From assembly GCA_003151625.1 (NCBI GenBank), contig PLYC01000007.1, positions 81,181-145,180 of the forward strand: 64,000 nt of DNA. The letters run 5' to 3'. A model generated the notes under the pieces. It was not told the origin of the DNA. It saw only the letters and a list, made by a program, of their open reading frames with translations, and made no database searches. Below are positions 1 through 64,000 of the stretch, piece after piece. The translations under genes were made by a program, and so were the position numbers. Positions within the stretch are counted from its first letter, which is position 1, and the number at the start of each line of letters is the position of its first letter. The stretch is from Candidatus Doudnabacteria bacterium. Its GTDB lineage: Bacteria; Patescibacteriota; Doudnabacteria; UBA920.

Positions 1-43
1 GACTAATGAACACGAATGAGAGACAAATAAACACGAATTAAAA

Positions 44-1891
44 ATGTCAATTTTCAGTAAAATCACCCCGGAAGAACTGGAACAAAAGAAGCAGAATCTT
101 AAACAGGCTGAAACCGAACGCGGTTTGAGCTCCAGTTTAGGCGACTTGGAAAAAACTTATCGCGAAGGTTTAACCACGCTAAAAGATTTAATCGCGCCGG
201 CCGCGCTTAAGTTTGACAGCTCATATTTTGAGCTTAACGGCAAATTCGGCAGGAGCTTTTTTGTCCTGGCTTACCCGAGGTTTTTATCCAGCAATTGGCT
301 GTCTTTTATTATCCAGGCCGAGGGCGCGCTGGATTTGTCCATGTTTATTTATCCAATAGATTCGGCGGAGATTTTAAAAAAACTCAAAAGTAAAGTCGGC
401 GAACTTGGCTCGCAAATGGCCATTAACACGGAAAAGGGCATGGTGCGCGATCCAATGCTGGAAACTGCTTACAAGGACGTGGAAGGTCTGCGGGACAGTT
501 TAATGCAGGGTACGGAAAAATATTTCCGGTTTGCTTTGTATTTTACAATTTACGCCACGGACTTAAAAGAGCTGGATAAATTTTCCAGCACCCTGGAAAG
601 CTCCCTGGGTTCCAAGTTAATTGTAACCAAGCGCGCGCTAATGCAAACCCAGAATGGGCTGAATTCCACTTTGCCTTTGGGTATGGACGAGCTGGATGTG
701 GCCAATAATATGAATACCAGCCCGCTGTCCTCCTGTTTCCCGTTTGTATCTTCGGACTTAACCAGCAACGACGGAATTTTGTACGGCATTAACCGCCACA
801 ACAACAGCCTTATTTTGTTTGACCGTTTTGCCATGGAAAACGCCAATTCCGTGGTTTTTGCCAAATCCGGCGCCGGGAAATCGTATGCCGTAAAATTGGA
901 AGTTTTGCGCAGTTTAATGGTAGGCACGGACGTCATAATTGTGGATCCGGAAAATGAATACCAGCATTTGGCCTCGGCCGTGGGCGGTACCTATTTGAGC
1001 GTGTCCTTAAATTCAGCCTCGCGCATTAACCCGTTCGATTTGCCCGTGGCCATAGAGGGAGAAAGCAATGCCGATGTTTTACGCACCGCCGTTATTAACT
1101 TGCTAGGTCTGTTTAGTCTTATGATAGGCAAGTTAAATCCCACGGAAGAAGCCTTAATGGATAAGGCTCTTTGGCAGACTTTTGCCAAAAAAGACATCAC
1201 TCCCGATTTGGCGGATTTTCGCGGAATGGAATATCCGACTATGAACGACTTGGTAGAAATTTTGAACAACATGGTCGGGGCGGAAAATTTGGGACAGCGC
1301 CTGACCAAATATACCGAAGGCACTTTTGGCGGCCTGCTTAACCAGCAGACCAATGTGGTGTTAAATAATCAGTTGGTGGTGTTTTCCATCCGCGATTTGG
1401 AAGAGGAACTCCGGCCAATAGCTATGTATATTATTTTAAATTATATTTGGAATATTGTGCGCAGTGAACTCAAAAAACGCATTTTGGCGGTTGACGAAGC
1501 CTGGATTTTAATGCAGCACGAAGATTCGGCAAGGTTTTTGTTCGGCATTGCCAAACGCGCGCGCAAATATTATTTGGGTCTGACTACTATTACCCAGGAC
1601 GTGGCCGATTTTTTGGCCAGCCCTTACGGCAAACCCATTGTTACCAACTCCTCCATTCAAATGCTGCTTAAACAGAGCCCTGCGGCTATTAATGTTATTG
1701 CCGAAACTTTCTTTTTAACCGAAGGTGAAAAGTATTTGCTGCTTGAAAGCGAAGTCGGCGAAGGGATATTTTTCGCGGGTCTGAAGCATGCGGCCATTAA
1801 AATTTACGCCTCTTACGTGGAAGACCAAATTATTACCACCGACCCCAAACAGCTTTTACAAATTCAGGACAGCCAGGATAAGCTAAATTAA
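44..1891 (+). CDS. VirB4/TrbE-family type IV secretion / conjugative-transfer ATPase (short form)
   Basis: 615 aa. Walker A motif AKSGAGKS, a later DEAW-type Walker B motif, and the overall VirB4 (DUF87/AAA-10) layout. Immediately followed by a large membrane protein. Confidence 0.7.
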   Translation: MSIFSKITPEELEQKKQNLKQAETERGLSSSLGDLEKTYREGLTTLKDLIAPAALKFDSSYFELNGKFGRSFFVLAYPRFLSSNWLSFIIQAEGALDLSMFIYPIDSAEILKKLKSKVGELGSQMAINTEKGMVRDPMLETAYKDVEGLRDSLMQGTEKYFRFALYFTIYATDLKELDKFSSTLESSLGSKLIVTKRALMQTQNGLNSTLPLGMDELDVANNMNTSPLSSCFPFVSSDLTSNDGILYGINRHNNSLILFDRFAMENANSVVFAKSGAGKSYAVKLEVLRSLMVGTDVIIVDPENEYQHLASAVGGTYLSVSLNSASRINPFDLPVAIEGESNADVLRTAVINLLGLFSLMIGKLNPTEEALMDKALWQTFAKKDITPDLADFRGMEYPTMNDLVEILNNMVGAENLGQRLTKYTEGTFGGLLNQQTNVVLNNQLVVFSIRDLEEELRPIAMYIILNYIWNIVRSELKKRILAVDEAWILMQHEDSARFLFGIAKRARKYYLGLTTITQDVADFLASPYGKPIVTNSSIQMLLKQSPAAINVIAETFFLTEGEKYLLLESEVGEGIFFAGLKHAAIKIYASYVEDQIITTDPKQLLQIQDSQDKLN

Positions 1892-1982
1892 TTTTCAATT
1901 AACAATTTTCAATTTTCAATCAAACCGCGAAATATCGCGGAGCAATTGAAAATTGCTAAATGAAAATTGAAAATTTTTTATT
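1892..1982. terminator. Long imperfect inverted repeat / hairpin between the VirB4-like gene and the giant protein gene
   Basis: caattttcaattttcaat ... ccgcgaaatatcgcgg (perfect palindrome) ... attgaaaattg...gaaaattgaaaat followed by a T-run. Confidence 0.4.
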
Positions 1983-4900
1983 ATGGCAACCCTTACTCCA
2001 ACTCAAAATTCTGCCGATGTTGAAAACCAAAAAGCCGGCGGGCGGGCCGGCGGACAAAATAGCGGCGGCAAGCAGTCTGGAACCTGGTCTATTCCCGGTT
2101 ATTTTTTTCTGGGTAGTAGGAGAATTGCAATAACCGAAATCAGGGTTAATAATGTTTCTATTCATCCTAATAATACTGGAGGGATCCGTCTTAAACACAA
2201 CGATAGAGTAACGTTTATAGGCTCCGGTTTGGAAATTTATAATGAGGCTGGGTTTTTAGGGGAAGGTTCAGGCGCAAGCTTAAAAAATATTTTAATCGCC
2301 CCGGAATCCGGTGGTTCAAAGCTTAGTTTTACGGTCCCGGATTTTGACAATAGCATAAAGGACGGCGGATATTTTTGGTTAAAATTATTTAGTAAAGTCT
2401 CCCGGGCGCAAAAGGTAATTGCGCCTTATTTGGTTTATGGGGTCGAGGAGACAGAAGAACAGAAGAAGCAGAAAAAGATATCAGAAGAAGAGGATAAAAT
2501 TAAAGGCCTAAAAACTGTCTTAACGCCCGGCCCAACGTCTCTGGTAATGGGTGCGATGGGTGGAGTTATCGGAGTGATAGCCAAGGCTACAGCCGGGATT
2601 GGCGGCAAGTCCGAAGCGGACAAAACAACTCCGGGCGGGAGGACAACGGTTCCCGGTGGAAAAGAAGTTGGATTAGGCGGAAAGTCTGGACAATCGGATG
2701 GTAAATCTGCGGGTGGGGCTGGAGCGGTGCCATCACCGGTTTTGGCTGGTCAGGCAGATGACGATTCCGACATGGACGAAGGTGATTTTGAACCTGCCGG
2801 GGAACTGGAAAAACCGGTAGAGACGTTTACGGAAACTTCTCAGCAAAGCGGGGAAACGGTGGCTGATTTTTTGCGCGAAAATTCGCAAATTACAGTGGGC
2901 CCCAAAGTGTTAGCGGCTCTGCAAAGCGGCAAACTGGAAAATTTAACGGAAAGTGAAAAAGTCAGCTTGGAGTCCGTAATTAAATCTGTTGCCTCGGGTC
3001 AGGGCGGCACTCCTTTGGAAGTTATGGCCGCGGCACAACGGGTTATTGAGTCGGTTGCCAGTCAGACAGTTACCAGTCAGGCAGAAAATCAGCCGGAAGT
3101 TAAAGCTGTTGATCAAGCACTTGGTGAAGCAGTAAAACAACCTTTAGTTCAAAGCGAAGTCAAAACATCCGCGGATTCCGGTCAAACCGCGAGCCAAAGC
3201 GCCAAGATTGTAGCAAAATTTTTACGGGAAAATCCCCAAATTAAAGTTGATGCTAAAGTTCTAGCGGCATTGCAAAGTGGCGATTTAAGCAAGTTAACAG
3301 CCCAGGAAGTATCAAGTCTAAAAAGTATAATGAGCGTAATGGCTCAAGGCCAAGGCGAAGCGACAGCTGAAGTAATGGCCGCGGTGCAAATGGTTGCGCG
3401 GGTTGTTACAGGCACAATTTCGGCTACAGTTACCGGAATGGGAGCAGTAAGCGGCACTGTCAGCTCAAAGGCCGTTAGTACGTCGGAAGTTAGCGCTGAT
3501 ATTTCTTCACAAACTTCCGGTGCTGTAAGCGGTACGGCTAAAGTTAGAGGTGGCGCGACATCGCAAATTTCCGGCACAGTAGAAAAAACTGTATCCTCTG
3601 AAGCAGGAGTTAAAACTGGAGGTTCGGTTAAGGTTGAAGGTGGGGCTAAAATTTCCGGACAACAGCAAGCCTCGGCAGGCGGCCGAGTGTCATCTGAGGC
3701 TGAAATAAACGCTAAATCGGAAACAGAAGTTGCCGCTCAAGGTTCGGCTAAGGCTGAAGCCACATCGGAATCCTCGGTTTCTTCCAAGTCCGAAGAGAGT
3801 TCAAAAGTTGGGGCTACAACCAATGCTGAGAAAAAAGTTTCGGGAAGCGAAGGAGGTGAAGTAGGAAAAATTGCCGTTTCCGGAGAATTGGGAACCGAAC
3901 CTAACCAAGTTAGTCCGCAAGGACTCACAGCAGATGGTAAATTGACTGCAGACATCGACACGAATTTAAAATCCACTCTAAAACCGGAAACCGGCGAGGG
4001 TTCAGAGAATTTGGAGGAACCACAGCCGTCTTTGGGAAAAGGCGCGGTTGATGGCATAAGTGTTGAAAAGGAGACTGCAGGCCAGCCTGAGGAAGAAGCC
4101 GCGTCAGAAATAAAAACAACAGCAGTTTCAAAACAAACTCCGGCCGCGACTAAGCCACGGGCTAAATCGGAAGCTGAAATAAAACAGCCGCAGACCGGCG
4201 GGGGAGCTTCGGACATTGCGAAGCGTCTAAAGGAAAGAGGCTTGGAATTAGAATTGACTTTGCGCGGAAAACTTGCCGGGCCGTCTTTAAATGTTTCTGA
4301 TCAAAAGCAAAAACCTGCCGCAGGACAGAAAGGGGAAGGCGCCCCAAGTCAGCAACAGCCGATTCTTTCGAAAACCGGGACATCAAAGGAACGCGGAATG
4401 TCCGCACCATTGGGTGATTTGCCAGGGTCAAATAGGCAAGATGGCCAAGAATCAGCAGGCCGCGCAATTGATTCCGCAAATCGGCCGAAGGAACCGTCGG
4501 CGGGTGATGGGAAAAAATCTCAGGCCGAGGCACAAGATCAGGCGCCTGATGCATCATCGAGCAATGGTGGCGGTGGTTTACCGGGGTCGCCACCCGAAAA
4601 GGGAGAGACGCGAGACTTAGAACCATCAAGCGGATCGGCTTTGCCACCTTCGGAGAGCAATCGCGATCAGGGTAATGTTTTTAAAGATCCAAGAGGTGCC
4701 GGTGATATGTTTGGTGAAGCTTTGAAAGGTGACGTTAGTCCAAACCCCGCTGCTTACCCTACCGCAAGAAGACAGATAGATTTGGCAGGCAAAGGCATTG
4801 GCAAGGCTTCCAGCAAAATTTGGTATTACGGTTTTGGTTCGGCTACGGCAACTTTTTTTACAGGCGCGGATTTTATGCTCGGCGCCGTGGTTATGGATGC

Positions 4901-5198
4901 TTATTGGCTGTTTGGACACAAAAAAAATCCCGAACTGTTTCCCTTAAAAGGATGGCAGAAGGCTGTTACCGTTGCCGCCAATGTTATTCCGCCAATCTTG
5001 ATTATGCTGATTTTTGCTTTAATAATGGCCGTGGGGTGCAACTATCCTTTACCGATTAAAACATCAGCCGGTAATAGTTACCGCCTTACAGTTATTGGAG
5101 CGTTTATTGGCGATGACTGTAAATATTTTGATGTTTCAAATATAACAGCATCAAACACCACTCCCGCCTCAACCCAATCAGGCTCACAAAAACCCTAG
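1983..5198 (+). CDS. Giant repetitive surface/membrane protein (A/S/T/E/G-rich) with C-terminal transmembrane segments; possible T4SS/pilus-associated partner of the VirB4-like ATPase
   Basis: 1071 aa with a low-complexity core. It contains a ~70-aa internal tandem duplication (ADFLRENSQITVGPKVLAALQSGKLENLTESEKVSLESV... then AKFLRENPQIKVDAKVLAALQSGDLSKLTAQEVSSLKSIM...). Two or three hydrophobic helices lie in the last ~130 aa. Confidence 0.6.
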   Translation: MATLTPTQNSADVENQKAGGRAGGQNSGGKQSGTWSIPGYFFLGSRRIAITEIRVNNVSIHPNNTGGIRLKHNDRVTFIGSGLEIYNEAGFLGEGSGASLKNILIAPESGGSKLSFTVPDFDNSIKDGGYFWLKLFSKVSRAQKVIAPYLVYGVEETEEQKKQKKISEEEDKIKGLKTVLTPGPTSLVMGAMGGVIGVIAKATAGIGGKSEADKTTPGGRTTVPGGKEVGLGGKSGQSDGKSAGGAGAVPSPVLAGQADDDSDMDEGDFEPAGELEKPVETFTETSQQSGETVADFLRENSQITVGPKVLAALQSGKLENLTESEKVSLESVIKSVASGQGGTPLEVMAAAQRVIESVASQTVTSQAENQPEVKAVDQALGEAVKQPLVQSEVKTSADSGQTASQSAKIVAKFLRENPQIKVDAKVLAALQSGDLSKLTAQEVSSLKSIMSVMAQGQGEATAEVMAAVQMVARVVTGTISATVTGMGAVSGTVSSKAVSTSEVSADISSQTSGAVSGTAKVRGGATSQISGTVEKTVSSEAGVKTGGSVKVEGGAKISGQQQASAGGRVSSEAEINAKSETEVAAQGSAKAEATSESSVSSKSEESSKVGATTNAEKKVSGSEGGEVGKIAVSGELGTEPNQVSPQGLTADGKLTADIDTNLKSTLKPETGEGSENLEEPQPSLGKGAVDGISVEKETAGQPEEEAASEIKTTAVSKQTPAATKPRAKSEAEIKQPQTGGGASDIAKRLKERGLELELTLRGKLAGPSLNVSDQKQKPAAGQKGEGAPSQQQPILSKTGTSKERGMSAPLGDLPGSNRQDGQESAGRAIDSANRPKEPSAGDGKKSQAEAQDQAPDASSSNGGGGLPGSPPEKGETRDLEPSSGSALPPSESNRDQGNVFKDPRGAGDMFGEALKGDVSPNPAAYPTARRQIDLAGKGIGKASSKIWYYGFGSATATFFTGADFMLGAVVMDAYWLFGHKKNPELFPLKGWQKAVTVAANVIPPILIMLIFALIMAVGCNYPLPIKTSAGNSYRLTVIGAFIGDDCKYFDVSNITASNTTPASTQSGSQKP

Positions 5199-5294
5199 CG
5201 TTCTTATTACAAGCCTAGAGCCATAATATTGCAGGATATCAGCGTATTTTGCTTTAACCGACAAACTGCCGGCTGGCACAAGTTGCTCCCAGCC

Positions 5295-5323
5295 TTGACA
5301 GGTTTTTTAAAATTTTATAAACT
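5295..5323 (+). promoter_or_regulatory. sigma70-like promoter for the AbrB/RelE toxin-antitoxin operon
   Basis: TTGACA, then a 17-nt spacer, then TAAACT. Confidence 0.5.
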
Positions 5324-5326
5324 ATA

Positions 5327-5349
5327 GTTGAACTGTTCAATCGTTCAAC
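5327..5349. promoter_or_regulatory. Palindromic candidate operator (ttgaac-t-gttcaa plus a gttcaac half-site repeat) in front of the antitoxin gene
   Basis: 13-bp perfect palindrome ttgaactgttcaa followed by tcgttcaac. This is the typical position for toxin-antitoxin autoregulation. Confidence 0.45.
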
Positions 5350-5377
5350 TTATCAATTAATCAAAAAGTTTAAATTT

Positions 5378-5665
5378 ATGGTTATTGTTACCGTAAAAAA
5401 TAAATATCAGGTTGTTATTCCACAGAGTTTGCGCAGGCAGGTCGGGGTTAACGTTGGCGATTTAATGGATGCCCAGGTGAAGAAAGGTAAAATAATTTTT
5501 GCCCCAAAAACATTACTGGACCGAGATTTGCTAGATAGTGTGGCCGAAAGTATGGCTGAGTATAAAGCGGGTAAGTTTTATGGTCCATTTGATAACCATA
5601 AAGATTTTATCGCGTCCCTTCATAGGGAAGCAAAAAAACTAAAAAAAGCTCGCAAACAAAAATAG
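5378..5665 (+). CDS. AbrB/MazE/SpoVT-family antitoxin
   Basis: 95 aa. N-terminal swapped-hairpin motif VVIPQSLRRQVGVNVGD. Lies 2 nt upstream of a RelE-like gene. Confidence 0.7.
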   Translation: MVIVTVKNKYQVVIPQSLRRQVGVNVGDLMDAQVKKGKIIFAPKTLLDRDLLDSVAESMAEYKAGKFYGPFDNHKDFIASLHREAKKLKKARKQK

Positions 5666-5667
5666 CC

Positions 5668-5913
5668 ATGAGGCTGGTTTTTACCCCAAAATTTATTAAA
5701 AAGTATGTACAAGCGCCTTCGGAAATTCAACGGGCTTTTGATAAACAAAGCAAATTTTTATTATTCAATATTCGCTACCCTTCTCTTTACGCCAAGAAAT
5801 ATGATGAGAGCGGGGACTTATGGCAGGCGCGGGTTAATCTTGATTGGCGGTTTTATTTTACTATTGAGGGCGATGAGTATCGTCTGCATGATATAAAGGT
5901 TCATTCCAAATGA
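5668..5913 (+). CDS. RelE/ParE-superfamily toxin (type II TA system)
   Basis: 81 aa, with a ...WQARVNLDWRFYFTIEGDEYRLHDIKVH C-terminus typical of RelE/ParE. Tightly coupled to the upstream antitoxin gene. Confidence 0.65.
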   Translation: MRLVFTPKFIKKYVQAPSEIQRAFDKQSKFLLFNIRYPSLYAKKYDESGDLWQARVNLDWRFYFTIEGDEYRLHDIKVHSK

Positions 5914-6086
5914 TTATATTAGAGCGTAGCACGCCAATTTATCGGTTGGGTTATATAAAAAACAGCCCATAAATGGGCACGCTACATTTAGAATGTTATT
6001 AAGTTCCACCTGCCAATTTTGCGGATTGACAAAAATATGCTACAATAATATCAAATTTAGACAATTATTTTCGTAACAAAAATAAA

Positions 6087-7253
6087 ATGAACAAAAAAGC
6101 TATTGCCATTTTGGGGGCCATTTTCCTGTTGATTGTGGGAACTTTGGGATTTTTAATATATTCCAAGTATTCGGGCAGTAAAACTCCAGCCCCGGCTCCA
6201 GCCGCTGTAAATAACAACGCAACATCCACCGATACCAGCCAGCCAACACCAACAAACACAGCTTCCAGCACGCCACAAACCCAAAACAATTCGTCGAATA
6301 TTGTACAACTCACTTCGGATCAAGTTGTCTCGCCGGCATTATTTTTTAACGGCACGGGCATAAGTTATTTCGACCACCAGGGGAATTTGTACCAGGCTAC
6401 TTTACAAAATAATAACGGCCAGTTGCAGTTAACATCAAAAAAACAGCTTGATATACCTTTGAAGCCGGGTATGACTAAAATTTTATGGCCGTCCAAAGGT
6501 AACGACTTTATTGCTCAGTTTACGGATGCCAGCGGCAAAAATACCTGGAGCTACTTTAACAGCAATTCCGGCAGTTATACCAATTTGCCCAGCCAGGTGG
6601 AATCTGTTGACTGGATGCCCACAGGGGACAAAGTTATGTATGTATGGTTGGATAACAACAAGGCCGCTTTAAGCCTGGGAAATCCCGACACCAGTAAACA
6701 TCAAACCCTTGGCGCGATGTGGGAAATCGACGACCAGATACATGTGTCGCCAAACGGTTCGCAAGTGTTATATTTTGAAACCCAAAACACCTCGGCCAAC
6801 AATTTTATTAATTCCGTAAGTTCGGACGGCAAAACGTGGAAAGGGCTGGTAAAAAACGGCCAGAATTTTGGCAGTTTGTGGAGTCCGGACGGGCAAAAGT
6901 TTTTGTTTGGTAAAAAGGATCCCAGCACGCAGAATTATCAGCTTTGGGTCTATAACCTAAATTCCGGGGAAATTAAAAATTTGGGGTTGTTTACAACCGT
7001 GGATAAGGCGGTCTGGGATAAAGACAGTAATGTGATTTATGCCGCGGTGCCGACTTCCGGAATTATTGGTGACAACAGTCTGACTGTTGACAGTTTTTAC
7101 AAAATGGACACTTCCACTTTGGACAAAAAACAATATACTTCCTCGGGCGCTTCCATAGACGGCAGGGATTTATTCTTAAACTCCACGTCGGATAAATTAT
7201 TTTTCAGGAACGCACAGGACGGGGGATTATATTATTTAGACCTCACACAATAG
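6087..7253 (+). CDS. Secreted/membrane-anchored beta-propeller protein (TolB/PD40-like repeats) with a T/S/P/Q-rich linker
   Basis: N-terminal TM helix, a low-complexity linker, and repeated motifs SPNGSQVLYF and WSPDGQKFLF typical of PD40/TolB-like blades. Confidence 0.5.
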   Translation: MNKKAIAILGAIFLLIVGTLGFLIYSKYSGSKTPAPAPAAVNNNATSTDTSQPTPTNTASSTPQTQNNSSNIVQLTSDQVVSPALFFNGTGISYFDHQGNLYQATLQNNNGQLQLTSKKQLDIPLKPGMTKILWPSKGNDFIAQFTDASGKNTWSYFNSNSGSYTNLPSQVESVDWMPTGDKVMYVWLDNNKAALSLGNPDTSKHQTLGAMWEIDDQIHVSPNGSQVLYFETQNTSANNFINSVSSDGKTWKGLVKNGQNFGSLWSPDGQKFLFGKKDPSTQNYQLWVYNLNSGEIKNLGLFTTVDKAVWDKDSNVIYAAVPTSGIIGDNSLTVDSFYKMDTSTLDKKQYTSSGASIDGRDLFLNSTSDKLFFRNAQDGGLYYLDLTQ

Positions 7254-7435
7254 AACCAGTTTGTTTAAATTATAGTTTAGTTTTTTGAATAAGTCTGTAA
7301 ATTTCTAATTATTTTAATTTCTAATTGACCTAAACAAACCCCAATAACTAATGCAATTAGAAATTGGGTATTGGGATTTGTTTAGAAATTAGGTAAATTA
7401 GAATAATTAGAAATTTTTGTTATAGTATAAAATTT
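7254..7435. repeat. AT-rich iteron-like array (aatttctaatt / aattagaaatt x5) around a central hairpin, upstream of radA
   Basis: Two direct and three inverted copies of an 11-mer are arranged symmetrically around ctaaacaaaccccaata...tattgggatttgtttag. Confidence 0.5.
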
Positions 7436-8758
7436 ATGCCCAAGACTCTAACAATTTTCGTTTGTTCTAATTGCCAATACAAAACTCCGCGCTGGCAGGG
7501 GAAGTGTCAGAATTGCGGGCAGTGGAATACTTTGGAAGAACAGAGGCAAATTTCCAATACCAAATTTCAAATGTCAAATGCGATGGCGCCGGTTGATTTA
7601 GCGTCGCTTGATGTGGATCAGAAGCCCCGGATAAAAACGGGTATTGGGGAATTTGACCAAGTGACCGGCGGCGGTATTGTTCCGGGAAGCCTGATTTTGC
7701 TCGGTGGTGATCCGGGCATTGGCAAATCCACTCTGGCCCTCCAGCTGGCAATGAAAATTGATGCGGAAGTTTTATATGTTTCAGGGGAAGAGTCGGTAAA
7801 CCAAATTAAACTCAGGGCACACCGTATAAATAAAGACCATCGGCTCAACGTTCTTGCCGAGATTTCGCTGGAAACAGTTTTGGCCAGCATCGCCGATCAG
7901 CATCCGGAACTGGTTATTGTCGACTCCATTCAGACAATGTACAGCGAGGAGGTCTCCGGCGTGGCCGGCGGAGTCTCCCAGGTTACCAATGCCGTTCAAC
8001 AAATAATGCGCCTGGCCAAGCAAAACCATATTTCTTTTATTGTTATTGGCCATGTTACCAAAGAAGGCTACTTGGCGGGTCCAAAAACCCTGGAGCATAT
8101 GGTGGATACGGTTTTATATTTGGAAGGGGAGAGGTTTGCCGCTTTTAGGATACTGCGTTGCGTAAAAAATCGTTTTGGCACGACTAATGAAGTCGGCGTG
8201 TTTGAAATGGCCGGAGTTGGGCTGGTGGAAGTTAAAAACCCGTCACAGTTATTTTTGGGCGAAGACAGCATAAAAGCCTCCGGAAACATAATTACTTCCA
8301 TTGTGGAGGGCAATCGCGCGTTGCTTTTGGAAATTCAGGCGCTGACATCGGTCACCAATTTTGGCTACCCAAAGCGCACTACGGCCGGGTTTGATTCCAA
8401 CCGCCTCCAATTGCTCACTGCCATATTAGGCAAGCGCGCGGGGCTGAATTTGAGCAATCAGGACATTTATATCAACGTAGTCGGCGGCCTAAAAATAGAC
8501 GAACCCGCGGCCGACTTAGCCGTAGCCTTAGCCATAGTTTCCAGTTTAAAAGATGTGATAATTCAGGACACCGTCGCGGTAGGCGAGCTCGGCCTCTCCG
8601 GCGAACTCCGTTTTGTGCCGAATTTGGAAAAACGGATTATTGAGGCGGAAAAATTAGGATTCAAAAAAATAATTTGTCCAAAAACAAAAATAACAGGAAA
8701 AAATAAAATTGAGGTCATTCAGGTTAAGACTTTGACGGAAGCTATAAGTAAACTGTAG
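7436..8758 (+). CDS. radA: DNA repair protein RadA/Sms
   Basis: N-terminal C4 zinc finger (CSNCQYKTPRWQGKCQNCGQW), RecA-like Walker A GDPGIGKST, KNRFG motif, and a Lon-like C-terminal domain. Confidence 0.95.
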   Translation: MPKTLTIFVCSNCQYKTPRWQGKCQNCGQWNTLEEQRQISNTKFQMSNAMAPVDLASLDVDQKPRIKTGIGEFDQVTGGGIVPGSLILLGGDPGIGKSTLALQLAMKIDAEVLYVSGEESVNQIKLRAHRINKDHRLNVLAEISLETVLASIADQHPELVIVDSIQTMYSEEVSGVAGGVSQVTNAVQQIMRLAKQNHISFIVIGHVTKEGYLAGPKTLEHMVDTVLYLEGERFAAFRILRCVKNRFGTTNEVGVFEMAGVGLVEVKNPSQLFLGEDSIKASGNIITSIVEGNRALLLEIQALTSVTNFGYPKRTTAGFDSNRLQLLTAILGKRAGLNLSNQDIYINVVGGLKIDEPAADLAVALAIVSSLKDVIIQDTVAVGELGLSGELRFVPNLEKRIIEAEKLGFKKIICPKTKITGKNKIEVIQVKTLTEAISKL

Positions 8759-8826
8759 TTGACCCATTTATGGGCTGTCCGATATATTTATTAGATTTTC
8801 CAGGAGATTGTTTCGGGATGTCCTTG

Positions 8827-8867
8827 CAGTTTCCCCTCCCTTTACGGGAGGGGCTAGGGGAGGGTGA
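8827..8867. repeat. REP-like palindromic element, family 1 (cagtttCCCCTCCCtt-N-acGGGAGGGGctaGGGGAGGGtga)
   Basis: Near-identical copies at 56811-56851 and 57465-57505. Variant copies lie in frame inside the PPDK_N gene. Confidence 0.8.
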
Positions 8868-9060
8868 TGAGTTTGCGATACCATATATAAATACAAGGAC
8901 CGAACGCAGCTCCACCACGTTCGGCCCTGTCAGGTTTCGGGAGCCCCTCGGTTCCCAAAACAAGCCTTTAAAAGCAAATTAGTTCACCCTGGAGCTATCT
9001 GTTAGCCGCACGGAGCTGGCGGCTATGGATGCACTAATTGGCTTTATGGGCTGTTGTGGT

Positions 9061-9603
9061 TTACTTACCCAGAAGTATCCAGCTGAACACAGATGGAGCC
9101 GATGGCATACCGCTCCGCACATTTGCCATTACATCTGGTTGATTCCGTAATACAGTTCGCCTTCTTCGTGGCGTTCTTTTGATTCCGAGGCCGTTTTCAA
9201 ACACTTTGGAGGTAGCAGCCGGAACATCTTCCGTTGGCGGTTCCGGTTCTACCCCTGATGCTTCGGCGGCTTTTACAATGTTGTCGCATCTTATACAATA
9301 CTGTGCCCAAGGTGCGGCATCCAGCCGTTTGAGTTGCAGGTCTTCCTTGCAGTGTGAGCATATGCCGTAGCTACCGTCGGCAATACGAGCCAACGCAGCT
9401 TTGACTTCCTGAAGAAGGACGCTGTCTCGTTTGAGGTTGAGGATGGCGAGTTCGCGTTCGCCAGCCAGTTGGACTTCATCGAGGGCATCGGGAACGCTTT
9501 GAATTGCGATCCCTGCCCTATTCCGGGGAGCCAACGAAAAGGATAACACTATCGCTTTGGCTTCCAGCATTGATTTGTATTTGTTGACTTCGGTTTGCGT
9601 CAT
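9061..9603 (-). CDS. DksA/TraR-family C4 zinc-finger protein (with C-terminal extension)
   Basis: CSHC...(17)...CIRC zinc-finger spacing and a preceding coiled-coil region typical of DksA/TraR. Local GC is higher than the surroundings. Confidence 0.55.
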   Translation of the reverse strand: MTQTEVNKYKSMLEAKAIVLSFSLAPRNRAGIAIQSVPDALDEVQLAGERELAILNLKRDSVLLQEVKAALARIADGSYGICSHCKEDLQLKRLDAAPWAQYCIRCDNIVKAAEASGVEPEPPTEDVPAATSKVFENGLGIKRTPRRRRTVLRNQPDVMANVRSGMPSAPSVFSWILLGK

Positions 9604-9716
9604 TTTTTTTCCGATCGGATTTCAACGAAGAGACGCCTGGTTCTAAACCACGCATCCTCCGTCAATTTAGAAAATTATGACATTTTTTATAATATGGTTT
9701 TTGGAATATCCAAAGT

Positions 9717-11954
9717 TTATTCGAAATGTACAACTTTACGTTTAATTTTCTCACTCAACAAAGGATATTTTTTCAAATTTTCATCGTCTTTAAGTAGGTT
9801 AATAGCCTCCTGCCTAGCAGGTTCAATTAGCGACGTATAAGATGGGTCAAAGTATTTAAAATTCCAGCCGGACTGGGTTTGGCCGTAAATTTCGCCAAAG
9901 CCCCGCTGTTTTAGGTCCAGTTCGGCCAGCTCAAAGCCGTCTTGGGTTTTGGTAAAAGCATTAAGGCGGGTGATAGTTTCGTTATTGGCATTATCTTTCA
10001 CCACCTCCCCCCGCTTCGCGGGGTACTCCTCCTTAGAAAAGGAGGAGAGGCTCCGCCTTTGTCCAGATGACGCGGATAACCGCGGAGCTTCCCCTCCTTC
10101 TTTAAGGAGGGGTGGACGCGAAGCGGACGGGGTGGTGTACCCTGAACCGGAATTTAATGATTGGTTCAGGGCTTTAGTCATAAACAAAAAGCAATAGCTT
10201 TGGTGCTCGGCGCGGCCAACCCGGCCGCGGAACTGGTGGAGTTGGGAAAGGCCAAAACGCTCCGCGCCTTCAATTAACATTACCGATGTATTGGGCACGT
10301 CCACGCCAACTTCCACTACAGATGTTGAAACTAAAATTTGGATTTTATTATCCAAAAAATCTTTCATCACACTTTCTTTTTCCGCACCTTTTAGTCTGCC
10401 GTGCATAAGACCAATGTTAAAATTGGGAAAGATTTTTTTTAAAAGGTCGACTTCGGCTTTTGCCGATTTAACGCCCAGTTTGTCCGACTCCTCAATTAAG
10501 GGAGTGATTACAAAGACCTGTCGGCCGGCGGTTATCTGCTTAGCTATAAACTCATAGGCTTTGGCGCGGTTCTCATTTGTTACCAATTTAGTAACTATTT
10601 GTTTGCGACCTAGAGGCTTGGTTTTAATTTGCGAAATATCCAGCTCGCCGTAAACAGCCAATTGCAGAGTGCGCGGAATTGGCGTGGCGGAAAGCGAAAG
10701 CAAATGAGGGACTTTTTTCGTATTTTCAAATAAAGCCGCCCGTTGGTCTACGCCAAAGCGGTGCTGTTCGTCTATAATTACCAAAGCGAGCTTTTTAAAT
10801 TTTATGTTTTTTTGCAACAATGCGTGTGTGCCAATATACAGTGCGGGCATGCCTTCGGCGAGAAGCTTGGTTAATTTGTCTTTTTTTTCCGGTTTGTTGT
10901 TGAGCAGGCAAAAATTTGCCGTAAGCAGAGCACACCTGGTATTAAAATTGGCTGGATTTTCACAAAACATTTTATGGGCGGTTTGGTAGTGCTGTTTAGC
11001 CAAAATTTCCGTGGGCGCCAAAAGTGCCACTTGAAAGCCTTCCGATACCGCCTGCAGGGCGGCTATTAGGGCGACCACGGTTTTGCCGCTTCCAACATCA
11101 CCTTCCAATAGCCGGTTCATAGGCATGGGTTTTTCTAAGTCCTGTAAAATATCCCAGGCGGCCTTTTTTTGTTCGACGGTCAGTTTAAAAGGCAGGCTAT
11201 CTACAAATTGTTTTATAAGTGACTGATTAAATTTAATCGGATAGCTTTGTTTTTTTGCCAACTCCAGTTTATGTTTTTGCGCTAACAGCTGGTTATAAAA
11301 TATTTCCTCAAACGCCAGGCGTTTTTTTGCCTCTGTGACATTCTGCTCGGTTTCCGGGAAATGAGACTGCTTAATAGTTTGCCTAATATCCATCAGCTTT
11401 TGATTTTTGATAATTTCCGCGGGTAACGATTCCGGCACTTCATCGGCAAGTCCAATAACAGAAGCGACCAAGTTGCGGAAAGTTTTTGGGTAAAGGCTTT
11501 GTTTAAGATGATAGAGCGGTACTAATCTGGACGTGTGGATAGGGAAGTCCGATGCCTTTTCGTAAATTGGGTTTGTCATTTGTAAACCAAAGTTGTAATA
11601 GTCCGCCTGTCCGGCTAAAAATATTTCCTCCCCGGCAATTAGATTTTTTGCCAAATACGGCTGATTAAACCAGACAACTTTAATAGAGCCGGTGTCGTCA
11701 CTGACAACGGCCTCGGCCAACATCAAATGGCTTTTAAAAGAAAACCGGCTGCTGATTTGTTTGATTTTTACTTTTAAACTGACGTTTTCGCCGGGCTTTA
11801 AATCGGCAATAACGCGGGTTTGTGAAAAATCCAGGTACCGGTATGGAAAATATAAAAGTAAGTTTTGGACGGAATCAAGTCCAAGTTTTTTTAAAGCCGC
11901 TAATTGCGGCTTTTGAAGTTTGGGAAGATTTTCGATGGGGGAATTGAGCTGCAT
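9717..11954 (-). CDS. recG: ATP-dependent DNA helicase RecG
   Basis: Wedge domain, Walker A GDVGSGKT, and DEQHRFG helicase motifs. It carries a ~50-aa low-complexity in-frame insertion encoded by a palindromic element. Confidence 0.9.
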   Translation of the reverse strand: MQLNSPIENLPKLQKPQLAALKKLGLDSVQNLLLYFPYRYLDFSQTRVIADLKPGENVSLKVKIKQISSRFSFKSHLMLAEAVVSDDTGSIKVVWFNQPYLAKNLIAGEEIFLAGQADYYNFGLQMTNPIYEKASDFPIHTSRLVPLYHLKQSLYPKTFRNLVASVIGLADEVPESLPAEIIKNQKLMDIRQTIKQSHFPETEQNVTEAKKRLAFEEIFYNQLLAQKHKLELAKKQSYPIKFNQSLIKQFVDSLPFKLTVEQKKAAWDILQDLEKPMPMNRLLEGDVGSGKTVVALIAALQAVSEGFQVALLAPTEILAKQHYQTAHKMFCENPANFNTRCALLTANFCLLNNKPEKKDKLTKLLAEGMPALYIGTHALLQKNIKFKKLALVIIDEQHRFGVDQRAALFENTKKVPHLLSLSATPIPRTLQLAVYGELDISQIKTKPLGRKQIVTKLVTNENRAKAYEFIAKQITAGRQVFVITPLIEESDKLGVKSAKAEVDLLKKIFPNFNIGLMHGRLKGAEKESVMKDFLDNKIQILVSTSVVEVGVDVPNTSVMLIEGAERFGLSQLHQFRGRVGRAEHQSYCFLFMTKALNQSLNSGSGYTTPSASRPPLLKEGGEAPRLSASSGQRRSLSSFSKEEYPAKRGEVVKDNANNETITRLNAFTKTQDGFELAELDLKQRGFGEIYGQTQSGWNFKYFDPSYTSLIEPARQEAINLLKDDENLKKYPLLSEKIKRKVVHFE
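9999..10137. repeat. Complex ~139-bp GC-rich palindromic element inserted in frame within recG
   Basis: Outer stem caccacctccccccgcttcgcg / cgcgaagcggacggggtggtg, with internal hairpins (ctcctcctt-agaaa-aggaggag; cccctcctt-cttt-aaggagggg; ccgcgg x2). Confidence 0.75.
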
Positions 11955-12014
11955 ATGCTCATAATTTTTTCTTAATAATGTATGACACTCGCCGGAATTT
12001 CACCCCGCCACCTT

Positions 12015-12091
12015 TGGTGTTCTCAGCGGGAGTCGGACCCACAACCTCAGCCTTCGGAGGGCTGCGCTCTATCCAGTTGAGCTATGAGAAC
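12015..12091 (-). tRNA. tRNA-Arg (anticodon CCG)
   Basis: Folds manually into a cloverleaf: acceptor GTTCTCA/TGAGAAC, D-arm GCTC-AACTGGATA-GAGC, anticodon stem CAGCC/GGCTG with loop CTCCGAA, T-arm GTGGG-TCCGACT-CCCGC, and an encoded CCA. Confidence 0.8.
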
Positions 12092-12162
12092 CGGCAAAGG
12101 TGGCGGGGCGAACCAGCGGCCTTTCCCTGATAATGGGGGGGACGCTCTAATCCACTGAGCTA

Positions 12163-12636
12163 TTAAAACTTCAAATGATGCATAACCTGTTGCACGGCTG
12201 TTGCTTCGGATTCGCTGTGCTCGGGCAAGTATTGTAATAAAAACTCCCTGGCTTCTTCGGGATCCTGATTTTCCAGTTCTAAAATTAAAACGCTGTTAAG
12301 CAGTGCCGAGGTGTGAAAATTAATTGTTTGGTGTCGTTCGTTATGTACAACCCAAAAATATTTGAGTTGTTTGTAAGGATAGGTAATATTGCCAAACCTG
12401 ACTCCCTTGCTGTTTAAATCTATTTCCACTCGTTCCGGCTTTTGGCGGGAGAAAAAAATTATCAACAGTGCCAAAATTCCCAAAGATACGGCGGCAAAAA
12501 TGTCGCTTTGAATAATAATAAAGAAAGCCATTACCATTATTGTTACGGCAATTAGTACTACGTACCAGCCCAAGTTTTTGGGATAATGCTTGAATTCCCA
12601 GGCTTCCCAGGAAAGATTTTGGTTTTCGTTAGACAT
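12163..12636 (-). CDS. Membrane protein with bacterial PH-like (YdbS/YdbT-type) domain; hypothetical
   Basis: 157 aa with two N-terminal TM helices followed by a soluble domain. Confidence 0.4.
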   Translation of the reverse strand: MSNENQNLSWEAWEFKHYPKNLGWYVVLIAVTIMVMAFFIIIQSDIFAAVSLGILALLIIFFSRQKPERVEIDLNSKGVRFGNITYPYKQLKYFWVVHNERHQTINFHTSALLNSVLILELENQDPEEAREFLLQYLPEHSESEATAVQQVMHHLKF

Positions 12637-12733
12637 ATTGTGTTTTTTTGATTAAAATATAAGGAAAGGGTTCCAAAAATCAGGAGCGTAGCGCTGTCTA
12701 ATATCTTACAACTAAAATCTAACATCTATTTTT

Positions 12734-12822
<89 letters not shown>

Positions 12823-12870
12823 GTAAGATTTTATGATGATATTATACCATTATTCCTTTAAAAAAACAAA

Positions 12871-12903
12871 AACAGCCCATTCTCTAGAAAAGGGCTGTTT
12901 TTA
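12871..12903. terminator. Bidirectional intrinsic terminator
   Basis: aaaaaacagccc-attctctagaaaa-gggctgttttt. Confidence 0.7.
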
Positions 12904-13024
12904 ATACACCCATAAATAGCCGATTTGGCTAACAGGGTTTGTTTGTTTTAAAGCTTCCAAAACTGTCGTCCTGAATTTGGGGAAGGAAAATATTCCTTCC
13001 GCCTATTCAGAAAAACAATAGAGC

Positions 13025-14278
13025 CTACTTTACAAATTGTGGACTCGGGGGTTCAATTATAAACGAGCCGGTTACAGTGCTTGTGTCGTTAGCCGCTGTC
13101 GCGTCCGAATTGTTGTGGTAATATTGGGTGCTGCTAGAATTTTGTGAAGAAGGTTTTTTTAAATTTGCACCCGCTAGAGTGGAAGTCGCGGTTGTTGAGG
13201 TTGAACTGCTGGGCGTTTGGGTTGAGACGGCTTTAACCTCTGGCTGGTCGGTGGTGGTCGCTGTTTCAGATTGGTCACTAGAGGTAGCGGTTACAAAAAT
13301 TTGTTGGGCAATAAGTGTATCGTTGCTTTTTTCTCCAACCACGCTAACCTTGTCTCCACCCTGCAAATCGGATGGTAAAAGATTACCGCCGGAGTTATCT
13401 TGAATTGTGGTTTGTGATGTTATGTTAAAAGTAATTTGTTCCACTGTAACGCTACTGCTCGTGGCCTCGCTAATTAAACCAAAAGCCGCCACGGAATTGG
13501 GATCGGAACTTAATTTGGCCAGAGCTTCCTGGTCGTTACTGGCAACGGCTATGGTTTGCTTAATTGCCGAAAGTTTGGCTGTGTCGTTGCCTAAGGCTAA
13601 AAGGGCGCTGTTGGCTGCAGTTTTAATTTGGCTGTCCGGTTTTATCGCGCTTAAAAGGTTTTTTTGCCCCTGAGTGATGCTATCCAAAGAATTTAACAAC
13701 GGATGGCTGTCAGCCGATTTGGGATTTGCCGCCGCTACGGTATTAACTTCCGCCACGGCACTGGTGGTTTGGGCGGAAAGTTCGTTTAAGGCGGCAGTTT
13801 TTTGTTCCGTATTACTGGTAGGGTCGTTAAAAATTTGTTGCGCCGCGCTTAAGCGGTTTTGCGCGATTTGAATTTGCAAGCTGGCTTTTTGGTTTTGGTT
13901 GGAGGCCAAAATTAGTTGGAGATTTTCTTCCTGTTTTTTTAAGGGAAACAAAATTTTGCCGGGAAGACTGTTGGAAGCTTGATACGCGGTAACCGAGAAG
14001 GCGCTTATGAGCAGCATTACCGCCACGCTGACACTTGCAAATTTAGACATATGCAGCCAAGCCAGCCACAACCTTTTAGAAGGTGCCACGGCATATTTAC
14101 GGCGCATTAGCGGCGTAGGAACAATATTTTTTGGCATGGACAGAAGCTTAGAGCTAATATCCAAAAGGGGAGCGAGCTCATTTCTGTATTGGGCAAATTT
14201 AACCAGGACTTCCTCTTTGGGGGAGCCTTTTTTTATCATTTCCAGTGCCTGGTTGTAAATTTCGTCAATGTTAGTCAT
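13025..14278 (-). CDS. Putative anti-sigma factor (single-pass membrane protein, extracytoplasmic S/T/Q-rich domain)
   Basis: Overlaps the upstream ECF sigma gene by 8 bp. It has a short cytoplasmic N-terminus, one TM helix (FASVSVAVMLLISAFSVTAY) and a long extracytoplasmic region. Confidence 0.5.
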   Translation of the reverse strand: MTNIDEIYNQALEMIKKGSPKEEVLVKFAQYRNELAPLLDISSKLLSMPKNIVPTPLMRRKYAVAPSKRLWLAWLHMSKFASVSVAVMLLISAFSVTAYQASNSLPGKILFPLKKQEENLQLILASNQNQKASLQIQIAQNRLSAAQQIFNDPTSNTEQKTAALNELSAQTTSAVAEVNTVAAANPKSADSHPLLNSLDSITQGQKNLLSAIKPDSQIKTAANSALLALGNDTAKLSAIKQTIAVASNDQEALAKLSSDPNSVAAFGLISEATSSSVTVEQITFNITSQTTIQDNSGGNLLPSDLQGGDKVSVVGEKSNDTLIAQQIFVTATSSDQSETATTTDQPEVKAVSTQTPSSSTSTTATSTLAGANLKKPSSQNSSSTQYYHNNSDATAANDTSTVTGSFIIEPPSPQFVK

Positions 14279-14864
14279 TATTCTCGCTATTTTTTTTAAT
14301 AAGCTCCTGAAGTTTAATTATCGCACGATGTTGGATAACTCTTATCGCGCCCTCGTTTTTATGCAAAAGTTCGGCAATTTCATTGTTTTCCAGATCCTCC
14401 AAAAATTTTAATTTTATAACAACCTGTTGTTCCGCGCCAAGTTCTTTAAGTAATTTTAAAAAGACTTTTTGCTGATCCTGTAAATTTACAATGTCAATAA
14501 CATTGGTTTCGTATTCCAGGGTATTTTCGATTTCTTCCAGCGCGACTATGGATTTTTTTTGCCTGTAGTAATCTATAACCAAATTTCGCGCTATTTGGTA
14601 AAGCCATCCTTCAAAGGCACCACTTTCGTTAATTGAGGCAATTTTAGAAAAAGCTTTTAAAAATACATCTTCTGCCAAGTCTTCGGCAACTTCTTTGTGG
14701 CCGACACGGAAGAAAATAAAGCGGTATATCTTTTTAAAAAAAAGATTGTAAATTTCGCCAAATGCCGCTTCCTCGCCCTTTTTTGCCCTTGCAAAAAGCA
14801 GCGCAGTACTATCGGAATGGCTGAAATCTTGGGAGGTAATACTAAAGACGGAATTGATGTTCAT
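14271..14864 (-). CDS. ECF-type RNA polymerase sigma-70 family sigma factor
   Basis: Region 2 (YRFIFFRVGHKEVAEDLAEDVFLKAF) and region 4 HTH (NEIAELLHKNEGAIRVIQHRAIIKL). Confidence 0.8.
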   Translation of the reverse strand: MNINSVFSITSQDFSHSDSTALLFARAKKGEEAAFGEIYNLFFKKIYRFIFFRVGHKEVAEDLAEDVFLKAFSKIASINESGAFEGWLYQIARNLVIDYYRQKKSIVALEEIENTLEYETNVIDIVNLQDQQKVFLKLLKELGAEQQVVIKLKFLEDLENNEIAELLHKNEGAIRVIQHRAIIKLQELIKKNSENND

Positions 14865-15037
14865 TTGTTACAGGTGCTGAATATTAGGCAATAAATAGGG
14901 GATTCTGGCAATAAAGCTTAAATTTTATACCCCTTTGTCCTATTTTACCATATATTACGGTTTTTTGGCTCCTTTAGGCGCAAACGTTGAAAACAATGGG
15001 CACCATCGTGCAGCACAATGTTGCCCATTGTTTAGCG

Positions 15038-16102
15038 CTAAAGCATCGTAATCGGTCTGGACTGGGTAATATAGAATTTCCCGTTTTCAAAAGCCCACTC
15101 AATGTCCTGCGGTTTGCCGTAATGTGTTTCTATATTTTTGCAAATTTTGGCAATTTCCACTATTTGCTTGCCGGTAAGTTTTTGTTTGCCTCCGGTTGCC
15201 TTGTCTAATTTCTTATTTCTATTTCCTGTTTTCTCTCTTACTATGGCAAAAGTTTGCTCGGAAACATTTATGTCCAAAATGGAAAAATTGTTTTTGTGAA
15301 CAATATAAGTGTCCGGAGTAATCATGCCGCCGACAATAGCTTCTCCCAAACCAAAACCGGCTTCCACCACCATTTGGTTCTTGTCTTTGGTTACCGGGTG
15401 CACGGTAAAACTAATTCCGGAAACCTCGCTTTGCACCATCTTTTGCACCACAACCGCCACGGAAATCCTTGTGTTTATTCCCCTCCCTTGCTTGTCCGCC
15501 GTAGCTTTAGCGAAGGAGGGACGGGAGGGGTGGGGGGAGGGTGATTTTTTTGTTTTGTAAAACCCTTTCTCAAAAGCATAAAAAATTGCCCTGGGCGTAA
15601 ATAGCGAAGACCAGCATTTTTTTACACTGGCAATAACATTTTTTTCCGTTACATTCAAATAAGTTTCCAGCTCCCCGGCCCAGGAAGCAACCGATGAGTC
15701 CTCGGCCGTGGCGCTAGATCTAACGGCTACAAACTGGTTTATTCCCCTCCTGCCCGAGGAGGGGTTAGGGGAGGTGGGAGATTTTTTAAACAGCTGATGA
15801 TACGCCTCCATAATCTCTTTCTGCAAATCCTCCGGAATAACCTCATCCAAAATCATCCTGCGGATTTCCGCCGAAGCCTTGTCCACAGAATTAACATCCT
15901 TATGGTTGACTTTTTTCAGCAACGCCTCTATATCCGCCTCAATCTCCGTCTCCTCCAAAAATCTGTCAAAAGCACCCGCAACCACTACAAACCCTTGCGG
16001 CACCGGCAATCCCGCCTTAGTCATTTCCCCGAGCGAGGCTCCCTTGCCCCCAGCAATGTCGACATCTTTTTTTGAAATTTGCCCAAAAGTTTTTATGTGC
16101 AT
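15038..16102 (-). CDS. Stand-alone PPDK_N / PEP-synthase-type ATP-grasp (nucleotide-binding) domain protein, with two in-frame REP insertions
   Basis: GGKGASLGEM motif, VAVRSSATAED, VAVVVQKMV and DIEWAFENGKFYITQSRPIT, which are hallmarks of the PEP synthase / PPDK / rifampin-phosphotransferase ATP-binding domain. Extra segments SPTSPNPSSGRRGIN and KKSPSPHPSRPSFAKATADKQGRGINTR coincide with REP DNA. Confidence 0.8.
   Translation of the reverse strand: MHIKTFGQISKKDVDIAGGKGASLGEMTKAGLPVPQGFVVVAGAFDRFLEETEIEADIEALLKKVNHKDVNSVDKASAEIRRMILDEVIPEDLQKEIMEAYHQLFKKSPTSPNPSSGRRGINQFVAVRSSATAEDSSVASWAGELETYLNVTEKNVIASVKKCWSSLFTPRAIFYAFEKGFYKTKKSPSPHPSRPSFAKATADKQGRGINTRISVAVVVQKMVQSEVSGISFTVHPVTKDKNQMVVEAGFGLGEAIVGGMITPDTYIVHKNNFSILDINVSEQTFAIVREKTGNRNKKLDKATGGKQKLTGKQIVEIAKICKNIETHYGKPQDIEWAFENGKFYITQSRPITML
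15476..15544. repeat. REP family 1 variant (composite with the cgctaaagctacgg hairpin) inserted in frame in the PPDK_N gene
   Basis: ttattcccctcccttg...ccgccgtagctttagcgaaggaggg...acgggaggggtggggggagggtga. Confidence 0.75.
15738..15779. repeat. REP family 1 variant inserted in frame in the PPDK_N gene
   Basis: tttattcccctcc-tgcccga-ggaggggttaggggaggtggga. Confidence 0.7.
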
Positions 16103-16125
16103 AAAATTTTACTAAGCCGCCAAAT

Positions 16126-16548
16126 TCAGTTTTTCGTTAACGTGTAGGACAGGGTTATTGGGTGAATAATGGCGATATTGCGGAAATATTTAAGCTTTAG
16201 AAGATCTTTGTCCATGGTTACAATTAAATCCGCCCCTGAGGCCACGGCACATTCCAGAATTTTGTTGTCTTTGGAATTATTCTTTAAAAAAGTAATTTTT
16301 TCCTCGGGAAACATTAAATTAGGAACTTTTTTTACGAATTCCATAATTTGATTTTTTGTCAGTATGTTGACGATTTTTTCTTCCACAAGCCGTTTTGCGT
16401 TTTTTTCAACTTCTTCTATTATAGCTTCCGAAATAAACAGCGGGTACTCAAATGGCCTGCCCGATATTTTTAAAACCAAATCATAGCAAAAACTCCGCAT
16501 GCCTATGGCCGCAAGGTAGATGTTCGCGTCAAAAACTATCTTAAGCAT
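16126..16548 (-). CDS. PIN-domain toxin (VapC-like)
   Basis: 140 aa. N-terminal MLKIVFDANIY... with conserved acidic residues. Immediately downstream of a small RHH gene. Confidence 0.65.
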   Translation of the reverse strand: MLKIVFDANIYLAAIGMRSFCYDLVLKISGRPFEYPLFISEAIIEEVEKNAKRLVEEKIVNILTKNQIMEFVKKVPNLMFPEEKITFLKNNSKDNKILECAVASGADLIVTMDKDLLKLKYFRNIAIIHPITLSYTLTKN

Positions 16549-16554
16549 ATTGTT

Positions 16555-16794
16555 TTAGCCGAAGAATTTTTGGATATCTTCGTCGGTCTTTATCCCCAGC
16601 TTTTGGAATGCCGGACGCAGTACTGTCTGGATTTCATCAAGCTTTTGCTCAATAAGGTAGCTCCTTAAAGCCTGCTTAACAAGCTGGCTAAAGGTTGTGT
16701 CCTGTTTTATCGCCAATTTTTCAACATCGCTTTTCATATCATTGGGCAGGGAAATGCTGACATTGCTTGTTTGTTTTCTGTTGATAGCCTTCAT
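16555..16794 (-). CDS. Ribbon-helix-helix (CopG/VapB-like) antitoxin
   Basis: 79 aa. The beta-strand SISLPNDM followed by two helices fits an RHH fold. Lies 6 nt upstream of the PIN gene. Confidence 0.55.
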   Translation of the reverse strand: MKAINRKQTSNVSISLPNDMKSDVEKLAIKQDTTFSQLVKQALRSYLIEQKLDEIQTVLRPAFQKLGIKTDEDIQKFFG

Positions 16795-16858
16795 AAAAAT
16801 ATTTTAATAATTATTACACTGTAATAATATCAATATTAGAAATTGTTGTCAACCTACT

Positions 16859-16914
16859 GGTTAACAACTTTAGTATGCCTGAAAGATAGAAAGTTGTTAA
16901 CTAAGTTGTTAACT
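16859..16914. promoter_or_regulatory. Inverted/direct repeats gttaacaacttt / aaagttgttaac / aagttgttaac upstream of the RHH antitoxin gene (candidate operator)
   Basis: Perfect 12-bp inverted repeats plus a third direct half-site. Sits at the standard position for TA autoregulation. Confidence 0.45.
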
Positions 16915-18390
16915 TATTATTTTCCTAACAATTCCTTTATTTGCATCCACTTCCACCAATTCGCCGTCTTTAAAATTTTTCATAGCGTTGTTTAAGGCGA
17001 CAATGCAGGGAATGCCAAATTCTCGGGAAACAACTGCCGCGTGGCATGTTAGGCCGCCGACTTCGGTAATTATGGCCGCCGCGCGTTTCATTGCCGGAAG
17101 ATAATCGGTCGTCGTTGCGTAAGTAACTAATATATCGCCCTGTTTAACTTTGCCGTTGTCTTTGGGGTAGGGGACAATACGGATTTTTCCCGTGGCTTTT
17201 CCGGGACTGGCGCAAACCCCTTTATTTTCATCCCCACCCTGAACTGGCTTTACATAACTTTCTATGTACTTAAAAAGTTTTTCGGTTTCTTTGGCTGTAA
17301 ATTCAATCCGTTTTTGGATTTTTCTGTCAAAGCCCCAACCCGCGTATTTGCCCTTTTCTTGAAGCAGTTTAACGGTATCTATTTTTCCCAGTAAGGCTTC
17401 AATTAGTTCCTGTTCAGTTAAAGTCCGTAATTGATTAACAGACAAAAAAAGCCTTTTTGCTATTTCATCGTATAAAGGCAGTAAATAAAAACTCCCAAAG
17501 CTGACAAAATATTCCGCTTCGTTCCTGGTGTCAATGGCTAACCCAAAATCTGTAAATATTTGCAAGTCTTTGGGTTTAAATTTGTACTTATTAATTAAAT
17601 GTTTGATTTCTCGAGCCCTTATTTTAGTATAGTTTTTTATCTGCCCGTATTCTTTATTCAATAGATTCAAGGGCTTACTTAAGTTTACTTTTAGTTCTTG
17701 CTGGTAGTGTTTGGCTTGCCAAGGTTCGCCAAAAGTGAATACCGGTAACCAGCCAAATTTTTTAGCCAATTTTTTTGAAGCTTTATCTAAAGTTGTTGCA
17801 CCATTTTTTATACATAGTATTTCTTCGGTAACCGCCATTTTTTCTTTTAAGGTGGTTGACACTTCTTGTGGTTTGGTAAGTTTAAACAAAACTTGGTTAT
17901 AATCTTCGGAGCCTCTCCGTAGCCCGTATTTATTAACTAAAACTTTTTCCATTAAAGGTGGCCAGTATTCATCCCCAAGCCACGCGAACTGGTCATAAAC
18001 AGCCAGATGTTGAATACGATCGCGAATAAGGCGGAAGTGTTTAATTAGTTGCCAGTTAGTTAGTTTAGAAAAATCAATTTTTTTTGAAACATCTTTTTTT
18101 GATTTGGGAACCAAATTGTAGAAAGTTTTAAGCTTCTTTTCCATGCCTTTAAAATTTTTTGAAGATATCTTTCCAATCCGATTATGCAAGATCTCCAAAT
18201 AGCTTTTGGGCGTGTACATATGCTGGTAACCGTCAGCCAAAGTATGTATGGCTAAGTTGCCTTTGGGAATGCCAAAAAGCTTTTTAAAGTAATGATTCGT
18301 GTTCTCCCCGTGCCACGTTTCACTGTCCAGAGGCAACAAAGCCCATTGGCCCATTTTTACGACCTTGGTTTTAAAGTAGTGGTGTTTCAT
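16909..18390 (-). CDS. RPH/PEP-synthase-family protein: unknown ~390-aa N-terminal domain fused to a C-terminal PEP-utilizing-enzyme mobile (phosphohistidine swivel) domain
   Basis: C-terminus [26 protein letters not shown]...[10 protein letters not shown] is the PEP-utilizers His domain. No ATP-grasp or TIM-barrel domain is present. Paralogous to the adjacent gene. Confidence 0.7.
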
Positions 18391-19892
18391 AGTTTTTTTA
18401 CTATCCCTTTATTCGCGTCCACTTCCACCAAGTCGCCATCTTTTAAAATTTTAGTGGCGATTTTGGTGCCAATTACGCAGGGGATGCCGAGTTCACGGGA
18501 GACTATGGCGGCGTGGGAGGTTATGCCGCCTTGTTCTGTTACTATTGCTCCTGCCAGCTTCATCGCCGGTACTATATCGGGATCTGTTGCGATTGAAACT
18601 AAAATGTCTCCCTTGTTCATTTTGTGGATGTCCTTGGCGCGCAATATAAGTTTAACAACGCCTTTGGCATATCCCGGCTGGGCGGTTTGGCCTATCAGCT
18701 CTTTTTGGTTTTTATCAAAAATACGGCCTAAATTTTTGGTAAGTTTTTTTAAAGTTGAACCGGTATAAATGGCCTCAAAATCTTTTTCTGTGTAAAGAAC
18801 GCATTCTTTAAACCTATTTTGCAAGTCTTTTTTGCTTAAAATTTTACCTCTCAGCAACGCTTCCTTAACCTCGCCGTAAAGCATAAACTGGACTTGGTAG
18901 CGCGTGCGGTTAAGCCTTTTGGCTATTTCCGGCAATAGGGAAGTGTGCATTGAGTAAAGGCAAAACAGCTGGGCATGGCGGCGCACCAGTTTGGTTAAGG
19001 CAAAACCCTGGGCTGTGGTAAAAAGATTCCGGTATTGTTTGGAAATATTGTATTTTTTGTATATGGCCGCTTGTTTGTTTTTTGCTGATTTTAGTTGAGC
19101 CCTCTCTTTTTTTAATATTCCATTGGCGCTAATGCCGCTTGATGCCAAATCTTGCAGTTCTTTTAGGTAGTGCTCCGGACCAAATGGTTTTACATTCCCC
19201 GCGTAAATATAGCCTAAGTGCCCCCATTTGGCGCTGTGTATTTTTAAAGCCGTCTTAAATTCCTCGTCGGGTTTTTTGAGCGATTTTTTGTATTTATTAT
19301 AGATATTCAAAAAATCCTCCCTCTCCTGGGCGACTATGGTTTTTTGGGAGGGGGTGGTTAAAACAATAAAAGCATTTTCCGCGTCCTGTTTGCTGTCGCA
19401 AACCGAATACAGGTAGCTTTTTAGGTTTTTGGTAAAGTTATTATGGAACATATCTACAGCCACAGGCAGCCAGCCGTAGGTGTAGAGTTTGGTGTGAATT
19501 TTGTCCTGCTCCGCGTAAAGTTCCCAAAGATGCTTATTGGAGTATTTTTGCAATGGCAGTTTGGAAGTTTTTTTAGAAAAATTAATTAGGACGTAAGACC
19601 ATTTTAAAATATTTTCATTTAAATTTTTTCCAAAATTTGGCCTTGTGAGTAAAGCTTTTAGTACGCTCTCGCCGACCAAAAAAGAATCCTTTTCTCCCAA
19701 ATAAAAATCCATATGGAATTTTTTGTAATGGGTGAGGACTTTGCTGTAATTTTTTAGGAATGGGTAGCTGGTGTCGCTGCAAAAAGCCGACATTGGAATT
19801 TGGAAAAAGAACACATCGCTGTCCGGAATTTCCTCGGCCAACAGCCATGGGTCTTTGTCTTGTAAAAATTTTGGGGTGGGAGATTTGGGCAT
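18387..19892 (-). CDS. Paralogous RPH/PEP-synthase-family protein (unknown N-terminal domain plus PEP-utilizer His domain)
   Basis: C-terminus [26 protein letters not shown]...[13 protein letters not shown]. It overlaps the downstream paralog by 4 bp. Confidence 0.7.
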
Positions 19893-19909
19893 AATTGCAA
19901 CTCCATTCC

Positions 19910-20003
19910 GGCGTCATTCTGAGCGAGTGCATCCGAGCGAAGAATCTCTAACAAGAATGAGATCCTTCACCTTTCGGCTGCACTCAAGGTTCAGGATGAC
20001 GCC
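19910..20003. mobile_element. MITE-like nested palindromic element, family 2 (termini ggcgtcaTtctga ... tcaggatgacgcc)
   Basis: ~94 bp. A second copy lies at 60719-60809, with shared termini and inner gaagaatctcta...atgagatccttc...cggctgcactc blocks. No ORF is present. Confidence 0.65.
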
Positions 20004-20055
20004 GAAGTGAGAATAATACGCTATAAATATAGCAATATTAATGATTTTTCGCATA

Positions 20056-20085
20056 TTGACAGGAGAGGCTAAAATATGATATAAT
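20056..20085 (+). promoter_or_regulatory. Consensus sigma70-type promoter (TTGACA-18-TATAAT) reading into the GC-rich island
   Basis: ttgacaggagaggctaaaatatgatataat. Confidence 0.55.
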
Positions 20086-20315
20086 ATTAGGTTATAGCTT
20101 ATGCTATAAATTGCCCATTTTACAGGTTCAGGGCGATTTTTGGCTAACTATAATTCCCTCCTTCGCTAAAGCTACGGAGGGCAAGTGGGTTTTGAGGCTC
20201 TTTAACAATTTGAGGAAAACTTTATTCTCCTTTTGGGGGTACCGACGGCGATTGATTGCTTATGTAATCTGTTGCCATTGGTACCCCGAATTCTGAATTT
20301 CAATAGGAGAAGTTT

Positions 20316-21002
20316 ATGCGGTCCCCCGAAACGGCAGTTGAGATGCAAGAAAAGAAGTTTGAAATTCCGAGCGGCGTCGAGCGCGCCGTTCTAATGATTC
20401 GCCACTCGGTTGCGCCGAAAACGGGCACCGATGGCAACAAGACGCTGACGCTCGACGGCATGTATTTGTGTGAGGCTGTGCGGGAGTTCTACCAGAGTTT
20501 GGTATGTGATATCAGCGTCAGCCTCAACGTGCCCACGGCCTCGTATCACTGCTCTACGTTCCCCAGGTCCATGATGACGGCGTGGGAAATCTTCCGCGTC
20601 CCGAACATCCAGGCCGAAGAGTCGCTCAAGGTCTGGGTCTCGTTGATGTCTATCGACGGAGGCGCGTGGGCCAAGGCGCAGATGGCTGCGGGCAAGAACG
20701 AGCCGACGATGATCCGAGAGTTCCTCGGTGACCAGGGCGTGAGTTTGTGGACTGCCGACTTCGACGACTACCAACGCAACTACACCGAGTTCATTCTCGG
20801 CAACGTCGGTAGCGAAGAAGCTCGCAGAGCCAAGTTCGTGGTTGCGACGTGCCACGAGGCAGGCATTTCGCTGGCGGCCGCTGGTTGTCTGCTTGAGAAT
20901 GAGCTCGGCCTTAATAATTGCGAGGCGGTCCTCTTTTACGTCAGCGGCGGTTACGTCGTCGGTGCCGAGAAGATCGTGCCGGGAAAGGCCTCGGCTCGGT
21001 AA
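20316..21002 (+). CDS. Hypothetical protein in GC-rich island; possible histidine-phosphatase-superfamily member (RHS motif)
   Basis: Local GC ~57% against a ~43% background. AGGAGA ribosome-binding site. N-terminal ...VLMIRHSVAP... loosely resembles the RHG catalytic motif of the PGAM-like fold. The antisense 209-aa ORF is R-rich and is probably a shadow of this gene. Confidence 0.45.
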   Translation: MRSPETAVEMQEKKFEIPSGVERAVLMIRHSVAPKTGTDGNKTLTLDGMYLCEAVREFYQSLVCDISVSLNVPTASYHCSTFPRSMMTAWEIFRVPNIQAEESLKVWVSLMSIDGGAWAKAQMAAGKNEPTMIREFLGDQGVSLWTADFDDYQRNYTEFILGNVGSEEARRAKFVVATCHEAGISLAAAGCLLENELGLNNCEAVLFYVSGGYVVGAEKIVPGKASAR

Positions 21003-21210
21003 CACTACCAAGCGGCACAAGCCGTGTAGTACCCCCTCAGTTTTTCCTCAGCAAAAATCTTCAGATCCATCCCACAGGCGGGCGGCGGAGGTTTCAAGGT
21101 ACACAAAAACCCTTGAACCCTTCCCGCCCGCTTTTTTCATGGACTTTAATTAAAAGATAATATTTTTTTGCCTCTCGGCTACAGCCCGCTACGCGAGCTT
21201 CGCTCGGGAC

Positions 21211-21241
21211 AAAAAAATCTGAACAAATGTTCAGATTTTTT
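21211..21241. terminator. Bidirectional intrinsic terminator beside the tRNA-Ser 3' end
   Basis: aaaaaaatctgaac-aaat-gttcagattttttt. Confidence 0.7.
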
Positions 21242-21333
21242 TGGCGGAGAGGGGGGGATTCGAACCCCCGAAAGGATTTGACTCCTTTACCGGTTTAGCA
21301 AACCAGCGCACTAGGCCTCTATGCGACCTCTCC
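21242..21333 (-). tRNA. tRNA-Ser (anticodon GCT)
   Basis: Acceptor GGAGAGG/CCTCTCC, anticodon stem-loop CTGGT-TTGCTAA-ACCGG, a long variable arm, T-loop GGGTTCGAATCCC, and an encoded CCA. Confidence 0.85.
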
Positions 21334-21459
21334 AGAAATATATTTAAGTTGTGAGATTTAAGATTTGTAATCCACAAATCCATAATATTTTATCAGAATT
21401 ATAAGTTTCTGACAACAGGGCGGATTTGCCAATTAATTAAGCTTTGCTAAACTTTAGGT

Positions 21460-22233
21460 ATGTGGAATGAACACAATTACAATCTAGAAGAAATAAAAGT
21501 TGTGCGGGAGTTTGAATATTTGTATTTTATGTACAATCCCGGCTTTCGGGCTATGTGGCACAATAATTTTGAAGAGTATTTTAAAGGTACACAGGACGAA
21601 AAGTATTGGGAAAAGCGGGAAGAGGAGAGGGAAAAGGAAATTAGGGCGGATGTTGAATATAATATGAGAACCGATCCCGAGTATGCCAGTTGGCGGGCGG
21701 AGTTGGCGATTATTGAGGAAACGTTGTTAGGCGATCCAAATGAGTCCTATATTGCGCAGTCGCGTTGGTTTGAGCGCGAACAGATGATGAAAGAAGCGGA
21801 AAAGGCAGATTGGGAGTATCGTAGTAAACTGGAAAATGATCGTCTTTATAAAATGGCCAAAGATTGGAGTATGTCTTTGCTTAAGGTCGCCGGACCCGCT
21901 TATGAAAAAAATAAGGATATTAACTGGTTTAGGGTTTTAACTAATTGTTTATCGGTTTCCGGAAAAATTGTTTTTGCATCCCGCGAGTTTGGCGATGACG
22001 AGGAAGACGAACTTTACAGTACGCCGGATGATTTTTTGTGGCGGACAGACAGGATTGGTTACATTTTGTCGCTTGCTTCCTTGCAGCGATGTTTGGAATC
22101 GTTCCGAACACTTAAGGAAAAGGATCCAGGCTTGAAGGTTGATAAGTTTATTACCGACAGTTTAACAATGCAAGCCGAATTAATAGACCGTTTAGAAGAA
22201 ATCCAACAAAAATTTTTAAAAAAATATAATTAA
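21460..22233 (+). CDS. Hypothetical cytosolic protein (W/E/R-rich)
   Basis: 257-aa ORF with no recognisable motif. Confidence 0.4.
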   Translation: MWNEHNYNLEEIKVVREFEYLYFMYNPGFRAMWHNNFEEYFKGTQDEKYWEKREEEREKEIRADVEYNMRTDPEYASWRAELAIIEETLLGDPNESYIAQSRWFEREQMMKEAEKADWEYRSKLENDRLYKMAKDWSMSLLKVAGPAYEKNKDINWFRVLTNCLSVSGKIVFASREFGDDEEDELYSTPDDFLWRTDRIGYILSLASLQRCLESFRTLKEKDPGLKVDKFITDSLTMQAELIDRLEEIQQKFLKKYN

Positions 22234-22240
22234 TATATCT

Positions 22241-22266
22241 GTGTCCAATTCTATAGAATTGGACAC
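22241..22266. promoter_or_regulatory. 26-bp perfect palindrome gtgtccaattctatagaattggacac (candidate ArsR-family operator) overlapping the annotated GTG start
   Basis: A perfect dyad immediately upstream of the likely ATG (22277) of the ArsR-family gene. A near-identical dyad lies at 22573-22594. Confidence 0.6.
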
Positions 22267-22276
22267 AAAAAACAAA

Positions 22277-22555
22277 ATGAATAATAAAAATATCCACAAA
22301 TGGTCAAGGATTTTTAGAGGACTGGCTAACCCTCACCGTTTGGAAATGATAAAGCTTTTAAAGAAGAATGGTAAAACCGCGGTTTCGGTTTTGGCCAAAG
22401 AAGTGGGAATTTCCGTAAAAAACACCCCCCGGAATTTAAGAATATTACACGACTTGGAAATATTGGAGTCTTTGGGAAAATCGGACCATATTTTTTATAG
22501 TATTTATACCGGCCTGGATAAAGAAGTGAATTTGATTATAAAAATGTTTGCTTGA
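22277..22555 (+). CDS. ArsR/SmtB-family winged-helix transcriptional regulator
   Basis: LANPHRLEMIKLL matches the ArsR hallmark (LADPTRLxIL) followed by an HTH. The start is more likely ATG 22277 than the GTG at 22241 inside the operator. Confidence 0.7.
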   Translation: MNNKNIHKWSRIFRGLANPHRLEMIKLLKKNGKTAVSVLAKEVGISVKNTPRNLRILHDLEILESLGKSDHIFYSIYTGLDKEVNLIIKMFA

Positions 22556-22572
22556 ATGCTTTAGGCTTTGGT

Positions 22573-22594
22573 ATCCAATTCTATAGAATTGGAT
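22573..22594. promoter_or_regulatory. Second copy of the tccaattctatagaattgga dyad (22-bp perfect palindrome) between convergent arsR-like and comF genes
   Basis: atccaattctatagaattggat. Confidence 0.55.
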
Positions 22595-22605
22595 GCAAGA
22601 GAGTC

Positions 22606-23343
22606 CTAGTCTCTGGCAACGGTAAGGCAGATGACTTTTGCCGCGCCGTTTCTTTTTAATACTTTGGCTGCTTCGGCCAGGGTGGCGCCGGTGGTGGTGA
22701 CGTCATCGACCAGAATGAAGGGGTGATTTAAGACTTCAGATTTATGATTTAAGGCCCAGGGGGACAGCGCGAAGGCTCCGTCTACGTTTTTGAGACGGGC
22801 GTCTTTTTTTAGGTCTTTTTGGGTTTTGGTTATTTTTTTTCTTTGTAAAACATCGGCAACAGGTAAATTTAGCTGTTCCGACAATGAACGACATAAAACC
22901 TCGGCTTGGTTAAAGCCGCGCCAGCGTTTACGGGTACTGTGCAAAGGGACAGGGATCAACGAGATATTGGATATTAGGATATTAGGATATTGGGTTTTGA
23001 GTTGCCCGGCTAAAAGTTTTCCGAGTTCCTCATAAATCCCGGGGAGGAAATTATATTTGCCTTTTATTAATATGTCCGCGACTTTTTGGTCGTGGTAGTT
23101 TAAAAACGATATTAAACCGTCCGCGCCGTGCGGAGTTTGGCAGTGGGGATGGGTAAGGCCAAACGGGGTATTTTTTTGGCAGACAATACAGCGCTGGTGT
23201 TCAAGCTTCCCTATTGTAGACTTACAATCCGCACAAATCCACGTTCCTTCCTCTCCGCAGGCCAGGCAGGAAATAGGGAAGAGGGTGTCAAGGACGAAAG
23301 TTTTAACATCAAGGTATAAAGGTTTTATAAAAGTTTGGTACAT
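22606..23343 (-). CDS. comFC: ComF-family protein (phosphoribosyltransferase-like competence protein ComFC) with N-terminal zinc finger
   Basis: CLACGEEGTWICADC...C-x2-C zinc finger. C-terminal PRTase motif ILVDDVTTTGATL. It contains an in-frame aatatcctaatatc tandem at 22961-22992. Confidence 0.75.
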   Translation of the reverse strand: MYQTFIKPLYLDVKTFVLDTLFPISCLACGEEGTWICADCKSTIGKLEHQRCIVCQKNTPFGLTHPHCQTPHGADGLISFLNYHDQKVADILIKGKYNFLPGIYEELGKLLAGQLKTQYPNILISNISLIPVPLHSTRKRWRGFNQAEVLCRSLSEQLNLPVADVLQRKKITKTQKDLKKDARLKNVDGAFALSPWALNHKSEVLNHPFILVDDVTTTGATLAEAAKVLKRNGAAKVICLTVARD

Positions 23344-23411
23344 TAAAATGAATTATGAAGTAGGAATTATGAATTATGATAAGTAGTTTAATTCTAGCAA
23401 ATTTTTTGAGC

Positions 23412-23452
23412 AAAAGAAAAACCCGCTCCCACCTTAAGGTGGGAGCGGGCTT
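23412..23452 (-). terminator. Intrinsic terminator downstream of the Clp ATPase gene
   Basis: cccgctcccacc-ttaa-ggtgggagcggg followed by a T-run on the minus strand. Confidence 0.75.
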
Positions 23453-23466
23453 GAAAGTTCTGGTGA

Positions 23467-26058
23467 TTACGCGACCGGTACTGCGACTTTTTCCAGCCTT
23501 TGCAGACTAAATACAATCTTATCACCCTTAACATCAGCGCTAATTTTGGATCCGTCCGGGGAGCGGCCGGAGATAATTTTTTCGGCCAGCGGGTCTTCTA
23601 TATAGGTTTGAATGTTTTTGCGAATGAAGCGCGCGCCTTGCGCCGGGTCAAAGCTCTTGTCGGTTATAAATTTAATGACTGCCGGGGAAATTTTCATCTG
23701 CACGTTCTGTTCCAGCAGGCGAGCCTGAAGTTGGGCAATTTGCAGTTGGGTAATTTTTTTAAGCTCTTCAAAGCCCAAGGGACGAAAAATAATAATTTTG
23801 TCTATGCGATTTAGAAATTCCGGTCGGAATTCCTTTTTTAACTCTTCATTAATACTTTCTTTAATATTTTCGTATTCTTTTTCCAGTTTGGCCTTTTGGT
23901 CCGCCACGGCTCGACTGTCGTGTCGAGACGGGTCAATTTTTTCGCTCTTGTCGGCAAATCCAATCTTCGCGGCCTGGTTGGTAAGTTCCTTCATACCAAG
24001 GTTGGAGGTCATAATTATTACCGTGTTGCGGAAAGACACTTTTTTTCCTTCGGCATCGGTTAACTGCCCGTCTTCCAAAATTTGCAGGAAAATGTTAAAT
24101 ACGTCGGGATTGGCTTTTTCTATTTCGTCGAACAAGACTACAGAATAAGGTTTTCTGCGCACGGCCTCGGTCAGCCTGCCGCCTTCGCCGTAGCCAACGT
24201 ATCCGGCCGGAGCGCCAATAAGCCGCGAAACATTGTGTCGTTCCATAAACTCGCTCATATCTACCCGGATAAGCGCGTCCTCGTCTTCAAAAATTTCTGA
24301 CGCCAAAACTTTGGCGGTTTCAGTTTTGCCCACGCCGGTGGGTCCTAAAAATATAAAAGAGCCAAGCGGCCGTTTGGGGTCGGTAATTCCGGCTCTGGAA
24401 CGGCGTACGGCTTTGGATATTTCCTCAACGGCCTCGTTCTGCCCAATAACTTTGGCCTTTAGGATTTTTTCCAAATTAGCCAGTTTGCCAATTTCCGTTT
24501 TGGCCAGGCGGGCCAGGGGGATTTTGGTCATCATGGAAACCGTATGGGCAATGTCCTCCGAAACAATTACGTGTGTCGGGGTTTTTTCTTCCGCGGCCAA
24601 ACCTTTGGCCAGCTGTTCTTTTTGCTTAAGCAGTTTTTCTTCCAGGGTTCTTAAATGCAGGGCGGTGGTAAAATCCTGTCCTAAAACCGCTTTGGTTTTT
24701 TCTTCTTCAAGCGCTGCTAAATCGGCCTCTATTTTTTTTGCAGCTCTAAGCAATTTGCTGTTGGAATTTATGGAGCGCAAAAAGGCCGCGGTTTCATCAA
24801 TCAAGTCCACTGCTTTGTCGGGCAAATAACGGTCTTGGATATAGCGCGATGAAAGTTCTACCGCCGACTTAATGGCTTCATCGGTAATGGTTACGTTATG
24901 ATGCTTTTCGTAATTTTGCCTTAGCCCCTGTAAAATGGCCACGGTTTCTTCTTTGCTGGGCTCGTCCACTATTATGGGCTGGAATCTTCTTTCCAGTGCC
25001 GCGTCTTTCTCTATGTGTTCTTTATATTCCTTTAAAGTGGTGGCGCCAATAGCTTTTAGTTCGCCTCGAGCCAGTGCGGGCTTTAAAATGTTGGCCGCGT
25101 CCAAACTGCCCGTGGTGGCGCCGGCTCCCACCATAGTGTGTAGCTCATCTATAAATAAAATGACGTTTTTGTCGTTTTTAACTTCTTCTATAATTTGTTT
25201 TAGGCGGTTTTCAAATTCTCCGCGGAACATACTTCCGGCAACAATTAAAGCCAAATCCAGCGCCAGGATTTTTTTGTCGAGTAGGGAGTCGGGGACTTCG
25301 CGTTTGGTAATGGCCAAAGCCAAGCCTTCCACAATGGCGGTTTTTCCCACGCCGGCTTCGCCAATTAAGATGGGATTATTTTTGGTTCGGCGATTCAAAA
25401 TGGAAACCAGGCGTTCGATTTCACTTTTTCTGCCAATGACCGGGTCAACCAAACCGCTCAAAGCTTTTTTGGTTAAGTCCGTGGTAAAAAATTCCAAGAG
25501 GCCGCCTTTTTTGGCTTCCGCCATTTTAGGAGGCATCATTGGCCCCGGACCTTCGAAAGGAGCGCTGGGATGACCTTCGTTGCCAACGGGCATTTCCGGA
25601 AACTTGGAAATGTTATCAAAAACATTTGTTAGGTTTTGTTCCAGTTCTAAGATATCTATTCCTAATTTGGACAAAATAACTTTGGCTTTGTTTTGCGGTA
25701 CGGTCAGCAAACCAAATAAAAAATGTTCGGTGCCAATAAATTGGTAGCCGTATTGGCTGGCCACAATGGCCGATTTTTCTATAACTGATTTTAGATTTTC
25801 CGAAAGTACGGGCTTCCAGGAGCTTACAATGTTGTTACTGTTCACAAAGATTAATTCCTGTTTTACTATTTCCGGCGTAAGCTTGGTCTTGGTTAAAATT
25901 TCCGCGGCAAAAGAGCTCTTTTCGGAAATTACGCCGTATAAAAGGTGCTCGGTGCCAATGTGGTCGTGCTTTAGTTCTTCGCTGGCCAATTGCGCCATAA
26001 TAAGGGCGTTTTTCGCCCTTGAAGATAGTCGTTCAAGTATGTAGGTAAAATTTGTCAT
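23467..26058 (-). CDS. ClpB/ClpC-family AAA+ chaperone (two Clp_N repeats, two AAA+ modules)
   Basis: 863 aa. Walker A GEAGVGKT (NBD1) and GPTGVGKT (NBD2), with a middle coiled-coil domain. Confidence 0.9.
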   Translation of the reverse strand: MTNFTYILERLSSRAKNALIMAQLASEELKHDHIGTEHLLYGVISEKSSFAAEILTKTKLTPEIVKQELIFVNSNNIVSSWKPVLSENLKSVIEKSAIVASQYGYQFIGTEHFLFGLLTVPQNKAKVILSKLGIDILELEQNLTNVFDNISKFPEMPVGNEGHPSAPFEGPGPMMPPKMAEAKKGGLLEFFTTDLTKKALSGLVDPVIGRKSEIERLVSILNRRTKNNPILIGEAGVGKTAIVEGLALAITKREVPDSLLDKKILALDLALIVAGSMFRGEFENRLKQIIEEVKNDKNVILFIDELHTMVGAGATTGSLDAANILKPALARGELKAIGATTLKEYKEHIEKDAALERRFQPIIVDEPSKEETVAILQGLRQNYEKHHNVTITDEAIKSAVELSSRYIQDRYLPDKAVDLIDETAAFLRSINSNSKLLRAAKKIEADLAALEEEKTKAVLGQDFTTALHLRTLEEKLLKQKEQLAKGLAAEEKTPTHVIVSEDIAHTVSMMTKIPLARLAKTEIGKLANLEKILKAKVIGQNEAVEEISKAVRRSRAGITDPKRPLGSFIFLGPTGVGKTETAKVLASEIFEDEDALIRVDMSEFMERHNVSRLIGAPAGYVGYGEGGRLTEAVRRKPYSVVLFDEIEKANPDVFNIFLQILEDGQLTDAEGKKVSFRNTVIIMTSNLGMKELTNQAAKIGFADKSEKIDPSRHDSRAVADQKAKLEKEYENIKESINEELKKEFRPEFLNRIDKIIIFRPLGFEELKKITQLQIAQLQARLLEQNVQMKISPAVIKFITDKSFDPAQGARFIRKNIQTYIEDPLAEKIISGRSPDGSKISADVKGDKIVFSLQRLEKVAVPVA

Positions 26059-26145
26059 AGATAGTTGTAAGTTGTATGTTTAAAGTTGTAAGTAAAGCCT
26101 ATCTGCTATACTTAAATTATGTCATACATTAAGATTATAGCAAAA

Positions 26146-26172
26146 TTATCACTCATGTCAATAGAGTGATAA
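26146..26172. promoter_or_regulatory. CIRCE-like inverted repeat TTATCACTC-N9-GAGTGATAA (candidate HrcA operator) upstream of the Clp ATPase gene
   Basis: Same 9-9-9 architecture as CIRCE (TTAGCACTC-N9-GAGTGCTAA), with two symmetric substitutions per arm. Confidence 0.55.
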
Positions 26173-26223
26173 GACGCGGAATTAACGCTGAACTACTGCA
26201 GTTGCTGAAAGGGACGCTGAAAC

Positions 26224-26261
26224 ACAAACTCAGCGACCTAATCAGTGTACATATCAGCGAC
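26224..26261. repeat. Family 3 repeat (inverted orientation): cagcgacctaatcagtgtacatatcagcga
   Basis: Reverse complement of the 26807-26847 copy. Together they bracket recX. Confidence 0.65.
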
Positions 26262-26802
26262 CTATCGGCGGAATATGTATAAACAAAGAAGCAAAACTAA
26301 AGAGCCACAAAACGAACTAAAAGCATACGAGTATGCCGTGTTTTTGCTTTCACTGCAGTTGCGTACGGTCGGCGAAGTAAAAGAGAAAATGGAAAAGCGC
26401 GGGTATGCTTCGAATATTATCGCGCATACGATAACCCAACTGACTGACCAGAAATATTTGAACGACGAACGGTACGCCGAAGTTTATTTGAACAATTTAA
26501 AACAATACAAGCATTTGGGCTACTATGGCATAAAAAGAAAGTTTATGGCCAAGAAATTACCGTCGGAAATAATCGAAAAGGTTTTAAGCGAAGGATTGCC
26601 GCTCGAAGACGAACTAAAAATTGCCAAGAGGCTTTTAAAAAAAGAAGGCGTTGTGGCAAAGGAGTCAGACGATGATTCCGTGGTATCGGATAATTCTTAC
26701 AGAACTTATAACAGCGAACAATCCAAAGACAAACAAAAACTCTCCGCCAAACTAAAAAGCCGCGGTTTCCGCGGCGAGATCATTGCACAGTTATTACGCT
26801 GA
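26245..26802 (+). CDS. recX: RecX-family regulatory protein
   Basis: Three-helix repeat pattern ...AYEYAVFLLSLQLRTVGEVKEKMEKRGY...IIAHTITQLTDQKYLNDERYAEVYLNN... Confidence 0.7.
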   Translation: MYISATYRRNMYKQRSKTKEPQNELKAYEYAVFLLSLQLRTVGEVKEKMEKRGYASNIIAHTITQLTDQKYLNDERYAEVYLNNLKQYKHLGYYGIKRKFMAKKLPSEIIEKVLSEGLPLEDELKIAKRLLKKEGVVAKESDDDSVVSDNSYRTYNSEQSKDKQKLSAKLKSRGFRGEIIAQLLR

Positions 26803-26806
26803 ATAA

Positions 26807-26847
26807 TCGCTGATATGTACGCCGATTAGGTCGCTGAATCTTCAGTT
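26807..26847. repeat. Family 3 repeat: tcgctgatatgtacgccgattaggtcgctgaatcttcagtt
   Basis: A near-identical copy lies at 52996-53036. Inverted copies lie at 26224-26261 and ~27262-27296. Confidence 0.7.
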
Positions 26848-27239
26848 CGCGCTTTGTCGTAGATTACGCGTTTGATTTCAAGTCGCTTGGGTGAAAAATT
26901 TATTAGAAAACCGAGTTTATACTCGGAACCCTTCAAATAATTCCAAAAAGTGGCCTCGTCTTGTTTGTTGACAAAAGGCTTCGATTTTAGTTCCAAGACA
27001 ATTTCATTGTTAACAACTTTGTCTGGAACATAAGTACCAACCTTTTTCCCTTCATAATATATGTTTATTCGTTTCTGGCATTCAACCGTTAATCCTCGTT
27101 TTTCAAGAGCAATAGTAAGGGCGTTGTCCACTATTGATTCTTTAAACATTCCTCGAAATTGCTTCCAGACATCAAAACAGGCTCCTCTAATCTCGTAAGA
27201 CTCCTTTTCATATAAAAAATCTTTAACTAACTTTGACAT
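26826..27239 (-). CDS. GxxExxY-family protein (PD-(D/E)xK-like fold)
   Basis: YEIRGACFDVWKQFRGMFKESIVDNALTIALEKRGL...EIVLELKSK...KLGFLINF matches the GxxExxY family pattern. Bracketed by family 3 repeats. Confidence 0.65.
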   Translation of the reverse strand: MSKLVKDFLYEKESYEIRGACFDVWKQFRGMFKESIVDNALTIALEKRGLTVECQKRINIYYEGKKVGTYVPDKVVNNEIVLELKSKPFVNKQDEATFWNYLKGSEYKLGFLINFSPKRLEIKRVIYDKARTEDSAT

Positions 27240-27306
27240 TCCGCTAGAATTTAACTCTTAGCTTCAGCGACAATATCAGCGTACCTATCAGCGACTGTTC
27301 AGCGGC

Positions 27307-28248
27307 TTATAAATTCATCTCCCTTAATCTTTTAACCCTGTCCGCAATTGGCGGGTGGGTGTTAAATAATCCGGCCAGCCAGCTGCGGGCGCCGTGGGGA
27401 TTTTCCGGGTGGTCGGAGGTGGATTCTTCGCGGTCTTCATGGAAGGGGTTAACTATGTATAAATGCGCGGTGGCGTTGTTGGCTTCCACCAGGGGAGTTT
27501 GGTCGTCGGAAATTTTTTCCAAGGCCAAGGCCAAACCCTCTGGGTAGCGCGTTAAAAGCGCTCCCGAGGCATCGGCTAAATATTCGCGCTGGCGGGAAAC
27601 GGCCAGTTTAATTATTGTGGCTATAAGCGGCGAAAGAATTGCCAAAAGTATGCCGACGGCAAAAAGTATCATCCCAAGGTTGCCGTTGTCTTTGCTATTG
27701 CTTCGGCGTCCGCCAAAAAAAGAAAAACGCAAAAACCAATTGGACATAAGGGCAATCATTCCCACTAATACAACGACCAGCGTCATTAGTCTAATATCAT
27801 AATTTCCAATGTGTGAAAGTTCGTGCGCGGTCACGCCTTCGAGTTCGGTTTTGTCCAGTTTTTGCAAAATACCGGTGGTAAAACAAATCACCGCATGCTT
27901 GGGGTCGCGACCGGTGGCAAAGGCGTTGGGCGCGGGGTCGTTAATAATATAAATTTTCGGCGTGGGGATGCCGGCGGCAATGCAAAGATTTTCTACTATA
28001 TTGTAGAGCTGCTGGTTTGTCGCTCGGTCAACCAACTGTGCCTTGGAAACTGCCAAAGTTATGGAATCGGCAAAGTAATAGGAAAACAGCGCCGAACCAA
28101 CGCTAAAAATAACGGCCAAATATAGAATCGCGTCATTCTGGTAAACCTGCGCAAATACCCAGCCGAGCGCCGAAATCACTATCAAGAAGCTGAATATTAA
28201 AATCCAGCTCTCGCGCTTATTTTTGTTAATGAGATCGTATGTGAGCAT
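27307..28248 (-). CDS. htpX: Zn-dependent protease HtpX (M48 family)
   Basis: HELSHIGNYD (HExxH) and four TM helices. Adjacent to lemA. Confidence 0.85.
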   Translation of the reverse strand: MLTYDLINKNKRESWILIFSFLIVISALGWVFAQVYQNDAILYLAVIFSVGSALFSYYFADSITLAVSKAQLVDRATNQQLYNIVENLCIAAGIPTPKIYIINDPAPNAFATGRDPKHAVICFTTGILQKLDKTELEGVTAHELSHIGNYDIRLMTLVVVLVGMIALMSNWFLRFSFFGGRRSNSKDNGNLGMILFAVGILLAILSPLIATIIKLAVSRQREYLADASGALLTRYPEGLALALEKISDDQTPLVEANNATAHLYIVNPFHEDREESTSDHPENPHGARSWLAGLFNTHPPIADRVKRLREMNL

Positions 28249-28257
28249 TAAGATTAT

Positions 28258-28362
28258 TCAGAAGATTTTTGAAGCTTGATAAAAAAACCATGAGAGCACG
28301 CCAATGATTGCGGCTATAATTATAAGCAACATCCACCAACTTAATTTTGGATTGAGGTTCAT
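28258..28362 (-). CDS. Possible 34-aa single-TM micropeptide between lemA and htpX
   Basis: MNLNPKLSWWMLLIIIAAIIGVLSWFFYQASKIF. Lies 9 nt from the htpX start. The ribosome-binding site is weak. Confidence 0.25.
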   Translation of the reverse strand: MNLNPKLSWWMLLIIIAAIIGVLSWFFYQASKIF

Positions 28363-28425
28363 ATTTTTTATTTACCCTTCGACTCCGCCGCCCTTCTGGC
28401 GGCTTCGCTCAGGGTCAAAGTCCAA

Positions 28426-28971
28426 TTAGAATTGGACTTTGACCGGCTGGGCTTCCGGGCCGCTTTCGTCTATGCCAAAAAAATCTTTTTTGGTAAAGCC
28501 GAACATAGAGGCAAAGAGGTTGGTGGGGAAGACCTGGAGTTTGGTGTTGTAGTCGCGGACATTGCCGTTGTAGAAGCGCCGGGCAGCCTGGATTTTATCT
28601 TCGGTGTCTGTAAGGTCGCTTTGCAATTGCATAAAATTGGCATTGGCTTTTAAGTCCGGGTAAGCCTCGGCCACGGCAAACAAACTTTTTAATGTGCCGG
28701 AAAGCGCGTTTTCCTGTTTGAGTTTATCGTCCATACTGCCTGCGTTCATAGCGGCGCTACGGGCGGCGGTAACCTGCTCAAACACGCCGGCTTCGTGGGT
28801 GGCATAACCTTTTACGGTTGAAACCAAGTTAGGGATTAAATCGTACCTTCTTTTTAATTGCACTTCAATATCGCTCCAGGCTTCTTCTACGCGGTTTTTT
28901 GAGCGCACCAAACCGTTGAACATAAGCACTAAAATAACCAAAATCGCTAAGATTATCCAAACTGCTATCAT
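28426..28971 (-). CDS. lemA: LemA-family membrane protein
   Basis: N-terminal TM helix and a conserved LemA core (...RRYDLIPNLV...), in the conserved LemA-HtpX arrangement. Confidence 0.8.
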   Translation of the reverse strand: MIAVWIILAILVILVLMFNGLVRSKNRVEEAWSDIEVQLKRRYDLIPNLVSTVKGYATHEAGVFEQVTAARSAAMNAGSMDDKLKQENALSGTLKSLFAVAEAYPDLKANANFMQLQSDLTDTEDKIQAARRFYNGNVRDYNTKLQVFPTNLFASMFGFTKKDFFGIDESGPEAQPVKVQF

Positions 28972-29049
28972 ATATTTTATTCGTTTAATGATTAAGTTTT
29001 CCCGCTAAGCGGGATCCGCCTTTGGCGGAAATTATTTACCCGGATTAAT

Positions 29050-29080
29050 TATAGCACAAATCAAATTTTTATGGTATAAT
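29050..29080 (+). promoter_or_regulatory. Extended -10 promoter (TGGTATAAT) for secA
   Basis: tttttatggtataat. The same tttatggtataat box recurs at 49111-49123 and 62975-62985. Confidence 0.5.
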
Positions 29081-29160
29081 TTGGCTACAGAAAAAATACA
29101 AATGTTGCGGAACACTGAAAAAAGTAGTTCTGTAATATTTACATTGTAGTTGAAACAAAA

Positions 29161-31578
29161 ATGGACATACTGGAAAATTTAAAAGAAGGCGCGGATAGGT
29201 ATATAGACGCTTGGGCTTTGGAAGATTTGGAAGACCGGGTAAAGCTAGTGTTAAAAGAGCGCGAGGAGCTAAAAGGCTGGACCGACAAAGAACTCAAGCT
29301 CGCGGCTTTGGCGTTTAAAGAAGATTTGGCAAAAGGCAAGAGCTTGGACAGTTTAGTGGTCGAGGCTTTTGCCGTGGTTAACGAAGCGGCGCGCCGCGCG
29401 TTAAAACAGTTGCCGTTTCCGGTACAAATTTTAGCCGGGTTGGTTATTCACAGCGGCCGGGTGGCCGAAATGAAGGCCGGCGAAGGAAAAACTTTAACCG
29501 AAACCATGCCGGTTTACGCCAACGCGCTTATGGGTTTTGGTGTACATTTAATAACCACGAACGATTACCTTGCCGAACGCGACGCCAAATGGATGGGCAA
29601 GCTCTATAATTTTTTAGGACTTAGTGTGGGTTTTATAACCTCCACAATGAAAAATGACGAGCGCCGTAAAGCTTACGCCTGCGACATAACCTACGTAACC
29701 AACCAGGAGGTTGGTTTTGATTATTTACGCGACAATCTGGTTTTTTCCAGAGCCGAACGAGTTTTGCGCGGCACCCGCCCGCTTTATTTTGGCATAGTGG
29801 ATGAGATAGACAGCATTTTAATAGACGAATCCCGCACCCCTTTGATTATTGCCGAAGCCATAAAAGAAGAAAGAAATTTTTACGACCTGTTTACAAAAAT
29901 CGTGGAAAAATTAACCGAGGACGAAGACTATGTCGTGGATTATCAGGCTAAGCTGGTTAGTATGACTGACGCGGGGTTAAATAAAGTGGAAAAGCTTTTG
30001 GGCGGACCGGTGTTTTCCAAAGACAATCCGATGTATGTATTTTATTTGGATGTTTGCTTAAAAGCCAAAGTGGTTTTTGAAAAAGACCGCGACTATATAA
30101 TAACCGACGGCGAAGTGGATATAGTAGATGAATTTACGGGGCGGGTAATGCCGGGACGCCGCTTTACCGACGGCGTGCATCAGGCCATAGAAGCCAAAGA
30201 ACACGTTAAGGTTAAGGAGGCCGACAAAACGCAAGCCAGTATAACGTTCCAGAACTTTTTTCCAATGTACGAAAAACTTTCCGGCATGAGCGGTACGGTT
30301 ATGCGCGCGCGCGATGAATTTAATAAAGTTTACAAATTGGATGTAATCCAAATTCCAACCAACCGCCCAATTGCCCGCGTAGACCACAACGACTTATTTT
30401 TTAAAACTCAAAAAGGTAAGTTTTTGGGCTTGATCAAAAAAATTAAACAGATTAAACACAAAAATCAGCCGCTTTTGATTGGCGCGCGAAACGTAGAGAC
30501 CGCGCATATGGTGGCGGATCTATTGGAAACCGTCGGGTTTCCTTACCAGCTGCTTACGGCGCAGGATCACCGCAGCGAGGCGGAAAAAATAGCCAAGGCC
30601 GGACAGGAGGGGATGATAACCGTGGCCACCAATATGGCCGGCCGCGGTACGGATATTCTGCTTGGGAGTGGCGTGGAAACTTTGGGCGGGCTGTATGTTT
30701 TGGGAACGGAACGACACGAATCAAGGCGCATAGACGACCAGCTGGTCGGCCGGAGCGGGCGACAGGGGGAGCCGGGTGAAACGCAGTTTTTGATTTCCAT
30801 GGAAGACGAAATAATGCAGTTGTTCGGCAGTGAAAAAATTATCAATACCATGGAGGCTTACGACATTCCGGAAGACGAGTATATTTCCGGAAAAAGCTTA
30901 AACTACGCTTTTAAAAAAGCCCAGGATTTTGTGGAGAGCAAGAATTTAGACAGCCGGCTGTATTTGTACAAATACGACAGCGTGACCAAATTCCAAAGAA
31001 AATACATTTACGCGCTTCGGGATTCATTGCTGGAAAATGAAGCTAATTTTTTGGATTATTTAAAAAAATCCATACGTGAGATTTTAATTGAAATATTACA
31101 AATAGGCGATGCTCAATTAATTTCCGTGGAAATGCTAAAGGTTTTTCACGTGGACGCCAAACCGGAAGAAATTCAGCAGTCGTTAGGGTTAAAAACTGAA
31201 GGTGGTATTGAGGCTATATTAAATGAATGGCTAAACCCTTTTTACAAGGAGCCAGTCGCAATGTCTTTGAATGATGCCGCGCAAAAGCTCGCGGATATTT
31301 TGGAATCGCTAGCTTTAAAAATCCAAAAAGAACCGGAAGTCTATAAAGCCGGGCAGAATTTAATTTTAGAAATTATAGATAACAACTGGAGCGGCCAGCA
31401 GGATTTAATGGACGTGCTTAAACAGGAGGCCGGATTGTTTTCTTACGCTTCGGAAGACCCGCTAATTGAATATATTTTGGAAGGTCGTAAATTGTTTGAA
31501 AGTCTAAAGTCGGACATAAAAAGACAGTTTTTATCCTCCATTTTTTTGCATTTGGAACAAAAGGGTCTCCTGGAGTAG
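29161..31578 (+). CDS. secA: Preprotein translocase ATPase SecA (compact form without C-terminal Zn tail)
   Basis: DEAD motor Walker A MKAGEGKTLT, preprotein cross-linking domain, helical scaffold domain. 805 aa. Confidence 0.9.
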   Translation: MDILENLKEGADRYIDAWALEDLEDRVKLVLKEREELKGWTDKELKLAALAFKEDLAKGKSLDSLVVEAFAVVNEAARRALKQLPFPVQILAGLVIHSGRVAEMKAGEGKTLTETMPVYANALMGFGVHLITTNDYLAERDAKWMGKLYNFLGLSVGFITSTMKNDERRKAYACDITYVTNQEVGFDYLRDNLVFSRAERVLRGTRPLYFGIVDEIDSILIDESRTPLIIAEAIKEERNFYDLFTKIVEKLTEDEDYVVDYQAKLVSMTDAGLNKVEKLLGGPVFSKDNPMYVFYLDVCLKAKVVFEKDRDYIITDGEVDIVDEFTGRVMPGRRFTDGVHQAIEAKEHVKVKEADKTQASITFQNFFPMYEKLSGMSGTVMRARDEFNKVYKLDVIQIPTNRPIARVDHNDLFFKTQKGKFLGLIKKIKQIKHKNQPLLIGARNVETAHMVADLLETVGFPYQLLTAQDHRSEAEKIAKAGQEGMITVATNMAGRGTDILLGSGVETLGGLYVLGTERHESRRIDDQLVGRSGRQGEPGETQFLISMEDEIMQLFGSEKIINTMEAYDIPEDEYISGKSLNYAFKKAQDFVESKNLDSRLYLYKYDSVTKFQRKYIYALRDSLLENEANFLDYLKKSIREILIEILQIGDAQLISVEMLKVFHVDAKPEEIQQSLGLKTEGGIEAILNEWLNPFYKEPVAMSLNDAAQKLADILESLALKIQKEPEVYKAGQNLILEIIDNNWSGQQDLMDVLKQEAGLFSYASEDPLIEYILEGRKLFESLKSDIKRQFLSSIFLHLEQKGLLE

Positions 31579-31585
31579 CAAACAA

Positions 31586-31672
31586 ATTAACACGAATTGA
31601 TTACTAATAAACACGAATGAGCATATCGCATATTCGTGTTAATTAGTTTGCAGTATTCGTGTTAATTAGTTA
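31586..31672. promoter_or_regulatory. Four-site TTAACACGAAT operator-like array (two direct and two inverted copies around gcatatcgcatat) upstream of gatC
   Basis: ttaacacgaat(31589)...taaacacgaat(31610)...attcgtgttaa(31635)...attcgtgttaa(31660). The same 12-mer aacacgaatgag occurs at 9-20 upstream of the VirB4-like gene. Confidence 0.55.
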
Positions 31673-31964
31673 TTATATGAATATGCTAAGTAAAGAAGAG
31701 GTCATAAAAATTGCTAAATTGGCTCGTATTGCGCTAACCGACGAAGAGGTGGAAAAATTTCGGACACAACTTTCCACGGTTTTAGACTATGTGGAAGAGT
31801 TAAAAACTGTAAATGTAGAGGGTTTGGAAGAAGTTTCCCAGGTAACCGGTTTGGTTAACGTCCAGCGCGAGGACAAAGTTGTACAGGCGGAAAATCATGA
31901 AGCGATTTTTTCCCAGGCACCGGAGACGAAAGACGGGTATTACAAAGTAAAAGCAATATTATAA
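31659..31964 (+). CDS. gatC: Asp/Glu-tRNA amidotransferase subunit C
   Basis: LSKEEVIKIAKLARIALTDEEVEKF...DYVEEL. The true start is probably an internal Met (~31683). Confidence 0.85.
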   Translation: MLISYYMNMLSKEEVIKIAKLARIALTDEEVEKFRTQLSTVLDYVEELKTVNVEGLEEVSQVTGLVNVQREDKVVQAENHEAIFSQAPETKDGYYKVKAIL

Positions 31965-32071
31965 TTAAGATCCAAGAAGCAAAGAATCAAGAACCAAACA
32001 CTGCAACTGCAGTTTTGGATCTTGATATCTTGAATCTTGGTTCTTCGTAAGCTCAATTCAAGATTTAAGAT

Positions 32072-33553
32072 ATGGACTTCGCCTATTTATCACTGACAGA
32101 GTTAAGAAAAAAACTTGACCACAAGGAGATTTCTTCGCTTGAGCTTACGCGATACTTTTTGGCGCGCATAAAAAAAAGCGACCTTAACGCTTTTGTTACG
32201 GTAACGGAAGAAGAAGCTTTGGCGGCCGCGAAAGACGCGGACGATTTTATATCCAGTCCCGGTGAGAATCCGTTTTTGTGCGGCATCCCTTACGCTTCCA
32301 AAGACTTATTCTGTACCAAGGGTATTCGCACTACCGCATCCTCTAAAATTTTAGACAACTACTTTCCGCCATACGACGCGACGGTTACAAAAAAACTAAA
32401 TGAACAAAAATCCGTGCTTTTAGGTAAGACTAATTTGGATGAATTTGCGCACGGATCTTCTACCGAAACTTCGGCTTACGGACCTTCCAAAAATCCCTGG
32501 GACAGCACGCGTATTCCTGGCGGTTCTTCCGGCGGTTCTACAGCGGCAGTGGGCGCCGGGCTCTCGCCTTGGGCAACGGCCACGGAAACCGGCGGGAGCA
32601 TTCGCCAGCCGGCTTCTTTGTGCGGTCTTAGCGGATGGAAGCCAACCTATGGACGCGTTTCCCGTTACGGTGTTATTGCCATGGCATCATCGTTAGACAG
32701 CCCGGGAGCGGTTGCTTACAGTGTGGAAGATTTGGCGCGCTTGGCAGAAGTTTTGGCCGGACAGGACGAAAAAGATTCCACTACTAGCCCGGTGGAAGTG
32801 CCGGCATACAGTAAAAAATTATCCGCCGACGTTAAAGGCCTAAAAATTGGCGTACCAAAAGAATACTTTGTGGACGGAATGGAAGACGGGGTAAAGCAAA
32901 GGGTAATGGAAGCCATAAAAGAATACGAAAAAATGGGCGCCAAAATAGAAGAGGTGAGTTTGCCTTACACTAAGTTTGGCTCTTTGGTTTACGCGATTGT
33001 CTGTCCAAGCGAGGTGTCTTCCAATTTAGCCCGCTTTGACGGAATTCGTTATGGCCACTCGACCCGCGAAGCCAAAAATCTTTTGGAAGTTTACGAAAAA
33101 TCCCGCGCTGAGGGTTTTGGCAATGAGGCCAAACGCCGCATTTTAACCGGCACTTATGTTTTGTCTGCCGGATATTACGACGCCTACTATAAGAAAGCGC
33201 AAAAAGTTAGGAGCTTGATTATAAAAGAATTCGCCGAAGTTTTTAAAAAGGTGGATATTCTGGCGTGCCCTTCTTCACCGAACGTAGCCATTAAACTCGG
33301 CCATGCCAAAGATAATCCGTTATTTGGATACATCGCCGACCAGCTAAACATCCCAGGTTCATTGGCAGGTTTGCCGGCTTTATCTATTCCCTGTGGTTTC
33401 GCCCTTCCTGCCGACGGACAGGCAAATTCTTTGGACGGTTTGCCCGTAGGACTTCAGATTATCGGCCCGCAATGGGGCGAACAAAAAACTTTTAACGCGG
33501 GATATGCGTATCAGCAGGTTACGGACTGGCATAAGAAGCATCCGGGGGAATAG
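32072..33553 (+). CDS. gatA: Glu-tRNA(Gln)/Asp-tRNA(Asn) amidotransferase subunit A
   Basis: Amidase signature GGSSGGS and a Ser-cisSer-Lys triad context. Confidence 0.95.
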   Translation: MDFAYLSLTELRKKLDHKEISSLELTRYFLARIKKSDLNAFVTVTEEEALAAAKDADDFISSPGENPFLCGIPYASKDLFCTKGIRTTASSKILDNYFPPYDATVTKKLNEQKSVLLGKTNLDEFAHGSSTETSAYGPSKNPWDSTRIPGGSSGGSTAAVGAGLSPWATATETGGSIRQPASLCGLSGWKPTYGRVSRYGVIAMASSLDSPGAVAYSVEDLARLAEVLAGQDEKDSTTSPVEVPAYSKKLSADVKGLKIGVPKEYFVDGMEDGVKQRVMEAIKEYEKMGAKIEEVSLPYTKFGSLVYAIVCPSEVSSNLARFDGIRYGHSTREAKNLLEVYEKSRAEGFGNEAKRRILTGTYVLSAGYYDAYYKKAQKVRSLIIKEFAEVFKKVDILACPSSPNVAIKLGHAKDNPLFGYIADQLNIPGSLAGLPALSIPCGFALPADGQANSLDGLPVGLQIIGPQWGEQKTFNAGYAYQQVTDWHKKHPGE

Positions 33554-33634
33554 AATTAGGAAGTATGTCCCGCGGAGCGGGATCCGCCTCCGGCGGAAAT
33601 TAGGAATTAAGAAGTATGTCATCCCGGAATTTTT

Positions 33635-34015
33635 TTGTTGAAGTACATAATCAGCCAAAAAATATCCCTGCCTGTGGCAGGCAGGCGAAATCCAGAATAT
33701 ATGAAAGAATTTTTTAGACCAAATTTGTTTAAAATAATTTTTACGCTTATTGGAGTTTTATTGCCGTGGTTATTTGGCCCCTTAAAAGCTGCCTTTCCTA
33801 CATTGCAACCGGTTTTTGATAACTTATTTTGGCTTTACTCAATCCCTTTTTTACCTATAAGTCTAACAATTATTTTTCTTGGATTCAGCAGAGTAGTATG
33901 GGATTTTAGCGCGACAGTTATTTTGTTTGTCGTATCTGTTTTATATTCATATTTGTTAGGTTGTACGGTATATTATTTTAAAAAAAAATATAACCTTTAT
34001 CATGAAAGAATTTAA
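33635..34015 (+). CDS. Small hypothetical membrane protein between gatA and gatB
   Basis: 126 aa with 3 predicted TM helices. Overlaps the gatB start by 14 nt. REP hairpins lie upstream. Confidence 0.3.
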   Translation: MLKYIISQKISLPVAGRRNPEYMKEFFRPNLFKIIFTLIGVLLPWLFGPLKAAFPTLQPVFDNLFWLYSIPFLPISLTIIFLGFSRVVWDFSATVILFVVSVLYSYLLGCTVYYFKKKYNLYHERI

Positions 34016-35564
34016 ATCTTCAAAAGAATACCAGCCCGTCATTGGGTTTGAAATACACGTAGAGCTTGCGACAAAGAGCAAGATGTTTTCTCCGGCCGCG
34101 AATAATCCGGACGAGAAGACGCCGAATGTAAATATTGACGAGATAGTTACGGCCCAGCCCGGGACTTTGCCTGTGGCTAACAAAGAAGCTATTAGGTTGG
34201 CGGCTTTAGTGGGGCTGGCTTTGAATTGTACGATTGATGAATGGAGCAAATTTGACCGCAAACATTATTTTTACCCGGATTTGCCAAAGGGCTATCAAAT
34301 ATCACAGTACGACCAGCCGATATCCAGAGCAGGATATTTGGATATTGAGATATTGGATATTAAGGGGCAGAAAAAAACCAAAAGAATTGGAATCACGCGG
34401 GCTCACTTAGAAGAAGATGCCGGAAAAAATATCCATCCGGAAGGTTTGCCTTATTCGTTGGTGGATTATAACCGTGCCGGTTGCGCTCTGCTGGAAATTG
34501 TTACGGAGCCGGATATAGAAAGTGGGGAAGAGGCTAAGGCCTTTTTAACCGAATTGAGAAATATTATCCGCTATCTCGGTGCTTCTGACTGTGATATGGA
34601 AAAGGGGACTATGCGCTGTGAGCCAAATATCAGCGTTCGAAAACCGGGCGAAACAACTTTGCCAAAGTATAAGTGCGAAGTAAAGAACATCAACTCTTTT
34701 AAATTTGCCGAGGCGGCCATAAATTACGAAATTGCCAGGCATACGGAAATGTTAAAAGAAGGCAAAATGCCGAAACAGGTAACCATGGGCTGGAACGAAA
34801 AAGAAGGTGTAACAGTGGAGCAAAGGGTGAAAGAAGATGCCAACGATTACCGTTATTTTCCGGAGCCGGATTTGCCGGTACTGCAATTTACCAAAGAATA
34901 CTTGGATAAGTTACGAAGCCAAATTCCCGAACTGCCGGCGCAAAAGCGCAAACGCTTTTTGGAAGAATTTGCTTTGCCAGAGGCGGATGTGGAAAATATT
35001 ATAAACTGGAAAGAATTGGCTAGTTATTTTGAGGAAGTTGTCAGCGAAATACAAGAATGGAAATTGGTAGATATTGACCCGTCTCGACTTGGCGGCGCTG
35101 ATAAGCGAGCCGAGGTGGATGGAAATTGGGAAATTAATGGCGCGATAAAACAGGCGGTAAACTGGCTGCTTGGAGATTTTAGCGCGTTGTTAAATGCAAA
35201 GCTTATAAATCCGTCCGACTCCCGTGTTAACCCGGAAAATTTCGCGGAATTAATGAAGTTGATTCTTCAGGGAAAAATTTCCGGCAGCGCGGCTAAAACC
35301 GTGTTTAAAGTAATGTTTGAAAAAGGCGGCGAACCATTATCCATCGTAAACGATTTAGGCCTTCATCAGGTTAGTGACATTGGTGCTATTGAAACCGCTA
35401 TCGATAAAATAATTACGGCCAATGTTAAAGCCGTAACCGACTACAAAACCGGCAACGAAAAATCTTTTGGCTTTTTAGTCGGCCAAACAATGAAAGAGTT
35501 AAAAGGCAAAGGCAACCCGCAGGTAATAAATGAGTTGCTAAAGAAAAAATTAATTACACCATAA
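34002..35564 (+). CDS. gatB: Asp/Glu-tRNA amidotransferase subunit B
   Basis: N-terminal PVIGFEIHVEL and a GatB/YqeY C-terminal domain. Confidence 0.95.
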   Translation: MKEFKSSKEYQPVIGFEIHVELATKSKMFSPAANNPDEKTPNVNIDEIVTAQPGTLPVANKEAIRLAALVGLALNCTIDEWSKFDRKHYFYPDLPKGYQISQYDQPISRAGYLDIEILDIKGQKKTKRIGITRAHLEEDAGKNIHPEGLPYSLVDYNRAGCALLEIVTEPDIESGEEAKAFLTELRNIIRYLGASDCDMEKGTMRCEPNISVRKPGETTLPKYKCEVKNINSFKFAEAAINYEIARHTEMLKEGKMPKQVTMGWNEKEGVTVEQRVKEDANDYRYFPEPDLPVLQFTKEYLDKLRSQIPELPAQKRKRFLEEFALPEADVENIINWKELASYFEEVVSEIQEWKLVDIDPSRLGGADKRAEVDGNWEINGAIKQAVNWLLGDFSALLNAKLINPSDSRVNPENFAELMKLILQGKISGSAAKTVFKVMFEKGGEPLSIVNDLGLHQVSDIGAIETAIDKIITANVKAVTDYKTGNEKSFGFLVGQTMKELKGKGNPQVINELLKKKLITP

Positions 35565-35610
35565 AATCAATTTGGAAGAGGGGACACCTCTTCCATATGT
35601 GAAATGATCA

Positions 35611-35654
35611 ACGCCGCGAGGTGTTCTGCAGAAAGCTTCTGCAGACCTCGCGGC
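35611..35654. other. 44-bp nested perfect palindrome (cgccgcgagg-tgtt-ctgcagaa-agc-ttctgcag-ac-cctcgcggcg)
   Basis: 10-bp outer stem with an 8-bp inner stem. Sits at the 3' end of the minus-strand island gene. Confidence 0.6.
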
Positions 35655-35660
35655 GTTATG

Positions 35661-35993
35661 CTATCGGCGGGTATATTCGATGACATTTGCCACGATGATG
35701 GAACCGCGCCATGTGTGTGTGCTTGGGGCCGGAGTAGCCGGAACTTCCGGTCCAATCTGGCCGGTACATTGCGAGCAGCGGCCGTCGAGAAGCTTTTCCC
35801 GACCCCCACAATTCTCGCAGGGCTCGGGTTGAGTGGCGGCTTCAGAACCGATTCCGCAGGAAAGTTCAAATGCTTCGTCTGTACTCATTTCCGGCGATAT
35901 CGGCACTTCGTTGCCGTCCTTGGATATGTGAAGCTTTCCGTCCGGAGCCAATGTGGCAGTGCCGATTTCCTGGCCACGATATGTAGCTATCAT
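35661..35993 (-). CDS. Hypothetical small protein with Cys-rich motif (CENCGG...CSQC), in a GC-rich insert
   Basis: Strong ribosome-binding site (AAGGAGG 6 nt upstream). Local GC ~58%. Flanked by palindromes and a bidirectional terminator. Confidence 0.5.
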   Translation of the reverse strand: MIATYRGQEIGTATLAPDGKLHISKDGNEVPISPEMSTDEAFELSCGIGSEAATQPEPCENCGGREKLLDGRCSQCTGQIGPEVPATPAPSTHTWRGSIIVANVIEYTRR

Positions 35994-36045
35994 TCGGCCT
36001 CCTTATGGGAGGAAGTATATATAGATGAGTTAAAAGTTGCAAATA

Positions 36046-36082
36046 GAAAAAAGTCCAATAGTCGCGACTATTGGACTTTTTG
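36046..36082. terminator. Bidirectional intrinsic terminator (miaA / island)
   Basis: aaaaaagtccaatagtcgcgactattggactttttg. Confidence 0.75.
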
Positions 36083-36083
36083 A

Positions 36084-37115
36084 TTAAATAAAATTTTTGA
36101 CTAACTTTTGTCCATCAGCTGGTTTTATAATCCATTTAATATTTTTATTTCCTTTCCACCAGGTCATTTGGCGTTTGCTGTAATGTTGGATGGCCAAGAG
36201 TAGCTGCTCAAACATTTCATCGTAGGTTATCTTTTTTTGTAGATAAAGGGCGATGAATTTATACTCCAAGCCAAAGGATTCCAATTTTTTCCAGGACAGA
36301 CCTTGCCTGTGTAATTTTAAAACTTCTTTTACCACTCCTAAACTAAGGCGCTGTTTAAGGCGTTTTTTTATTTTGGCGAACAGTTCTTTTTGCGGGGGAT
36401 TGATGCCAAGCCAAAGTGCATTGTAAGTGGGTAGTGAATAGTGGTCAGTGGATAGTGTCGGTACCGGCTTACCCGTGGTGATCACAATTTCGAGTGCGCG
36501 GATGAGTCGGCGCTTGTTGGATTTGTCTATATTTTTTGCGCGGACAGGGTCGAGCTTTTTGAGCCTCCGATAAAGGTTATCGGCAGATTTTTTTTCGAGC
36601 TTCATCCGCAACTTCAAATTGGGTTTAACGTCGGGAATCATCTGATTATAAACCACGGCGTCTATCCAGTGCGCGGTTCCTCCGCAAAGAATCGGCAGTT
36701 TGCCGCGGGCAAATATATCTTTGATTGCTTTTTTCGCATCACGCTGGAAAAGTGCGGCTGAGTACCGGCGTTTGGGATTTATAACATCTATAAGGTGGTG
36801 GGGAATATTCTTATAAATAAAATACTTGTTAAAATCAGAGCCGTGATTTAAGCTAGTATATACTTTTGATAACTTAATAAATTCATCGCCCGGCGCTGTT
36901 GGCTCGGGATGACGAACGATTGGAAAAGGCTGCCAATTGCCCATCACCTTGCCGGTTCCCAAGTCCATGCCTTTGTATATCTGCCGGCTGTCGCAGGAAA
37001 TTATTTCGCCGTTAAAACGTTTGGCGAACTTGACGGCAAGTTCTGATTTACCCGATGATGTTGGGCCGACGATGACGAAAATTTTGTTCATAGTAAAATA
37101 GGACTTACAGGACAA
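36084..37115 (-). CDS. miaA: tRNA dimethylallyltransferase MiaA
   Basis: P-loop GPTSSGKS and CDSRQIY(K)GMDIGT motifs. It contains a short in-frame simple-repeat insertion (agtggNtag x3, 36426-36457). Confidence 0.9.
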   Translation of the reverse strand: MSCKSYFTMNKIFVIVGPTSSGKSELAVKFAKRFNGEIISCDSRQIYKGMDLGTGKVMGNWQPFPIVRHPEPTAPGDEFIKLSKVYTSLNHGSDFNKYFIYKNIPHHLIDVINPKRRYSAALFQRDAKKAIKDIFARGKLPILCGGTAHWIDAVVYNQMIPDVKPNLKLRMKLEKKSADNLYRRLKKLDPVRAKNIDKSNKRRLIRALEIVITTGKPVPTLSTDHYSLPTYNALWLGINPPQKELFAKIKKRLKQRLSLGVVKEVLKLHRQGLSWKKLESFGLEYKFIALYLQKKITYDEMFEQLLLAIQHYSKRQMTWWKGNKNIKWIIKPADGQKLVKNFI

Positions 37116-37149
37116 ATAAGACTAATATGACAAATAGGTCATCGCTCGG

Positions 37150-37235
37150 TTATTTTTTTTCCGCCGTGTGCCGGCGGTTTTTTTAAGCTTGCGCCGTGAA
37201 GGCGCATTCGCGGGCGTTTTTTTATTTCCCGTTTT
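37150..37235 (+). promoter_or_regulatory. Three consecutive GC-hairpin + U-run elements (attenuator/leader-like) upstream of the 37323 gene
   Basis: ccgccg-tgtg-ccggcgg-ttttttt; gcgcc-gtgaa-ggcgc; gcgggcg-ttttttt. No upstream plus-strand gene exists that they could terminate. Confidence 0.35.
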
Positions 37236-37322
37236 TTGGCTTTTGTGGCAAATTCGTCGCTAATTTTTTTTCTCATATTGTATGATATAATTAATAATAT
37301 TATAACATTAACTAAAAAATAT

Positions 37323-37853
37323 ATGAAAAAAGTAATCATTATCTTAATTGGTTTAATATTAGTAGTCGGAGTTTTTTATGTCTTTAGTAAAAAAGAAGCT
37401 AAGGTTCCGGTAGTGGAAAATTCAACAAATAGTACGACTCCAAATTCTGCTCCAAGTGAGCCTGCCGTACAGCCGCAGGCACAGCCGCAAACTCAAACCA
37501 ATGTCAAAAATACTCCGGGTGCGGATTATACGCCGCCCCAGGCAACCGGAGGCGGGGAGAACGCCGGCTCCAATATTCAGGTTTACGAGGTGGACTTCGA
37601 CGGCACCGCCTATTCGCCAAGCGTCAGCAGTCTTAGGGTTGGGGACTATATTTTTTTTAAAAATAAAAGTTCCGGGAATTTTTGGCCGGTAGCGGGTTCC
37701 GCGAATACCATAGCCGCTTACCCGCAGTTTAACCCAAAAAGCCCCATTGCCGCGGGCGGAGAATATAAGTTTCAGTTTTCCAAAGCCGGCAATTGGAGCT
37801 TTGGCGATAATCTAAAAGCTAACTCGGTTTTTACCGTAAACGTCAGCCAATAA
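37323..37853 (+). CDS. Membrane-anchored secreted protein with a cupredoxin-like C-terminal domain; hypothetical
   Basis: N-terminal TM helix MKKVIIILIGLILVVGVFYVF, a P/Q-rich linker, then a beta-sandwich-like segment (EVDFDGTAYSP...GDYIFFKNKSS...). Confidence 0.4.
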   Translation: MKKVIIILIGLILVVGVFYVFSKKEAKVPVVENSTNSTTPNSAPSEPAVQPQAQPQTQTNVKNTPGADYTPPQATGGGENAGSNIQVYEVDFDGTAYSPSVSSLRVGDYIFFKNKSSGNFWPVAGSANTIAAYPQFNPKSPIAAGGEYKFQFSKAGNWSFGDNLKANSVFTVNVSQ

Positions 37854-37868
37854 ATAAGGCAGCCTTCC

Positions 37869-37911
37869 TTGATGGGCACCATTTGGGGTGGCCCCAGATG
37901 GTGCCCATCAA
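37869..37911. other. 43-bp perfect palindrome (14-bp stem) downstream of the 37323 gene
   Basis: ttgatgggcaccat-ttggggtggccccag-atggtgcccatcaa. Confidence 0.6.
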
Positions 37912-37956
37912 CCATTTCATCCCTTAATTTACCAACCCCAATTGCCGAGGCTGGTT

Positions 37957-37985
37957 TTGCTTAAATGACGATTTTAAGTTATAAT
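37957..37985 (+). promoter_or_regulatory. sigma70-like promoter for holB (TTGCTT-17-TATAAT)
   Basis: ttgcttaaatgacgattttaagttataat. Confidence 0.5.
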
Positions 37986-38020
37986 TTAAGCGTTGAAATC
38001 GGAAAATTTACAATATAGTC

Positions 38021-38872
38021 ATGGAAACTCTAGCGACGGAAATTTGGCAAACTTTTGGACATGGAAATGTAAAATCTATTTTAAATAAGCAACTTGAGGC
38101 AAATAGATTTCCCCACGCTTATTTGTTTGCCGGACCCGGCGGAATTGGCAAAAAAACTTTAGCTTTGGAGTTCGCGCAAAAAGTTTTAGCGACCCGCGTC
38201 TTAACCACGCATCCCGATTTTGCTATTTTGGACGAGCCGGGCGAAATTATTATGGAGACGATTTTGGATTTTATTTCCCGTCTTTCATTTAAGCCGTTTT
38301 TGGCCAAATATAAAATCGCCATAATTAACAACGCCCAAAATTTGAATGTAAAGAGTTCAAACGCGCTCCTTAAAACTTTGGAAGAAGCTTCGCCCAGCAG
38401 TATTATAATTTTATTGGCCGACACTTCCCGTCTTTTGCCAACCATAGTGTCCCGCTGTCAGGTTTTAAATTTTAGCCCGTTCAGTAAAAATCAACTGGAT
38501 GAATTTGCCAAAAGCGCCAGCTTAAAGGTAAGCGAGTCTGTCCAAGATTTGAGTTTTGGCAGTCCGGCCCGTTTGAAGCGGCTGTCGCAAGATAAGGATT
38601 TTTTTATCAGCGAGGAAAAAATTGTTGAAAATTATAAAAATTTTTTAAAAATGCGTTTGGGAGAAAAGCTTATGTCTATAAGAGATTTGGCGGAAATGGA
38701 AACGGAAGATTTGGCGGCAAGCATAACAACCTGGTTGTGCTGGCAAATTTTTCACTTAAACGAAAATCCACAGGCTTTTACCAAAGTTCGGGCGCTAAGC
38801 GATTCGTTGGAAAGTTTGCATCAAAATCAAAATAAAAAATTGGTATTGCAGGGTTTGTTATTAAAAATTTGA
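38021..38872 (+). CDS. holB: DNA polymerase III delta' subunit
   Basis: AYLFAGPGGIGKKTLA Walker A, and a clamp-loader AAA+ fold. Confidence 0.85.
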   Translation: METLATEIWQTFGHGNVKSILNKQLEANRFPHAYLFAGPGGIGKKTLALEFAQKVLATRVLTTHPDFAILDEPGEIIMETILDFISRLSFKPFLAKYKIAIINNAQNLNVKSSNALLKTLEEASPSSIIILLADTSRLLPTIVSRCQVLNFSPFSKNQLDEFAKSASLKVSESVQDLSFGSPARLKRLSQDKDFFISEEKIVENYKNFLKMRLGEKLMSIRDLAEMETEDLAASITTWLCWQIFHLNENPQAFTKVRALSDSLESLHQNQNKKLVLQGLLLKI

Positions 38873-38950
38873 TGCCGCGGTGCATAATGAACCCATCAGA
38901 TTTTGTAATATTTAAATCGCCTAAAATATTATCGTGCCAAAATTAAATAT

Positions 38951-40054
38951 ATGGGAGAAGTAAAAATAAAATTTAGTTGGACTGGCAAAAAATTTATTTT
39001 TATTATTGGGCTGTTGTTATTGTCCGCTTCGTGCAATGTTTTTAGCACACCACCCCAGGCTGGCGTCTATAAAACGTTAAACGGCGGCGTGGACTGGAAA
39101 ACGGCCGATGTTTTAAAAACAGGAACCGGAAGCATATCGACAACTTATATTTCCAAGCTCGGCTTTGATCCATCTAACAGCCAAACGGTCTACGCCGGAA
39201 GTTACAGCAGCGGGTTGTATAAATCGGACGATTCGGCCGCGACCTGGACCAACATTTTGTCTAACATTGAAGTTTACGATTTTGCGGTTGATCCTCAAAA
39301 TACCAAAATAATTTACGTGGCCGGTTTTTACGGCACTGCAGGCCGGGTGGTAAAAACCACGGACGGCGGAGCGAGTTGGAATGAAATTTACCATGAAGGC
39401 AGCAGCTTGAATCCCGTCCGAACAGTCGCACTAAATCCGCAAAATCCTAATCAAGTAGTAATAGGCACAACATCGGGAAGTTTTATTAAAAGTTCAGACG
39501 GAGGCATATCCTGGCAGCTGGTGAATAATTTTAACGACCAAATCAACCAAGTTTTGTGGCAAAGCAACGTGTATGTTTTATTAAAAGATAACGGCCTGTT
39601 TGAATACCCCGACATAAGCGCGACTTCCACCGAGCTGACCAAAAGTTTAAGAAATTCTTTTAATTCGGGCGCAATAGATTATATAGATTATGCCGGAAGC
39701 AGTTCTTCCCTTGGAACTTACCATCAGGTTTATGCGGATCCTTTTACCTCAAGTTTGATTTATTTAACAACCGATAAAGGATTATACAAAAGCCTGGACA
39801 CCGGGCAAACCTGGGTACTGCAGAGCCTGCCTGTCCAGCCGGGGAAAGATCCCGTCCGCGCCATTGCCGTGGCCAGAAATAACAGTAATATAGTTTATAC
39901 GAGCGCAGCGGGCACGGTTTATAAATCTTTGGATGGCGGTCAGACCTGGCAGACCCAAGGGTTAGTCGCCACCGGGTTTGTAAATTTTCTTATAGTAGAT
40001 CCCCAGTTGCCCCAAATAGCTTATTCAGGAATTTATATTGACACTAGTAATTAA
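38951..40054 (+). CDS. Secreted BNR/Asp-box repeat beta-propeller protein (Ycf48/sialidase-like)
   Basis: Six or more S-x-D-x-G-x-T-W repeats (TTDGGASWNEI, SSDGGISWQLV, SLDTGQTWVL, SLDGGQTWQT...). N-terminal signal anchor. Confidence 0.7.
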   Translation: MGEVKIKFSWTGKKFIFIIGLLLLSASCNVFSTPPQAGVYKTLNGGVDWKTADVLKTGTGSISTTYISKLGFDPSNSQTVYAGSYSSGLYKSDDSAATWTNILSNIEVYDFAVDPQNTKIIYVAGFYGTAGRVVKTTDGGASWNEIYHEGSSLNPVRTVALNPQNPNQVVIGTTSGSFIKSSDGGISWQLVNNFNDQINQVLWQSNVYVLLKDNGLFEYPDISATSTELTKSLRNSFNSGAIDYIDYAGSSSSLGTYHQVYADPFTSSLIYLTTDKGLYKSLDTGQTWVLQSLPVQPGKDPVRAIAVARNNSNIVYTSAAGTVYKSLDGGQTWQTQGLVATGFVNFLIVDPQLPQIAYSGIYIDTSN

Positions 40055-40151
40055 TTAATACCGCGGATCCAAACGCGGATGACGACGCAGATCTGACGCG
40101 GAAGATCAGTATCTGCGTTTAATCCGCGCAGCTATCTGCGTTAAATCAGCG

Positions 40152-40715
40152 GTGTATATGATTGATCAAATACTAAACAGCAACAAAGAACATTTTGAAA
40201 AAGCTATGGAGCATTTTTTGCACGAGCTTTCCGGAGTAAGAACTGGGCGCGCGAATCCCGCGCTGCTTAATAGCGTGACTGTTGAATCTTACGGTTCAAA
40301 GTCACCGCTGGAACATGTGGCTTCGGTTTCGGTAAGTGATGCCCGGACTTTGGTTATTAGCCCGTGGGACAAAGGTCAGATTTCTGCTATTGAAAAGGGG
40401 ATTCAACTTGCTAATTTAGGTTTTAATCCCAGCAACGATGGCGTAGTTATTCGCATTAACCTTCCGGCCTTAAACGAAGAACGAAGGAAAGAAATGGTAA
40501 AACTGGTTGGCCAGCTGGCGGAAAAGGGAAAAATCGGCATTCGCAACGCACGCGAAACCACGCACAAAGAAATGAAGAAAGCCGAGGCCGACAAACAAAT
40601 TAGTAAAGACCAGCTTGAAGCCGGTCAAAAAAAGTTACAGGAAGTAGTGGATAAATATAACGAAGAGATAAAGAAGCACGCGGAAGCGAAGGAAAAGGAA
40701 GTAATGACGGTTTGA
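40152..40715 (+). CDS. frr: Ribosome recycling factor
   Basis: Full-length RRF pattern (...LSGVRTGRANPALLNSV...RNARE...). Confidence 0.9.
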   Translation: MYMIDQILNSNKEHFEKAMEHFLHELSGVRTGRANPALLNSVTVESYGSKSPLEHVASVSVSDARTLVISPWDKGQISAIEKGIQLANLGFNPSNDGVVIRINLPALNEERRKEMVKLVGQLAEKGKIGIRNARETTHKEMKKAEADKQISKDQLEAGQKKLQEVVDKYNEEIKKHAEAKEKEVMTV

Positions 40716-40760
40716 TTTTACGGTCTAATTTTAAAAACTTAAAATTAAATTGAAAATAAT

Positions 40761-41381
40761 ATGCCAGAAATTGACAAAGGGGTCATTCCCACAGAATACG
40801 ATTTGAAAAAGGTAACGCCTGAGGAAGAGATTGGCGGTCGTCATCTTGAACAAATACTATTAGAGTGCGGCTCTGATGCCGAAACAGTCGAAAAGATTTT
40901 AAAAGCGATGTCCCAGAAGTTAAAAGATAGAAGATCGCCGATGGTTAATCGTGATGAGGCTAGTCCGCCATTGCCCGAAGTAAAGAGGAAAGATTTGGCA
41001 AGGTTTGAGCAACTGGTCTTGGAAAATATAGATCAGGTTGATTACGATCTTATTATGAAAAAACATAGAAGGTTTAACCCCGATGATACGAAACGAGCTT
41101 TTCAGGAATTGCTTGACAGTAAAAATATACCTATAAAAATAAAAGAAGTTATAATTCCCGAAGATCGAGGAATCATTGAATTCACTTTAGAGGGAGTTGA
41201 CCGGAGTTTTGCTGCGGCGACGCCGAATTCGCCTATTGGGCATGGCCGGGGGCAAGTTTTATTTGAAAGTTCTAGTTATAATAAGGTGATTATAAAAACG
41301 ACAAGATTGGCGCAATTCCGTCCGGAAATTCCCGGCCGCGATTTAGAAGTGGTTGTAAAAGGAAGCGTTGTTAACAGATAA
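40761..41381 (+). CDS. Hypothetical protein
   Basis: 206-aa ORF with no recognisable motif. Confidence 0.4.
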   Translation: MPEIDKGVIPTEYDLKKVTPEEEIGGRHLEQILLECGSDAETVEKILKAMSQKLKDRRSPMVNRDEASPPLPEVKRKDLARFEQLVLENIDQVDYDLIMKKHRRFNPDDTKRAFQELLDSKNIPIKIKEVIIPEDRGIIEFTLEGVDRSFAAATPNSPIGHGRGQVLFESSSYNKVIIKTTRLAQFRPEIPGRDLEVVVKGSVVNR

Positions 41382-41402
41382 TTTTTAAAAATTTTATTCA
41401 GA

Positions 41403-42521
41403 ATGTTTATAACTATTTTAATTTTCATCATAATTCTAGGAATTCTCGTCTTTGTCCACGAATTCGGGCATTTCGTTGTGGCTAAAAAATCGGGGATGCA
41501 GGTGGAGGAGTTTGGATTTGGTTTTCCGCCGAGGATATTTGGCTTCCAGAGAATCGAAGGCAAATGGAAAATTGTTGGGTTAAGAAATAAACAAATTGAC
41601 CCAAGCAAAACGGTTTACTCTATAAATTATATTCCCCTTGGCGGGTTTGTCAGGATTTTGGGCGAGAATAACGACAACGAGAACCACCCGGGAAGTTTTA
41701 TTAACAAAGGTTTTTGGCCGAGGTTTTTTACGCTGGTTGCCGGAGTGGTTATGAACGTAATTTTAGCCTGGGTAATATTTTCGGCCGGCTACACAATCGG
41801 CCTGCCTGTGGCAATAGACAGTTTGGCAGATGTCCCGGCTCACGCCACTCTCACACACCCCCAAACGGCGATTTTGGATGTTACAAAAAATCTTCCTGCC
41901 GACAAAGCCGGAATAAAACCAAACGACATAATTCTTTCATTAGACGGCAAGAGTTTTAATTCCGTTGACGATTTTCAAAAATATATTCAAACGCACGAAG
42001 GATTAAATATAACTTTTGAAGTGCAAAGAGGCGCGGAGCATTTAAGTATTCCGGTTACCCCAAATGTAAACCCTCCCGCAGGGCAGGGCGCTACTGGCAT
42101 AAGTATTTCTTTGCTTGGCCGGCTTAAGTACCCGTGGTATTTGGCCATTTGGCAGGGCGCCGCGGCAACACTCTCCGGCATAGCCTCTATAGTTTATGGC
42201 CTCTATAGTTTATTTTCCCAGCACATGGGTTTTTCTTCCCTGGGCGGACCGGTGCAGATTGCCAAACTTACGGGTCAAGTGGCCGGTTTGGGGTTTGTTT
42301 TCCTAATGCAATTTACGGCGTTTTTGTCGCTAAATTTAGCGGTGCTGAATATTTTACCATTCCCGGCTTTGGACGGCGGCAGGGTAATATTTTTGTTGAT
42401 AGAAACCGTGCGCCGCAAGCGCAACAACCAAAAAGTGGAGCAAATAGTCAACACCGCCGGTTTTGTGTTTTTAATTTTGTTGATGATAGCGGTAACAGTA
42501 CATGATATTATTAGAAAATAG
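41403..42521 (+). CDS. rseP: RIP metalloprotease RseP (site-2 protease, M50) with PDZ domain
   Basis: HEFGHFVVAK (HExxH), a PDZ domain, and a C-terminal LDGG motif. Confidence 0.9.
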   Translation: MFITILIFIIILGILVFVHEFGHFVVAKKSGMQVEEFGFGFPPRIFGFQRIEGKWKIVGLRNKQIDPSKTVYSINYIPLGGFVRILGENNDNENHPGSFINKGFWPRFFTLVAGVVMNVILAWVIFSAGYTIGLPVAIDSLADVPAHATLTHPQTAILDVTKNLPADKAGIKPNDIILSLDGKSFNSVDDFQKYIQTHEGLNITFEVQRGAEHLSIPVTPNVNPPAGQGATGISISLLGRLKYPWYLAIWQGAAATLSGIASIVYGLYSLFSQHMGFSSLGGPVQIAKLTGQVAGLGFVFLMQFTAFLSLNLAVLNILPFPALDGGRVIFLLIETVRRKRNNQKVEQIVNTAGFVFLILLMIAVTVHDIIRK

Positions 42522-42547
42522 AATTTAATTGGGAATGTAAATATTTT

Positions 42548-43177
42548 ATGGATCGCGAAAGAATAGATTTGGAACAGGCACGTAAACAGCAATTTGAGCA
42601 GCTTCGCAATAATCCAAAATTGTTGGCGGCCTTGTTAGAGGAAGTTGGTAGTGAGCAAGAAGTAAAGGTGCATTTGTCCGATGTTGGCGCTCTTAATGGT
42701 ATATCCGGAGTTGAAGCACTAACTTTTAGTAATTCTCGTACAAATTCCAACATTGCCAATTTGATGGAGTATCTTAACGGTCCAATAATTAGTGATAATT
42801 TTAAACAACAATCTGACAGGAGAAAATGGAGAGGGTCTTTGCAGTTCGGTGGGTCATTTTCAAACAGCTCGGTAAACCATCCCGAATTAAATCTTTTAAG
42901 CCCGCAAACTGTGGGAGCGCTGACTCACGAATTTCTTGAAAATAACAAACTTAGAAGAGGCAGAATAGCCTTAACACTTACGTGCCTAAAGGAGGTTATT
43001 GCTATTTTAAAAAATCCTCAAATTTCTGGAAATATAAATCAGATTATTGAAGCTTATAGGAATTATGACAAAATGGATTCTGTGGATAAAATAAAATTAG
43101 TTGAAGGTTTGACCAATTTGATTATTGAAGTATTAAGAATGATAAAAAGTAATTTTAGCCAACATGAAGCAATCTAG
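42548..43177 (+). CDS. Hypothetical protein
   Basis: 209 aa. Overlaps the proS start by 14 nt. Confidence 0.4.
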   Translation: MDRERIDLEQARKQQFEQLRNNPKLLAALLEEVGSEQEVKVHLSDVGALNGISGVEALTFSNSRTNSNIANLMEYLNGPIISDNFKQQSDRRKWRGSLQFGGSFSNSSVNHPELNLLSPQTVGALTHEFLENNKLRRGRIALTLTCLKEVIAILKNPQISGNINQIIEAYRNYDKMDSVDKIKLVEGLTNLIIEVLRMIKSNFSQHEAI

Positions 43178-44405
43178 GTATTTTTTAAAAACCAGCAAAA
43201 CCACTCCAGCTGATGATTTATCCATAAACGCCAAACTTTTAGAACAAGGAGGGTTTGTGCAAAAGGTGCTGGCGGGAGTTTATGATTTTTTGCCTTTGGG
43301 TTTGAGGGTTTTGCAAAAAATTGAAAACATTGTGCGCGGGGAAATGGACAAAATCGGCAATGAAATGTTTATGCCGGTGCTGCATCCCAAAGAAAATTGG
43401 GAAAAGACAGGGCGGTGGAGCGGGCTGGATGTGCTATTTAAAATTAAATCCCAGCATGGCAACGAATATGCCTTGGGACCGACGCACGAAGAAATTGTTA
43501 CGCCCGCAGCCCAAGCCATTATTAATAGCTATAAAGATTTGCCATTGGCCGTGTATCAGATCCAGACCAAGTTCCGCGACGAACCGCGTGCAAAAAGCGG
43601 GCTTCTGCGCGGTCGTGAATTTCGGATGAAAGATCTTTATAGCTTTCACGCGACGGCAGAAGATCTGGACGAGTACTATAACAAAACAGCCATGCCGGCT
43701 TACGAAGCGGTTTATAAACGGCTCGGCCTTGACGCGCTTTTGACGGAAGCCAGCGGCGGAACATTTTCCAAGTACTCACACGAGTACCAGGTGGAGACCG
43801 AAAACGGCGAGGACACAATTTATGTTTGTGAAAAATGCGGCCTTGCTAAAAATAAGGAAATTTTTGAAGAAGGGGCAAAGTGCACAAACTGCGGCAAAAC
43901 CTCCTGGCGAGAGACAAAAGGGTGTGAAGTCGGCAATATTTTTAAGCTGCAGGACAAATATTCCAAAGCTTTTAATTTGCAGTACACGGCGCAGGACGGC
44001 AGCAAAAATATTGTACTTATGGGCTGTTATGGCTTGGGAACTTCCCGTGTAATGGGGGTAATTGTGGAAAAATTCCACGACAGCAAGGGCATAATTTGGC
44101 CCGAGGCCGTGGCGCCGTTTAAAGTGCATCTTTTGGCGCTAAACGGCGCGGAAAAAGAGTCGGGCAAAATTTACGAGTCTTTATTAAATAGCGGCATTGA
44201 GGTATTATATGATGATAGGGAAGTAAGCGCCGGCGCAAAGTTTGCGGACTCGGATTTAATTGGAATCCCTTATCGGGTATTGGTTTCGGCAAAGACTTTG
44301 GATAAACAATCGGTGGAATTTAAAAAAAGGAACGAAACCGAAGCAAAATTAGTTAATATTTCTGACTTGGCCAGCTATATCGGCGCCCAAAACCAAAAGC
44401 AGTAA
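43164..44405 (+). CDS. proS: Prolyl-tRNA synthetase, minimal form lacking the INS editing domain (replaced by a C4 Zn ribbon)
   Basis: Class II motifs (RDEPRAKSGLLRGREFRMKDLYSFH; GCYGLGTSRVMG), a C-terminal anticodon-binding domain, and an inserted CEKCG...CTNCG ribbon. Confidence 0.85.
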   Translation: MKQSRYFLKTSKTTPADDLSINAKLLEQGGFVQKVLAGVYDFLPLGLRVLQKIENIVRGEMDKIGNEMFMPVLHPKENWEKTGRWSGLDVLFKIKSQHGNEYALGPTHEEIVTPAAQAIINSYKDLPLAVYQIQTKFRDEPRAKSGLLRGREFRMKDLYSFHATAEDLDEYYNKTAMPAYEAVYKRLGLDALLTEASGGTFSKYSHEYQVETENGEDTIYVCEKCGLAKNKEIFEEGAKCTNCGKTSWRETKGCEVGNIFKLQDKYSKAFNLQYTAQDGSKNIVLMGCYGLGTSRVMGVIVEKFHDSKGIIWPEAVAPFKVHLLALNGAEKESGKIYESLLNSGIEVLYDDREVSAGAKFADSDLIGIPYRVLVSAKTLDKQSVEFKKRNETEAKLVNISDLASYIGAQNQKQ

Positions 44406-44417
44406 AACAAACAATAT

Positions 44418-44493
44418 CCTAATATCAAAAATATCCTAATATCTTTGAAAGATATTAATAGATATTTAGATATTAGGATATTTAAAAAAACTT
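44418..44493. promoter_or_regulatory. Array of four AATATCCTAATATC sites (two direct, two inverted) between proS and mreB
   Basis: aatatcctaatatc-aaa-aatatcctaatatc...gatattaatagatattta-gatattaggatattt. Related GATATT-rich arrays lie at 59538-59633. Confidence 0.55.
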
Positions 44494-44515
44494 ATCGTGA
44501 CTTAAAAATAGAATT

Positions 44516-45568
44516 ATGTTTGACAATTTTTATAAAAAATTCAGTAAAGATATTGGAATAGATCTCGGCACCGCCAACACGCTCGTTTATGTTAAGGGTA
44601 AGGGGATTGTGATTAATGAACCCAGCGTGGTGGCGGTAAACCAGCGCACCAAGCAAATCCTCGCCATTGGCAACGAAGCCAGGCTTATGGTCGGCCGCAC
44701 GCCCCCGCACATTGTGGCAACCCGGCCGCTTGTGGACGGGGTGATTTCCGATTTTGAAGTTACCGAAGCTATGCTCCGGTATTTTATAGACAAAGTTCAC
44801 GCGCAAACTTACAGTTTTTTGCGCCGCCCCCGCGTGGTTATTGGCATTCCTTCCGGCGTGACCGAAGTGGAAAGAAGAGCCGTGCAGGACGCTGCAATAA
44901 ATGCCGGAGCCGCCCGGGCTTATTTAATAGAAGAGCCTATGGCCGCGGCTATTGGAGCCAGGCTTAATGTTCAGGACGCGTCCGGAAGCATGATAGTGGA
45001 TATTGGGGGCGGCACCACGGAAATTGCCGTTATCTCGCTTGGGGGCATTGTTATCTCCAAAAGCATTCGCATTGCCGGCGACGAAATGAATGAAAATATT
45101 ATCCAGTATGCCCGGGACAATTTTAATTTATTAATTGGTGAGCGCAGCGCCGAGGACGTTAAAATTAAAATCGGCAGCGCCTATCCGCTTGGCCAGCCGA
45201 TTTACGCGCAAATGCGCGGACGGGATTTGGTTTCCGGCCTGCCCAAGGAAGTGACTATTTCCGACACGCAGGTTCGGGAGGCCTTAATGCACAGCCTAAG
45301 AACTATAGTCAATAGCATTAAGGCTGTTATTGAGGAAATTCCGCCGGAATTGATTTCCGACATTTTAGACAAAGGCATTGTGATGGCCGGCGGCGGGTCC
45401 CTGCTACGGGGTCTGGACAAATTGGTCCGCGAAGTTACTTGCATGCCCGTAAACATTGCCGAAGATCCGCTAACCTGCGTGGTGCGCGGGGCCGGAGTCG
45501 TGGTAGAAGATTTGGAAGTATTAAAAGATGTCTTGGTACCCACAGAGTTCGCGAAGATACCAAGATAG
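44516..45568 (+). CDS. mreB: Rod shape-determining protein MreB
   Basis: Actin-fold motif IGIDLGTANTLVYV. Confidence 0.95.
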   Translation: MFDNFYKKFSKDIGIDLGTANTLVYVKGKGIVINEPSVVAVNQRTKQILAIGNEARLMVGRTPPHIVATRPLVDGVISDFEVTEAMLRYFIDKVHAQTYSFLRRPRVVIGIPSGVTEVERRAVQDAAINAGAARAYLIEEPMAAAIGARLNVQDASGSMIVDIGGGTTEIAVISLGGIVISKSIRIAGDEMNENIIQYARDNFNLLIGERSAEDVKIKIGSAYPLGQPIYAQMRGRDLVSGLPKEVTISDTQVREALMHSLRTIVNSIKAVIEEIPPELISDILDKGIVMAGGGSLLRGLDKLVREVTCMPVNIAEDPLTCVVRGAGVVVEDLEVLKDVLVPTEFAKIPR

Positions 45569-45662
45569 AAGCTGTGCCAGACGCAGTACGCAAACGCGGG
45601 GACAAAAACGCCGCGGCGTCTAACACGGCGTTTGCTTACAGCGTTTAATTCAGCTTCTATAT

Positions 45663-46463
45663 ATGAGGTTTATTTACACCAAAGCCTTTGCTATATTTGC
45701 GGCTTGTATTTTAGGGCTCGCGTTTTTGGTATTCCTCCAAATTCGCGGCTGGCTGGATCCGATCCGCATAGCTTTTTTGGAAGCTCCCAGGCCGGTTGTG
45801 GTGCTTGCCAACGATATAGCGCTTCCGGTAAAAACATTTTTTTCCACTATTTACCAGTTAAATAATATCAGCCGGGAAAACAGCCAGTTGAGAGCCCAGG
45901 TAGAGCAGTTGGAAAAAGAATTGGTGGACAGAAACCAGCAAAGTTTGGAGAATGAAGCGTTTCGGGCTGAACTGGGTTTTGTAAAAAATACCACCCAACC
46001 TCTGGTTGCCTGCACAGTGCTTTCGGAAAATTCGTTCGGCCAAACTAATGCTCTGGTTTTAAACTGCGGAACTCATGATGGCGTGGACAACGGCCAGGCG
46101 GTGGTCTCCCAGGGATATTTGGTGGGAAAAATTATTTACGCGGGACCGGACTCCAGTACCGCGCTTTTAATTACAGATTCCAATTTTTCTACCGATGCGC
46201 GCATAAGCCAAACCAACGCCACCGCGTTAGTTAAGGGGTCATTTAATTCCGGATTAATTTTAGACCAAGTTCCTCAAACCTCCGATTTGCAAAAAGGCTG
46301 GCTGGTGGTTACCGCCGGCATTAACGCCAAAATTCCAAAAAATATTTTAATCGGCCAGGTCAGTGATATTTTGTCTTCGGGCAACGACTTATTCAAACGG
46401 GCGGCCGTGCTAAGCCCCATAGATTTTGATAATCTGCAGTTTGTGTTCGTGGTTAAACAATAG
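45663..46463 (+). CDS. mreC: Rod shape-determining protein MreC
   Basis: N-terminal TM helix, a coiled coil, then a beta domain. Position after mreB. Confidence 0.8.
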   Translation: MRFIYTKAFAIFAACILGLAFLVFLQIRGWLDPIRIAFLEAPRPVVVLANDIALPVKTFFSTIYQLNNISRENSQLRAQVEQLEKELVDRNQQSLENEAFRAELGFVKNTTQPLVACTVLSENSFGQTNALVLNCGTHDGVDNGQAVVSQGYLVGKIIYAGPDSSTALLITDSNFSTDARISQTNATALVKGSFNSGLILDQVPQTSDLQKGWLVVTAGINAKIPKNILIGQVSDILSSGNDLFKRAAVLSPIDFDNLQFVFVVKQ

Positions 46464-46466
46464 CAA

Positions 46467-46514
46467 GCATTTAGCGGTTAGCAAAGCAATTTTGCTTGGC
46501 TAACCGCTAAATGC
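46467..46514. other. 48-bp hairpin with a 16-bp perfect stem between mreC and mreD
   Basis: gcatttagcggttagc-aaagcaattttgctt-gctaaccgctaaatgc. Confidence 0.6.
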
Positions 46515-46533
46515 TAAATGCTAAAAGCTTCTA

Positions 46534-47070
46534 ATGAAATATCTCATTTATCTTATAGCTATTATTATTTTATTGGGACTGAATCTTGGTTTGTTTGGAA
46601 GTTTGCAGATTCAAAGCCAAATTCCCAATTTGCTTTTTTTATTAACCTTGTTTTTTTCGCTGGAAAAAAAGGATTACGACTTCTTTTTTGTCGCATTAGT
46701 ATCGGGGCTGTTTTTGGATTTTTATTCTGCCTGCTTTTTTGGGGGGTTCACCGTGTCTTTGCTTGTGGTCTCCCTGTTGGCCCATTTATTTGTCACTGAA
46801 ATTTTGGTAGTGGATATTAATTGGAAAACTTTAAGTTTGGCTTTGCTGACTGCCCTCGTTATTTTTAATTTAATTCTTTGGTTTTATGGATTGGTAATTT
46901 TTAAACTGGGCTTGAACTCCCAGTATTCCGGGATTAAAATTTTTATTTCTCAATTTCCAATAAATTTTTTATACAACTGGGTTATGCTTTACCCTTTGTA
47001 TTTATTTTTTACTTTTTTGCGAAATTTTCTGGACAGAATGAGCGTTCGCCACAGAGGAGTAATAAGATGA
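46534..47070 (+). CDS. mreD: Rod shape-determining protein MreD (polytopic membrane)
   Basis: Five hydrophobic helices, located between mreC and mrdA. Confidence 0.65.
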   Translation: MKYLIYLIAIIILLGLNLGLFGSLQIQSQIPNLLFLLTLFFSLEKKDYDFFFVALVSGLFLDFYSACFFGGFTVSLLVVSLLAHLFVTEILVVDINWKTLSLALLTALVIFNLILWFYGLVIFKLGLNSQYSGIKIFISQFPINFLYNWVMLYPLYLFFTFLRNFLDRMSVRHRGVIR

Positions 47071-47106
47071 TGAGCGGAAATGAAGTCCTAATGAGTATTA
47101 CATTCC

Positions 47107-49062
47107 ATGCAAAATCCTTTTGAAATTTATACTAGCCTAAACGCCGATAACAAAAAAAAGCCTCTGGATTGGGAGGAGTCGGCTGTGGACGCCCAAAGTC
47201 CCGTAGACGATATCCATGACGCCGAACGCAGTGCCCCAAATCCCAGATGGCTGAAGCTTCTTTTGTTTGCCGCGTTGCTATTGCTCGGCGGCAGAATATT
47301 TTTTTTGCAAATAATTCAAGGGGCTAGTTTTCGGCAATTGGCCGATAACAACCAAATTCGCAGCCAGGTGGTTTTGGCGCCGCGCGGTTTAATAACAGAT
47401 TCCGGCGGCCAGGTTTTGGTTCAAAACGCGGCCAGCTTTAATTTAGTGGCTATCCCTTTTGATTTGCCCAAAAATAAGGACGGCCTGCAGCAGGAAGTAC
47501 AAAACTTAGCAAATAATTTTTTGTTAGACCAAAAGGATATAGATAAAAAATTGCAGAGTATAGACAAAAACTCAGTTGATCCGGTTGAAATCGAACAGGG
47601 GCTGACCAATGAACAGAGTATCTTATTTCAAACCATTGCCGGCCAGTTTCCCGGTTTTAAAGCTCAACAAATTCCAATTAGACAGTATCTTGACCCAAAT
47701 GCTTTTGCCGGCGTTTTGGGTTTTACCGGGTTAGTGTCCCCAGGGGATTTAACCGATCAAAATAAAGGTTTGTATGCCACAGTTGATTTTATCGGCAAAT
47801 CCGGCATAGAATCTTCATATGAAAAATATTTACACGGTACAAACGGAGCGGATATTATAGAAGTTGATGCGACCGGAAAATTTTTAAACGATTTGGGCGA
47901 AAACAGTCCCGCCCCCGGCAATAAATTGGTTTTAAACTTGGATAAAGGTCTGCAGGATCGTTTATACCAGGATTTGTCTACCATTAAATCACCCAAAGCG
48001 GCGGCGGTAGCCTTGGATCCACGCACCGGCGCGGTTTTGGCTTTGGTCAGTTTGCCGGGTTTTGACAACAATCTTTTTGCCGGAGGGATTAGCCAGCAGG
48101 ATTATCAAAAACTCATTAGCGATCCAAATTTGCCAATGTTCAATCGCGCGGTGGCCGGCCAATATCCGCCGGGTTCAACTTCCAAACTTATGTCAGCAAC
48201 AGCAGGGCTTTCGGAGGGGGTTATAAATCAAAATACAATTATAGTCGATAACGGCGATTTAGTTGTGCCCAACCAGTATGATTCTACCCAAAAGTATGAC
48301 TTCCGCGGCTGGAAACCCGGGGGGCTTGGTTCTATGAATGTCCGTAGCGCCATTGCCATGAGTTCCGATATATTTTTTTATGAAGTTGCCGGCGGTTCGC
48401 CCAACGGCTCTTTTTCCGGGCTTGGAGCCAATAAGCTGGCGGAATATTTTAGAAAGTTTGGTTTGGGAAAAGTTTTAGGAATAGATATTCCCGGGGAAGC
48501 AACCGGCCTGGTTCCAGACCCTAACTGGAAAATGTCTTATTATAAAAATGACCCTCTTTTAGGCAAATGGTATTTGGGTGATACTTATCATATGGGTATT
48601 GGTCAGGGTTTTGTCTTGGTTACGCCTTTGCAGGTGGCTGAATGGACAGCTATTGTCGCCAACGGCGGCGTGGGCTATGTTCCCCAAATTGCGCAAAAGT
48701 CCGTGGATCAAAATGGCCAGGTGGTCTGGCAAAATCAGCCAAAGGTTTTGGTCTCTAATATCGCTTCGCCTGATGTTTTTAAAATCGTTCAGGAAGGCAT
48801 GCGGCAGACGGTTACGGCCGGAACCGCCAAGCCGTTAAACAGTTTGCCCATTACCTCGGCCGGCAAAACCGGCACATCGCAGTTTGACGGCTCAAACCCC
48901 AGCCTCACTCACGCCTGGTTTACCGCTTACGCGCCCTATGAAAATCCTCAAATAGTGATTACCGTCCTGGTCGAAGCCGGCGGCGAAGGCAACGCCGTAG
49001 CCGAACCGGTAGTCAAAGACGCGCTACAGTGGTGGGCGGAGAATAGGTATAAAAAGAATTAA
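47107..49062 (+). CDS. mrdA: Penicillin-binding protein 2 (elongasome transpeptidase)
   Basis: STSK, SxD/N and KTGT motifs. N-terminal TM helix plus a dimerisation domain. Confidence 0.9.
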   Translation: MQNPFEIYTSLNADNKKKPLDWEESAVDAQSPVDDIHDAERSAPNPRWLKLLLFAALLLLGGRIFFLQIIQGASFRQLADNNQIRSQVVLAPRGLITDSGGQVLVQNAASFNLVAIPFDLPKNKDGLQQEVQNLANNFLLDQKDIDKKLQSIDKNSVDPVEIEQGLTNEQSILFQTIAGQFPGFKAQQIPIRQYLDPNAFAGVLGFTGLVSPGDLTDQNKGLYATVDFIGKSGIESSYEKYLHGTNGADIIEVDATGKFLNDLGENSPAPGNKLVLNLDKGLQDRLYQDLSTIKSPKAAAVALDPRTGAVLALVSLPGFDNNLFAGGISQQDYQKLISDPNLPMFNRAVAGQYPPGSTSKLMSATAGLSEGVINQNTIIVDNGDLVVPNQYDSTQKYDFRGWKPGGLGSMNVRSAIAMSSDIFFYEVAGGSPNGSFSGLGANKLAEYFRKFGLGKVLGIDIPGEATGLVPDPNWKMSYYKNDPLLGKWYLGDTYHMGIGQGFVLVTPLQVAEWTAIVANGGVGYVPQIAQKSVDQNGQVVWQNQPKVLVSNIASPDVFKIVQEGMRQTVTAGTAKPLNSLPITSAGKTGTSQFDGSNPSLTHAWFTAYAPYENPQIVITVLVEAGGEGNAVAEPVVKDALQWWAENRYKKN

Positions 49063-49128
49063 GCAAATTGGTATTTTTTGAAAATGGCTTAATTTTAAGT
49101 ATTTTCAAAATTTATGGTATAATAAATT

Positions 49129-49962
49129 ATGTTAATTGACGGTAAAAAGGTAGCGGCTGAAATTCTGGATCAAGTTAAGAAAGAGGTTGGCGGTCTTCAT
49201 TTTCAACCAGTGTTTTGCGATATTTTAGTAGGGGACGATCCCGCGTCAAAACAGTATGTTGGGATGAAGGCAAAGGCTGCGGAAAAACTTGGGTTTAGGT
49301 TTCGGCCGGCCAATTATCCGTCTGACGTTTCAACAAATTACCTTATTGACGAAATCAAAAAAATTAGCCAGGAACCCAATATGTGCGGTTTAATTGTCCA
49401 GTTGCCATTGCCGTCAAGCATAGACAAACAGGCCGTGTTAGACGCTATTGATCCAAAAATTGACGTGGACTGCACCGGAAAAATTAATACCGATTTGTTT
49501 TATTCCGGAAAGGCGTACGTGGAATTCCCAACTGCCGCCGCTGTGATGGAGTTGCTCGACGACACTAAAATTAATCTTACAAATAAAAAATGTCTGGTCG
49601 TAGGATTTGGCCAGCTCGTGGGCAGGCCGGTGAGTTTTTTATTACAGCAAAGAGGTTTGCATGTGGATGTTGCGCGAAGTAAAACGGAAAATATTTTAGA
49701 GTTAATTAAAAATGCCGATGTCATAGTTTCGGCCGTAGGCAAATCTAAATTAATTACCGGCGAAAAAATCAAGCCCGGGTCAATAATAATCGATGCCGGA
49801 ACTTCGGAGAGCGATGGAGGCATAGTCGGCGATGTGGATTTAGGTTCAGTAAAGGATGTAGCCGGTTTTATTTCCCCGGTGCCTGGTGGGGTTGGGCCAG
49901 TAACGGTGGCGAAGCTGTTGGCCAATGTGCTAAAGGTCGCAAAAAAGATAGTTCAAATTTAA
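49129..49962 (+). CDS. folD: Bifunctional methylene-THF dehydrogenase/cyclohydrolase FolD
   Basis: MLIDGKKVAAEI... a Rossmann-fold GxGxxVG motif, and C-terminal PGGVGPVT. Confidence 0.9.
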   Translation: MLIDGKKVAAEILDQVKKEVGGLHFQPVFCDILVGDDPASKQYVGMKAKAAEKLGFRFRPANYPSDVSTNYLIDEIKKISQEPNMCGLIVQLPLPSSIDKQAVLDAIDPKIDVDCTGKINTDLFYSGKAYVEFPTAAAVMELLDDTKINLTNKKCLVVGFGQLVGRPVSFLLQQRGLHVDVARSKTENILELIKNADVIVSAVGKSKLITGEKIKPGSIIIDAGTSESDGGIVGDVDLGSVKDVAGFISPVPGGVGPVTVAKLLANVLKVAKKIVQI

Positions 49963-50038
49963 CTAATAATAAAATCAGATAGCCGGATTAATCGGAAATT
50001 CCGATTTTCCGACCTCCGATTCATCCGACACTCCGGCA

Positions 50039-50980
50039 ATGTCCGAAACAAACACACAAAATCCAAATATCGGATCGGAAAAACAATACCGCGTGTACCG
50101 GGGTTTTTCCATAGTATGGCTAAAAACCCTGCGGCTTATGAATTTGGTTTTAAATTTTTTTAGCCTAAAACAGCCCACACAATTTTGGGGAATTGTATAT
50201 GACAGCGTCAGCAAACAGCCGCTAGATCCGGTTATAGTTAAATTAATGTATGTGGATGGTCGTGAAGTGGAAACCTGTGTTACCGATATGGCGGGACGCT
50301 ACGGTTTTTTGGCGCGTCCAGGGAAATTTAAAATTTATGTCCGCAAAACCAATTATTTATTTCCGTCCAGGCTGGTCGCGGGCGATTCGGACGGAATTTA
50401 TGTAAATCTCTATCACGGAGAATTTTTTACCTGTTATCAGGACTACGAGGTTGTTGCGCCAAATATTCCCATGGATCCGGCAGCAACCGACTGGAATCAA
50501 ACGGCCAAGCTGGCGGTTATAAATAATTCCCCCTATTTAAAATATCTTTTAAAAATATTAGTGGCCATAATTTTTTGGTTCGGCTTTATTTTGGAAGCTA
50601 TCTTTATTTTTAAAACCTTTCCTCATATCCCAATAATTTTTTACATTATTGCCGGCGTGTATTTATTATTGCTGGGGTTTTCTACAGTTATGCCGGACGC
50701 CAGGCTATGGGGTAAAGTAAAAACCAATATTGTTTTGGCTCAGGGGGAAAGTTTATATTTAGAGTTACGGGATCGCAATTTGTCCGGGATTTGTTTTGGC
50801 AAAGCCAAAGTAAAAGATGATGGAAAGTTCCTTTTAAGATCCAACAAAGGGGATTATAGTCTTTTTGTCAGCAAAATCATTAAAGGAGGGACCGCACAGT
50901 TTTTGGGAAGTACGAAGGTTCGAATTGGGGGGGAAGGGGTGTTTAACGGAACGATATTGGTTAGTTTCCTAAAACCTTGA
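50039..50980 (+). CDS. Hypothetical membrane protein with carboxypeptidase-regulatory-like N-terminal domain
   Basis: GIVYDSVSKQPLDPVIVKLMYVDGREVETCVTDMAGRYGF, followed by two or three TM helices. Confidence 0.4.
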   Translation: MSETNTQNPNIGSEKQYRVYRGFSIVWLKTLRLMNLVLNFFSLKQPTQFWGIVYDSVSKQPLDPVIVKLMYVDGREVETCVTDMAGRYGFLARPGKFKIYVRKTNYLFPSRLVAGDSDGIYVNLYHGEFFTCYQDYEVVAPNIPMDPAATDWNQTAKLAVINNSPYLKYLLKILVAIIFWFGFILEAIFIFKTFPHIPIIFYIIAGVYLLLLGFSTVMPDARLWGKVKTNIVLAQGESLYLELRDRNLSGICFGKAKVKDDGKFLLRSNKGDYSLFVSKIIKGGTAQFLGSTKVRIGGEGVFNGTILVSFLKP

Positions 50981-50999
50981 AATATGTTATAATATCTGT

Positions 51000-51401
51000 A
51001 TGGAAAATTCTGAGAAAAAAGTTTTAGTCGTGGAAGACGACGTTGACTTACGCAATATATTGGTTGACGGTTTAAGCCTTTCTAACTATAAAATTATGCA
51101 GGCAGGCGACGGAGAACAGGCTGTAGAGCTTATTGTAGATTCCCTGCCGGACTTAATTTTGTTGGATTTACTTTTGCCCAAACTTGATGGTTTTAAAGTA
51201 TTGGAAAGGCTTAGGCAGTATCCGGACAAAAATGTCGCTCAAATTAAAGTTGTGGTTTTAAGCAATCTTTGGAGCGACAAAGATATTTTGCGCGCGCAAG
51301 CCTTAAAAGTGGACGAATACTTTGTAAAGGCAAACACTAACTTAGAGGACGTATTTAACAAAGTAAAAATTATTTTAAGTAATACGCGGAATGCCCAGTA
51401 A
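51000..51401 (+). CDS. Stand-alone response-regulator receiver (CheY-like) protein
   Basis: KKVLVVEDD...DLILLDLLLPKLDG...K. Paralogous to the 56317-56754 gene. Confidence 0.8.
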   Translation: MENSEKKVLVVEDDVDLRNILVDGLSLSNYKIMQAGDGEQAVELIVDSLPDLILLDLLLPKLDGFKVLERLRQYPDKNVAQIKVVVLSNLWSDKDILRAQALKVDEYFVKANTNLEDVFNKVKIILSNTRNAQ

Positions 51402-51466
51402 ATTTTTTGGGGTTCGGATGCTGCCAAATGGTCTTTTTGGCTGACATATGGCCGCCTTTTGTCAGC

Positions 51467-51495
51467 TTGACAAAATTAAGCCAGTTTAGTATTAT
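51467..51495 (+). promoter_or_regulatory. Consensus sigma70 promoter TTGACA-17-TATTAT upstream of secE
   Basis: ttgacaaaattaagccagtttagtattat. It is followed by a ggcc-gcaa-gggcc hairpin plus a U-run (51504-51529) that may be a leader or terminator element. Confidence 0.55.
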
Positions 51496-51634
51496 ATTTC
51501 TATAAAGGCCGCAAGGGCCTTTTAAAAAAGACTACAAAAACTGCAGAAGTTAAACACTACAAATGCCTGCAGAAGAAGGCATTGGGCGGTTTCTGTAGTT
51601 ATCTGTAGATTTGTATTAATATTTTTGTAGATAT

Positions 51635-51811
51635 ATGTTTCAATTTTTTGTAGAAGTTAAAAATGAACTGGCCAAGGTAGTCTGGCCAACCCGCAACGAC
51701 ACTTTTAAGTATACGCTCACTGTTATTATTTTCAGTATAGTCATAGCCGCCCTTTTAGGAGCTTTTGACTATCTTTTGTTTATAATTTTCCAGGCAATAA
51801 TAAATAGATAA
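51635..51811 (+). CDS. secE: Preprotein translocase subunit SecE (58 aa; absent from the supplied ORF track)
   Basis: MFQFFVEVKNELAKVVWPTRNDTFKYTLTVIIFSIVIAALLGAFDYLLFIIFQAIINR. This is the canonical SecE pattern, at the canonical position ahead of nusG. Confidence 0.85.
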   Translation: MFQFFVEVKNELAKVVWPTRNDTFKYTLTVIIFSIVIAALLGAFDYLLFIIFQAIINR

Positions 51812-51872
51812 ACACGGATTTTGGTATTGGTGTTAATTGGTTAACTATTCGTGAATATCAGTTTGGTTTTAT

Positions 51873-52418
51873 ATGCTTCCACCTGGACACATTGCCGCCG
51901 GATTTTTAACAGCCGAAGCTCTTTTACACTTTACCCATCCCAGCTTAATCGCGTCCCAGCAAACCCATTTGCTTTGGTGGGGAATGTTCTTTAGTTTTGC
52001 GCCGGACTTGGATATGTTTTACAGCTTCGCCAGGGAAAAGGCCTTTGAGGTGAGAGATTTTAAAAAGAATAACCACCGGAAGTTTATCAGCCATGCGCCC
52101 TTGCTCTGGATGCTGGGCGGACTCGCAATTTATTTTATTAGCGGTTCCGAATATTTTAAAATTCTTGGTTTGCTGTTATGGCTGTGCAGCTGGAGTCATT
52201 TTATTTTAGACTCTATCGAATACGGGATTATGTGGCTGTGGCCGTTTAGCAAAAGAAGTTGGGCGCTAAAAGATCCCGCGGTAGACAAGGAAAACAATGG
52301 TGAAAACTTTTTTAAGTATTGGTTGAATTTTCTTAAGTCTTACAGTAAAACCTGGACATTTTACGCAGAAATAATTATTTTAATATCATCCTTATTTTTT
52401 CTAATTACTATTCACTAA
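51873..52418 (+). CDS. Inner-membrane metal-dependent hydrolase (YdjM/DUF457-like), inserted between secE and nusG
   Basis: MLPPGHIAAGFL... with His-rich TM helices. Confidence 0.55.
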   Translation: MLPPGHIAAGFLTAEALLHFTHPSLIASQQTHLLWWGMFFSFAPDLDMFYSFAREKAFEVRDFKKNNHRKFISHAPLLWMLGGLAIYFISGSEYFKILGLLLWLCSWSHFILDSIEYGIMWLWPFSKRSWALKDPAVDKENNGENFFKYWLNFLKSYSKTWTFYAEIIILISSLFFLITIH

Positions 52419-52437
52419 GCACTAACCACTAACTTTT

Positions 52438-52983
52438 ATGGCCAGACAGCAAGTTACCGGCGAAAGACATTGGTATGTATTGCATACTTACAGCGGATAC
52501 GAAGATAGCGTTGCTTTTAACCTCAAGCAGCGTATTGAAAGCATGGGTATGCAGGACAAAATTTTTGAAGCTATGGTACCCAAGGAAAAAAAGATTAAGA
52601 TTAAAGACGGCAAACGCACCACTTTTGAGGAAAAGATTTTCCCCGGATATGTTTTAATAGATATGATAGTTACCGATGATTCCTGGTATGTTGTGCGCAA
52701 TACCCCTAACGTTACCGGATTTGTGGGCAGCGGTACCATCCCTTCGCCAATAGACGATGAAGAGCTGGCTTATTTGAAAAAGCGCATGGGCGCGGACGAA
52801 CCAAAGTATAAAGTGGAATTCCAGGCAGGGGATTTGGTTAAAATCCAGGACGGTCCTTTTAAGGAATACGAAGGCAAAGTCGGCAGCTTGGATGAACAGC
52901 ACGGCAAAGTAAAAGTAATGGTCACCATCTTCGGTCGCGAAACCCCGGTTGAATTGGATTTTTTGCAGGTTAAAAAAATGTAG
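52438..52983 (+). CDS. nusG: Transcription termination/antitermination factor NusG
   Basis: NGN domain (WYVLHTYSGYE) plus a KOW domain (GDLVKIQDGPFKEYEGKV). Confidence 0.95.
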   Translation: MARQQVTGERHWYVLHTYSGYEDSVAFNLKQRIESMGMQDKIFEAMVPKEKKIKIKDGKRTTFEEKIFPGYVLIDMIVTDDSWYVVRNTPNVTGFVGSGTIPSPIDDEELAYLKKRMGADEPKYKVEFQAGDLVKIQDGPFKEYEGKVGSLDEQHGKVKVMVTIFGRETPVELDFLQVKKM

Positions 52984-52995
52984 ACCGCTGAATAG

Positions 52996-53036
52996 TCTCT
53001 GATATGTACGCTGATTATGTCGCTGAATCTTCAGTT
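52996..53036. repeat. Family 3 repeat solo copy (ctctgatatgtacgctgattatgtcgctgaatcttcagtt)
   Basis: ~90% identical to 26807-26847. Confidence 0.7.
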
Positions 53037-53110
53037 GTCATCCCGGAATTTTTTGCGCTGATGGATATCACAAGCCGCAAAAATATCCGGGAGCTAGAAA
53101 TAAGTAACTT

Positions 53111-53371
53111 ATGAATAAAACATTTTCCAACATCGCGTATATTTGCGGCTTAATTATAGGCTTGGTACTTGTTTACAATAGCGCACTTGCCCAGCCGAAT
53201 ATTGGTAATGGTATTGGAGAGGTGTTTCAGTCACAATTTGACAGAATTTTTGGGTTTGTCATTGGTGGAATAATGATTTTTGCTTTTTCAATATTTTTGG
53301 TCGGTAGAATTTTGGAATCTTATTATAAGAATAAGAAATCAACCGACCAAGAGCAAAAGGTTGCTAAATAA
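53111..53371 (+). CDS. Small hypothetical membrane protein inserted between nusG and rplK
   Basis: 86 aa with two TM helices. Confidence 0.35.
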   Translation: MNKTFSNIAYICGLIIGLVLVYNSALAQPNIGNGIGEVFQSQFDRIFGFVIGGIMIFAFSIFLVGRILESYYKNKKSTDQEQKVAK

Positions 53372-53492
53372 TTTTATTCCTGCTTCATAACTCGCGCTTC
53401 TCGAATTATGAAATTTGAATAAAATATTAATTTAGAGCCAGTTCATGTCCGGTTTGGATCTTGAATCTTGGTTCTTGGATCTTATTACATTT

Positions 53493-53915
53493 ATGGCTAA
53501 GAAAGTAAAAATAGTATTAAAACTCCAGCTTCCTGCAGGCAAGGCTACCCCGGCACCGCCGGTAGGTACGGCTCTTGGGCCTCACGGCGTGAACATTGCC
53601 GCGTTCGTCAAGGAATTTAACGACAAAACCCAAGGCGGGGATATGCTTATCCCGGTCCTTATGACCATTTTTGAGGACAGGTCTTTTAGTTTTATTCTCA
53701 AAACCCCTCCGGCTTCCAACTTAATTATGAAGGCTATTGGTTTGGCAAAAGGTTCCGCGAATCCTTTAACCACAAAGGTCGGGAAAATAACCGCCAAACA
53801 AATTAAGGAAATCGCGGAAAAGAAAATGCAGGACTTAAACGCCAACGACCTCGCCGCGGCCGAAAACATTATCCGCGGGACATGCAGGAGTATGGGTGTA
53901 GAGGTCATAGATTAA
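53493..53915 (+). CDS. rplK: 50S ribosomal protein L11
   Basis: [35 protein letters not shown]... The annotated ORF start at 53445 is too far upstream. Confidence 0.95.
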
Positions 53916-54022
53916 GTAAAATTAATTAAAAATAAATAAAATTAAGTAAAATTAAGTAAAATTTACTGCGGATAATTTTGGTCAATTTTACTTAATCATG
54001 GTCAATTTTATTTAATAAATTT

Positions 54023-54781
54023 ATGGACATCATCTCGTTACTTGTTATTATTTTTGTCTTCATCGTCCTTCCCGGTTTCCGCGTAATTCAGCAGTACCAA
54101 AAAGGCGCGGTGTTTCGTTTCGGCAAAATCACAGGCATTAAAGAGCCGGGGTTGACCTGGATAATTCCTTATATTGAATGGGTAAGAAAAGTGGACTTAC
54201 GAACCATAACCCTGCCTATTCCGCCCCAGAAAATTATTACTAAAGACAACGTTTCCGTGGATATATCGGCTGTGGCTTATTACCAGATTGTCGATGTTGT
54301 TAAAAGCATTGTCGCCATAGAAAACGTAATGTCGGCAATTAACCAAATTTCGCAAACTACCATCCGCAATATTGTCGGCAAGTTCCAGCTGGATGAAATT
54401 CTTTCCGAGAGAGTCACTATAAACCAGGAAATCCGCGATGTACTTGATACTCACACGGAGCCCTGGGGCGTAATTGTTTCGCTGGTGGAAATCAAAGATA
54501 TTGAACTGCCGGAAAATATGCAACGGGCCATGGCCAAGCAGGCTGAAGCCGAACGCGAAAAGCGCGCGAAAATTATTGCCGCCGAAGGTGAATTTTTATC
54601 GGCTCAAAAATTGGCCGATGCCGCGGACGTAATAGCCATGCACCCGATAGCTTTACAGTTGCGCAACCTCCAGACAATGGCCGAGATTTCCGTGGAAAAG
54701 AATTCCACAATTATCTTCCCGGCGCAGTTTATGAGCACTATTGATGATATTAAGAAGTTTTTGGATAAAGAAAAAATATAA
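54023..54781 (+). CDS. SPFH/band-7 (stomatin/QmcA-like) membrane protein inserted between rplK and rplA
   Basis: N-terminal TM helix, the SPFH core (...GAVFRFGK...) and a C-terminal coiled coil. Confidence 0.75.
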   Translation: MDIISLLVIIFVFIVLPGFRVIQQYQKGAVFRFGKITGIKEPGLTWIIPYIEWVRKVDLRTITLPIPPQKIITKDNVSVDISAVAYYQIVDVVKSIVAIENVMSAINQISQTTIRNIVGKFQLDEILSERVTINQEIRDVLDTHTEPWGVIVSLVEIKDIELPENMQRAMAKQAEAEREKRAKIIAAEGEFLSAQKLADAADVIAMHPIALQLRNLQTMAEISVEKNSTIIFPAQFMSTIDDIKKFLDKEKI

Positions 54782-54859
54782 TTAACGATCACAGATCTGG
54801 CACAGATGTCGCTGATTACCGCGATTAGCGCCATCAGCGAAATCTGCGATTAATATTAT

Positions 54860-55195
54860 ATGAGCCTAAAAAAAGCTTATCTCTACCTGGTTTCCACTAT
54901 TGCTTTAGTCATCACGGTCATTGGCGCGATTATGATAATAAATTTGGGGCTTAAAGCCTGGGTCTTTACCAAGGCAGACCAGAATTATTACCCCTACCCT
55001 TGTACCCAGCCTGTAGCTGACGTGAGCGGCAAATCCGTTCCTTGCGATCAGGCAACTATTGACGCACAAAAGAAACAGGCCCAAGACAATCAAGCCTCCC
55101 AAAGGCAAAACACCGCTGCCCAAGCCCTGGCTATGATAATAGTAGCCACGCCGGTTTGGTGGTTCCACTGGAGACTGGCGAAAAGAGAACAGTAA
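54860..55195 (+). CDS. Small hypothetical membrane protein
   Basis: 111 aa with two TM helices. Confidence 0.35.
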   Translation: MSLKKAYLYLVSTIALVITVIGAIMIINLGLKAWVFTKADQNYYPYPCTQPVADVSGKSVPCDQATIDAQKKQAQDNQASQRQNTAAQALAMIIVATPVWWFHWRLAKREQ

Positions 55196-55208
55196 TTTTG
55201 TATAAAGT

Positions 55209-55418
55209 ATGACTTTAGGAAGAGAAACTTTAAACGGAAGTTTGTTTGAGGAATATAAAACTCGGATAGACGCCGCCCAAACCACAGAGGATTTGGCTGA
55301 TATTATTGCCGGAGTTGAAAATCCTGCCGATCGCGAAAAAGTTATGTACGCGGCGGCGAGGAGGCATAATTTAATGTTGACCAGAAAAGTTGAGGGGATT
55401 TTAAAAAATAATAAATAA
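55209..55418 (+). CDS. Small hypothetical protein
   Basis: 69-aa ORF, in the same orientation and tightly spaced with its neighbours. Confidence 0.3.
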   Translation: MTLGRETLNGSLFEEYKTRIDAAQTTEDLADIIAGVENPADREKVMYAAARRHNLMLTRKVEGILKNNK

Positions 55419-55495
55419 TTTGTGGGAGAACCATCACTGGATTACTTTTTTGTAATACAGTAAGATTCATTCGTACCACGAAAGGAAATCATCAT

Positions 55496-56179
55496 ATGAC
55501 AAAAATTGCCAAGAGAGTTAAAGCCAATAACGAGTTGGTTGATGTAAATAAAGTTTACACACCGGAGGAAGCCATTGAACTCGCCAAAAAGACCGCTAAT
55601 ACCAAATTTGTCGGCTCTTTAGAGGTTCATATTCATACGCTAATAGACGCCAAAAAGACTGACCAGTCTGTTCGCGGCACGGTTAGCCTGCCTCATGGTT
55701 CGGGCAAAACCAAAAAGGTCGCGGCCTTTGTTACCGAATCCAAGGAAAAGGAAGCCAAAGACGCAGGGGCGTTTGTAGTTGGCGGCGAAGAACTTATTAA
55801 AAAGATTAAAGAGACTGAAAAAACCGACTTCGACGTTGCCGTGGCGGAACCTGCCTTAATGCCAAAATTAGCCCAAATAGCCAAGATTTTAGGTACCCGC
55901 GGCCTTATGCCCAACCCCAAAACCGGCACGGTAGGAGCCAACGTAGGAGCTTTAATTAAAGAAATTGCCGGCGGCAAGGTCAACTTTAAAAATGACGACA
56001 GCGGTAATATCCATCAAATAATCGGCAAAAGCAACTTTGACAGTAAAGCGCTTTTGGAAAATTTAAAAGTTCTAAATCAAGCCGTACTGCAAAGCAAGCC
56101 AACTACAGTAAAGGGACAGTTTATTGCATCGATTTCAATAAATTCCACAATGGGTCCGGGAATTAAGGTCAAGTTATAA
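55496..56179 (+). CDS. rplA: 50S ribosomal protein L1
   Basis: Canonical L1 N-terminus MTKIAKRVKANNELVDVNKVYTPEEAIELAK. Confidence 0.95.
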   Translation: MTKIAKRVKANNELVDVNKVYTPEEAIELAKKTANTKFVGSLEVHIHTLIDAKKTDQSVRGTVSLPHGSGKTKKVAAFVTESKEKEAKDAGAFVVGGEELIKKIKETEKTDFDVAVAEPALMPKLAQIAKILGTRGLMPNPKTGTVGANVGALIKEIAGGKVNFKNDDSGNIHQIIGKSNFDSKALLENLKVLNQAVLQSKPTTVKGQFIASISINSTMGPGIKVKL

Positions 56180-56208
56180 AGTTTTTAATGTTTTTAAAGT
56201 TATAAAGT

Positions 56209-56249
56209 AAAAAACACTTCCGATGTGTGTGCAATGGAAGTGTTTTTTT
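56209..56249. terminator. Bidirectional intrinsic terminator after rplA
   Basis: aaaaaacacttcc-gatgtgtgtgcaat-ggaagtgttttttt. Confidence 0.8.
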
Positions 56250-56316
56250 GGTATACTATAAAAGGAATAAATGGGTGTTTGAAACTTTATAACTTTACAA
56301 ACTTTATAATTCCCTT

Positions 56317-56754
56317 ATGTTTGATGAAATGTTTAAAAAAGTTTTAATTATAGAGGATGATTTGGATTTTCGCGATTCCCTGCGAGACAGCTTGTCGGCG
56401 CAAAATTTTGCGGTCAGTACGGCTGATGACGGCGAGCAGGCAATGGAGAGGCTGTTGGCGCATAGGCCCGATGTGGTTATTTTAGATTTGCTGTTGCCCA
56501 AAGTCCACGGGTTTGAAGTATTAAAAAGAATTCGCGCCTATCCGGAAGAAATTTTGGCAAAAACGCCGGTGGTAATTTTGAGCAATCTTTCCAGCCAGAC
56601 CGATGTTGAAAAGGGTCAGGAGCTGGGGGCCAATGCCTATTTTGTTAAAAGCCGGACTAAAAATCAGGAGGTGGTAAATAAGGTTAAAGAAATCCTGTTT
56701 GGCAGTGCGAACGTTAAGACCGAAGAAGTTTGGGATTTTACCAAGGACGCTTAA
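56317..56754 (+). CDS. Stand-alone response-regulator receiver (CheY-like) protein, paralog
   Basis: KKVLIIEDDLDFRDSL...DVVILDLLLPKVHGFEVLKRIR... Confidence 0.8.
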   Translation: MFDEMFKKVLIIEDDLDFRDSLRDSLSAQNFAVSTADDGEQAMERLLAHRPDVVILDLLLPKVHGFEVLKRIRAYPEEILAKTPVVILSNLSSQTDVEKGQELGANAYFVKSRTKNQEVVNKVKEILFGSANVKTEEVWDFTKDA

Positions 56755-56810
56755 AAAAGTTTTTATATAAAAATTGATTCCGTTTAGTTTTTTGCCATCA
56801 TGAACCCCTG

Positions 56811-56851
56811 TAGTTTCCCCTCCCTTAACGGGAGGGGCTAGGGGGAGGGTG
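56811..56851. repeat. REP family 1 copy
   Basis: tagtttcccctcccttaacgggaggggctagggggagggtg. Confidence 0.8.
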
Positions 56852-56960
56852 TAATACGATTTGAATAAAGAAAGGTGATGGGGTTTAGCGCAGTCTAAAC
56901 CCCTTGAGCGTGTAACTAACGGCAGAAAAGCTCTGCGGCCATTGGTTACGAAGAGCGAAA

Positions 56961-57179
56961 TCAGCACCAGACGCGTTGCGGTTTGCGGGTCAGTTCTGGC
57001 GGGGGAGTCGGCAGTGGGAGCCTTTTCCGCAGCCGTGTAAGGCGGGCTGTCAGTACGTTGATTTCCACCTGGAGACCTGGGATTTTTTTCGCGTCCCCTC
57101 CCAGACTTTGCGCCTTGAGACGCTCCTTGTGTAGGTCATCAAGGTTTTGTTGAAGAATCTCTACAACTCTTTTTGTCAT
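56961..57179 (-). CDS. Small hypothetical coiled-coil protein in a REP-flanked GC-rich insert
   Basis: 72 aa, with a strong ribosome-binding site (TAGGAGGGGC 5 nt upstream). Local GC ~55%. Confidence 0.4.
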   Translation of the reverse strand: MTKRVVEILQQNLDDLHKERLKAQSLGGDAKKIPGLQVEINVLTARLTRLRKRLPLPTPPPELTRKPQRVWC

Positions 57180-57233
57180 TGCCCCTCCTATGGGTTATTT
57201 TTGCCGGTGACGCCGGGCAATTATGGTTTATGG

Positions 57234-57419
57234 TTAAACTCCGAAAAAGTTCAGTCCGCCTGAGAAGGCGAAAGAATATTCCGCGAAGTTGTTGGCCGCT
57301 TTTTGGGCGGCGGAAACGTTGACGGACGGCTCAACAGCCGTCACTTGGTCGGAACCCGCAACGGAGTTCTTTTCAAGATTTTGGTCTTGGGCCATAATTG
57401 AATCCTGCCTTGTGGGCAA
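57234..57419 (-). CDS. Small hypothetical protein in a REP-flanked GC-rich insert
   Basis: 61-aa ORF with a weak ribosome-binding site. Confidence 0.25.
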   Translation of the reverse strand: MPTRQDSIMAQDQNLEKNSVAGSDQVTAVEPSVNVSAAQKAANNFAEYSFAFSGGLNFFGV

Positions 57420-57464
57420 GAGACTGGTTTTACCAATCTTTTGCCAGCAAAGCGGTTTGTCCTG

Positions 57465-57505
57465 CAGTTTCCCCTCCCTTGACGGGAGGGGCTAGGGGAG
57501 GGTGA
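57465..57505. repeat. REP family 1 copy (followed by a ccgcc-ttcgctaaagctac-ggcgg hairpin at 57533-57560)
   Basis: cagtttcccctcccttgacgggaggggctaggggagggtga. Confidence 0.8.
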
Positions 57506-57593
57506 TTAAATTTAATTAAGCCTTATTCGTTATCCGCCTTCGCTAAAGCTACGGCGGATTGTTGCACTATTATTTTTTAATTAATGTGCAACA

Positions 57594-57624
57594 AAAAACC
57601 CCGAGCCGCTAGGCTCGGGGTTTA
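57594..57624 (+). terminator. Intrinsic terminator
   Basis: aaaaaacc-ccgagccgctaggctcgg-ggttt. Confidence 0.6.
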
Positions 57625-57929
57625 AAAGTTTTAGATTAAACCAAAACTCTTCCCTTGCCTAGTGGCGACGGAATAATAATGCTAATAATTATGCTGGAAG
57701 AGTAGATTTTTTGCATTTGAGGTATTATAGCAAAGCAAAATTTTTTGTCAAATTTTGTTAAATTAAAAAGAAGCAGCCCACTTGCTTCTATTTTTCACCG
57801 TAGAGGCAAACTTTGTGGGCTGCTGGCGTTTCAAAGGCACCACCTCCTTAATGATGGTTTGGCCGCAAGCTGTTAAGCTATGGCTGTTAAGTTTGCGCGT
57901 TAAGGATCATCTTCTGTTAATTGTGATCC

Positions 57930-58154
57930 TTAGGCATTTATACCGAATTTTGTTGGTTCGGTGTGGTTGCCCGGTAAACACAGGGCAATCCTTCCCCATT
58001 TCCTTGTTAGGCAGATTGTATGTCTGCCGTAAGGTTGGTGTGCAAAGTCGCACCGGATGAGCTCGGTTAGTTCATCCGAGCAGATTACTAACACCACAAC
58101 ACCTTGGGCTTGCAATGCGACAAGAAGTTCATCGCACTCCTTGCTTTGGTTCAT
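57930..58154 (-). pseudogene. Possible remnant of an ABC-transporter ATPase C-terminus (truncated fragment with an intact RBS)
   Basis: GGAGGTGG ribosome-binding site 8 nt upstream. ...ELLVALQAQGVVVLVICSDELTELIRCDF... resembles the conserved C-terminal region of ABC ATPases. No Walker motifs or upstream portion are present. Confidence 0.3.
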
Positions 58155-58445
58155 TATCTGCCACCTCCAAGTAATTTAGAATTCATTCCAAACTACTTGC
58201 AAATAACAAACAAAAAACCTCCCCGGTCGGGAGGCAAGTAAGATTATTTTTGTAAACTTCTATAATCTTATTCTCCTAACCGAAAAGACGGACATCTTAG
58301 TAGTCTTAATCATGCTTGTCTTTACGGTTTTGGAGGAAGAATTGGAATTCATTACAGGAATAGTATACGCTGGCCGGCTTTTTGTCAATCAATAAAAATT
58401 GGTGTAGAATAACTTTACACAATTAAGGTATAGTATACATTATTT

Positions 58446-58982
58446 ATGGCAGAAGAACGCAAGCATTTTAGGCCTTCCTGGGATGATTATTTTATGGCTA
58501 TGGTTAAAATAGTGGCCTCTCGGGGCACTTGCGCCCGCCTTTATGCCGGGTCGGTTTTGGTAAAGGATAACCGAATTATTGCAACGGGTTACAACGGGTC
58601 ACCCCCGGGTTTGCCACATTGTGATGACGTAGGGCATCTGTTAGAAGAAGGTCATTGTGTGCGCACCATTCACGGCGAACATAATTCTCTCCTGCAGGCC
58701 GCCAAGCAGGGAGGTGCCAGTACCGACGGTTCAACCATGTATACAAAATACAGCCCTTGCATTCACTGCGCGAAATATGTTATTGCCGCCGGGGTCAAAA
58801 GGGTTGTGTTGGGAAAAGTTTACCGTAATCCGCAGGCTGTGGATATGCTAAAAGAAGCCGGGGTAAACGTTGAGGTTTATGTGGAGAACTCCAAATGGCA
58901 AAAAGAACTTATGCAAATATTTGCAGAGGAAATTCCGGTTAGGGAAAATGAAGGAGAAGTAAAAATTAAGACAGAAAAATAA
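58446..58982 (+). CDS. dCMP deaminase (ComEB/cytidine-deaminase zinc family)
   Basis: HAEHNSLLQAAKQG (H-A-E) and PCIHCAKYV (PCxxC) zinc ligands. Confidence 0.85.
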   Translation: MAEERKHFRPSWDDYFMAMVKIVASRGTCARLYAGSVLVKDNRIIATGYNGSPPGLPHCDDVGHLLEEGHCVRTIHGEHNSLLQAAKQGGASTDGSTMYTKYSPCIHCAKYVIAAGVKRVVLGKVYRNPQAVDMLKEAGVNVEVYVENSKWQKELMQIFAEEIPVRENEGEVKIKTEK

Positions 58983-58985
58983 AGA

Positions 58986-59537
58986 ATGAATAAATTTGTT
59001 ATTGCGATTGTCGGTCTGGCCGGTGCCGGAAAAACCGAAGCTACTGAGTATATTAAAAAAAAGACATCTCTGCCAAAAATATATTTTGGCCAAGCAATAA
59101 TTGATGAAGTCAAAAGGCGGGGAAAGCCGCTCGGCGAAGCCAACGAAAGAATTGTGCGGGAAGAGTTTAGGGATCGTGATAGTTTGGCCGCAATGGCCAT
59201 TGCCAATTTGCCGGCCATAAAAAAAGCTTTTGAAACTTCATCAGTTATTATAGAAAGCTTGTACAGCTGGGAAGAGTTTTTAAAGGTAAGGGAAGAATTT
59301 GGGGAAAGTTTTAAAGTTTTGGCAGTTTTTAGTTCTTACGAAACCCGGGTAAAGAGAATGGCAAATCGGCCGGTTCGGCCTTTGACCGCCGCGGATTTGG
59401 AATCACGCGACAAATCGCAAATAGAAAACTTGCACCAGGCGGGGCCAATTGCTCGCGCTGATTGGACAATTGTAAATGAGGGGAGCAAGGAAGAGTTATA
59501 TGCGGCTATTGATGTAATTTTGAGCAAGTTGCTTTAA
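58986..59537 (+). CDS. P-loop kinase resembling phage-T4 gp1-type dNMP kinase (paralog 1)
   Basis: Walker A GLAGAGKTEA. The C-terminus (...WTIVNEGSKEELYAAIDVILSKLL) resembles the T4 gp1 C-terminus (...NDGSLEELFSKIKNTLKVL). Embedded in the dNTP cluster. Confidence 0.5.
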   Translation: MNKFVIAIVGLAGAGKTEATEYIKKKTSLPKIYFGQAIIDEVKRRGKPLGEANERIVREEFRDRDSLAAMAIANLPAIKKAFETSSVIIESLYSWEEFLKVREEFGESFKVLAVFSSYETRVKRMANRPVRPLTAADLESRDKSQIENLHQAGPIARADWTIVNEGSKEELYAAIDVILSKLL

Positions 59538-59633
59538 AAGATATTGATAGATATTATTGAAATTAGGATATTATCTGAAATTTCATTAATATCTACCAAT
59601 ATCAATAATATCTATAAATATCCATTTGATTAC

Positions 59634-60092
59634 ATGAAAGCCAGGATTAAAAGATTAACCAAAGACATTGAATTACCCAAATACCATACTTCCGAATCCG
59701 CTGGGTTTGATATTGCCTCATCTGTCGATATTACGGTGGCTCCGGGCGCGGTGGTTAAAATACCCACTGGCCTCGTTATAGCGTCTCCAAAGGGGCATTT
59801 TTTGCTTATAGCCGCCCGTAGCAGCCTGTCTTTTAAAAAGGGTTTGGCAATGGCTAACGGTATTGGTATTGTAGACCCGGACTATGCCGGCCCGAACGAC
59901 GAAATCCATATTATTGTCCACAATTTTACAGACCAGCCGGTAGAAGTTAAAAAAGGCGAACGTCTGGCGCAGGGGCTATTTTTAAAAACTGAACAGGCGC
60001 AGTGGGAAGAGGTTGACCAGCTACACAATGTCGACCGCGGGGGGATAGGGAGCACAGGTGGGTATGCGGTAACTGATAACAATAATAATTAA
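59634..60092 (+). CDS. dut: dUTP pyrophosphatase
   Basis: MKARIKRL...SAGFDI...GIVDPDYAG...RGGFGSTG-like motifs. The start was taken at ATG 59634, not the track's 59544. Confidence 0.9.
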   Translation: MKARIKRLTKDIELPKYHTSESAGFDIASSVDITVAPGAVVKIPTGLVIASPKGHFLLIAARSSLSFKKGLAMANGIGIVDPDYAGPNDEIHIIVHNFTDQPVEVKKGERLAQGLFLKTEQAQWEEVDQLHNVDRGGIGSTGGYAVTDNNNN

Positions 60093-60141
60093 CAACATCA
60101 TCGTATTAAATAAATAATGTGTGGTATAGGAGAACCATTTT

Positions 60142-60681
60142 ATGATTATAGGGCTTGTCGGAGAAAAACTTGCGGGCAAAGATACGGTGGCCAATTATTT
60201 GGTTGACAAACATAATGCCTCGCATTTCAGGTTTGCTCATATTCTGGATGCAATTTTAGAAGAGCTAAATTTGGAAATTTCCAGAAAAAATGAGATAGAT
60301 TTAGGCCTTGGCCTGCGAAAAATTTTTGGCGAACACGTTTTGGTAAACGCGCTGGAGCAAAGAGTTAGGCGGTCTCTGTCCAGTTACCGCGTGGTCAACG
60401 GCATTCGTATGGACGAACTTGATGAAGTAAAATCCTGGGGGGCAAAAATTATTTATATTACGGCTCCATTGGAAATAAGGTTTCCCAGATACCAGCAGCG
60501 GCACGAAAAAATCGATGATGGGGAAATGGATTTGGAACATTTTAAACTCCAGGAGCAGGAAGGTCCGACAGAAATGAAAATTCCGGAATTGGGTCAAACC
60601 GCGGATTTCCGGATAGACAACATTGGAACTATAGAGGAGTTGTATGGGAAAGTGGATGGCATTCTAAAAAAATTAAAATAA
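60142..60681 (+). CDS. P-loop kinase resembling phage-T4 gp1-type dNMP kinase (paralog 2)
   Basis: MIIGLVGEKLAGKDTVANYL (GKDT as in T4 gp1 SGKDT). C-terminus IDNIGTIEELYGKVDGILKKLK. Confidence 0.55.
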   Translation: MIIGLVGEKLAGKDTVANYLVDKHNASHFRFAHILDAILEELNLEISRKNEIDLGLGLRKIFGEHVLVNALEQRVRRSLSSYRVVNGIRMDELDEVKSWGAKIIYITAPLEIRFPRYQQRHEKIDDGEMDLEHFKLQEQEGPTEMKIPELGQTADFRIDNIGTIEELYGKVDGILKKLK

Positions 60682-60718
60682 TTTTGGTATTCTAAAGTGT
60701 GTCCGTCCTCGTGACTTC

Positions 60719-60809
60719 GGCGTCTTTCTGAACCCGAATGCATCTGAGGGTGAAGAATCTCTAAATTTTAATGAGATCCTTCGTCGGCTGCACTCCTCAG
60801 GATGACGCC
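60719..60809. mobile_element. MITE-like element, family 2, second copy, immediately upstream of tmk
   Basis: ggcgtctttctga...gaagaatctctaaattttaatgagatccttc...cggctgcactc...tcaggatgacgcc. Confidence 0.65.
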
Positions 60810-60823
60810 GTAAGTGATTTCTT

Positions 60824-61558
60824 ATGCCATTACTTAAATTCGGAAAATCTAAAAAAAAGGAAAACAAGCGTGGGCGGTTTATTGTTATTGACGGCACCGA
60901 TGGCACCGGCAAGGCAACCCAGACTAATCTTTTAGTAGAAGAATTAAAATTGGGCGGTTACGACGTGGAGATGACAGATTTTCCCCAATATGGGACTAAA
61001 TCTGCTGGCTTGATAGAGGAGTATTTAAACGGCAAGTATGGCCAGGTGGGGCCGGAGGCGGCATCTATTTTTTACGCTATAGACAGGTTTGATGCCAGTT
61101 TTATAATTAAAGGATGGCTGGACGCCGGCAAAATTGTAATTTCAAACCGATACGTTACAGCAAATGCCGGGCATCAGGGCGGGAAAATCGCCGATGATAT
61201 AGACCGATTGAAGTTTTTTAAATGGCTGAATAATCTTGAATACAATATTTTTAACATTCCCAAACCAGACCTAAATATTATTTTACACATTCCCGCGGAA
61301 TTAGCCCAACAGTTGGTGGATAAAAAATCCGCGGCCGAAAGGAAGTACGCCAACGGTAAAAAACGCGATTTGCATGAGGCTGACCTTAAACATTTGCAAG
61401 ACGCGGAAAAGGTATATAAAGAAATTGCCAGGCTTTTCCCCAATACCAAACTGGTGGAGTGCGTTACTGAAAATAAACTCCTGACGCCGCAGGAAGTCCA
61501 TAATAAAGTTTGGGACTTGGTGAGAAGAATTGCTCTTAAAGATATTAAACCGCAATAA
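60824..61558 (+). CDS. tmk: Thymidylate kinase
   Basis: FIVIDGTDGTGKATQ P-loop, DRY-like motif, and LID region. Confidence 0.9.
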   Translation: MPLLKFGKSKKKENKRGRFIVIDGTDGTGKATQTNLLVEELKLGGYDVEMTDFPQYGTKSAGLIEEYLNGKYGQVGPEAASIFYAIDRFDASFIIKGWLDAGKIVISNRYVTANAGHQGGKIADDIDRLKFFKWLNNLEYNIFNIPKPDLNIILHIPAELAQQLVDKKSAAERKYANGKKRDLHEADLKHLQDAEKVYKEIARLFPNTKLVECVTENKLLTPQEVHNKVWDLVRRIALKDIKPQ

Positions 61559-61561
61559 TTT

Positions 61562-62374
61562 ATGAAAGTATACTTGGATCTTTTAGAAAAAATTATGAAA
61601 GACGGTGCGCAGAAGCACGACCGGACGGGGACGGGGACGAAATCGATATTTGGGTATCAGATGCGTTTTAACCTTGTCGAAGGCTTTCCGCTGACGACAA
61701 CCAAGAAGATTCATTTAAAATCAATTATTTACGAATTGCTTTGGTTTTTAAAAGGCGACATCAATGTTAAATGGCTAAACGAGCATGGGGTGACCATTTG
61801 GGACGAATGGGCGGACGCTAATGGGGATTTGGGGCCGGTTTACGGAAAGCAGTGGCGGGCATGGAAAGGATATAATGGCGAAACTTATGACCAAATTTCT
61901 TATGTCGTTGACCAGATAAAAAATAATCCCGATAACCGCAGGATGATAGTTAGCGGCTGGAACGTCGCGGATTTACAATCGCTAATTGCCGGTAAAAAAA
62001 CCGCGCCGCCTCCGTGCCACACAATGTTCCAGTTTTATGTGGCCAACAATAAATTATCATGCCAGCTTTATCAGAGATCGGCCGACACTTTTTTGGGTGT
62101 GCCCTTTAATATTGCCTCTTACGCTTTGCTGACAATGATGATGGCGCAGGTTACCGGCAGGGAACTAGGGGATTTTGTGCACACTTTTGGCGACGTGCAT
62201 ATTTATAACAACCATTTTGATCAGGTTAAACTTCAATTATCGCGAACTCCCAAACCGCTGTCCAAAATGAAAATTAATCCGGAAGTAAAAAATATTTTTG
62301 ATTTTAAATACGAAGATTTTACTTTGGAAGGCTATAATCCGGATCCGGGGATTAAAGCCCCGATAGCAGTGTGA
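61562..62374 (+). CDS. thyA: Thymidylate synthase (ThyA, folate-dependent)
   Basis: [17 protein letters not shown] (catalytic Cys), [20 protein letters not shown] (Asn, giving dUMP specificity), ends IKAPIAV. Confidence 0.95.
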
Positions 62375-62466
62375 TACAAATATACTGATGCATGCGGATA
62401 CCTCTGCCCCAATCTGTATTATCAGTATCATCCGTATTTTAATTCGTATATCAGTATCTTATAACC

Positions 62467-62937
62467 ATGATTGCACTTATTGCCGCGGTGGCCAAAAATA
62501 ATGTAATTGGGAGCAAGAACGATTTGCCCTGGTATTTGCCCGAGGACTTAAAACGTTTTAAACAGCTGACTTTGGGTAAAGTGGTGGTTATGGGCAGAAA
62601 AACTTACGACTCGATCATCAGTCGTTTAAAAAAGCCTTTGCGTGGCCGCACTAACATTGTCATCAGCACCCAAAATTTACAATTGCCGGAAGGAGTGGAA
62701 CTTTATCATAGCGTGGATGACGCACTTGCCGCTCATCAGAACCAGGAAATTTACATAATCGGCGGCGAACAAATTTTTAAGCAAAGCCTGAATGTGGCCG
62801 ACACGTTATATATTACCCACTTAAATAAAGACTATGAAGGCGACGCTTTTTTTCCGAAGATAGATGAAAGTTATTGGCAAATGACAGAAGACGAAAAACA
62901 CGAGGGTTATAGCTTTTTAATTTATAAGAAAAAATAG
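62467..62937 (+). CDS. folA: Dihydrofolate reductase
   Basis: MIALIAAVAKNNVIG...LPW...DLKRFKQLT...VVMGRKTYDSI. Confidence 0.9.
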   Translation: MIALIAAVAKNNVIGSKNDLPWYLPEDLKRFKQLTLGKVVVMGRKTYDSIISRLKKPLRGRTNIVISTQNLQLPEGVELYHSVDDALAAHQNQEIYIIGGEQIFKQSLNVADTLYITHLNKDYEGDAFFPKIDESYWQMTEDEKHEGYSFLIYKKK

Positions 62938-63014
62938 TTTTTTGAGTTATTTAAGCTCCTGGATTTCCGGGGGCTTTTTTGGTATAATTTTTAAGCTCTG
63001 GCTCTTCGCGTGTT

Positions 63015-63419
63015 ATGGCTAAAAGCGCGAAGAAGCTTATTTTGTTTGAAGTCAGCCACAGTATTGACGAATCTCTTAAGAGTATTGCAATTATTCAGGG
63101 GCGGTCTGTCTCGGTAGTTATTGCGATCTTGGCAGAGTACGTACTTGATGCTGTGGCAAAAGAGCCGCGCGTGCTAATTCGCTTCCGGGAGTATCGAGGC
63201 GAAAAACCGACATGCTTTGAGGACGTCGGGCTCACAGGAAAGCATTTTAGGCTTTCCATGCAATTAGCTAGCGCCTGCGGATTAACCGTTTCAGAGTTTT
63301 TTTGCCGCCTGTTGGCGGTTGGGATAGAGTTTTGTCCCAAGAGTGGGTCGTGGAATAAGGAGGAAATAATCAGCGCCATTCGCGCTGATTGTGTAATTCG
63401 CTTTTCGCGTCTTGCTTAA
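63015..63419 (+). CDS. Hypothetical protein flanked by short direct repeats (ggggctttttt; gtgttatgg)
   Basis: 134-aa ORF. A TGGTATAAT box lies at 62976-62984. Confidence 0.35.
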   Translation: MAKSAKKLILFEVSHSIDESLKSIAIIQGRSVSVVIAILAEYVLDAVAKEPRVLIRFREYRGEKPTCFEDVGLTGKHFRLSMQLASACGLTVSEFFCRLLAVGIEFCPKSGSWNKEEIISAIRADCVIRFSRLA

Positions 63420-63489
63420 GCCTTCTCTTGTGTTATGGAGGGGCTTTTTTTTGTTGGACGAGTAAGCAAATTTTTGGCATAATGAAGAC

Positions 63490-64000
63490 ATGAATGATCT
63501 TATTAAGCGTCTCGAAAATCTTAAATCCGAAATCTTAAATCTTAAATCTCATTTAAATCTGCCGCAGAAGGAGCAGAAGATTTTGGAATTGGAGGAGCAG
63601 ATGCAGGGGAAGGATTTTTGGGCGGATAATGAGAATGCGCAAAGGGTTAGCCGGGATTATAATCAGCTTAAGAAGTTTTACGATTTTTGGTTGAAACTAG
63701 AAGTGAATATAAGCGAAACTTTGGATTTGGCGAAGGAGAGTGACGCGAAAAAAAACGCTGACGTAGATTATCTTAAGGTTCAAATTGAAAGCTTGGAATT
63801 AGAATATAAGAAAAACCGTTTTGTGGCCTTACTCTCCAAAAAGTACGATGACCATAGTGCGATCTTTTCCATTCACAGCGGTGCCGGGGGAGTGGACGCG
63901 CAGGATTGGGCAAGTATGATATTAAGAATGATATTAAGATATTGTGATATTAAAGGATTTGTTACGGAAGTTTTAGAAATGTCTAAAGGCGAACAGGGCG
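63490..64000 (+). CDS. prfB: Peptide chain release factor 2 (3' end outside the window), no programmed frameshift
   Basis: ...DFWADNENAQRV...HSGAGGVDAQDWASMILRM... matches RF2 (PDFWND...AGSGGTEAQDWASMLLRMY). The frame is continuous from the ATG. Confidence 0.8.
   Translation, partial: MNDLIKRLENLKSEILNLKSHLNLPQKEQKILELEEQMQGKDFWADNENAQRVSRDYNQLKKFYDFWLKLEVNISETLDLAKESDAKKNADVDYLKVQIESLELEYKKNRFVALLSKKYDDHSAIFSIHSGAGGVDAQDWASMILRMILRYCDIKGFVTEVLEMSKGEQG

Follow-up and report, generated by a model that had tools for sequence, protein, structure and literature searches.

What enzyme, if any, is encoded by a locus in which an ATP-grasp domain and two phosphohistidine swivel domains lie on separate polypeptides? 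Such a locus is found in a 64,000-nucleotide stretch of DNA, called hereafter the window, from a Candidatus Doudnabacteria bacterium, a tiny symbiont of the CPR. A sequence-only reading had taken it for a split module of the rifampin phosphotransferase (RPH) type, acting on two different substrates.

Organization of the locus

All five open reading frames (ORFs) that this reading had listed are present on the minus strand, in the 5' to 3' order parB, parA, RHH, PIN and ATP-grasp gene. The features are the following:

19904..20009, minus: ~106-nt imperfect palindrome in the operon leader (inverted repeat and RNA fold)
18387..19892, minus: parB, 501-aa adaptor with a ~395-aa helical N-domain (RIF-binding-domain-like) and a C-terminal phospho-His swivel (His460)
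16909..18390, minus: parA, 493-aa paralogous adaptor (subfamily 12) whose N-domain has diverged and whose swivel has its catalytic His in GGLTCH
16824..16913, minus: putative promoter and operator-like region of the toxin-antitoxin (TA) pair, regulatory function presumed from sequence
16555..16794, minus: RHH (CopG-like) antitoxin, 79 aa (RHH_1, E 7.4e-6, above cut-off)
16126..16548, minus: PIN-domain toxin, 140 aa (PIN_3, E 9.9e-9; TIGR00305, 41 bits versus a cut-off of 29)
15038..16102, minus: stand-alone ATP-grasp (PPDK_N) gene, 354 aa (PF01326, E 1.8e-97)
15736..15786, no strand assigned: repeat-element copy, insert at residues ~106-123 of the ATP-grasp protein (repeats D1 and D2, alignment)
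15491..15552, no strand assigned: repeat-element copy, insert at residues ~184-205 of the ATP-grasp protein (repeats D2 and I6, alignment)
20056..20085, plus: 12/12 sigma-70 consensus promoter with extended -10 (sequence read)
20316..21002, plus: divergent 228-aa ORF, candidate member of the histidine-phosphatase superfamily, of a kind that recurs beside adaptor arrays

The parA, parB and ATP-grasp ORFs are full-length, and the domains and catalytic motifs of these enzyme genes are intact. The proposed division into one ATP-grasp subunit and two subunits made of an N-domain and a swivel is borne out by domain matches. PPDK_N is the only domain on the 15038-16102 product, so that the ATP-grasp domain is indeed encoded alone. 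The adaptor genes overlap by 4 bp and encode proteins with 33% identity across 441 aa (E 7e-41), each ending, as had been read, in a single PEP-utilizers swivel domain (residues 416-486 in parA, 426-496 in parB; E ~1e-25, and 1.9e-25 for PF00391 in parA). The PEP/pyruvate TIM barrel, said to be missing from the cluster, was detected nowhere in the 64 kb by tblastn with PEP-utilizers_C, taken from a PEP synthase of the relative L003 that Pfam confirmed, as query.

The operon leader forms a very stable hairpin (~106 nt, dG -58.7 kcal/mol, z -6.4 by RNA fold), the 3' arm of which ends beside the parB Shine-Dalgarno sequence (GGAG). It had been described as a MITE; the hairpin is real, but mobility is unsupported, as it is single-copy both in the window and throughout the fetched loci. 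The consensus promoter, thought to abut the 5' end of the operon, is on the plus strand and points away from it: it serves the direction of the divergent 228-aa gene, not the dikinase operon.

Predicted fold of the adaptor N-domain

The ~390-aa N-terminal parts of both paralogs matched no Pfam family and no PDB sequence, in line with their earlier description as a domain of unknown function. Structure modelling was performed on parB alone, and in the model its N-domain has the fold of the RPH substrate domain, for which RPH provides the sole solved structure. For the parA N-domain the link is sequence homology to the parB-family profile (hhalign 97.7%). The suggested comparison with RPH thus held for the fold of the parB model but not for the sequence: at the sequence level the N-domain alone did not match the rifampin-binding domain of RPH, and residue-level equivalence between the conserved R304 and RPH Arg666/Glu667 could not be established. 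Together with the separately encoded ATP-grasp domain, the modelled fold argues for an RPH-family architecture split over several polypeptides, as had been proposed.

The toxin-antitoxin cassette

The TA pair (16126-16794) does lie wedged between the ATP-grasp gene and the paralogs, and separates them in this window. Matches to PIN_3/TIGR00305 and RHH_1 exceed the curated cut-offs. The pair has a promoter-like site of its own (TTGACA-17-TATTAT, 16852-16824, TG-extended, 11 of 12 positions) and two direct copies plus one inverted copy of GTTAACAAC (16860-16871, 16890-16901 and 16903-16913); a palindrome related to GTTAACAAC covers the -35 of this promoter (16845-16868). These repeats are operator-like, in line with the palindromic operator attributed to the pair. 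As in other VapBC-type type II pairs, the PIN gene directly follows a small RHH gene, and the pair has a promoter and repeated palindromic sites to itself. The pair itself is ordinary, and only its position within a dikinase operon is notable. The orthologous loci L002, L004, L005 and L082 lack a PIN/RHH pair here, and in L082 a different three-gene cassette occupies the same slot. The pair is a lineage-specific insertion at a hot spot: a selfish cassette, unrelated to the enzyme, that integrated between the ATP-grasp gene and the adaptors. Transcription of the ATP-grasp gene may now draw in part on the promoter of the cassette.

Adaptor arrays and fusions in related loci

The N-domain family comprises about 2,760 cluster representatives and has no Pfam model. 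CPR bacteria carry same-strand arrays of 2-10 anciently diverged adaptor paralogs. At least two paralogs were present in 52 of 80 related loci, with a maximum of 10, and with two exceptions the arrays combine different, anciently diverged subfamilies. Exactly one ATP-grasp gene was found in 34 of the 80 loci and two in none; it is always on the strand of the adaptors, often 3-11 bp from an adaptor gene. An ATP-grasp gene was located within 10 kb in 13 of 21 full-flank bacterial loci and in only 1 of 20 archaeal loci, so the partner is often elsewhere, or the swivels have another charger. In natural fusions the ATP-grasp domain stands either first, as ATP-grasp-N-His (P0082, P0142), or last, as N-His-ATP-grasp (P0181, P0188), and polyproteins join several N-His modules to a single ATP-grasp domain (L013, L041 and P0149, the last with 4 swivels and 1 PPDK_N). 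Synteny and fusions thus support a probable functional coupling of the ATP-grasp protein and the paralogs, which had been read as one unit.

Comparison of 72 subfamilies showed strong conservation of the swivel (H460, R466, E467 and P471 at 100%), whereas the N-domain is variable, with only R304, R326, E341, R360 and L178 common to at least 80%. ParB belongs to the conserved subfamily 0, present in every retrieved CPR/DPANN locus with 40-70% identity from Doudnabacteria to DPANN archaea. Between the window and the close relative L082, the identity of parA drops to 64%, and that of the parA N-domain to 55%, against 88-97% for the flanks.

Phosphatase genes recur around the adaptors: one uninterrupted ORF joins a HAD domain to an ortholog of parB (92% identity), and among 81 loci HAD_2 neighbours were found in 13, histidine-phosphatase-like neighbours in 20, and either kind in 26. 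The association is limited to about a third of loci.

A probable multi-component dikinase

The three enzyme genes probably encode a multi-component RPH-type "X, water dikinase", in which one ATP-grasp subunit would serve two adaptors. The content in genes and domains, the fold, the synteny, the fusions and the pattern of conservation are established; we infer all catalytic steps, on the model of RPH and HpeHI/PpsAB, as well as the sharing of the ATP-grasp subunit and the nature of the substrates. The ATP-grasp protein, presumed to be the shared ATP-dependent "charger" of both swivel domains, would bind ATP and transfer its beta,gamma-pyrophosphoryl group to the swivel His (His460 in parB, the GGLTCH His in parA). 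Hydrolysis of the gamma-phosphate would yield AMP and Pi, and the swivel would swing back to its own helical N-domain, where the beta-phosphate would pass to a hydroxyl of the bound small molecule. Because their N-domains differ, parA and parB are proposed to phosphorylate one substrate each; two different substrates would fit the pattern of a conserved swivel and a hypervariable N-domain.

[quoted passage not shown] The present locus shares with them the split, the adjacency and the presumed ping-pong reaction via pyrophospho-His (ATP -> AMP + Pi + X-P; PMC12167813). It differs in that one ATP-grasp gene accompanies two adaptor paralogs (up to ten in relatives), hosts are CPR bacteria or DPANN archaea, no aromatic-catabolic genes are nearby, recurrent neighbours are phosphatase genes rather than carboxylases, polyproteins and permuted fusions exist, and PRK08296-type NCBIfam models match the swivel only, the N-domain being without a Pfam model. 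Listeria RPH-Lm (PDB 5FBS/5FBT/5FBU/5HV1; mechanism in PMC4844700) is a single 867-aa chain with only 14-16% identity; the N-domain here is shorter (~390 aa) and rifampin-contacting residues are untraceable in it.

Tentatively, the most likely role would be to phosphorylate small metabolites that the cell scavenges, activating or trapping them transiently in pathways in which the neighbouring phosphatases also act. Inactivation of antibiotics is a less likely role. Adaptors acting as resistance kinases against antibiotics or toxins of the host or community, one compound per paralog, would agree with RPH as the sole solved structure sharing the fold, with the counting of rph-like genes in CPR resistome surveys (PMC8651080), and with the fast array turnover and low parA N-domain identity between conserved flanks, as for an environment-facing function. 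However, the phosphatases in or beside the arrays, one of them fused to a parB ortholog, would reverse an inactivating phosphorylation, which makes an RPH-like resistance role doubtful; the conservation of subfamily 0 from Doudnabacteria to DPANN would be unusual for a resistance determinant, and the RPH substrate-binding residues have no sequence similarity here. Overall this role is unlikely. A ligase of the PigC/RedH type, activating a carbonyl or hydroxyl by phosphoryl transfer to give coupled products instead of phosphoesters, is highly improbable. PigC, RedH and HapC, the prodiginine-condensing enzymes, have the same ATP-grasp, substrate domain and swivel layout, but on a single chain, in a biosynthetic context and without phosphoester release; the PigC/RedH NCBIfam matches are far below cut-offs and restricted to the shared ATP-grasp and swivel parts. 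No biosynthetic genes were seen in the window or the conserved neighbourhoods, and CPR genomes have minimal secondary metabolism. A comparably small chance is given to a protein-directed phosphorelay, in which the N-domain would recognize a protein, much as HPr is bound by the N-domain of Enzyme I, and this partner would receive the phosphate from the swivel. Residues 338-494 of parB show a weak alignment (E ~1e-6) with the N-terminal domain of Enzyme I that extends into its helical subdomain, and some neighbours resemble His phosphatases, SixA-like members of which target phospho-His proteins; yet whole-protein fold matches to Enzyme I span only ~100 swivel residues, the RPH match is far stronger, and the recurring neighbour clusters examined included no HPr-like gene. 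By sequence, the ATP-grasp and swivel parts come closest to PEP synthases, which have the same His motif (swivel identity up to ~50% with archaeal 8A8E). Nevertheless a split PEP synthase or pyruvate-phosphate dikinase of central carbon metabolism is effectively refuted by the lack of a TIM barrel in the 64 kb, the RPH-type N-domain fold, unrelated to theirs, and PEP synthase NCBIfam scores that are all far below cut-off; the domain order also differs, and the relative L003 has a complete, separate PEP synthase.

The locus might also be decaying: repeat inserts would have disrupted the ATP-grasp protein, the TA cassette would have uncoupled it, and the partly inactivated system would do nothing useful. 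The ATP-grasp gene carries two in-frame inserts, coinciding with repeats D1/D2/I6, that could impair the protein; its weak ribosome-binding site and its separation from the adaptors likewise speak against the dikinase reading. The full 27-aa insert, KSPSPHPSRPSFAKATADKQGRGINTR (residues ~184 to ~208), was specific to the window's gene among the aligned ATP-grasp sequences (n = 10, nine being stand-alone genes from other loci) and is also present in the near-identical P0278. The cluster of L082 is altered as well, with a HAD fusion, a third paralog that is seemingly split (350 + 128 aa) and another inserted cassette. Against decay, none of the three ORFs is truncated, the ATP-grasp protein keeps all columns that are invariant in the 10-sequence alignment, and in P0278 both inserts are retained with the frame open. 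The loop at residues ~106-123, which holds SPTSPNPSSGRRGINQ, tolerates inserts, since others are found there in the orthologs L004, L005 and L057. Decay is therefore very unlikely, and the multi-component dikinase remains the preferred reading.

The split of an RPH-like dikinase is in itself already known from HpeHI, CreHI and PpsAB. For the wider pattern of arrays, polyproteins, hypervariable N-domains and phosphatase neighbours, no published description was found. The locus is a small example of a large uncharacterised CPR/DPANN gene family, with arrays of up to ten adaptor subunits.

Organization of the gene cluster

The cluster consists of five successive ORFs, all read in the same direction on the minus strand:

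19892–18387, minus strand: parB, 501 aa
18390–16909, minus strand: parA, 493 aa, in an ATGA overlap of 4 bp with parB
16794–16555, minus strand: RHH gene, 79 aa
16548–16126, minus strand: PIN gene, 140 aa
16102–15038, minus strand: ATP-grasp gene, 354 aa

The ATP-grasp protein has PPDK_N (PF01326, E 1.8e-97) as its sole Pfam domain, so that this domain is encoded alone, as the sequence-only reading had proposed. The two 4-bp-overlapping paralogs ending in a His swivel were borne out by the ORF coordinates and by the single C-terminal PEP-utilizers phospho-His domain (swivel, PF00391, E ~1e-25 in Pfam) found in each of parA and parB. These two adaptors share 33% identity over 441 residues (E 7e-41). 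Their GGxT(S/C)H swivel motif reads GGLTCH in parA and GGITSH in parB, and the ATP-grasp protein retains a GGKG-containing N-terminal motif, the VAVRSSATAED motif and every other invariant column of the aligned ATP-grasp sequences.

The first ~390 residues of both adaptors, hereafter the N-domain, matched no Pfam family, and a profile of the N-domain family found no match among PDB sequences. Full-length parA and parB gave matches to PDB sequences that were confined to the swivel, and PRK08296-type NCBIfam models aligned only to residues ~371–500 (swivel and linker).

The best relatives belong to Candidatus Doudnabacteria (Patescibacteria/CPR), and the same gene order is recorded in an ENA metagenome scaffold. 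The cluster's neighbours in the window are a sigma factor, the toxin-antitoxin (TA) pair, tRNAs and a phosphatase-like gene.

Fold of the adaptor N-domain

The structure of parB, the one paralog modelled, was predicted from an alignment of 40 homologs (mean pLDDT 93.4, pTM 0.90). In a Foldseek comparison of this model with the PDB, six entries of the Listeria rifampin phosphotransferase (RPH) led the matches (E 4e-15 to 1e-12), with TM-scores on the query of up to 0.56, and the remaining matches had TM-scores of at most 0.20 and covered the swivel only. Since RPH ranks first, the "unknown" domain of parB is, as modelled, of the RPH rifampin-binding fold, placed N-terminal to the swivel; the suspected structural likeness to the RPH substrate domain is thus seen in the parB model. 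Only fold comparison, and no sequence search, related the two. The parA N-domain alone matched the parB-family profile with 97.7% probability (E 2e-12, 288 columns). By HMM register, residue R304 of the N-domain would fall near RPH residue ~670, the HMM alignment with RPH-Lm starting only at profile position 329 (RPH residue 700). The mechanism of RPH and its Arg666/Glu667/Lys670 site have been described (PMC4844700); this catalytic cluster of the substrate domain positions the phospho-His.

Adaptor arrays in CPR bacteria and DPANN archaea

Scanning a single genome for each species gave at least 570 encoding stretches. Eighty loci retrieved with parB were kept, from many CPR phyla and DPANN archaea, and their ORFs were called de novo and labelled by phmmer; MAG taxon labels such as "uncultured Gammaproteobacteria" were distrusted and left unused. 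Two or more adaptor paralogs were present in 52 of the 80 loci, with a maximum of 10 (locus L038), and bacterial loci with full 10-kb flanks had a mean of 5.3. A stand-alone ATP-grasp gene was found in 34 of the 80 loci, and two in none. Relative to the array, its position was downstream in 20 loci, upstream in 7 and internal in 6, often only 3–11 bp from an adaptor gene. Nearly all family genes (296 of 297) share one strand. The same-strand cluster is preserved in relatives, with separate ATP-grasp and substrate-domain-plus-swivel polypeptides encoded together. Domain content, the parB fold and this clustering all favour the proposed RPH-family architecture split over separate polypeptides.

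At a threshold of 38% identity, the 242 adaptor N-domains that were clustered fell into 102 subfamilies. Apart from L044 and L075, the members of each array come from different subfamilies, and several of these are found again in other genomes, so that array paralogs are ancient and distinct rather than recent duplicates. Protein parA falls in subfamily 12 and parB in the conserved subfamily 0; the latter occurs in every locus partly by construction, parB having been the retrieval query, and its universality is therefore not claimed. With a profile of the N-domain by itself, the number of matched representatives (clusters at 50% identity) fell from 2,759 at E ≤ 1e-3 to 1,443 at E ≤ 1e-10 and to 241 at E ≤ 1e-30.

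Across the family, the neighbours that recur are genes for HAD proteins and His phosphatases, for HTH_10 and for a VirD4-like ATPase. In archaea, most loci have just one parB-like gene, and an ATP-grasp gene within 10 kb is rare. An HTH_10 (bacterio-opsin-activator-like) gene stands beside the single parB-like gene in 11 archaeal loci (L039, L045, L055, L068, L069, L072, L073, L075, L078, L079 and L081), in most of them directly upstream on the same strand, which suggests dedicated transcriptional control of the parB-like gene. The gene for a VirD4/TrwB-like type IV coupling ATPase was observed near arrays in 10 loci (L004–L058, e.g. L034, 8033–9967), in 7 of them at most two genes from a family gene. 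Genes for riboflavin kinase (6 loci), CTP synthase (7 loci) and NAD(P)HX dehydratase (6 loci) also recur; for these four neighbours, either functional linkage or lineage synteny may be the reason.

Fusions and conservation pattern

Several homologs join the components in one polypeptide. Proteins P0082 and P0142 (about 820 aa) have the order ATP-grasp–N–His, which is that of RPH, and P0181 and P0188 (~770-aa class) have the order N–His–ATP-grasp, mirroring the gene order of the window. Two polyproteins, both continuous ORFs under code 11, carry two adaptor modules with one ATP-grasp domain: ATP-grasp–[N–His]x2 in L013 (1313 aa) and [N–His]x2–ATP-grasp in L041 (1389 aa). In P0149 (2309 aa), a single PPDK_N is combined with four swivel domains. 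That one ATP-grasp would serve several adaptors is most strongly indicated by such fusions.

Conservation was computed over 206 proteins from 72 subfamilies. In the swivel, the catalytic H460, R466, E467 and P471 were present in 100% of the 72 subfamilies, and the mean top-residue fraction was 0.65, versus 0.16–0.33 for the N-domain. Only R304, R326, E341, R360 and L178 of the N-domain were common to at least 80% of subfamilies; its conserved charged positions are R304 (82%), R326, E341, R360 and K301. The constant swivel fits a shared docking partner, and the variable N-domain with its few conserved charges may reflect substrate pockets that diversified around an unchanging phosphotransfer site.

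Phosphatase neighbours

Two features lie divergent from the operon:

20056–20085, plus strand: sigma-70 promoter, 12/12 consensus positions, serving the 228-aa gene
20316–21002, plus strand: 228-aa ORF, no Pfam match

The consensus promoter announced for the 5' end of the operon does exist, but on the plus strand, where the gene it serves is that of the 228-aa protein and not the operon. Homologs of this ORF adjoin arrays in L008, L018, L019 and L082 (the locus of a close relative), with the divergent synteny conserved. The ORF product has invariant R29-H30, R84 and H180, in a histidine-phosphatase-like spacing, and the ORF is possibly a very diverged histidine phosphatase; because its structural model is of low confidence (pLDDT 61), this candidate assignment leans mainly on motifs and synteny. 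The 2-kb bin with this ORF has a G+C content of 0.47, versus 0.38–0.41 in the two operon bins.

Among the 81 loci, arrays were flanked in 20 by His_Phos_1 genes with Pfam support or by genes with the RHG motif only or weaker evidence, and contained HAD_2 genes in 13; a His-phosphatase-like or HAD_2 gene was found in 26. In L082, one continuous ORF (7615–9729; P0275, 704 aa) encodes a 92%-identical parB ortholog with a C-terminal HAD domain.

The TA cassette and locus dynamics

The PIN gene product matched PIN_3 and TIGR00305, and the RHH gene product RHH_1, all above cut-off. The small RHH gene precedes the PIN gene with a gap of 6 nt. A promoter-like site (16852–16824, 11/12 consensus positions) and three operator-like GTTAACAAC sites, of putative regulatory role, were found at the TA promoter region. 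The pair described as wedged between the ATP-grasp gene and the paralogs is borne out by its domains; the operator ascribed to it is a candidate one.

At the DNA level, L082 is 97% identical to the window over the sigma-factor/ATP-grasp flank and 88% over parB. In the direction of transcription it encodes parB::HAD, a parA ortholog (64% identical overall, 55% in the N-domain), a third adaptor paralog that appears split (350 + 128 aa), a three-gene cassette and ATP-grasp. The cassette (DUF4325/HATPase_c_2, DUF5674 and an unknown gene) holds the slot of the RHH/PIN pair, and L002, L004 and L005 have no insertion at that position, which marks the TA pair as a cassette specific to its lineage, at an insertion hot spot. 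The ATP-grasp gene begins 23 bp downstream of the PIN gene, and the only terminator-like match in the intervening stretch is the operator palindrome itself, so that ATP-grasp probably owes its transcription to the TA promoter, to read-through or to both.

Hairpin, repeats and tRNA genes

Other local elements are:

19904–20009: near-perfect hairpin of ~106 nt in the operon leader, directly before the ribosome-binding site of parB
15491–15552 and 15736–15786: GC-rich palindromic repeat copies, in frame in the ATP-grasp gene
8825–8875, 20155–20185, 56809–56859 and 57463–57513: related GC-rich repeat copies
12015–12091: tRNA-Arg(CCG)
12734–12822: tRNA-Ser(TGA)
21242–21333: tRNA-Ser(GCT)

The leader hairpin RNA has a dG of -58.7 kcal/mol (z -6.4) and may influence how the operon is transcribed or translated. 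No second copy was found in the window or in the 81 loci, and its designation as a MITE is unsupported.

Compared with its shortest orthologs, the ATP-grasp protein has about 43 extra residues, because two in-frame inserts (about 16 and 27 residues) are copies of the GC-rich repeat (CCCCTCCC...GGGAGGGG / AGCTTTAGCGAAGGAGGGA). At the site of the shorter one (15736–15786), the orthologs of L004, L005 and L057 have other inserts. The near-identical P0278 keeps both and has a third within GEMTKAGLPVP, right behind the glycine-rich ATP-binding motif. A low-complexity insert of ~50 residues (…SGSGYTTPSASRPPLLKEGGEAPRLSASSGQRRSLSSFSKEEYPAKRGEVV…) in a RecG-like helicase (9717–11954) looks like a further repeat-derived in-frame insertion.

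The three tRNA genes flank the region, each side within about 3 kb, and the long inverted repeat I1/I4 is explained by the tRNA-Ser pair. A 28-bp palindrome (GTGTCCAATTCTATAGAATTGGACAC) occurs twice (22241–22268 and 22571–22598), bracketing an ORF for a 104-aa ArsR-like HTH protein (22241–22555); copy 1 overlaps its start codon and copy 2 is just beyond its stop.

Discussion

We consider the cluster a probable multi-component dikinase of the RPH type, in which one ATP-grasp would charge two different adaptor subunits. The predicted reaction is that of the RPH-type class, ATP + X + H2O -> AMP + Pi + X-phosphate. NCBIfam models of PEP synthase, RPH and PigC/RedH all match the ATP-grasp or swivel parts only, far under their curated cut-offs. 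An identity as PEP synthase or PPDK was rejected on these family scores and because the window differs from those enzymes by the missing TIM barrel (PEP-utilizers_C): a tblastn search with the C-domain of a relative's Pfam-verified PEP synthase found none in the whole 64 kb, in line with the sequence-only reading of the cluster. A defence system was likewise dropped, PADLOC having given no such match for the enzyme genes. As to a pure antibiotic-inactivation role for the RPH-type dikinase, the parB::HAD fusion P0275 counts against it and argues that the phospho-products would be pathway intermediates.

The ATP-grasp/adaptor split itself is already known, since the characterised two-component dikinases HpeHI, CreHI and PpsAB, of pyrophospho-His mechanism, have the ATP-grasp on one protein and an RPH-like substrate domain with the swivel His on the other (PMC12167813). 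The window has the same division; it differs in that their aromatic-catabolic context (a carboxylase or downstream catabolic genes) is not encountered there. In the literature searched, which most subscription journals lie outside, no description was found of the multi-adaptor arrays, the polyproteins, the CPR/DPANN distribution or the phosphatase linkage.

A large share of microbial diversity belongs to CPR bacteria and DPANN archaea, which live on other cells and are missing many biosynthetic pathways. To our knowledge, little is understood of the ways in which they capture and process metabolites of their hosts. Taken jointly, the observations might reflect an undescribed combinatorial phosphorylation platform of CPR and DPANN, with one charger, many adaptors, phosphatases and horizontal spread, a tentative reading that we hold to be rather doubtful. 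A single ATP-grasp would then load the near-identical swivels of 2–10 anciently diverged adaptors, each specific for a different small molecule, and dedicated HAD and histidine phosphatases would act alongside. Such a platform would substitute for a battery of conventional kinases in reduced genomes, trap or activate host-derived metabolites, and have been transferred horizontally between the two radiations; the window would be its minimal version, with two adaptors.

With ~2,760 cluster representatives at 50% identity, a substrate domain without a Pfam model and arrays of up to ten paralogs per ATP-grasp, the family would be a major unexplored enzyme system in CPR and DPANN. With it, the subfamily of two-component dikinases, which was not described until 2025, would reach well past aromatic catabolism. 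Enzyme engineering might draw on its "one engine, many adaptors" layout, with a swappable substrate subunit and a constant ATP module, as a natural scaffold for modular kinases.

Follow-up and report, generated by a model that had tools for sequence, protein, structure and literature searches.

The histidine phosphatase SixA dephosphorylates the phosphohistidine (pHis) intermediates of phosphotransfer proteins (PMC6282199, PMC7948535, PMC12934123). A two-component small-molecule kinase of the split PEP-synthase-like type has been described (PMC12167813), and the literature searched contains no description of a histidine phosphatase associated with kinases of this type. The boxA element of nascent RNA has the experimentally derived consensus GYTCTTTAANA (PMC5725501). 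It functions with Nus factors in the leaders of rRNA operons and is also found upstream of protein-coding genes, for example in the suhB 5' UTR (Baniulyte 2017, PMC5725501), and of CRISPR arrays (Stringer 2020, PMC7665894). Genomic islands linked to tRNA genes arise from integrase-mediated insertion at tRNA 3' ends, and show an atypical composition beside the tRNA gene and a variable neighbourhood.

The locus described here has traits in common with each of these systems. It was found in the window, by which is meant the whole 64,000-nucleotide stretch of DNA analyzed from Candidatus Doudnabacteria bacterium (contig PLYC01000007.1). Loci designated by L numbers are those with which the window was compared. 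The initial annotation had read positions 20004–21241 as a foreign, GC-rich island inserted beside a tRNA-Ser gene. The GC-rich stretch is probably one self-contained gene, long resident at its site in a Doudnabacteria-like (CPR/Patescibacteria) lineage, which encodes a SixA-like enzyme behind a boxA-type leader module and has kept its GC content.

The gene product and its phosphotransfer neighbours

The coding sequence (CDS) of the GC-rich gene comprises 228 codons and spans positions 20316–21002 on the forward strand. Four homologs were identified among the 5.8 billion proteins searched, and the protein family consists of about 69 cluster representatives at 50% identity. By itself the window protein scores below every Pfam and NCBIfam threshold, His_Phos_1 included, and of the 58 members of its family just 3 give a PF00300 match (E ≤ 0.1). 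The family profile matches the Alr0221/SixA-like structure 3f2i (5e-5), SixA 4hbz (2e-4) and PGAM5. R29-H30-S31 aligns to the RHG motif of 3f2i and 4hbz, which carries the nucleophilic histidine; the arginine is conserved in 54 and the histidine in 49 of the 58 family sequences. The second catalytic arginine, R84, is located within S-x-F-P-R-S-x-x-T, and H180-E181 within C-H-E-A, with conservation of R84, H180 and E181 in 46, 51 and 53 of the 58 sequences, respectively. An AF2 model calculated with 55 sequences exhibits an alpha/beta PGAM fold with a pLDDT of 93.8 and a pTM of 0.90 (a run with 5 sequences yielded a pLDDT of 61). The 50 top Foldseek matches of this model in the PDB are all histidine phosphatases, PGAM-type enzymes being the best (E 2.6e-7, probability 1.0, TM 0.58–0.66). 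Because the ORF thus belongs to a divergent histidine-phosphatase-superfamily protein nearest to SixA, the initial guess of a phosphatase from its RHS motif holds. The product appears closest to the SixA-type phosphohistidine phosphatases, an assignment based on profile matches of modest E-value; its phosphatase activity is predicted.

Like SixA and the SixA-like enzymes (branch 1, PF00300; 3f2i, 4hbz), the window protein is a small single-domain protein of alpha/beta PGAM fold, with the same R-H motif after strand 1, the same S-x-x-x-R-x-x-x-T pattern and a (G)-H-E-(P) type motif. It differs in being only ~12–18% identical to them, in having RHS for RHG and HEA for HEP, and in carrying a helical insert of ~60 additional residues. 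Comparison of the homologs is that of a protein-coding gene. Nucleotide identity is 0.67–0.85 at codon positions 1 and 2 and 0.40–0.60 at position 3, indels are multiples of three, and the reading frame is intact in every homolog.

Divergent from the GC-rich gene, on the reverse strand, is a split PEP-synthase/RPH-like phosphotransfer cluster (15038–19892) identified by Pfam, NCBIfam and PDB matches. It contains a PPDK_N ATP-grasp protein (15038–16102), along with a PIN/RHH pair, and two proteins of ~500 residues (16909–18390 and 18387–19892) that end in a phospho-His swivel (PEP-utilizers) domain. Like the known split PEP-synthase-like kinases and the rifamycin phosphotransferase RPH, the cluster combines a separate PPDK_N ATP-grasp protein with several proteins that share a C-terminal His swivel domain and vary at the N-terminus; unlike in those systems, the N-terminal domains have no recognisable family. 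Members of the gene family lie beside a PEP-utilizer cluster in at least 10 loci (L002, L007, L008, L014, L015, L019, L021, L022, L025 and L028). SixA acts on the pHis of phosphotransfer proteins, and the present gene is consistently found beside genes for phospho-His swivel domains.

Promoter, leader and terminators

A MITE/REP-like hairpin element with inverted repeats (GTCATTCTGAGCG..., 19904–20009) is inserted so that it separates the start codon of the PEP-utilizer gene from the promoter of the GC-rich gene, and is absent from L002. It is followed by an AT-rich, UP-element-like block upstream of the −35 hexamer (20017–20055, forward strand), which includes the conserved ATAAATATAGCAAT at 20023–20036; 11-mers of this block are common to 5–6 other leaders. 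The textbook sigma-70 promoter noted at the outset is present at 20056–20085, where TTGACA-18-TG-TATAAT matches the consensus at 12/12 positions and adds the TG of an extended −10 element. Consensus promoters occur upstream of 11 of the 13 boxA-leader genes scanned, the window's included. The promoter regex returned nothing for L015 or L019, and the −35 hexamer of L028 is close to the consensus (TTGACT).

The predicted transcript begins with a 5'-terminal stem-loop (20092–20153; z = −5.7 for the leader fold). A REP hairpin, CCCTCC-TTCGCTAAAGCTAC-GGAGGG (20156–20181), is inserted in the leader at the position expected of a boxB-like hairpin and is absent from L002. The boxA-like element GCTCTTTAACAAT follows at 20197–20209 and fits the NusB/NusE site consensus; within it GCTCTTTAACA, at 20197–20207, is the GYTCTTTAANA match, 112 nt past the −10 hexamer and on the transcript strand. 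The match is unique in the window, where 0.65 are expected by chance, so its weight derives from conservation across leaders only. It is the most conserved 11-mer of the leaders: if one mismatch is allowed, 11 of 13 other leaders contain it, against no more than 3 in shuffled controls, and at least 10 leaders contain exact GYTCTTTAANA amid flanks that are otherwise unalignable. In every leader the motif is read on the transcribed strand; it is non-palindromic, a GU-rich tract frequently comes after it, and it lies 96–240 nt from the start codon, or 116–258 nt as measured in the promoter scan. L016 has the variant GTTCTTTGAAAAT, which resembles a Firmicute-type variant.

Downstream of the motif, on the same strand, a helix that sequesters the Shine-Dalgarno (SD) sequence is predicted at 20225–20311. 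It pairs the anti-SD UUCUCCU (20225–20232) with the SD AGGAGAA (20304–20311) around a long conserved hairpin (20233–20290) of 22 pairs, 4 of which show compensatory changes among 6 sequences. The same architecture is found in 7–8 of 12 leaders, with differing hairpin sequences. A search of Rfam at gathering and at permissive thresholds over 19900–21400, 35500–36150 and 56700–57650 yielded tRNA and noise only.

The gene ends in an intrinsic terminator (21077–21137, forward strand; GGCGGGCGGCGGAGG...CCUUCCCGCCCGC then U6) that is kept in L002 and partly in L004. The perfect palindrome CAAAAAAATCTGAACA/TGTTCAGATTTTTTTG (21210–21243) has 16-nt arms and A7/T7 flanks, resembles a bidirectional terminator and adjoins the tRNA 3' end, in agreement with the initial annotation; a REP-like hairpin (21171–21208) lies between the two terminators. 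The REP-like hairpins reported earlier were likewise found, CTTCGCTAAAGCTACGG and TTTCCCCTCCCTTNACGGGAGGGGCTAGGGG in three copies each, those of TTTCCCCTCCCTTNACGGGAGGGGCTAGGGG including 56814 and 57468.

With the leaders of rRNA operons, suhB and CRISPR arrays the present leader shares the same exact consensus on nascent RNA past a strong promoter, the conservation of the motif across orthologous leaders, and a genome-encoded NusG (52438–52983 in the window). Many of the phosphatase-gene leaders also have a hairpin before and a GU-rich tract after the motif, like rrn boxC. Unlike those systems, the motif here precedes a gene of the phosphatase family, which has no known Nus link, and occurs together with a hairpin that sequesters the SD and with a CDS of high GC3, in a CPR bacterium. 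The motif is also farther from the start codon than in suhB. Neither the window nor the loci compared with it contain an rRNA locus.

Composition, site and mosaicism

The segment 20004–21241 is not a uniform island of ~57% GC as first described. Measured as window composition, the whole segment has 50.8% GC, with 36.9% in the leader (20004–20315), 46.9% in the trailer and 58.5% in the CDS, which is its only GC-rich part and the highest-GC 687-nt stretch of the whole window. The proposed check of GC and codon usage did confirm the anomaly of the ORF: its GC3 is 0.76, compared with a mean of 0.462 (sd 0.053) in the 54 other window genes (z = 5.6). GC at codon positions 1, 2 and 3 is 0.56, 0.44 and 0.76, with strong three-base periodicity. 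The CDS folds somewhat better than its shuffles (z = −3.7, from 20 shuffles only).

The four-fold sites of homologs are 0.28–0.52 identical, and composition alone predicts 0.30–0.37. These sites are thus near saturation, yet GC4 of the homologs is 0.65–0.86 in genomes of 37–50% GC, which shows that the GC content is maintained and that the gene is no recent import awaiting amelioration. High GC3 is a property that these CDSs have kept through complete synonymous turnover, and not an import relic. Two relatives that lack boxA and promoter, L020 and L021, have moderately raised or normal GC3 (0.54 and 0.38). Several causes of the bias were considered. The adjacent PEP-utilizer paralogs are equally mosaic and have normal GC3 (0.39 and 0.47), so recombination or biased gene conversion alone would be insufficient, and the latter is weakened as a sufficient cause. 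High-expression codon bias was rejected, given that GC3 is 0.52 for ribosomal protein L11 and 0.45 for L1, and so was amino-acid composition, since the excess is driven by GC3. G/C skew carried no signal of Rho avoidance via G>C skew, and host GC did not correlate significantly with gene GC3 (n = 11). The force that holds GC3 high may be selection that acts on the mRNA and is linked to how it is expressed, or it may be GC-biased conversion.

Two further inserts, 35566–36040 and 56852–57464, had been grouped with the segment on composition. They do not share its anomaly, having only 51–53% GC, and their best ORFs have GC3 of 0.55–0.58, at the upper end of what is normal for the window (maximum 0.566). 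Neither boxA nor a consensus promoter was found in either region, and with such mild composition they represent a different phenomenon. The Cys-rich 110-residue ORF has high GC1 and GC2 and normal GC3, and amino-acid composition is accepted as the cause of its GC content.

The tRNA-Ser(GCT) gene (21242–21333, reverse strand) has its own promoter at 21415–21387. In L002, L007 and L014 the tRNA-Ser gene runs in the same direction as the GC-rich gene, which is found on its 5' side; relative to these loci the tRNA-Ser unit of the window is therefore inverted. At the corresponding site in L002, L007, L008, L009, L014 (two copies), L015, L016, L019 and L028, homologous GC-rich genes are oriented divergently to the same PEP-utilizer gene. 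The search for empty sites that had been suggested at tRNA-Ser found none; every related Doudnabacteria-like locus covering the site holds a homologous GC-rich gene, the very outcome that the initial annotation had named as refuting an island. As originally stated, no integrase remains: in the ORFs located between 12 and 26 kb, neither integrase nor recombinase domains were detected. The only other match to the tRNA 3' end is a separate tRNA-Ser(TGA) gene at 12798, and there is no flanking direct repeat. The closest homologs, expected at first in a different phylum, all come from the same lineage context and none is viral. A phage or defence origin was rejected, with no match to PHROG or PADLOC and no relatives on viral contigs; an 18-mer of the leader does recur in the viral contig L027, but by chance and within coding sequence.

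Window and L002 are 95% identical in nucleotide sequence over 13411–16124 and 88% over the adjacent gene; the leader and the trailer reach 80% and 81%, but the CDS only 64%. The order is reversed for L018, with 82% in the CDS and 71% in the leader; L018 is a partial locus and the sole addition from a metagenome scan with protein alignment. L005 and L007 share leader and trailer and have different CDSs, two CDS subfamilies only 15–20% identical occupy the same slot, and in L014 two cassettes whose leaders are nearly identical stand in tandem. Within the variable region no part diverges faster or is more mosaic than the CDS, and leaders and trailers can be shared between CDS types. From this mosaicism, the two subfamilies per slot and the shared leaders and trailers, it follows that cassette-like recombinational exchange or differential paralog loss shapes the locus. 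A DGR-type template repeat of the CDS was looked for elsewhere in the window; only REP matches were found.

On the reverse strand of the CDS a 209-residue ORF extends over 20391–21020. It exists as initially reported, but it is not a sign of foreign DNA and was rejected as a gene. It is a by-product of the high GC3 of the sense frame, which is poor in TTA, CTA and TCA codons. The codon-aligned antisense frame has 1–3 stops in several homologs, being broken in L002, L007, L016 and L019, and substitutions track the sense frame.

Alternative explanations and implications

Integration of a recent foreign islet at the tRNA-Ser(GCT) 3' end, from a GC-rich donor of another phylum and with later loss of the integrase, would account for the strongly atypical codon usage of the CDS, its position against the tRNA 3' end in the window, the promoter and terminators of its own, and the variation of the tRNA-adjacent region between relatives. 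The locus departs from tRNA-linked islands, however, in having neither att repeat nor integrase, in being filled at the same site in all covering relatives and in the placement of the gene 5' of the tRNA in L002, L007 and L014. Its GC-richness is limited to the CDS, leader and trailer excluded, and its composition is at equilibrium, with synonymous sites saturated between homologs while GC is kept high. Considering also that the nearest homologs share the lineage context and none is viral, recent integration is very improbable. Even harder to credit is that the segment functions mainly as a structured or dual-function RNA, or that the true gene is the antisense ORF and the 228-residue ORF is incidental. 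In AT-rich genomes a GC-rich island beside a tRNA and with an rrn-like leader typically marks a stable RNA, the CDS has the folding z of −3.7 given above, and the long antisense ORF does exist. Nonetheless, the three-base periodicity, the accumulation of substitutions at codon position 3, indels in threes and a frame intact throughout the homologs all indicate a translated sequence, as do the confident protein model and the conserved catalytic site. Rfam gave no match, and the antisense frame is interrupted in four homologs.

Recurrent in-situ cassette replacement addresses the mosaicism directly. A pool of CDSs from an unsampled GC-rich reservoir, for example plasmids or phages of CPR bacteria or relatives of high GC content, would be swapped by homologous recombination into a conserved promoter/leader/terminator slot, and the GC-richness would mirror the reservoir rather than local selection. 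The CDS that is far more divergent than its flanks relative to L002, with the reverse for L018, the common UTRs around different CDS types in L005 and L007, and the tandem cassettes of L014 are all in line with such exchange. Against it, in none of ~20 sampled contexts are the flanks as GC-rich as the gene, a viral relative was not found, the family numbers only ~69 cluster representatives, those examined being in CPR-like PEP-utilizer contexts, and breakpoints would be needed exactly at the CDS borders every time. Replacement from such a reservoir is accordingly considered unlikely. There is a small but appreciable chance that the conserved GTTCTTTAAMAAT is no Nus-factor boxA and is instead recognised by a different RNA- or DNA-binding regulator or by a processing enzyme, in which case the leader would be an ordinary, family-specific translational operator or riboregulator. 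The long and variable distance to the start codon and the absence of any matching Rfam family are compatible with this, and the SD-sequestering structure after the motif could be the true regulatory element. A Nus boxA is favoured over another binding site by the exact, experimentally derived consensus in at least 10 leaders, by its constant placement on the transcribed strand as a non-palindrome that often has a GU-rich tract behind it like that of rrn boxC, and by its rank as the most conserved element among otherwise unalignable leaders.

Under the preferred reading of a long-resident gene, the gene would encode a small enzyme of the cytoplasm that belongs to the histidine-phosphatase superfamily and retains an intact catalytic set of Arg-His, Arg and His-Glu. 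Expression of the gene would proceed from the UP-like block and consensus extended −10 promoter through a structured leader of ~225 nt, with the boxA-like NusB/NusE-type motif and the anti-SD/SD helix around the conserved hairpin, to the CDS and the intrinsic terminator; the functions of these parts are predicted. By analogy to rRNA, CRISPR and suhB leaders, boxA may recruit Nus factors, and this recruitment could make transcription independent of Rho for an mRNA that is translated poorly or only under certain conditions, or could couple translation to Nus occupancy. The phosphatase might strip phosphoryl groups from the phospho-His swivel domains of the adjacent split PEP-synthase/RPH-like kinases, or from their phosphorylated products, a role suggested by the consistent linkage of the gene family to those kinases. 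A broader version, judged decidedly unlikely as a whole, has an rRNA-style boxA/Nus slot driving a hypervariable, recombination-shuffled phosphohistidine-phosphatase gene whose GC bias is held by selection linked to the transcription mode. Such selection could, for example, act through Rho-independent or translation-uncoupled expression, or through mRNA stability amid AU-targeting RNases. If true, it would constitute an undescribed coupling of Nus-type antitermination with codon composition, and the phosphatase and PEP-utilizer locus would be an arms-race or regulatory hotspot.

The locus is a counter-example to the rule that a GC-atypical gene beside a tRNA is an acquired island, and island callers based on composition would mislabel it. 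Atypical composition is here an equilibrium property of one gene family over full synonymous turnover and in many genomes. The family itself is a very divergent branch of the histidine phosphatases, with ~69 clusters, no Pfam model and no characterised member, and its tie to split PEP-synthase-like phosphotransfer genes in CPR bacteria allows pHis turnover to be proposed, in testable form, as the function of two groups of 'hypothetical' genes. If the boxA-like leader is a Nus site, boxA control of protein-coding genes extends to Patescibacteria, and the family would, on confirmation of that site, offer a natural system for asking why such a CDS stays GC-rich.

A divergent histidine phosphatase

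The 228-residue ORF at 20316–21002 (+) on its own has no match in Pfam, NCBIfam, PADLOC or PHROG, and among 5.8 billion proteins searched there were only four homologs (57–70% identity). From 1.84 billion cluster representatives a profile retrieved 69 relatives, nearly all 190–240 residues long. The top matches of a 58-member profile are SixA-like chains (Alr0221, 3f2i, 5e-5; SixA, 4hbz, 2e-4), followed by PGAM5 and phosphoserine phosphatases. The RHS motif noticed initially aligns with the RHG of the SixA-like chains, S-x-F-P-R-S-x-x-T with S-P-L-x-R-A-x-Q-T and C-H-E-A with G-H-E-P; R29, H30, R84, H180 and E181 are each retained in 46–54 of the 58 sequences. The AlphaFold model, computed from 55 sequences, has a pLDDT of 93.8, and the best 50 listed Foldseek matches in the PDB are histidine-phosphatase folds throughout (top E 2.6e-7, TM 0.58–0.66).

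Homologs share 0.67–0.85 identity at codon positions 1 and 2 and 0.40–0.60 at position 3. The third position diverges most and indels are in frame; the ORF is truly coding in the sense frame. A strong Shine-Dalgarno (SD) sequence, AGGAGAA, with a 6-nt spacer supports the ATG at 20316 as the start codon; homologs start ~9–11 residues further on in the alignment. The long antisense ORF is present, yet it is not the mark of foreign DNA for which it was taken. It was rejected as a gene, as it is broken in several homologs and is a by-product of how rarely TTA, CTA and TCA codons are used.

Residence beside tRNA-Ser(GCT) and base composition

In the initial annotation, 20004–21241 was a GC-rich island inserted beside the 3' end of tRNA-Ser(GCT) (21242–21333, minus strand). 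The sequence features are real, including the TTGACA-18-TATAAT promoter, terminators, REP-like hairpins and the tRNA; however, the island interpretation is wrong. No empty site was encountered: the GC-rich gene is present in every retrieved locus that covers the site (L002, L007, L008, L009, L014, L015, L016, L019 and L028), in two tandem copies in L014. These same-site genes have 53–63% GC and GC3 of 0.58–0.84 between flanks of 37–50% GC, and each encodes a histidine-phosphatase-like protein of ~180–230 residues and is divergently oriented to the PEP-utilizer gene. Orthologs at equivalent positions with comparable GC are what the initial annotation had named as refuting the island. The flanking 501-residue PEP-utilizer protein has matches of 64–71% identity in sister genomes that carry the annotation Candidatus Doudnabacteria (CPR). 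In L002, L007 and L014 a nearby tRNA-Ser(GCT) is co-directional with and downstream of the GC-rich gene, which therefore lies on the tRNA's 5' side; relative to these loci the window tRNA unit, its own promoter included, is inverted. Neither a tRNA 3'-end repeat at the far boundary, nor an integrase at the main-gene region (as initially noted), nor a viral relative was found.

The window averages 43.3% GC and its highest peak, 59.8%, lies at 20501–21000; at finer scale the rise starts at ~20340 and stops at ~21100. The segment is thus not GC-rich throughout (50.8% overall): the CDS alone is high at 58.5%, versus 36.9% in the leader (20004–20315) and 46.9% in the trailer (21003–21241). The predicted codon-usage deviation was borne out. 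GC at the three codon positions is 0.56, 0.44 and 0.76. GC3 exceeds the average of 54 other genes in the window (0.462, sd 0.053, maximum 0.566) by 5.6 sd, and the genes of ribosomal proteins L11 and L1 have 0.52 and 0.45. The shift in codon choice is general (AAG 0.90 vs 0.25, TTC 0.78 vs 0.17, ACG 0.73 vs 0.18).

Four-fold degenerate sites in residues that homologs have in common are 0.28–0.52 identical, against 0.30–0.37 predicted by base composition alone; most homolog pairs are therefore saturated, and GC4 is 0.65–0.86 in every lineage compared. The composition is at equilibrium; decay toward host composition after import would look otherwise. In none of ~20 contexts examined do the flanks match the gene's GC-richness. 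Recombination or biased gene conversion alone does not account for the bias, since the neighboring PEP-utilizer paralogs are mosaic too, yet have normal GC3 (0.39 and 0.47). More distant relatives differ: GC3 is 0.54 in L020 and 0.38 in L021, neither of which has the promoter and boxA module described below, and is raised only moderately in the still remoter L022–L026.

On the tRNA side of the window (21210–22600), an AT-rich gene pair encoding a 257-residue protein without family (21460–22233) and a 104-residue ArsR/Csa3-like HTH protein (22241–22555) separates the tRNA from a ComF-like gene (22606–23343), which in L014 is the tRNA's direct neighbor. The variable insert is this side of the tRNA with the AT-rich pair, not the GC-rich gene. 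The HTH gene is flanked by a 28-nt palindrome in two copies, GTGTCCAATTCTATAGAATTGGACAC (22241–22268 and 22571–22598, 89% identical), which may serve as operators or mark the termini of a small mobile unit. In the sister contig L002, the tRNA-Ser(GCT) locus (10900–11160) looks nested: a 5' half-copy (10900–10941) and the inverted repeat CCCCGCACCAATTTT precede a complete variant tRNA-Ser (10988–11079), AAAATTGGTGCGGGG and a 3' half-copy with a degenerate C9T9 acceptor at its end. The arrangement may be genuine, by rearrangement of or insertion into the tRNA gene, or may be an artefact of assembly.

Two further segments had been grouped with the main feature, from which they differ in being compositionally mild. 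The first, 35566–36040, lies between gatB and miaA and carries a 110-residue Cys-rich ORF (35661–35993, minus strand) with two CxxC pairs in a zinc-ribbon-like arrangement, a strong consensus SD, as described, and a strong terminator hairpin (35610–35657); its GC excess comes from GC1 (0.59) and GC2 (0.54), with GC3 at 0.55. The second, 56852–57464, contains two small minus-strand ORFs (GC3 0.55–0.58), and the REP TTTCCCCTCCCTTNACGGGAGGGGCTAGGGG indeed occurs in direct orientation on both sides of it. Neither has a boxA, a consensus promoter or a Pfam, PHROG or Rfam match, and they are unrelated to the main feature. Elsewhere, at 53445–56179, a Band_7/SPFH gene (54023–54781) and a DUF5671 gene (54860–55195) lie between the L11 and L1 genes; the rplK–rplA pair is normally contiguous, and its interruption is unusual. 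At 44–5198 a TraG-type P-loop ATPase (44–1891) is followed by a 1071-residue ORF (1983–5198) of odd composition (GC2 0.50, GC3 0.39) without a family match; the two may belong to a conjugative or type IV secretion-like module.

The boxA-like leader and mosaicism at the site

The promoter, TTGACA-18-TG-TATAAT at 20056–20085 (+), matches the consensus at 12 of 12 positions. Downstream of the gene lie a strong intrinsic terminator (21077–21137) and a perfect palindrome with 16-nt arms that adjoins the tRNA (21210–21243). TTGACA-17/18-TG-TATAAT recurs in 11 of the 13 boxA-leader genes scanned, the window's included; no such match was detected at L019 and L015, and L028 has the near-consensus TTGACT. 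The motif GTTCTTTAAMAAT lies ~95–140 nt 3' of the promoter (window copy GCTCTTTAACAAT, 20197–20209; variants GTTCTTTGAAAAT in L016 and GTTCTTTTTAAGA in L009), often with a GU-rich tract directly after it. It fits the experimentally derived boxA consensus GYTCTTTAANA (PMC5725501). Its single occurrence in the window is near the 0.65 expected by chance, and its significance derives from conservation across leaders: of all 11-mers in the window leader it is the most widely shared, occurring in 11 of 13 other leaders (shuffled controls, at most 3), and it survives in leaders not otherwise alignable. BoxA elements are known to precede rRNA, CRISPR arrays and protein-coding genes, suhB among them (PMC5725501, PMC7665894). 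NusG is encoded at 52438–52983.

The window leader is strongly structured (fold z = -5.7). In the predicted fold an anti-SD, UUCUCCU (20225–20232), pairs with the SD (20304–20311) and encloses a hairpin (20233–20290), of which 22 pairs are kept in six sequences, four with compensatory changes, and which accommodates a nested loop insertion in L004 and L018. The same layout with unrelated hairpin sequences occurs in L003, both L014 copies, L016 and partly L008. Compared with L002, small REP/MITE insertions have been gained in the window, at 19904–20009 and 20156–20181. The former, an intergenic hairpin element, is of the widespread GTCATTCTGAGCG...CGAAGAATC type, with related copies in the leaders of L015, L007 and L009. 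In L007, 3' of its GC-rich gene, ~400 nt (900–1300, minus strand) are apparently non-coding, hairpin-packed and 55–57% GC, with no Rfam match at the gathering threshold.

The slot proteins form two subfamilies with only 15–20% mutual identity: type A (window, L002–L005, L018, L019, L028) and type B (L007, L008, L009, both L014 copies, L015, L016). L005 (type A) and L007 (type B) are homologous in the leader (69% over 457 nt) and in the trailer (84% over 121 nt); the homology does not extend to the CDS. Window and L002 become less alike toward the CDS: nucleotide identity is 95% over 13411–16124 (DUF5667 protein, ECF sigma factor and PPDK_N), 88% across the neighboring PEP-utilizer gene, 80% and 81% in leader and trailer, and 64% in the CDS (57% for amino acids). 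In the comparison with L018 the CDS instead ranks first at 82%, ahead of the leader (71%) and half of the adjacent gene (70%); thus the history of the CDS is decoupled from that of its flanks. The pattern points to allele exchange by recombination, or to loss of different copies from tandem arrays of paralogs like that of L014.

The neighboring PEP-utilizer cluster

In at least 10 loci the phosphatase family lies beside or within clusters that combine a stand-alone PPDK_N ATP-grasp protein with several proteins whose N-terminal domain varies and whose C-terminal one is a phospho-histidine swivel domain, in some cases as HAD phosphatase fusions. The cluster looks like a split PEP-synthase/rifamycin-phosphotransferase-like system.

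The PPDK_N gene contains, at 15440–15580 on the minus strand, the REP hairpin CTTCGCTAAAGCTACGG in the reading frame, as part of a ~27-residue insertion, KSPSPHPSRPSFAKATADKQGRGINTR, exactly at a break in PEP synthase homology; L002 has this insertion too, whereas L021 and L025 do not. A second insertion of 16 residues, SPTSPNPSSGRRGINQ, is shared with L002 only. At 16126–16800 the cluster contains a PIN_3 toxin and RHH antitoxin pair, and L002 has DUF5674, HATPase_c_2/DUF4325 and a 128-residue swivel-only protein at this position instead, so that the PEP-utilizer cluster as a whole is variable.

In sum, the site carries a divergent histidine phosphatase gene that has long been resident and evolves fast, with a leader of rRNA style and a coding composition kept GC-rich. 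SixA-type enzymes remove the phosphoryl group from pHis intermediates of phosphotransfer proteins (PMC6282199, PMC7948535, PMC12934123). Given this activity, and from the fold, catalytic residues and conserved cluster context, the most likely role of the protein is phosphoryl removal from the swivel domains or their phosphorylated products.

Follow-up and report, generated by a model that had tools for sequence, protein, structure and literature searches.

The window analyzed here is a stretch of 64,000 nucleotides from Candidatus Doudnabacteria bacterium, in which recX (26275–26802, plus strand) faces htpX (minus strand) across a short interval occupied by a small gene. The identity of recX given by the first-pass annotation is supported, since RecX_HTH1 (46 bits) and RecX_HTH2 (37.5 bits, cut-off 26) score above the Pfam cut-offs and 160 homologues are found at E <= 1e-20 with conserved synteny. 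RecX_HTH3 reaches only 18 bits, under its cut-off, and the NCBIfam RecX equivalog models match below their cut-offs. The predicted product is assigned to the RecX family, with its three tandem three-helix domains, and the gene is regarded below as a host bystander.

Between the stops of recX and htpX lies a complete GxxExxY cassette of ~509 bp, measured from outer word to outer word (26797–27305, minus strand). In gene sense, it opens with an upstream word array (copy C, 27264–27305, minus strand), which reads CCGCTGA-N-CGCTGA-N-CGCTGA-N-CGCTGA with a spacing of 11/12/12. The array is followed by a short leader from the inner word to the ATG (27240–27263, minus strand), which is homologous in three other loci (L002, L012 and L013) and in which no promoter-like site was predicted on the minus strand. 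Next comes a 137-aa GxxExxY/PDDEXK_3 ORF (26826–27239, minus strand; TIGR04256, PF13366) and then a downstream array (copy B with a 10-nt inner extension, 26797–26847, minus strand), within which the final codons of the ORF and its stop fall. The cassette sits directly behind the stop of the co-directional htpX and against the stop of the convergent recX, whose Arg codon and TGA stop are supplied by CGCTGA, the outermost word of copy B. RecX ends accordingly in ..LLR* in the window and in ..VIR* in the syntenic relative L012; it ends in ..LVF* in the cassette-free relatives L057 and L001.

The repeat was originally noticed as a 41-mer (26807–26847) recurring at 52996–53036. This recurrence is real, with 3 mismatches where shuffled sequences lead to an expectation of 0, and with a repeat finder the match runs over 51 nt with 92% identity (26797–26847 vs 52986–53036). 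Inverted copies, first placed at 26224–26261 and ~27262–27296, are also genuine, with true bounds a few bases off (26230–26271 and 27264–27305) and, according to the repeat finder, arms of 46 nt that are 83–87% complementary. The element is ~42 nt long and present in four copies, A to D, each consisting of four phased TCAGCG words (CGCTGA on the opposite strand) spaced 12/12/11 from start to start. The 8-mer TCAGCGAC occurs 7 times vs 0.78 expected, and all 7 occurrences lie inside these elements.

Two further features bear on the isolated copies. Copy D (52985–53036, plus strand), directly after the nusG stop, is an array with neither partner arm nor gene, as expected from the earlier claim of solo copies; its identity to copy B is 90–92%, and the match covers the 10-nt inner extension. 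Overlooked at first reading was a stretch at 26175–26220 with four degenerate reversed words (CGCGGA, CGCTGA, TGCTGA and CGCTGA), which makes copy A (26230–26271, 81–83% identical to copy B) the right arm of a back-to-back hairpin. This gene-less array pair (26174–26274, plus strand) lies between a CIRCE-like operator and the recX ATG and folds at -33 kcal/mol (z = -4.3). Another gene-less pair, at 40055–40151 (plus strand), belongs to a sister word family (CGCGGAT/CGCAGAT four times, then ATCTGCG/ATCCGCG four times), and the same words border the GxxExxY domains that lie within LepA (L045) and GatB (L065). What was described as a degenerate copy at ~54800–54845 is a separate small hairpin (54782–54859, plus strand; fold z = -4.1), in which CAGAT/ATCTG words accompany a single CGCTGAT/ATCAGCG pair; it is similar in style only and no clear copy. 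Within the window, arrays A, B and D are mutually 81–90% alike; the similarity of B to its L012 orthologue is lower (79%).

The protein encoded in the cassette was correctly recognized as a GxxExxY protein, as it matches TIGR04256 with 98.8 bits (cut-off 35; profile positions 2–116 of 116) and PF13366 with 95 bits (cut-off 22). Its description as a small PD-(D/E)XK-like protein is also borne out. The catalytic residues E34, D73, E83 and K85 do not vary among 46 homologous sequences, indicating that the predicted active site of the window protein is intact, and an AlphaFold2 model (pLDDT 87) has the element order H-H-E-E-E-E-E-H-E-E. The top Foldseek matches are PD-(D/E)XK nucleases, weak ones (TM < 0.5) that do not point at a substrate. 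In the clade of the window, the Y of the motif that gives the family its name is V or I. A PDB sequence search with the window protein returned no relative, and no PADLOC anti-phage defence model matched it at E <= 0.01. The dN/dS ratio of 0.01–0.03, at saturated dS between copies, points to strong purifying selection on the protein. A single-sequence search of the family gave 4,485 cluster representatives at 50% identity.

The proposal that inverted repeats enclose this gene in a mini-cassette is supported by its recurrence elsewhere. In L002, a 90%-identical gene lies between ychF and His_Phos_1, enclosed by the same inverted arrays (arms of 50 nt, 76% complementary), and the same architecture was found at ~30 further loci. 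In this set of ~30 independent metagenome loci with homologues of the 137-aa gene, an (A)CGCTGA array stands upstream of the gene and a mirrored TCAGCG array downstream. The orientation is nearly absolute across 30 loci, with GCTGA found 114 times vs 3 times reversed in upstream arrays and TCAGC 106 times vs 2 times reversed in downstream arrays, and the word spacing is almost only 10–12 nt (canonically 11-12-11). A unit of 470–545 bp with termini CCGCTGA...TCAGCGG is present in ~24 other loci, and over the ~30 loci the arms measure 42–50 nt, with inverted-repeat scores of 25–66 vs a shuffle maximum of ~20–29. Contexts vary and include recX/htpX, ychF in both orientations (the cassette of L013 follows ychF in the opposite orientation), an atpH-like neighbor (L014 and L015) and others; in 14 of 15 loci, the upstream neighbor points in the same direction as the cassette gene. 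Other arrays therefore do flank small ORFs, and the packaging claim, which would have failed for a ubiquitous REP unlinked to small ORFs, stands because the arrays are tied to GxxExxY genes.

The words of these arrays keep their sequence, whereas change has reached saturation in the spacers and at synonymous sites, which argues that the words are selected and not their pairing. Spacers are as complementary between unrelated elements (53%) as within an element (55%), and hairpin pairing was rejected as the selected feature on the basis of this control. The word itself appears to change with the protein clade. Distant homologues carry TGGCGT/TTAGCGT (L030, L041 and L043), CGCGGAA (L045), CGCAGA/TCTGCG (L065) or CACTAA/TTCGTG (L057); the termini of one GxxExxY subclade are GTAGAAGCTGA (L031), and still other words are found in L046, L050, L052–55, L063 and L064. 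As many different words coexist within one genome, a DNA uptake sequence was discarded. A designed three-frame stop proved only partly true: 32 of 48 array arms close all three reading frames, vs 18% of shuffles, and the clade of the window closes two. An exact scan of metagenome and viral contigs with a degenerate 28-mer of the repeat gave no match, as spacers are too variable for such a search, and GxxExxY protein alignment over viral contigs gave no relatives.

The gene order clpC-recX-[slot]-htpX-[slot]-lemA is kept in six relatives, which makes it possible to follow both insertions. L012 carries a GxxExxY cassette in the recX/htpX slot, and its interval from the CIRCE-like operator to the recX start is empty. 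In L057, the closest relative, the recX 5' hairpin is present but not the cassette, which is also absent from L001. A hairpin of different words occupies the recX 5' site in L001 and L058, and L012 and L060 offer clean empty sites there. These patterns indicate that the two brackets around recX are independent insertions. The comparison of relatives suggested by the first-pass annotation yielded presence and absence of the cassette at recX/htpX (in L012, not in L057 or L001), and it yielded no relative in which the site of the gene-containing cassette is simply empty, as each relative examined has another occupant. These occupants differ in every relative and include Y1_Tnp-like, IS1595 and Transposase_mut, the Y1_Tnp-like gene of L001 and L057 being flanked by GTAG-type palindromes. 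GxxExxY thus behaves as an accessory gene in a slot that holds other selfish genes, in agreement with its earlier description as a selfish-type insert. The window and L012 cassettes share 79.6% nucleotide identity, similar to the flanking htpX (82.5%), and the insertion at recX/htpX may therefore be old and now immobile. In the htpX/lemA slot of L060, a 23S_rRNA_IVP gene (S23p family, four-helix bundle) lies between inverted TAGGG word arrays, an array-gene-array arrangement with non-nuclease cargo which implies that the cargo need not be the mobilizing enzyme.

Beyond complete cassettes, arrays are found without a gene and cassettes are found within genes. Gene-less pairs of 79–91 bp were identified in L016, L017, L029, L031 and L056, frequently less than 1 kb away from a complete one with its gene; they fold well (z from -4 to -10) and persist uninvaded beside resident nuclease genes. 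Solo arrays occur as well, and cassettes that leave gene-less and solo arrays explain copies A and D of the window. In-frame cassettes reside inside the genes of RecG, LepA, GatB, LeuRS, AsnB and glycosyltransferases. Such a nested insert comprises the whole nuclease domain and both arrays (~170 codons), and the arrays are retained in L045, L046, L065 and many long representatives. In many host genes, the frame is open and stop-free through both arrays, suggesting that the inserts are translated and not removed from RNA. In these inserts, Pfam identified PDDEXK_3 only and no Hint/intein domain, the junction peptides being translated word arrays. The same RecG and LepA positions are occupied across many divergent lineages. 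The divergence of RecG-nested domains is close to that of RecG itself, and they look vertically inherited; together with a dN/dS of ~0.02, this denotes a conservation stronger than expected of a purely parasitic gene.

Gene and arrays occur as one unit, being found at many unrelated loci, in both orientations, and present or absent among close relatives. It is very probable that they constitute a mobile cassette. The cassette consists of four phased 7-nt words (A)CGCTGA, a 130–140-aa PD-(D/E)XK gene and the same four words mirrored; it is devoid of a promoter of its own and placed behind the stop of a co-directional host gene. The words would be binding sites of the encoded nuclease, one subunit per word at a distance of about one helical turn, with assembly on both ends. 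Breaks made by the nuclease would then allow the unit to move or to be copied, the junctions being closed by host repair, and gene-less arrays would be non-autonomous derivatives. That the nuclease itself both binds the words and drives mobility is put forward tentatively and at somewhat less than even odds. The repeat as a whole is best read, with a modest degree of confidence, as the array that terminates a small selfish cassette, whose word arrays may bind its own nuclease. Several facts count against this reading. Inspection of the flanks of 29 elements revealed no consistent direct repeat, that is, no target-site duplication or other junction signature identifying a mechanism. The non-nuclease cargo of L060, the uninvaded gene-less pairs and a Fusobacteria plasmid copy whose flanking repeats are direct, not inverted, do not follow from it. 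The window insertion is possibly old and immobile, the nested domains diverge like RecG, and the database entry of PF13366 labels its function 'Unknown'.

Similarities with known mobile DNA are partial. As in MITEs and TIR insertion sequences (Correia, RUP, IS-derived MITEs), terminal inverted repeats bound the unit (~30 loci), gene-bearing and gene-less versions coexist with solo ends, related genomes have occupied and empty sites with copies at unrelated loci, and intergenic 3' ends are preferred. However, the sole ORF of the cassette is PDDEXK_3, no recognized transposase or recombinase (DDE, HUH, serine or tyrosine) is encoded in it, no target-site duplication accompanies it, and its ends are arrays of one short word instead of a unique 20–40-bp TIR. 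REP/REPIN-RAYT systems share short inverted-pair repeats, intergenic hairpins and a single-copy small gene, and a Y1_Tnp-like gene occupies the same slot in L001 and L057. In contrast to these systems, the window arrays lack GTAG, the cassette gene is a PD-(D/E)XK and not a Y1 transposase, the array is phased and not a single palindrome, and the gene sits between the two arms. Multiple short sites bound by a transposase or a partition adaptor are known from the ends of Tn7 and Mu and from the 11-bp repeats of R1 parC, bound by ParR. The cassette likewise has short sites about one helical turn apart, mirrored at both ends, on which a small protein could polymerize, but the only candidate binder that it appears to encode is a minimal nuclease. 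Rickettsia palindromic elements (RPE) are selfish palindromic DNA inserted in-frame in protein genes and carry no gene. They resemble the nested copies by their in-frame tolerance inside housekeeping proteins, to which the cassette adds a nuclease domain and arrays.

The closest described system is the ORF-bearing 23S rRNA intervening sequence (IVS). In Coxiella, this selfish element of 428 nt, which RNase III excises, has a terminal inverted-repeat stem and a small ORF (S23p) preceded by 3–4 tandem heptamers (PMC4990558). The cassette has the same architecture as the IVS of Coxiella and Leptospira (S23p/23S_rRNA_IVP), namely a few hundred bp, terminal inverted repeats, one ORF filling the interior and short word repeats before it (PMC4990558). 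It differs by its cargo (a PD-(D/E)XK nuclease instead of a four-helix bundle), by its location between or inside protein-coding genes instead of a 16S/23S rRNA helix, and by its words, which are 11–12 nt apart with non-complementary spacers, whereas the heptamers of the IVS are contiguous. An RNA element of this kind would form if the arrays paired in a read-through transcript and the stem were cut by RNase III, or by the PD-(D/E)XK protein in the role of an RNA endonuclease, freeing the cassette RNA from the host mRNA; the protein would then not be the mobilizing enzyme. The likeness to the Coxiella IVS, the S23p-family gene between TAGGG arrays in L060, the lack of promoters behind co-directional genes, the strong folding of gene-less pairs and the presence of tRNA-splicing endonucleases among the weak fold-search matches are all consistent with this. 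However, pairing alone requires no identity among all eight words, spacers equally complementary within and between elements reduce the stem to four 6–7-bp helices with internal loops between them, and nested copies that are in-frame and stop-free through both arrays indicate translation. An RNA element of this kind is considered unlikely.

No better placed is the possibility that the protein has been domesticated to the benefit of the host, as a sequence-specific DNA-binding or nicking protein for which scattered arrays serve as terminators, insulators or recombination sites, the gene being flanked by its own sites, for instance for autoregulation. Very strong purifying selection, nested domains as conserved as the RecG core, arrays at gene 3' ends and often between convergent genes, the two thirds of arms closing three frames and the word hairpins in many intergenic regions of the window would fit such a role. 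The location of the cassette nevertheless varies between close relatives, in which the slot holds transposase-type genes, and a single GxxExxY gene in 64 kb contrasts with many word families. In addition, entering unrelated housekeeping genes in-frame is behavior characteristic of selfish DNA, and the PADLOC models provide no match to an anti-phage function.

Homing endonuclease genes, inteins and PD-(D/E)XK homing enzymes such as I-Ssp6803I exemplify small nucleases colonizing conserved genes. The repeated occupation of the same RecG and LepA sites and the lack of target-site duplication recall them, but the cassette carries its own repeated flanks, has no Hint domain and remains in the mature frame when nested. 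Nor is there an intron: an Rfam search of 25900–27500 found no group I/II intron or RNA family, only a chance-level sRNA match. A homing variant, in which cleavage of a vacant target by the nuclease, at a gene-less pair or at some specific host site, is followed by copying of the gene from the occupied allele through recombinational repair, would also account for one ychF site occupied in both orientations and for gene-less pairs shaped like an empty allele. Natural competence, reported for Saccharibacteria (PMC10187176), could assist such transfer. Against it, gene-less pairs stay unfilled within 1 kb of a resident gene, array spacers differ by locus and would leave homology arms of just ~45 bp at 75–85% identity, and RecG-nested copies appear vertically inherited; homing is judged slightly more doubtful still. 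The original suggestion that recX, too, forms a cassette bounded by TIRs, with the middle repeat in common, fits the inverted copies A and B on either side of it (46 nt, 83% complementary), but it is highly improbable, since recX is syntenic with clpC in six relatives, L012 has the cassette of B and an empty A site, L057 has A without B, and the A site of L001 and L058 holds a hairpin of other words.

Returning to the selfish DNA cassette, literature searches on GxxExxY, PF13366, TIGR04256, CPR (Candidate Phyla Radiation) MITEs and PD-(D/E)XK proteins with IVS turned up no published description of GxxExxY cassettes. A broader and distinctly speculative proposal is that they are unrecognized autonomous mobile elements, whose sole protein, a ~130-aa nuclease, would recognize phased arrays of 6–7-nt words, with a word specificity co-evolving with the protein. 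These elements would spawn gene-less hairpins in CPR intergenic space and colonize housekeeping proteins (RecG, LepA, GatB, LeuRS, AsnB and glycosyltransferases) as 'non-splicing inteins', S23p-type IVS being a sister branch. GxxExxY/PF13366 is a large family without known function. If gene, arrays and derivatives form one system, the family would gain a testable one, site-specific binding and cleavage of its own flanking words, and a large share of the odd word-built intergenic hairpins of Saccharibacteria and other CPR genomes would be explained. CPR housekeeping proteins would then carry translated selfish nuclease domains, which is relevant to annotation, phylogenomics and structure prediction. 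The cassettes would also be connected with the rRNA intervening sequences that carry an ORF, a puzzle now 30 years old; if S23p-type IVS are a sister branch, these long-unexplained rRNA elements would gain a testable mechanism. A minimal nuclease with programmable short-word specificity would be of practical interest.

Across the window, many intergenic regions are occupied by hairpins built of words, and the ordinary core genes gatC, frr and folA are likewise flanked by word hairpins.

The first-pass annotation had described a four-copy, partly inverted repeat of about 40 bp around recX and a GxxExxY gene (TIGR04256/PDDEXK_3), with one copy at a distant site. Both a repeat finder and shuffled sequences confirmed it, at positions a few bases away from those first given; the repeat is genuine, and of more interest than the annotation had claimed. 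Copies B (26797-26847) and D (52985-53036) share one direction, and copies A (26230-26271) and C (27264-27305) are inverted relative to them. The genes concerned are clpC (23467-26058, minus strand), recX (26275-26802, plus strand), the only GxxExxY gene of the window (26826-27239, minus strand), htpX (27307-28248, minus strand) and lemA (28426-28971, minus strand). The originally noticed 41-mer recurs at 52996-53036 with three mismatches and never in shuffles, while the 8-mer TCAGCGAC, confined to the places of copies A-D, occurs seven times versus 0.78 expected. Rather than a unique sequence, each copy is an array of four TCAGCG words (CGCTGA on the other strand), 11-12 nt apart from start to start. 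Upstream of copy A (26175-26220), four partly decayed words run in reverse, which makes copy A the right arm of a hairpin of about 100 nt (-33 kcal/mol, z = -4.3 by folding). Copy D is without a partner arm, and the 10 nt past its array match the inner side of copy B. From outer word to outer word, the window cassette spans 26797-27305.

A search with the GxxExxY protein returned 712 homologues (E ≤ 1e-10), many of them 70-90% identical and from various lineages of the Candidate Phyla Radiation (CPR), such as Wolfebacteria and Giovannonibacteria. A 90% identical homologue (P0005, locus L002) sits in a different genome, with ychF on one side and a His_Phos_1 gene on the other; the arrays around it are the same and again inverted (50 nt, 76% complementary). 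A metagenome scan using the GxxExxY protein gave 45 loci; with few exceptions, homologues of at least about 55% identity have 3-7 CGCTGA words in the 100 nt before the start codon and 3-6 TCAGCG words from the stop codon onward. Across 30 loci, upstream GCTGA is found 114 times forward vs 3 reverse and downstream TCAGC 106 vs 2; spacing is almost solely 10, 11 or 12 nt (canonically 11-12-11), and conservation between words is limited to A/T richness and an A preceding the word. Units measure 470-545 bp between outer words, with termini CCGCTGA...TCAGCGG, and occur at recX/htpX (window, L012), after ychF (L002 and, in opposite orientation, L013) and beside an atpH-like gene (L014, L015). The proposal that the GxxExxY gene forms an inverted-repeat-bounded cassette is thus supported and extends well beyond this locus: array, nuclease gene and mirrored array make a compact unit present at many sites and polymorphic among relatives, with protein and words conserved. 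Directly outside the outer TCAGCGG of the downstream array, four loci (L022, L026, L027, L029) carry a short G+C hairpin, GTCCTCC-N3-5-GGAGGAC, whose counterpart in L017 (993-1010) reads GTCGCG-AAG-CGAC; this hairpin may belong to the element or may be a target that it prefers.

The recX locus was compared across six relatives, with site states visible in the alignment. Just before recX, the window and L057 (RecX 91% identical) share the same CGCTGA hairpin, L001 and L058 have a TACGAAA/TACTAAT hairpin, and L012 and L060 are empty. The recX/htpX slot holds the GxxExxY cassette in the window and, in the same orientation, in L012, a Y1_Tnp-like gene in L057 and L001 (in the latter with GTAG palindromes), IS1595 in L058 and a Transposase_mut gene in L060. 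Between htpX and lemA, the window has a 177-nt spacer without GxxExxY or S23p gene, L057 a second GxxExxY gene accompanied by arrays of CACTAA/TTCGTG words, and L060 a 23S_rRNA_IVP (S23p, bAvd-like) gene (7090-7560) with inverted TAGGG/CCCTA word arrays. Since L012 combines the cassette with an empty 5' site and L057 the 5' hairpin with a slot devoid of it, recX is not itself a cassette, contrary to what had been suggested; the two brackets arose independently, and recX merely happens to lie between them. The outermost cassette word supplies the last codon and stop of recX (CGC TGA), RecX ending in ..LLR* or ..VIR* with the cassette and ..LVF* without it.

Several other features mark this locus. 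A CIRCE-like inverted repeat (TTATCACTC-N9-GAGTGATAA, 26134-26171), kept in 6/6 relatives, overlaps a minus-strand promoter of perfect TTGACA-16-TATAAT form that points toward clpC, and the gene-less hairpins insert just past this operator, before the recX start. The Y1_Tnp (IS200-like, RAYT-like) gene filling the recX/htpX slot encodes 164-176 aa (L001 3756-4355, L057 4525-5019); REP-like palindromes GTAGGG..GGTTTGAAACC..CCCTAC lie on both sides of the L001 gene and also within it. A palindromic repeat of about 100 nt (GGCGTCATTCTGAG..GAATCTC..GAGATCCTTC..CTCAGGATGACGCC), with two window copies (19910-20005, 60712-60808), lies in-frame inside recX of L001 (3590-3690), adding about 30 residues.

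Arrays also exist as derivatives without the gene. Gene-less back-to-back pairs of 79-91 bp, which fold as hairpins (z from -6 to -11), were found in L016, L017, L029 (two), L031/L036 and L056, usually less than 1 kb from a full unit, and solo arrays occur too. Identity among copies A, B and D is 81-90%, spacers included, versus 79% between copy B and its L012 orthologue; the three were therefore copied within the window genome.

In a crude stop-to-stop ORF analysis, the upstream neighbour was co-directional at 14/15 scorable loci and the downstream neighbour convergent at 16/22, the outermost word often containing the neighbour's stop codon. No promoter-like site was found between htpX and the GxxExxY start, and the gene is most simply taken to be expressed by read-through. 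The 11-12-11 spacing puts the TGA of the words in all three frames; all frames are closed in 32/48 arms vs 18% of shuffles, and two in the 11-12-12 clade of the window. We regard frame closure as a consequence that keeps harm to adjacent genes small, and do not take it to prove design.

Other cassettes lie within housekeeping genes. In L045 (437-1504, LepA-like) and L046 (2263-3449, RecG-like), the frame stays open through array, GxxExxY domain and second array, with no stop. Searching 1.8 billion cluster representatives gave 4,485 relatives (E ≤ 0.001), and the best 150 of these include many long proteins that carry the domain centrally. Pfam identified the hosts as GT4 glycosyltransferases (five), RecG (six), LepA (two), LeuRS, GatB, asparagine synthase and O-antigen ligase. 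In the GatB DNA (L065, 501-2447), four CGCAGA/CGCCGA words precede the domain and four TCAGCG/TCTGCG words follow it; 450 nt further on (~1990-2030), a second in-frame solo array encodes nearly the same peptide (SIPRFSASSLRESAV). Peptides flanking other nested domains resemble translated arrays, and neither a Hint domain (Pfam) nor an intron is present. RecG-nested domains are about as divergent as the RecG core (45-67% vs 40-60% identity), so that these insertions are old, with nuclease residues still kept.

The PD-(D/E)XK set (E34, D73, E83, K85) is invariant in 46 sequences. The AlphaFold2 model is confident (pLDDT 87), and its best structural matches, Cas4, lambda exonuclease, MGME1, Hjc and tRNA-splicing endonucleases, are all weak, so the protein is a minimal core without close solved relative. 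Between cassettes, dN/dS is 0.01-0.03 with saturated synonymous sites; over that same span of divergence, spacers have become random but all eight words hold one sequence. Selection for base-pairing alone does not fit, the words being uniform and the spacers no more complementary within element arms (55%) than between arms of unrelated elements (53%). The pattern fits a repeated trans-acting unit that recognises every single word. Other words accompany more distant homologues: TGGCGT/TTAGCGT (L030, L041, L043), CGCGGAA (L045), CGCAGA/TCTGCG (L065), CACTAA/TTCGTG (L057), further types (L046, L050, L052-55) and, in cultured non-CPR bacteria, ACACGGATTCG/CGAATCCGTGT (Treponema) and GATTTG/CAAATC (Prevotella). 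As an exception, the annotated gene on a Fusobacteria plasmid (CP102406; L062 1335-2029) lies between direct, not inverted, repeats of about 50 nt (..CAGATTTAATCCGTGTACCTAT..); in the Treponema copy (L064), the inverted repeats share the motif ATCCGTGT.

The encoded nuclease may bind the words, at about one site per helical turn and four per end; its cuts would allow the unit to move or be copied, with host repair sealing the junctions and leaving no target-site duplication. Caution on this nuclease-driven model comes mainly from the very strong conservation and from the L060 S23p gene, which has the same design with a non-nuclease cargo. Rival explanations are an RNA-level role of the arrays resembling that of 23S rRNA intervening sequences (IVS), a host-beneficial DNA-binding system and a homing variant of the nuclease-driven model itself. 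The closest described system is the ORF-bearing IVS, a 'selfish element' of ~430 nt whose stem is an inverted repeat and whose small S23p ORF is preceded by tandem heptamers (PMC4990558). The cassette differs from classical IS/MITE (no known transposase or target-site duplication), REP/RAYT (no Y1 transposase gene or GTAG palindrome), inteins (no Hint domain) and intron-borne homing genes (no intron RNA). The function of PF13366 is given as 'Unknown', with 'multiple transfers' (PMC3424549). No description of GxxExxY cassettes was found in the incomplete literature searched, and they may already have been known. We file the cassette as a small ORF-bearing inverted-repeat selfish element type, with a real chance that it represents a new class of nuclease-driven element.

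Many intergenic regions of the window carry imperfect hairpins of one tandem short word, different in each (1892-1982, 7254-7435, 31579-31658, 31965-32071, 40055-40151, 44406-44515, 46464-46533, 53916-54022, 59540-59622, 62375-62466). Their words include TTTTCAAT, AATTTCTAATT, CACGAAT/ACTAAT, CAAGAA, CGCGGAT/CGCAGAT and GATATT, among others; exact 5-mer chains with 8-13-nt spacing mark 13 regions vs 2.2 in shuffles. Flanking core genes such as gatC, frr and folA, these hairpins may be gene-less relatives of the cassettes with other word specificities, or terminators. The normally contiguous nusG-rplK-rplA block is interrupted (52984-53444, 53916-55495) by an 86-aa membrane ORF after nusG and, between rplK and rplA, by an SPFH/Band7 gene, a DUF5671 gene and a 69-aa ORF, each insert bounded by word hairpins or arrays. 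The repeat family TTTCCCCTCCCTT.ACGGGAGGGGCTAGGGGAGGGTGAT (8825-8875, 15521-15552, 15736-15786, 56809-56859, 57463-57513) joins a G/C hairpin to TAGGGG words resembling those around the L060 S23p gene. Finally, a 34-nt inverted repeat (22244-22277/22560-22593, 85% complementary) containing TCCAATTCTATAGAATTGGA brackets a 104-aa ArsR-type HTH ORF (22241-22555).
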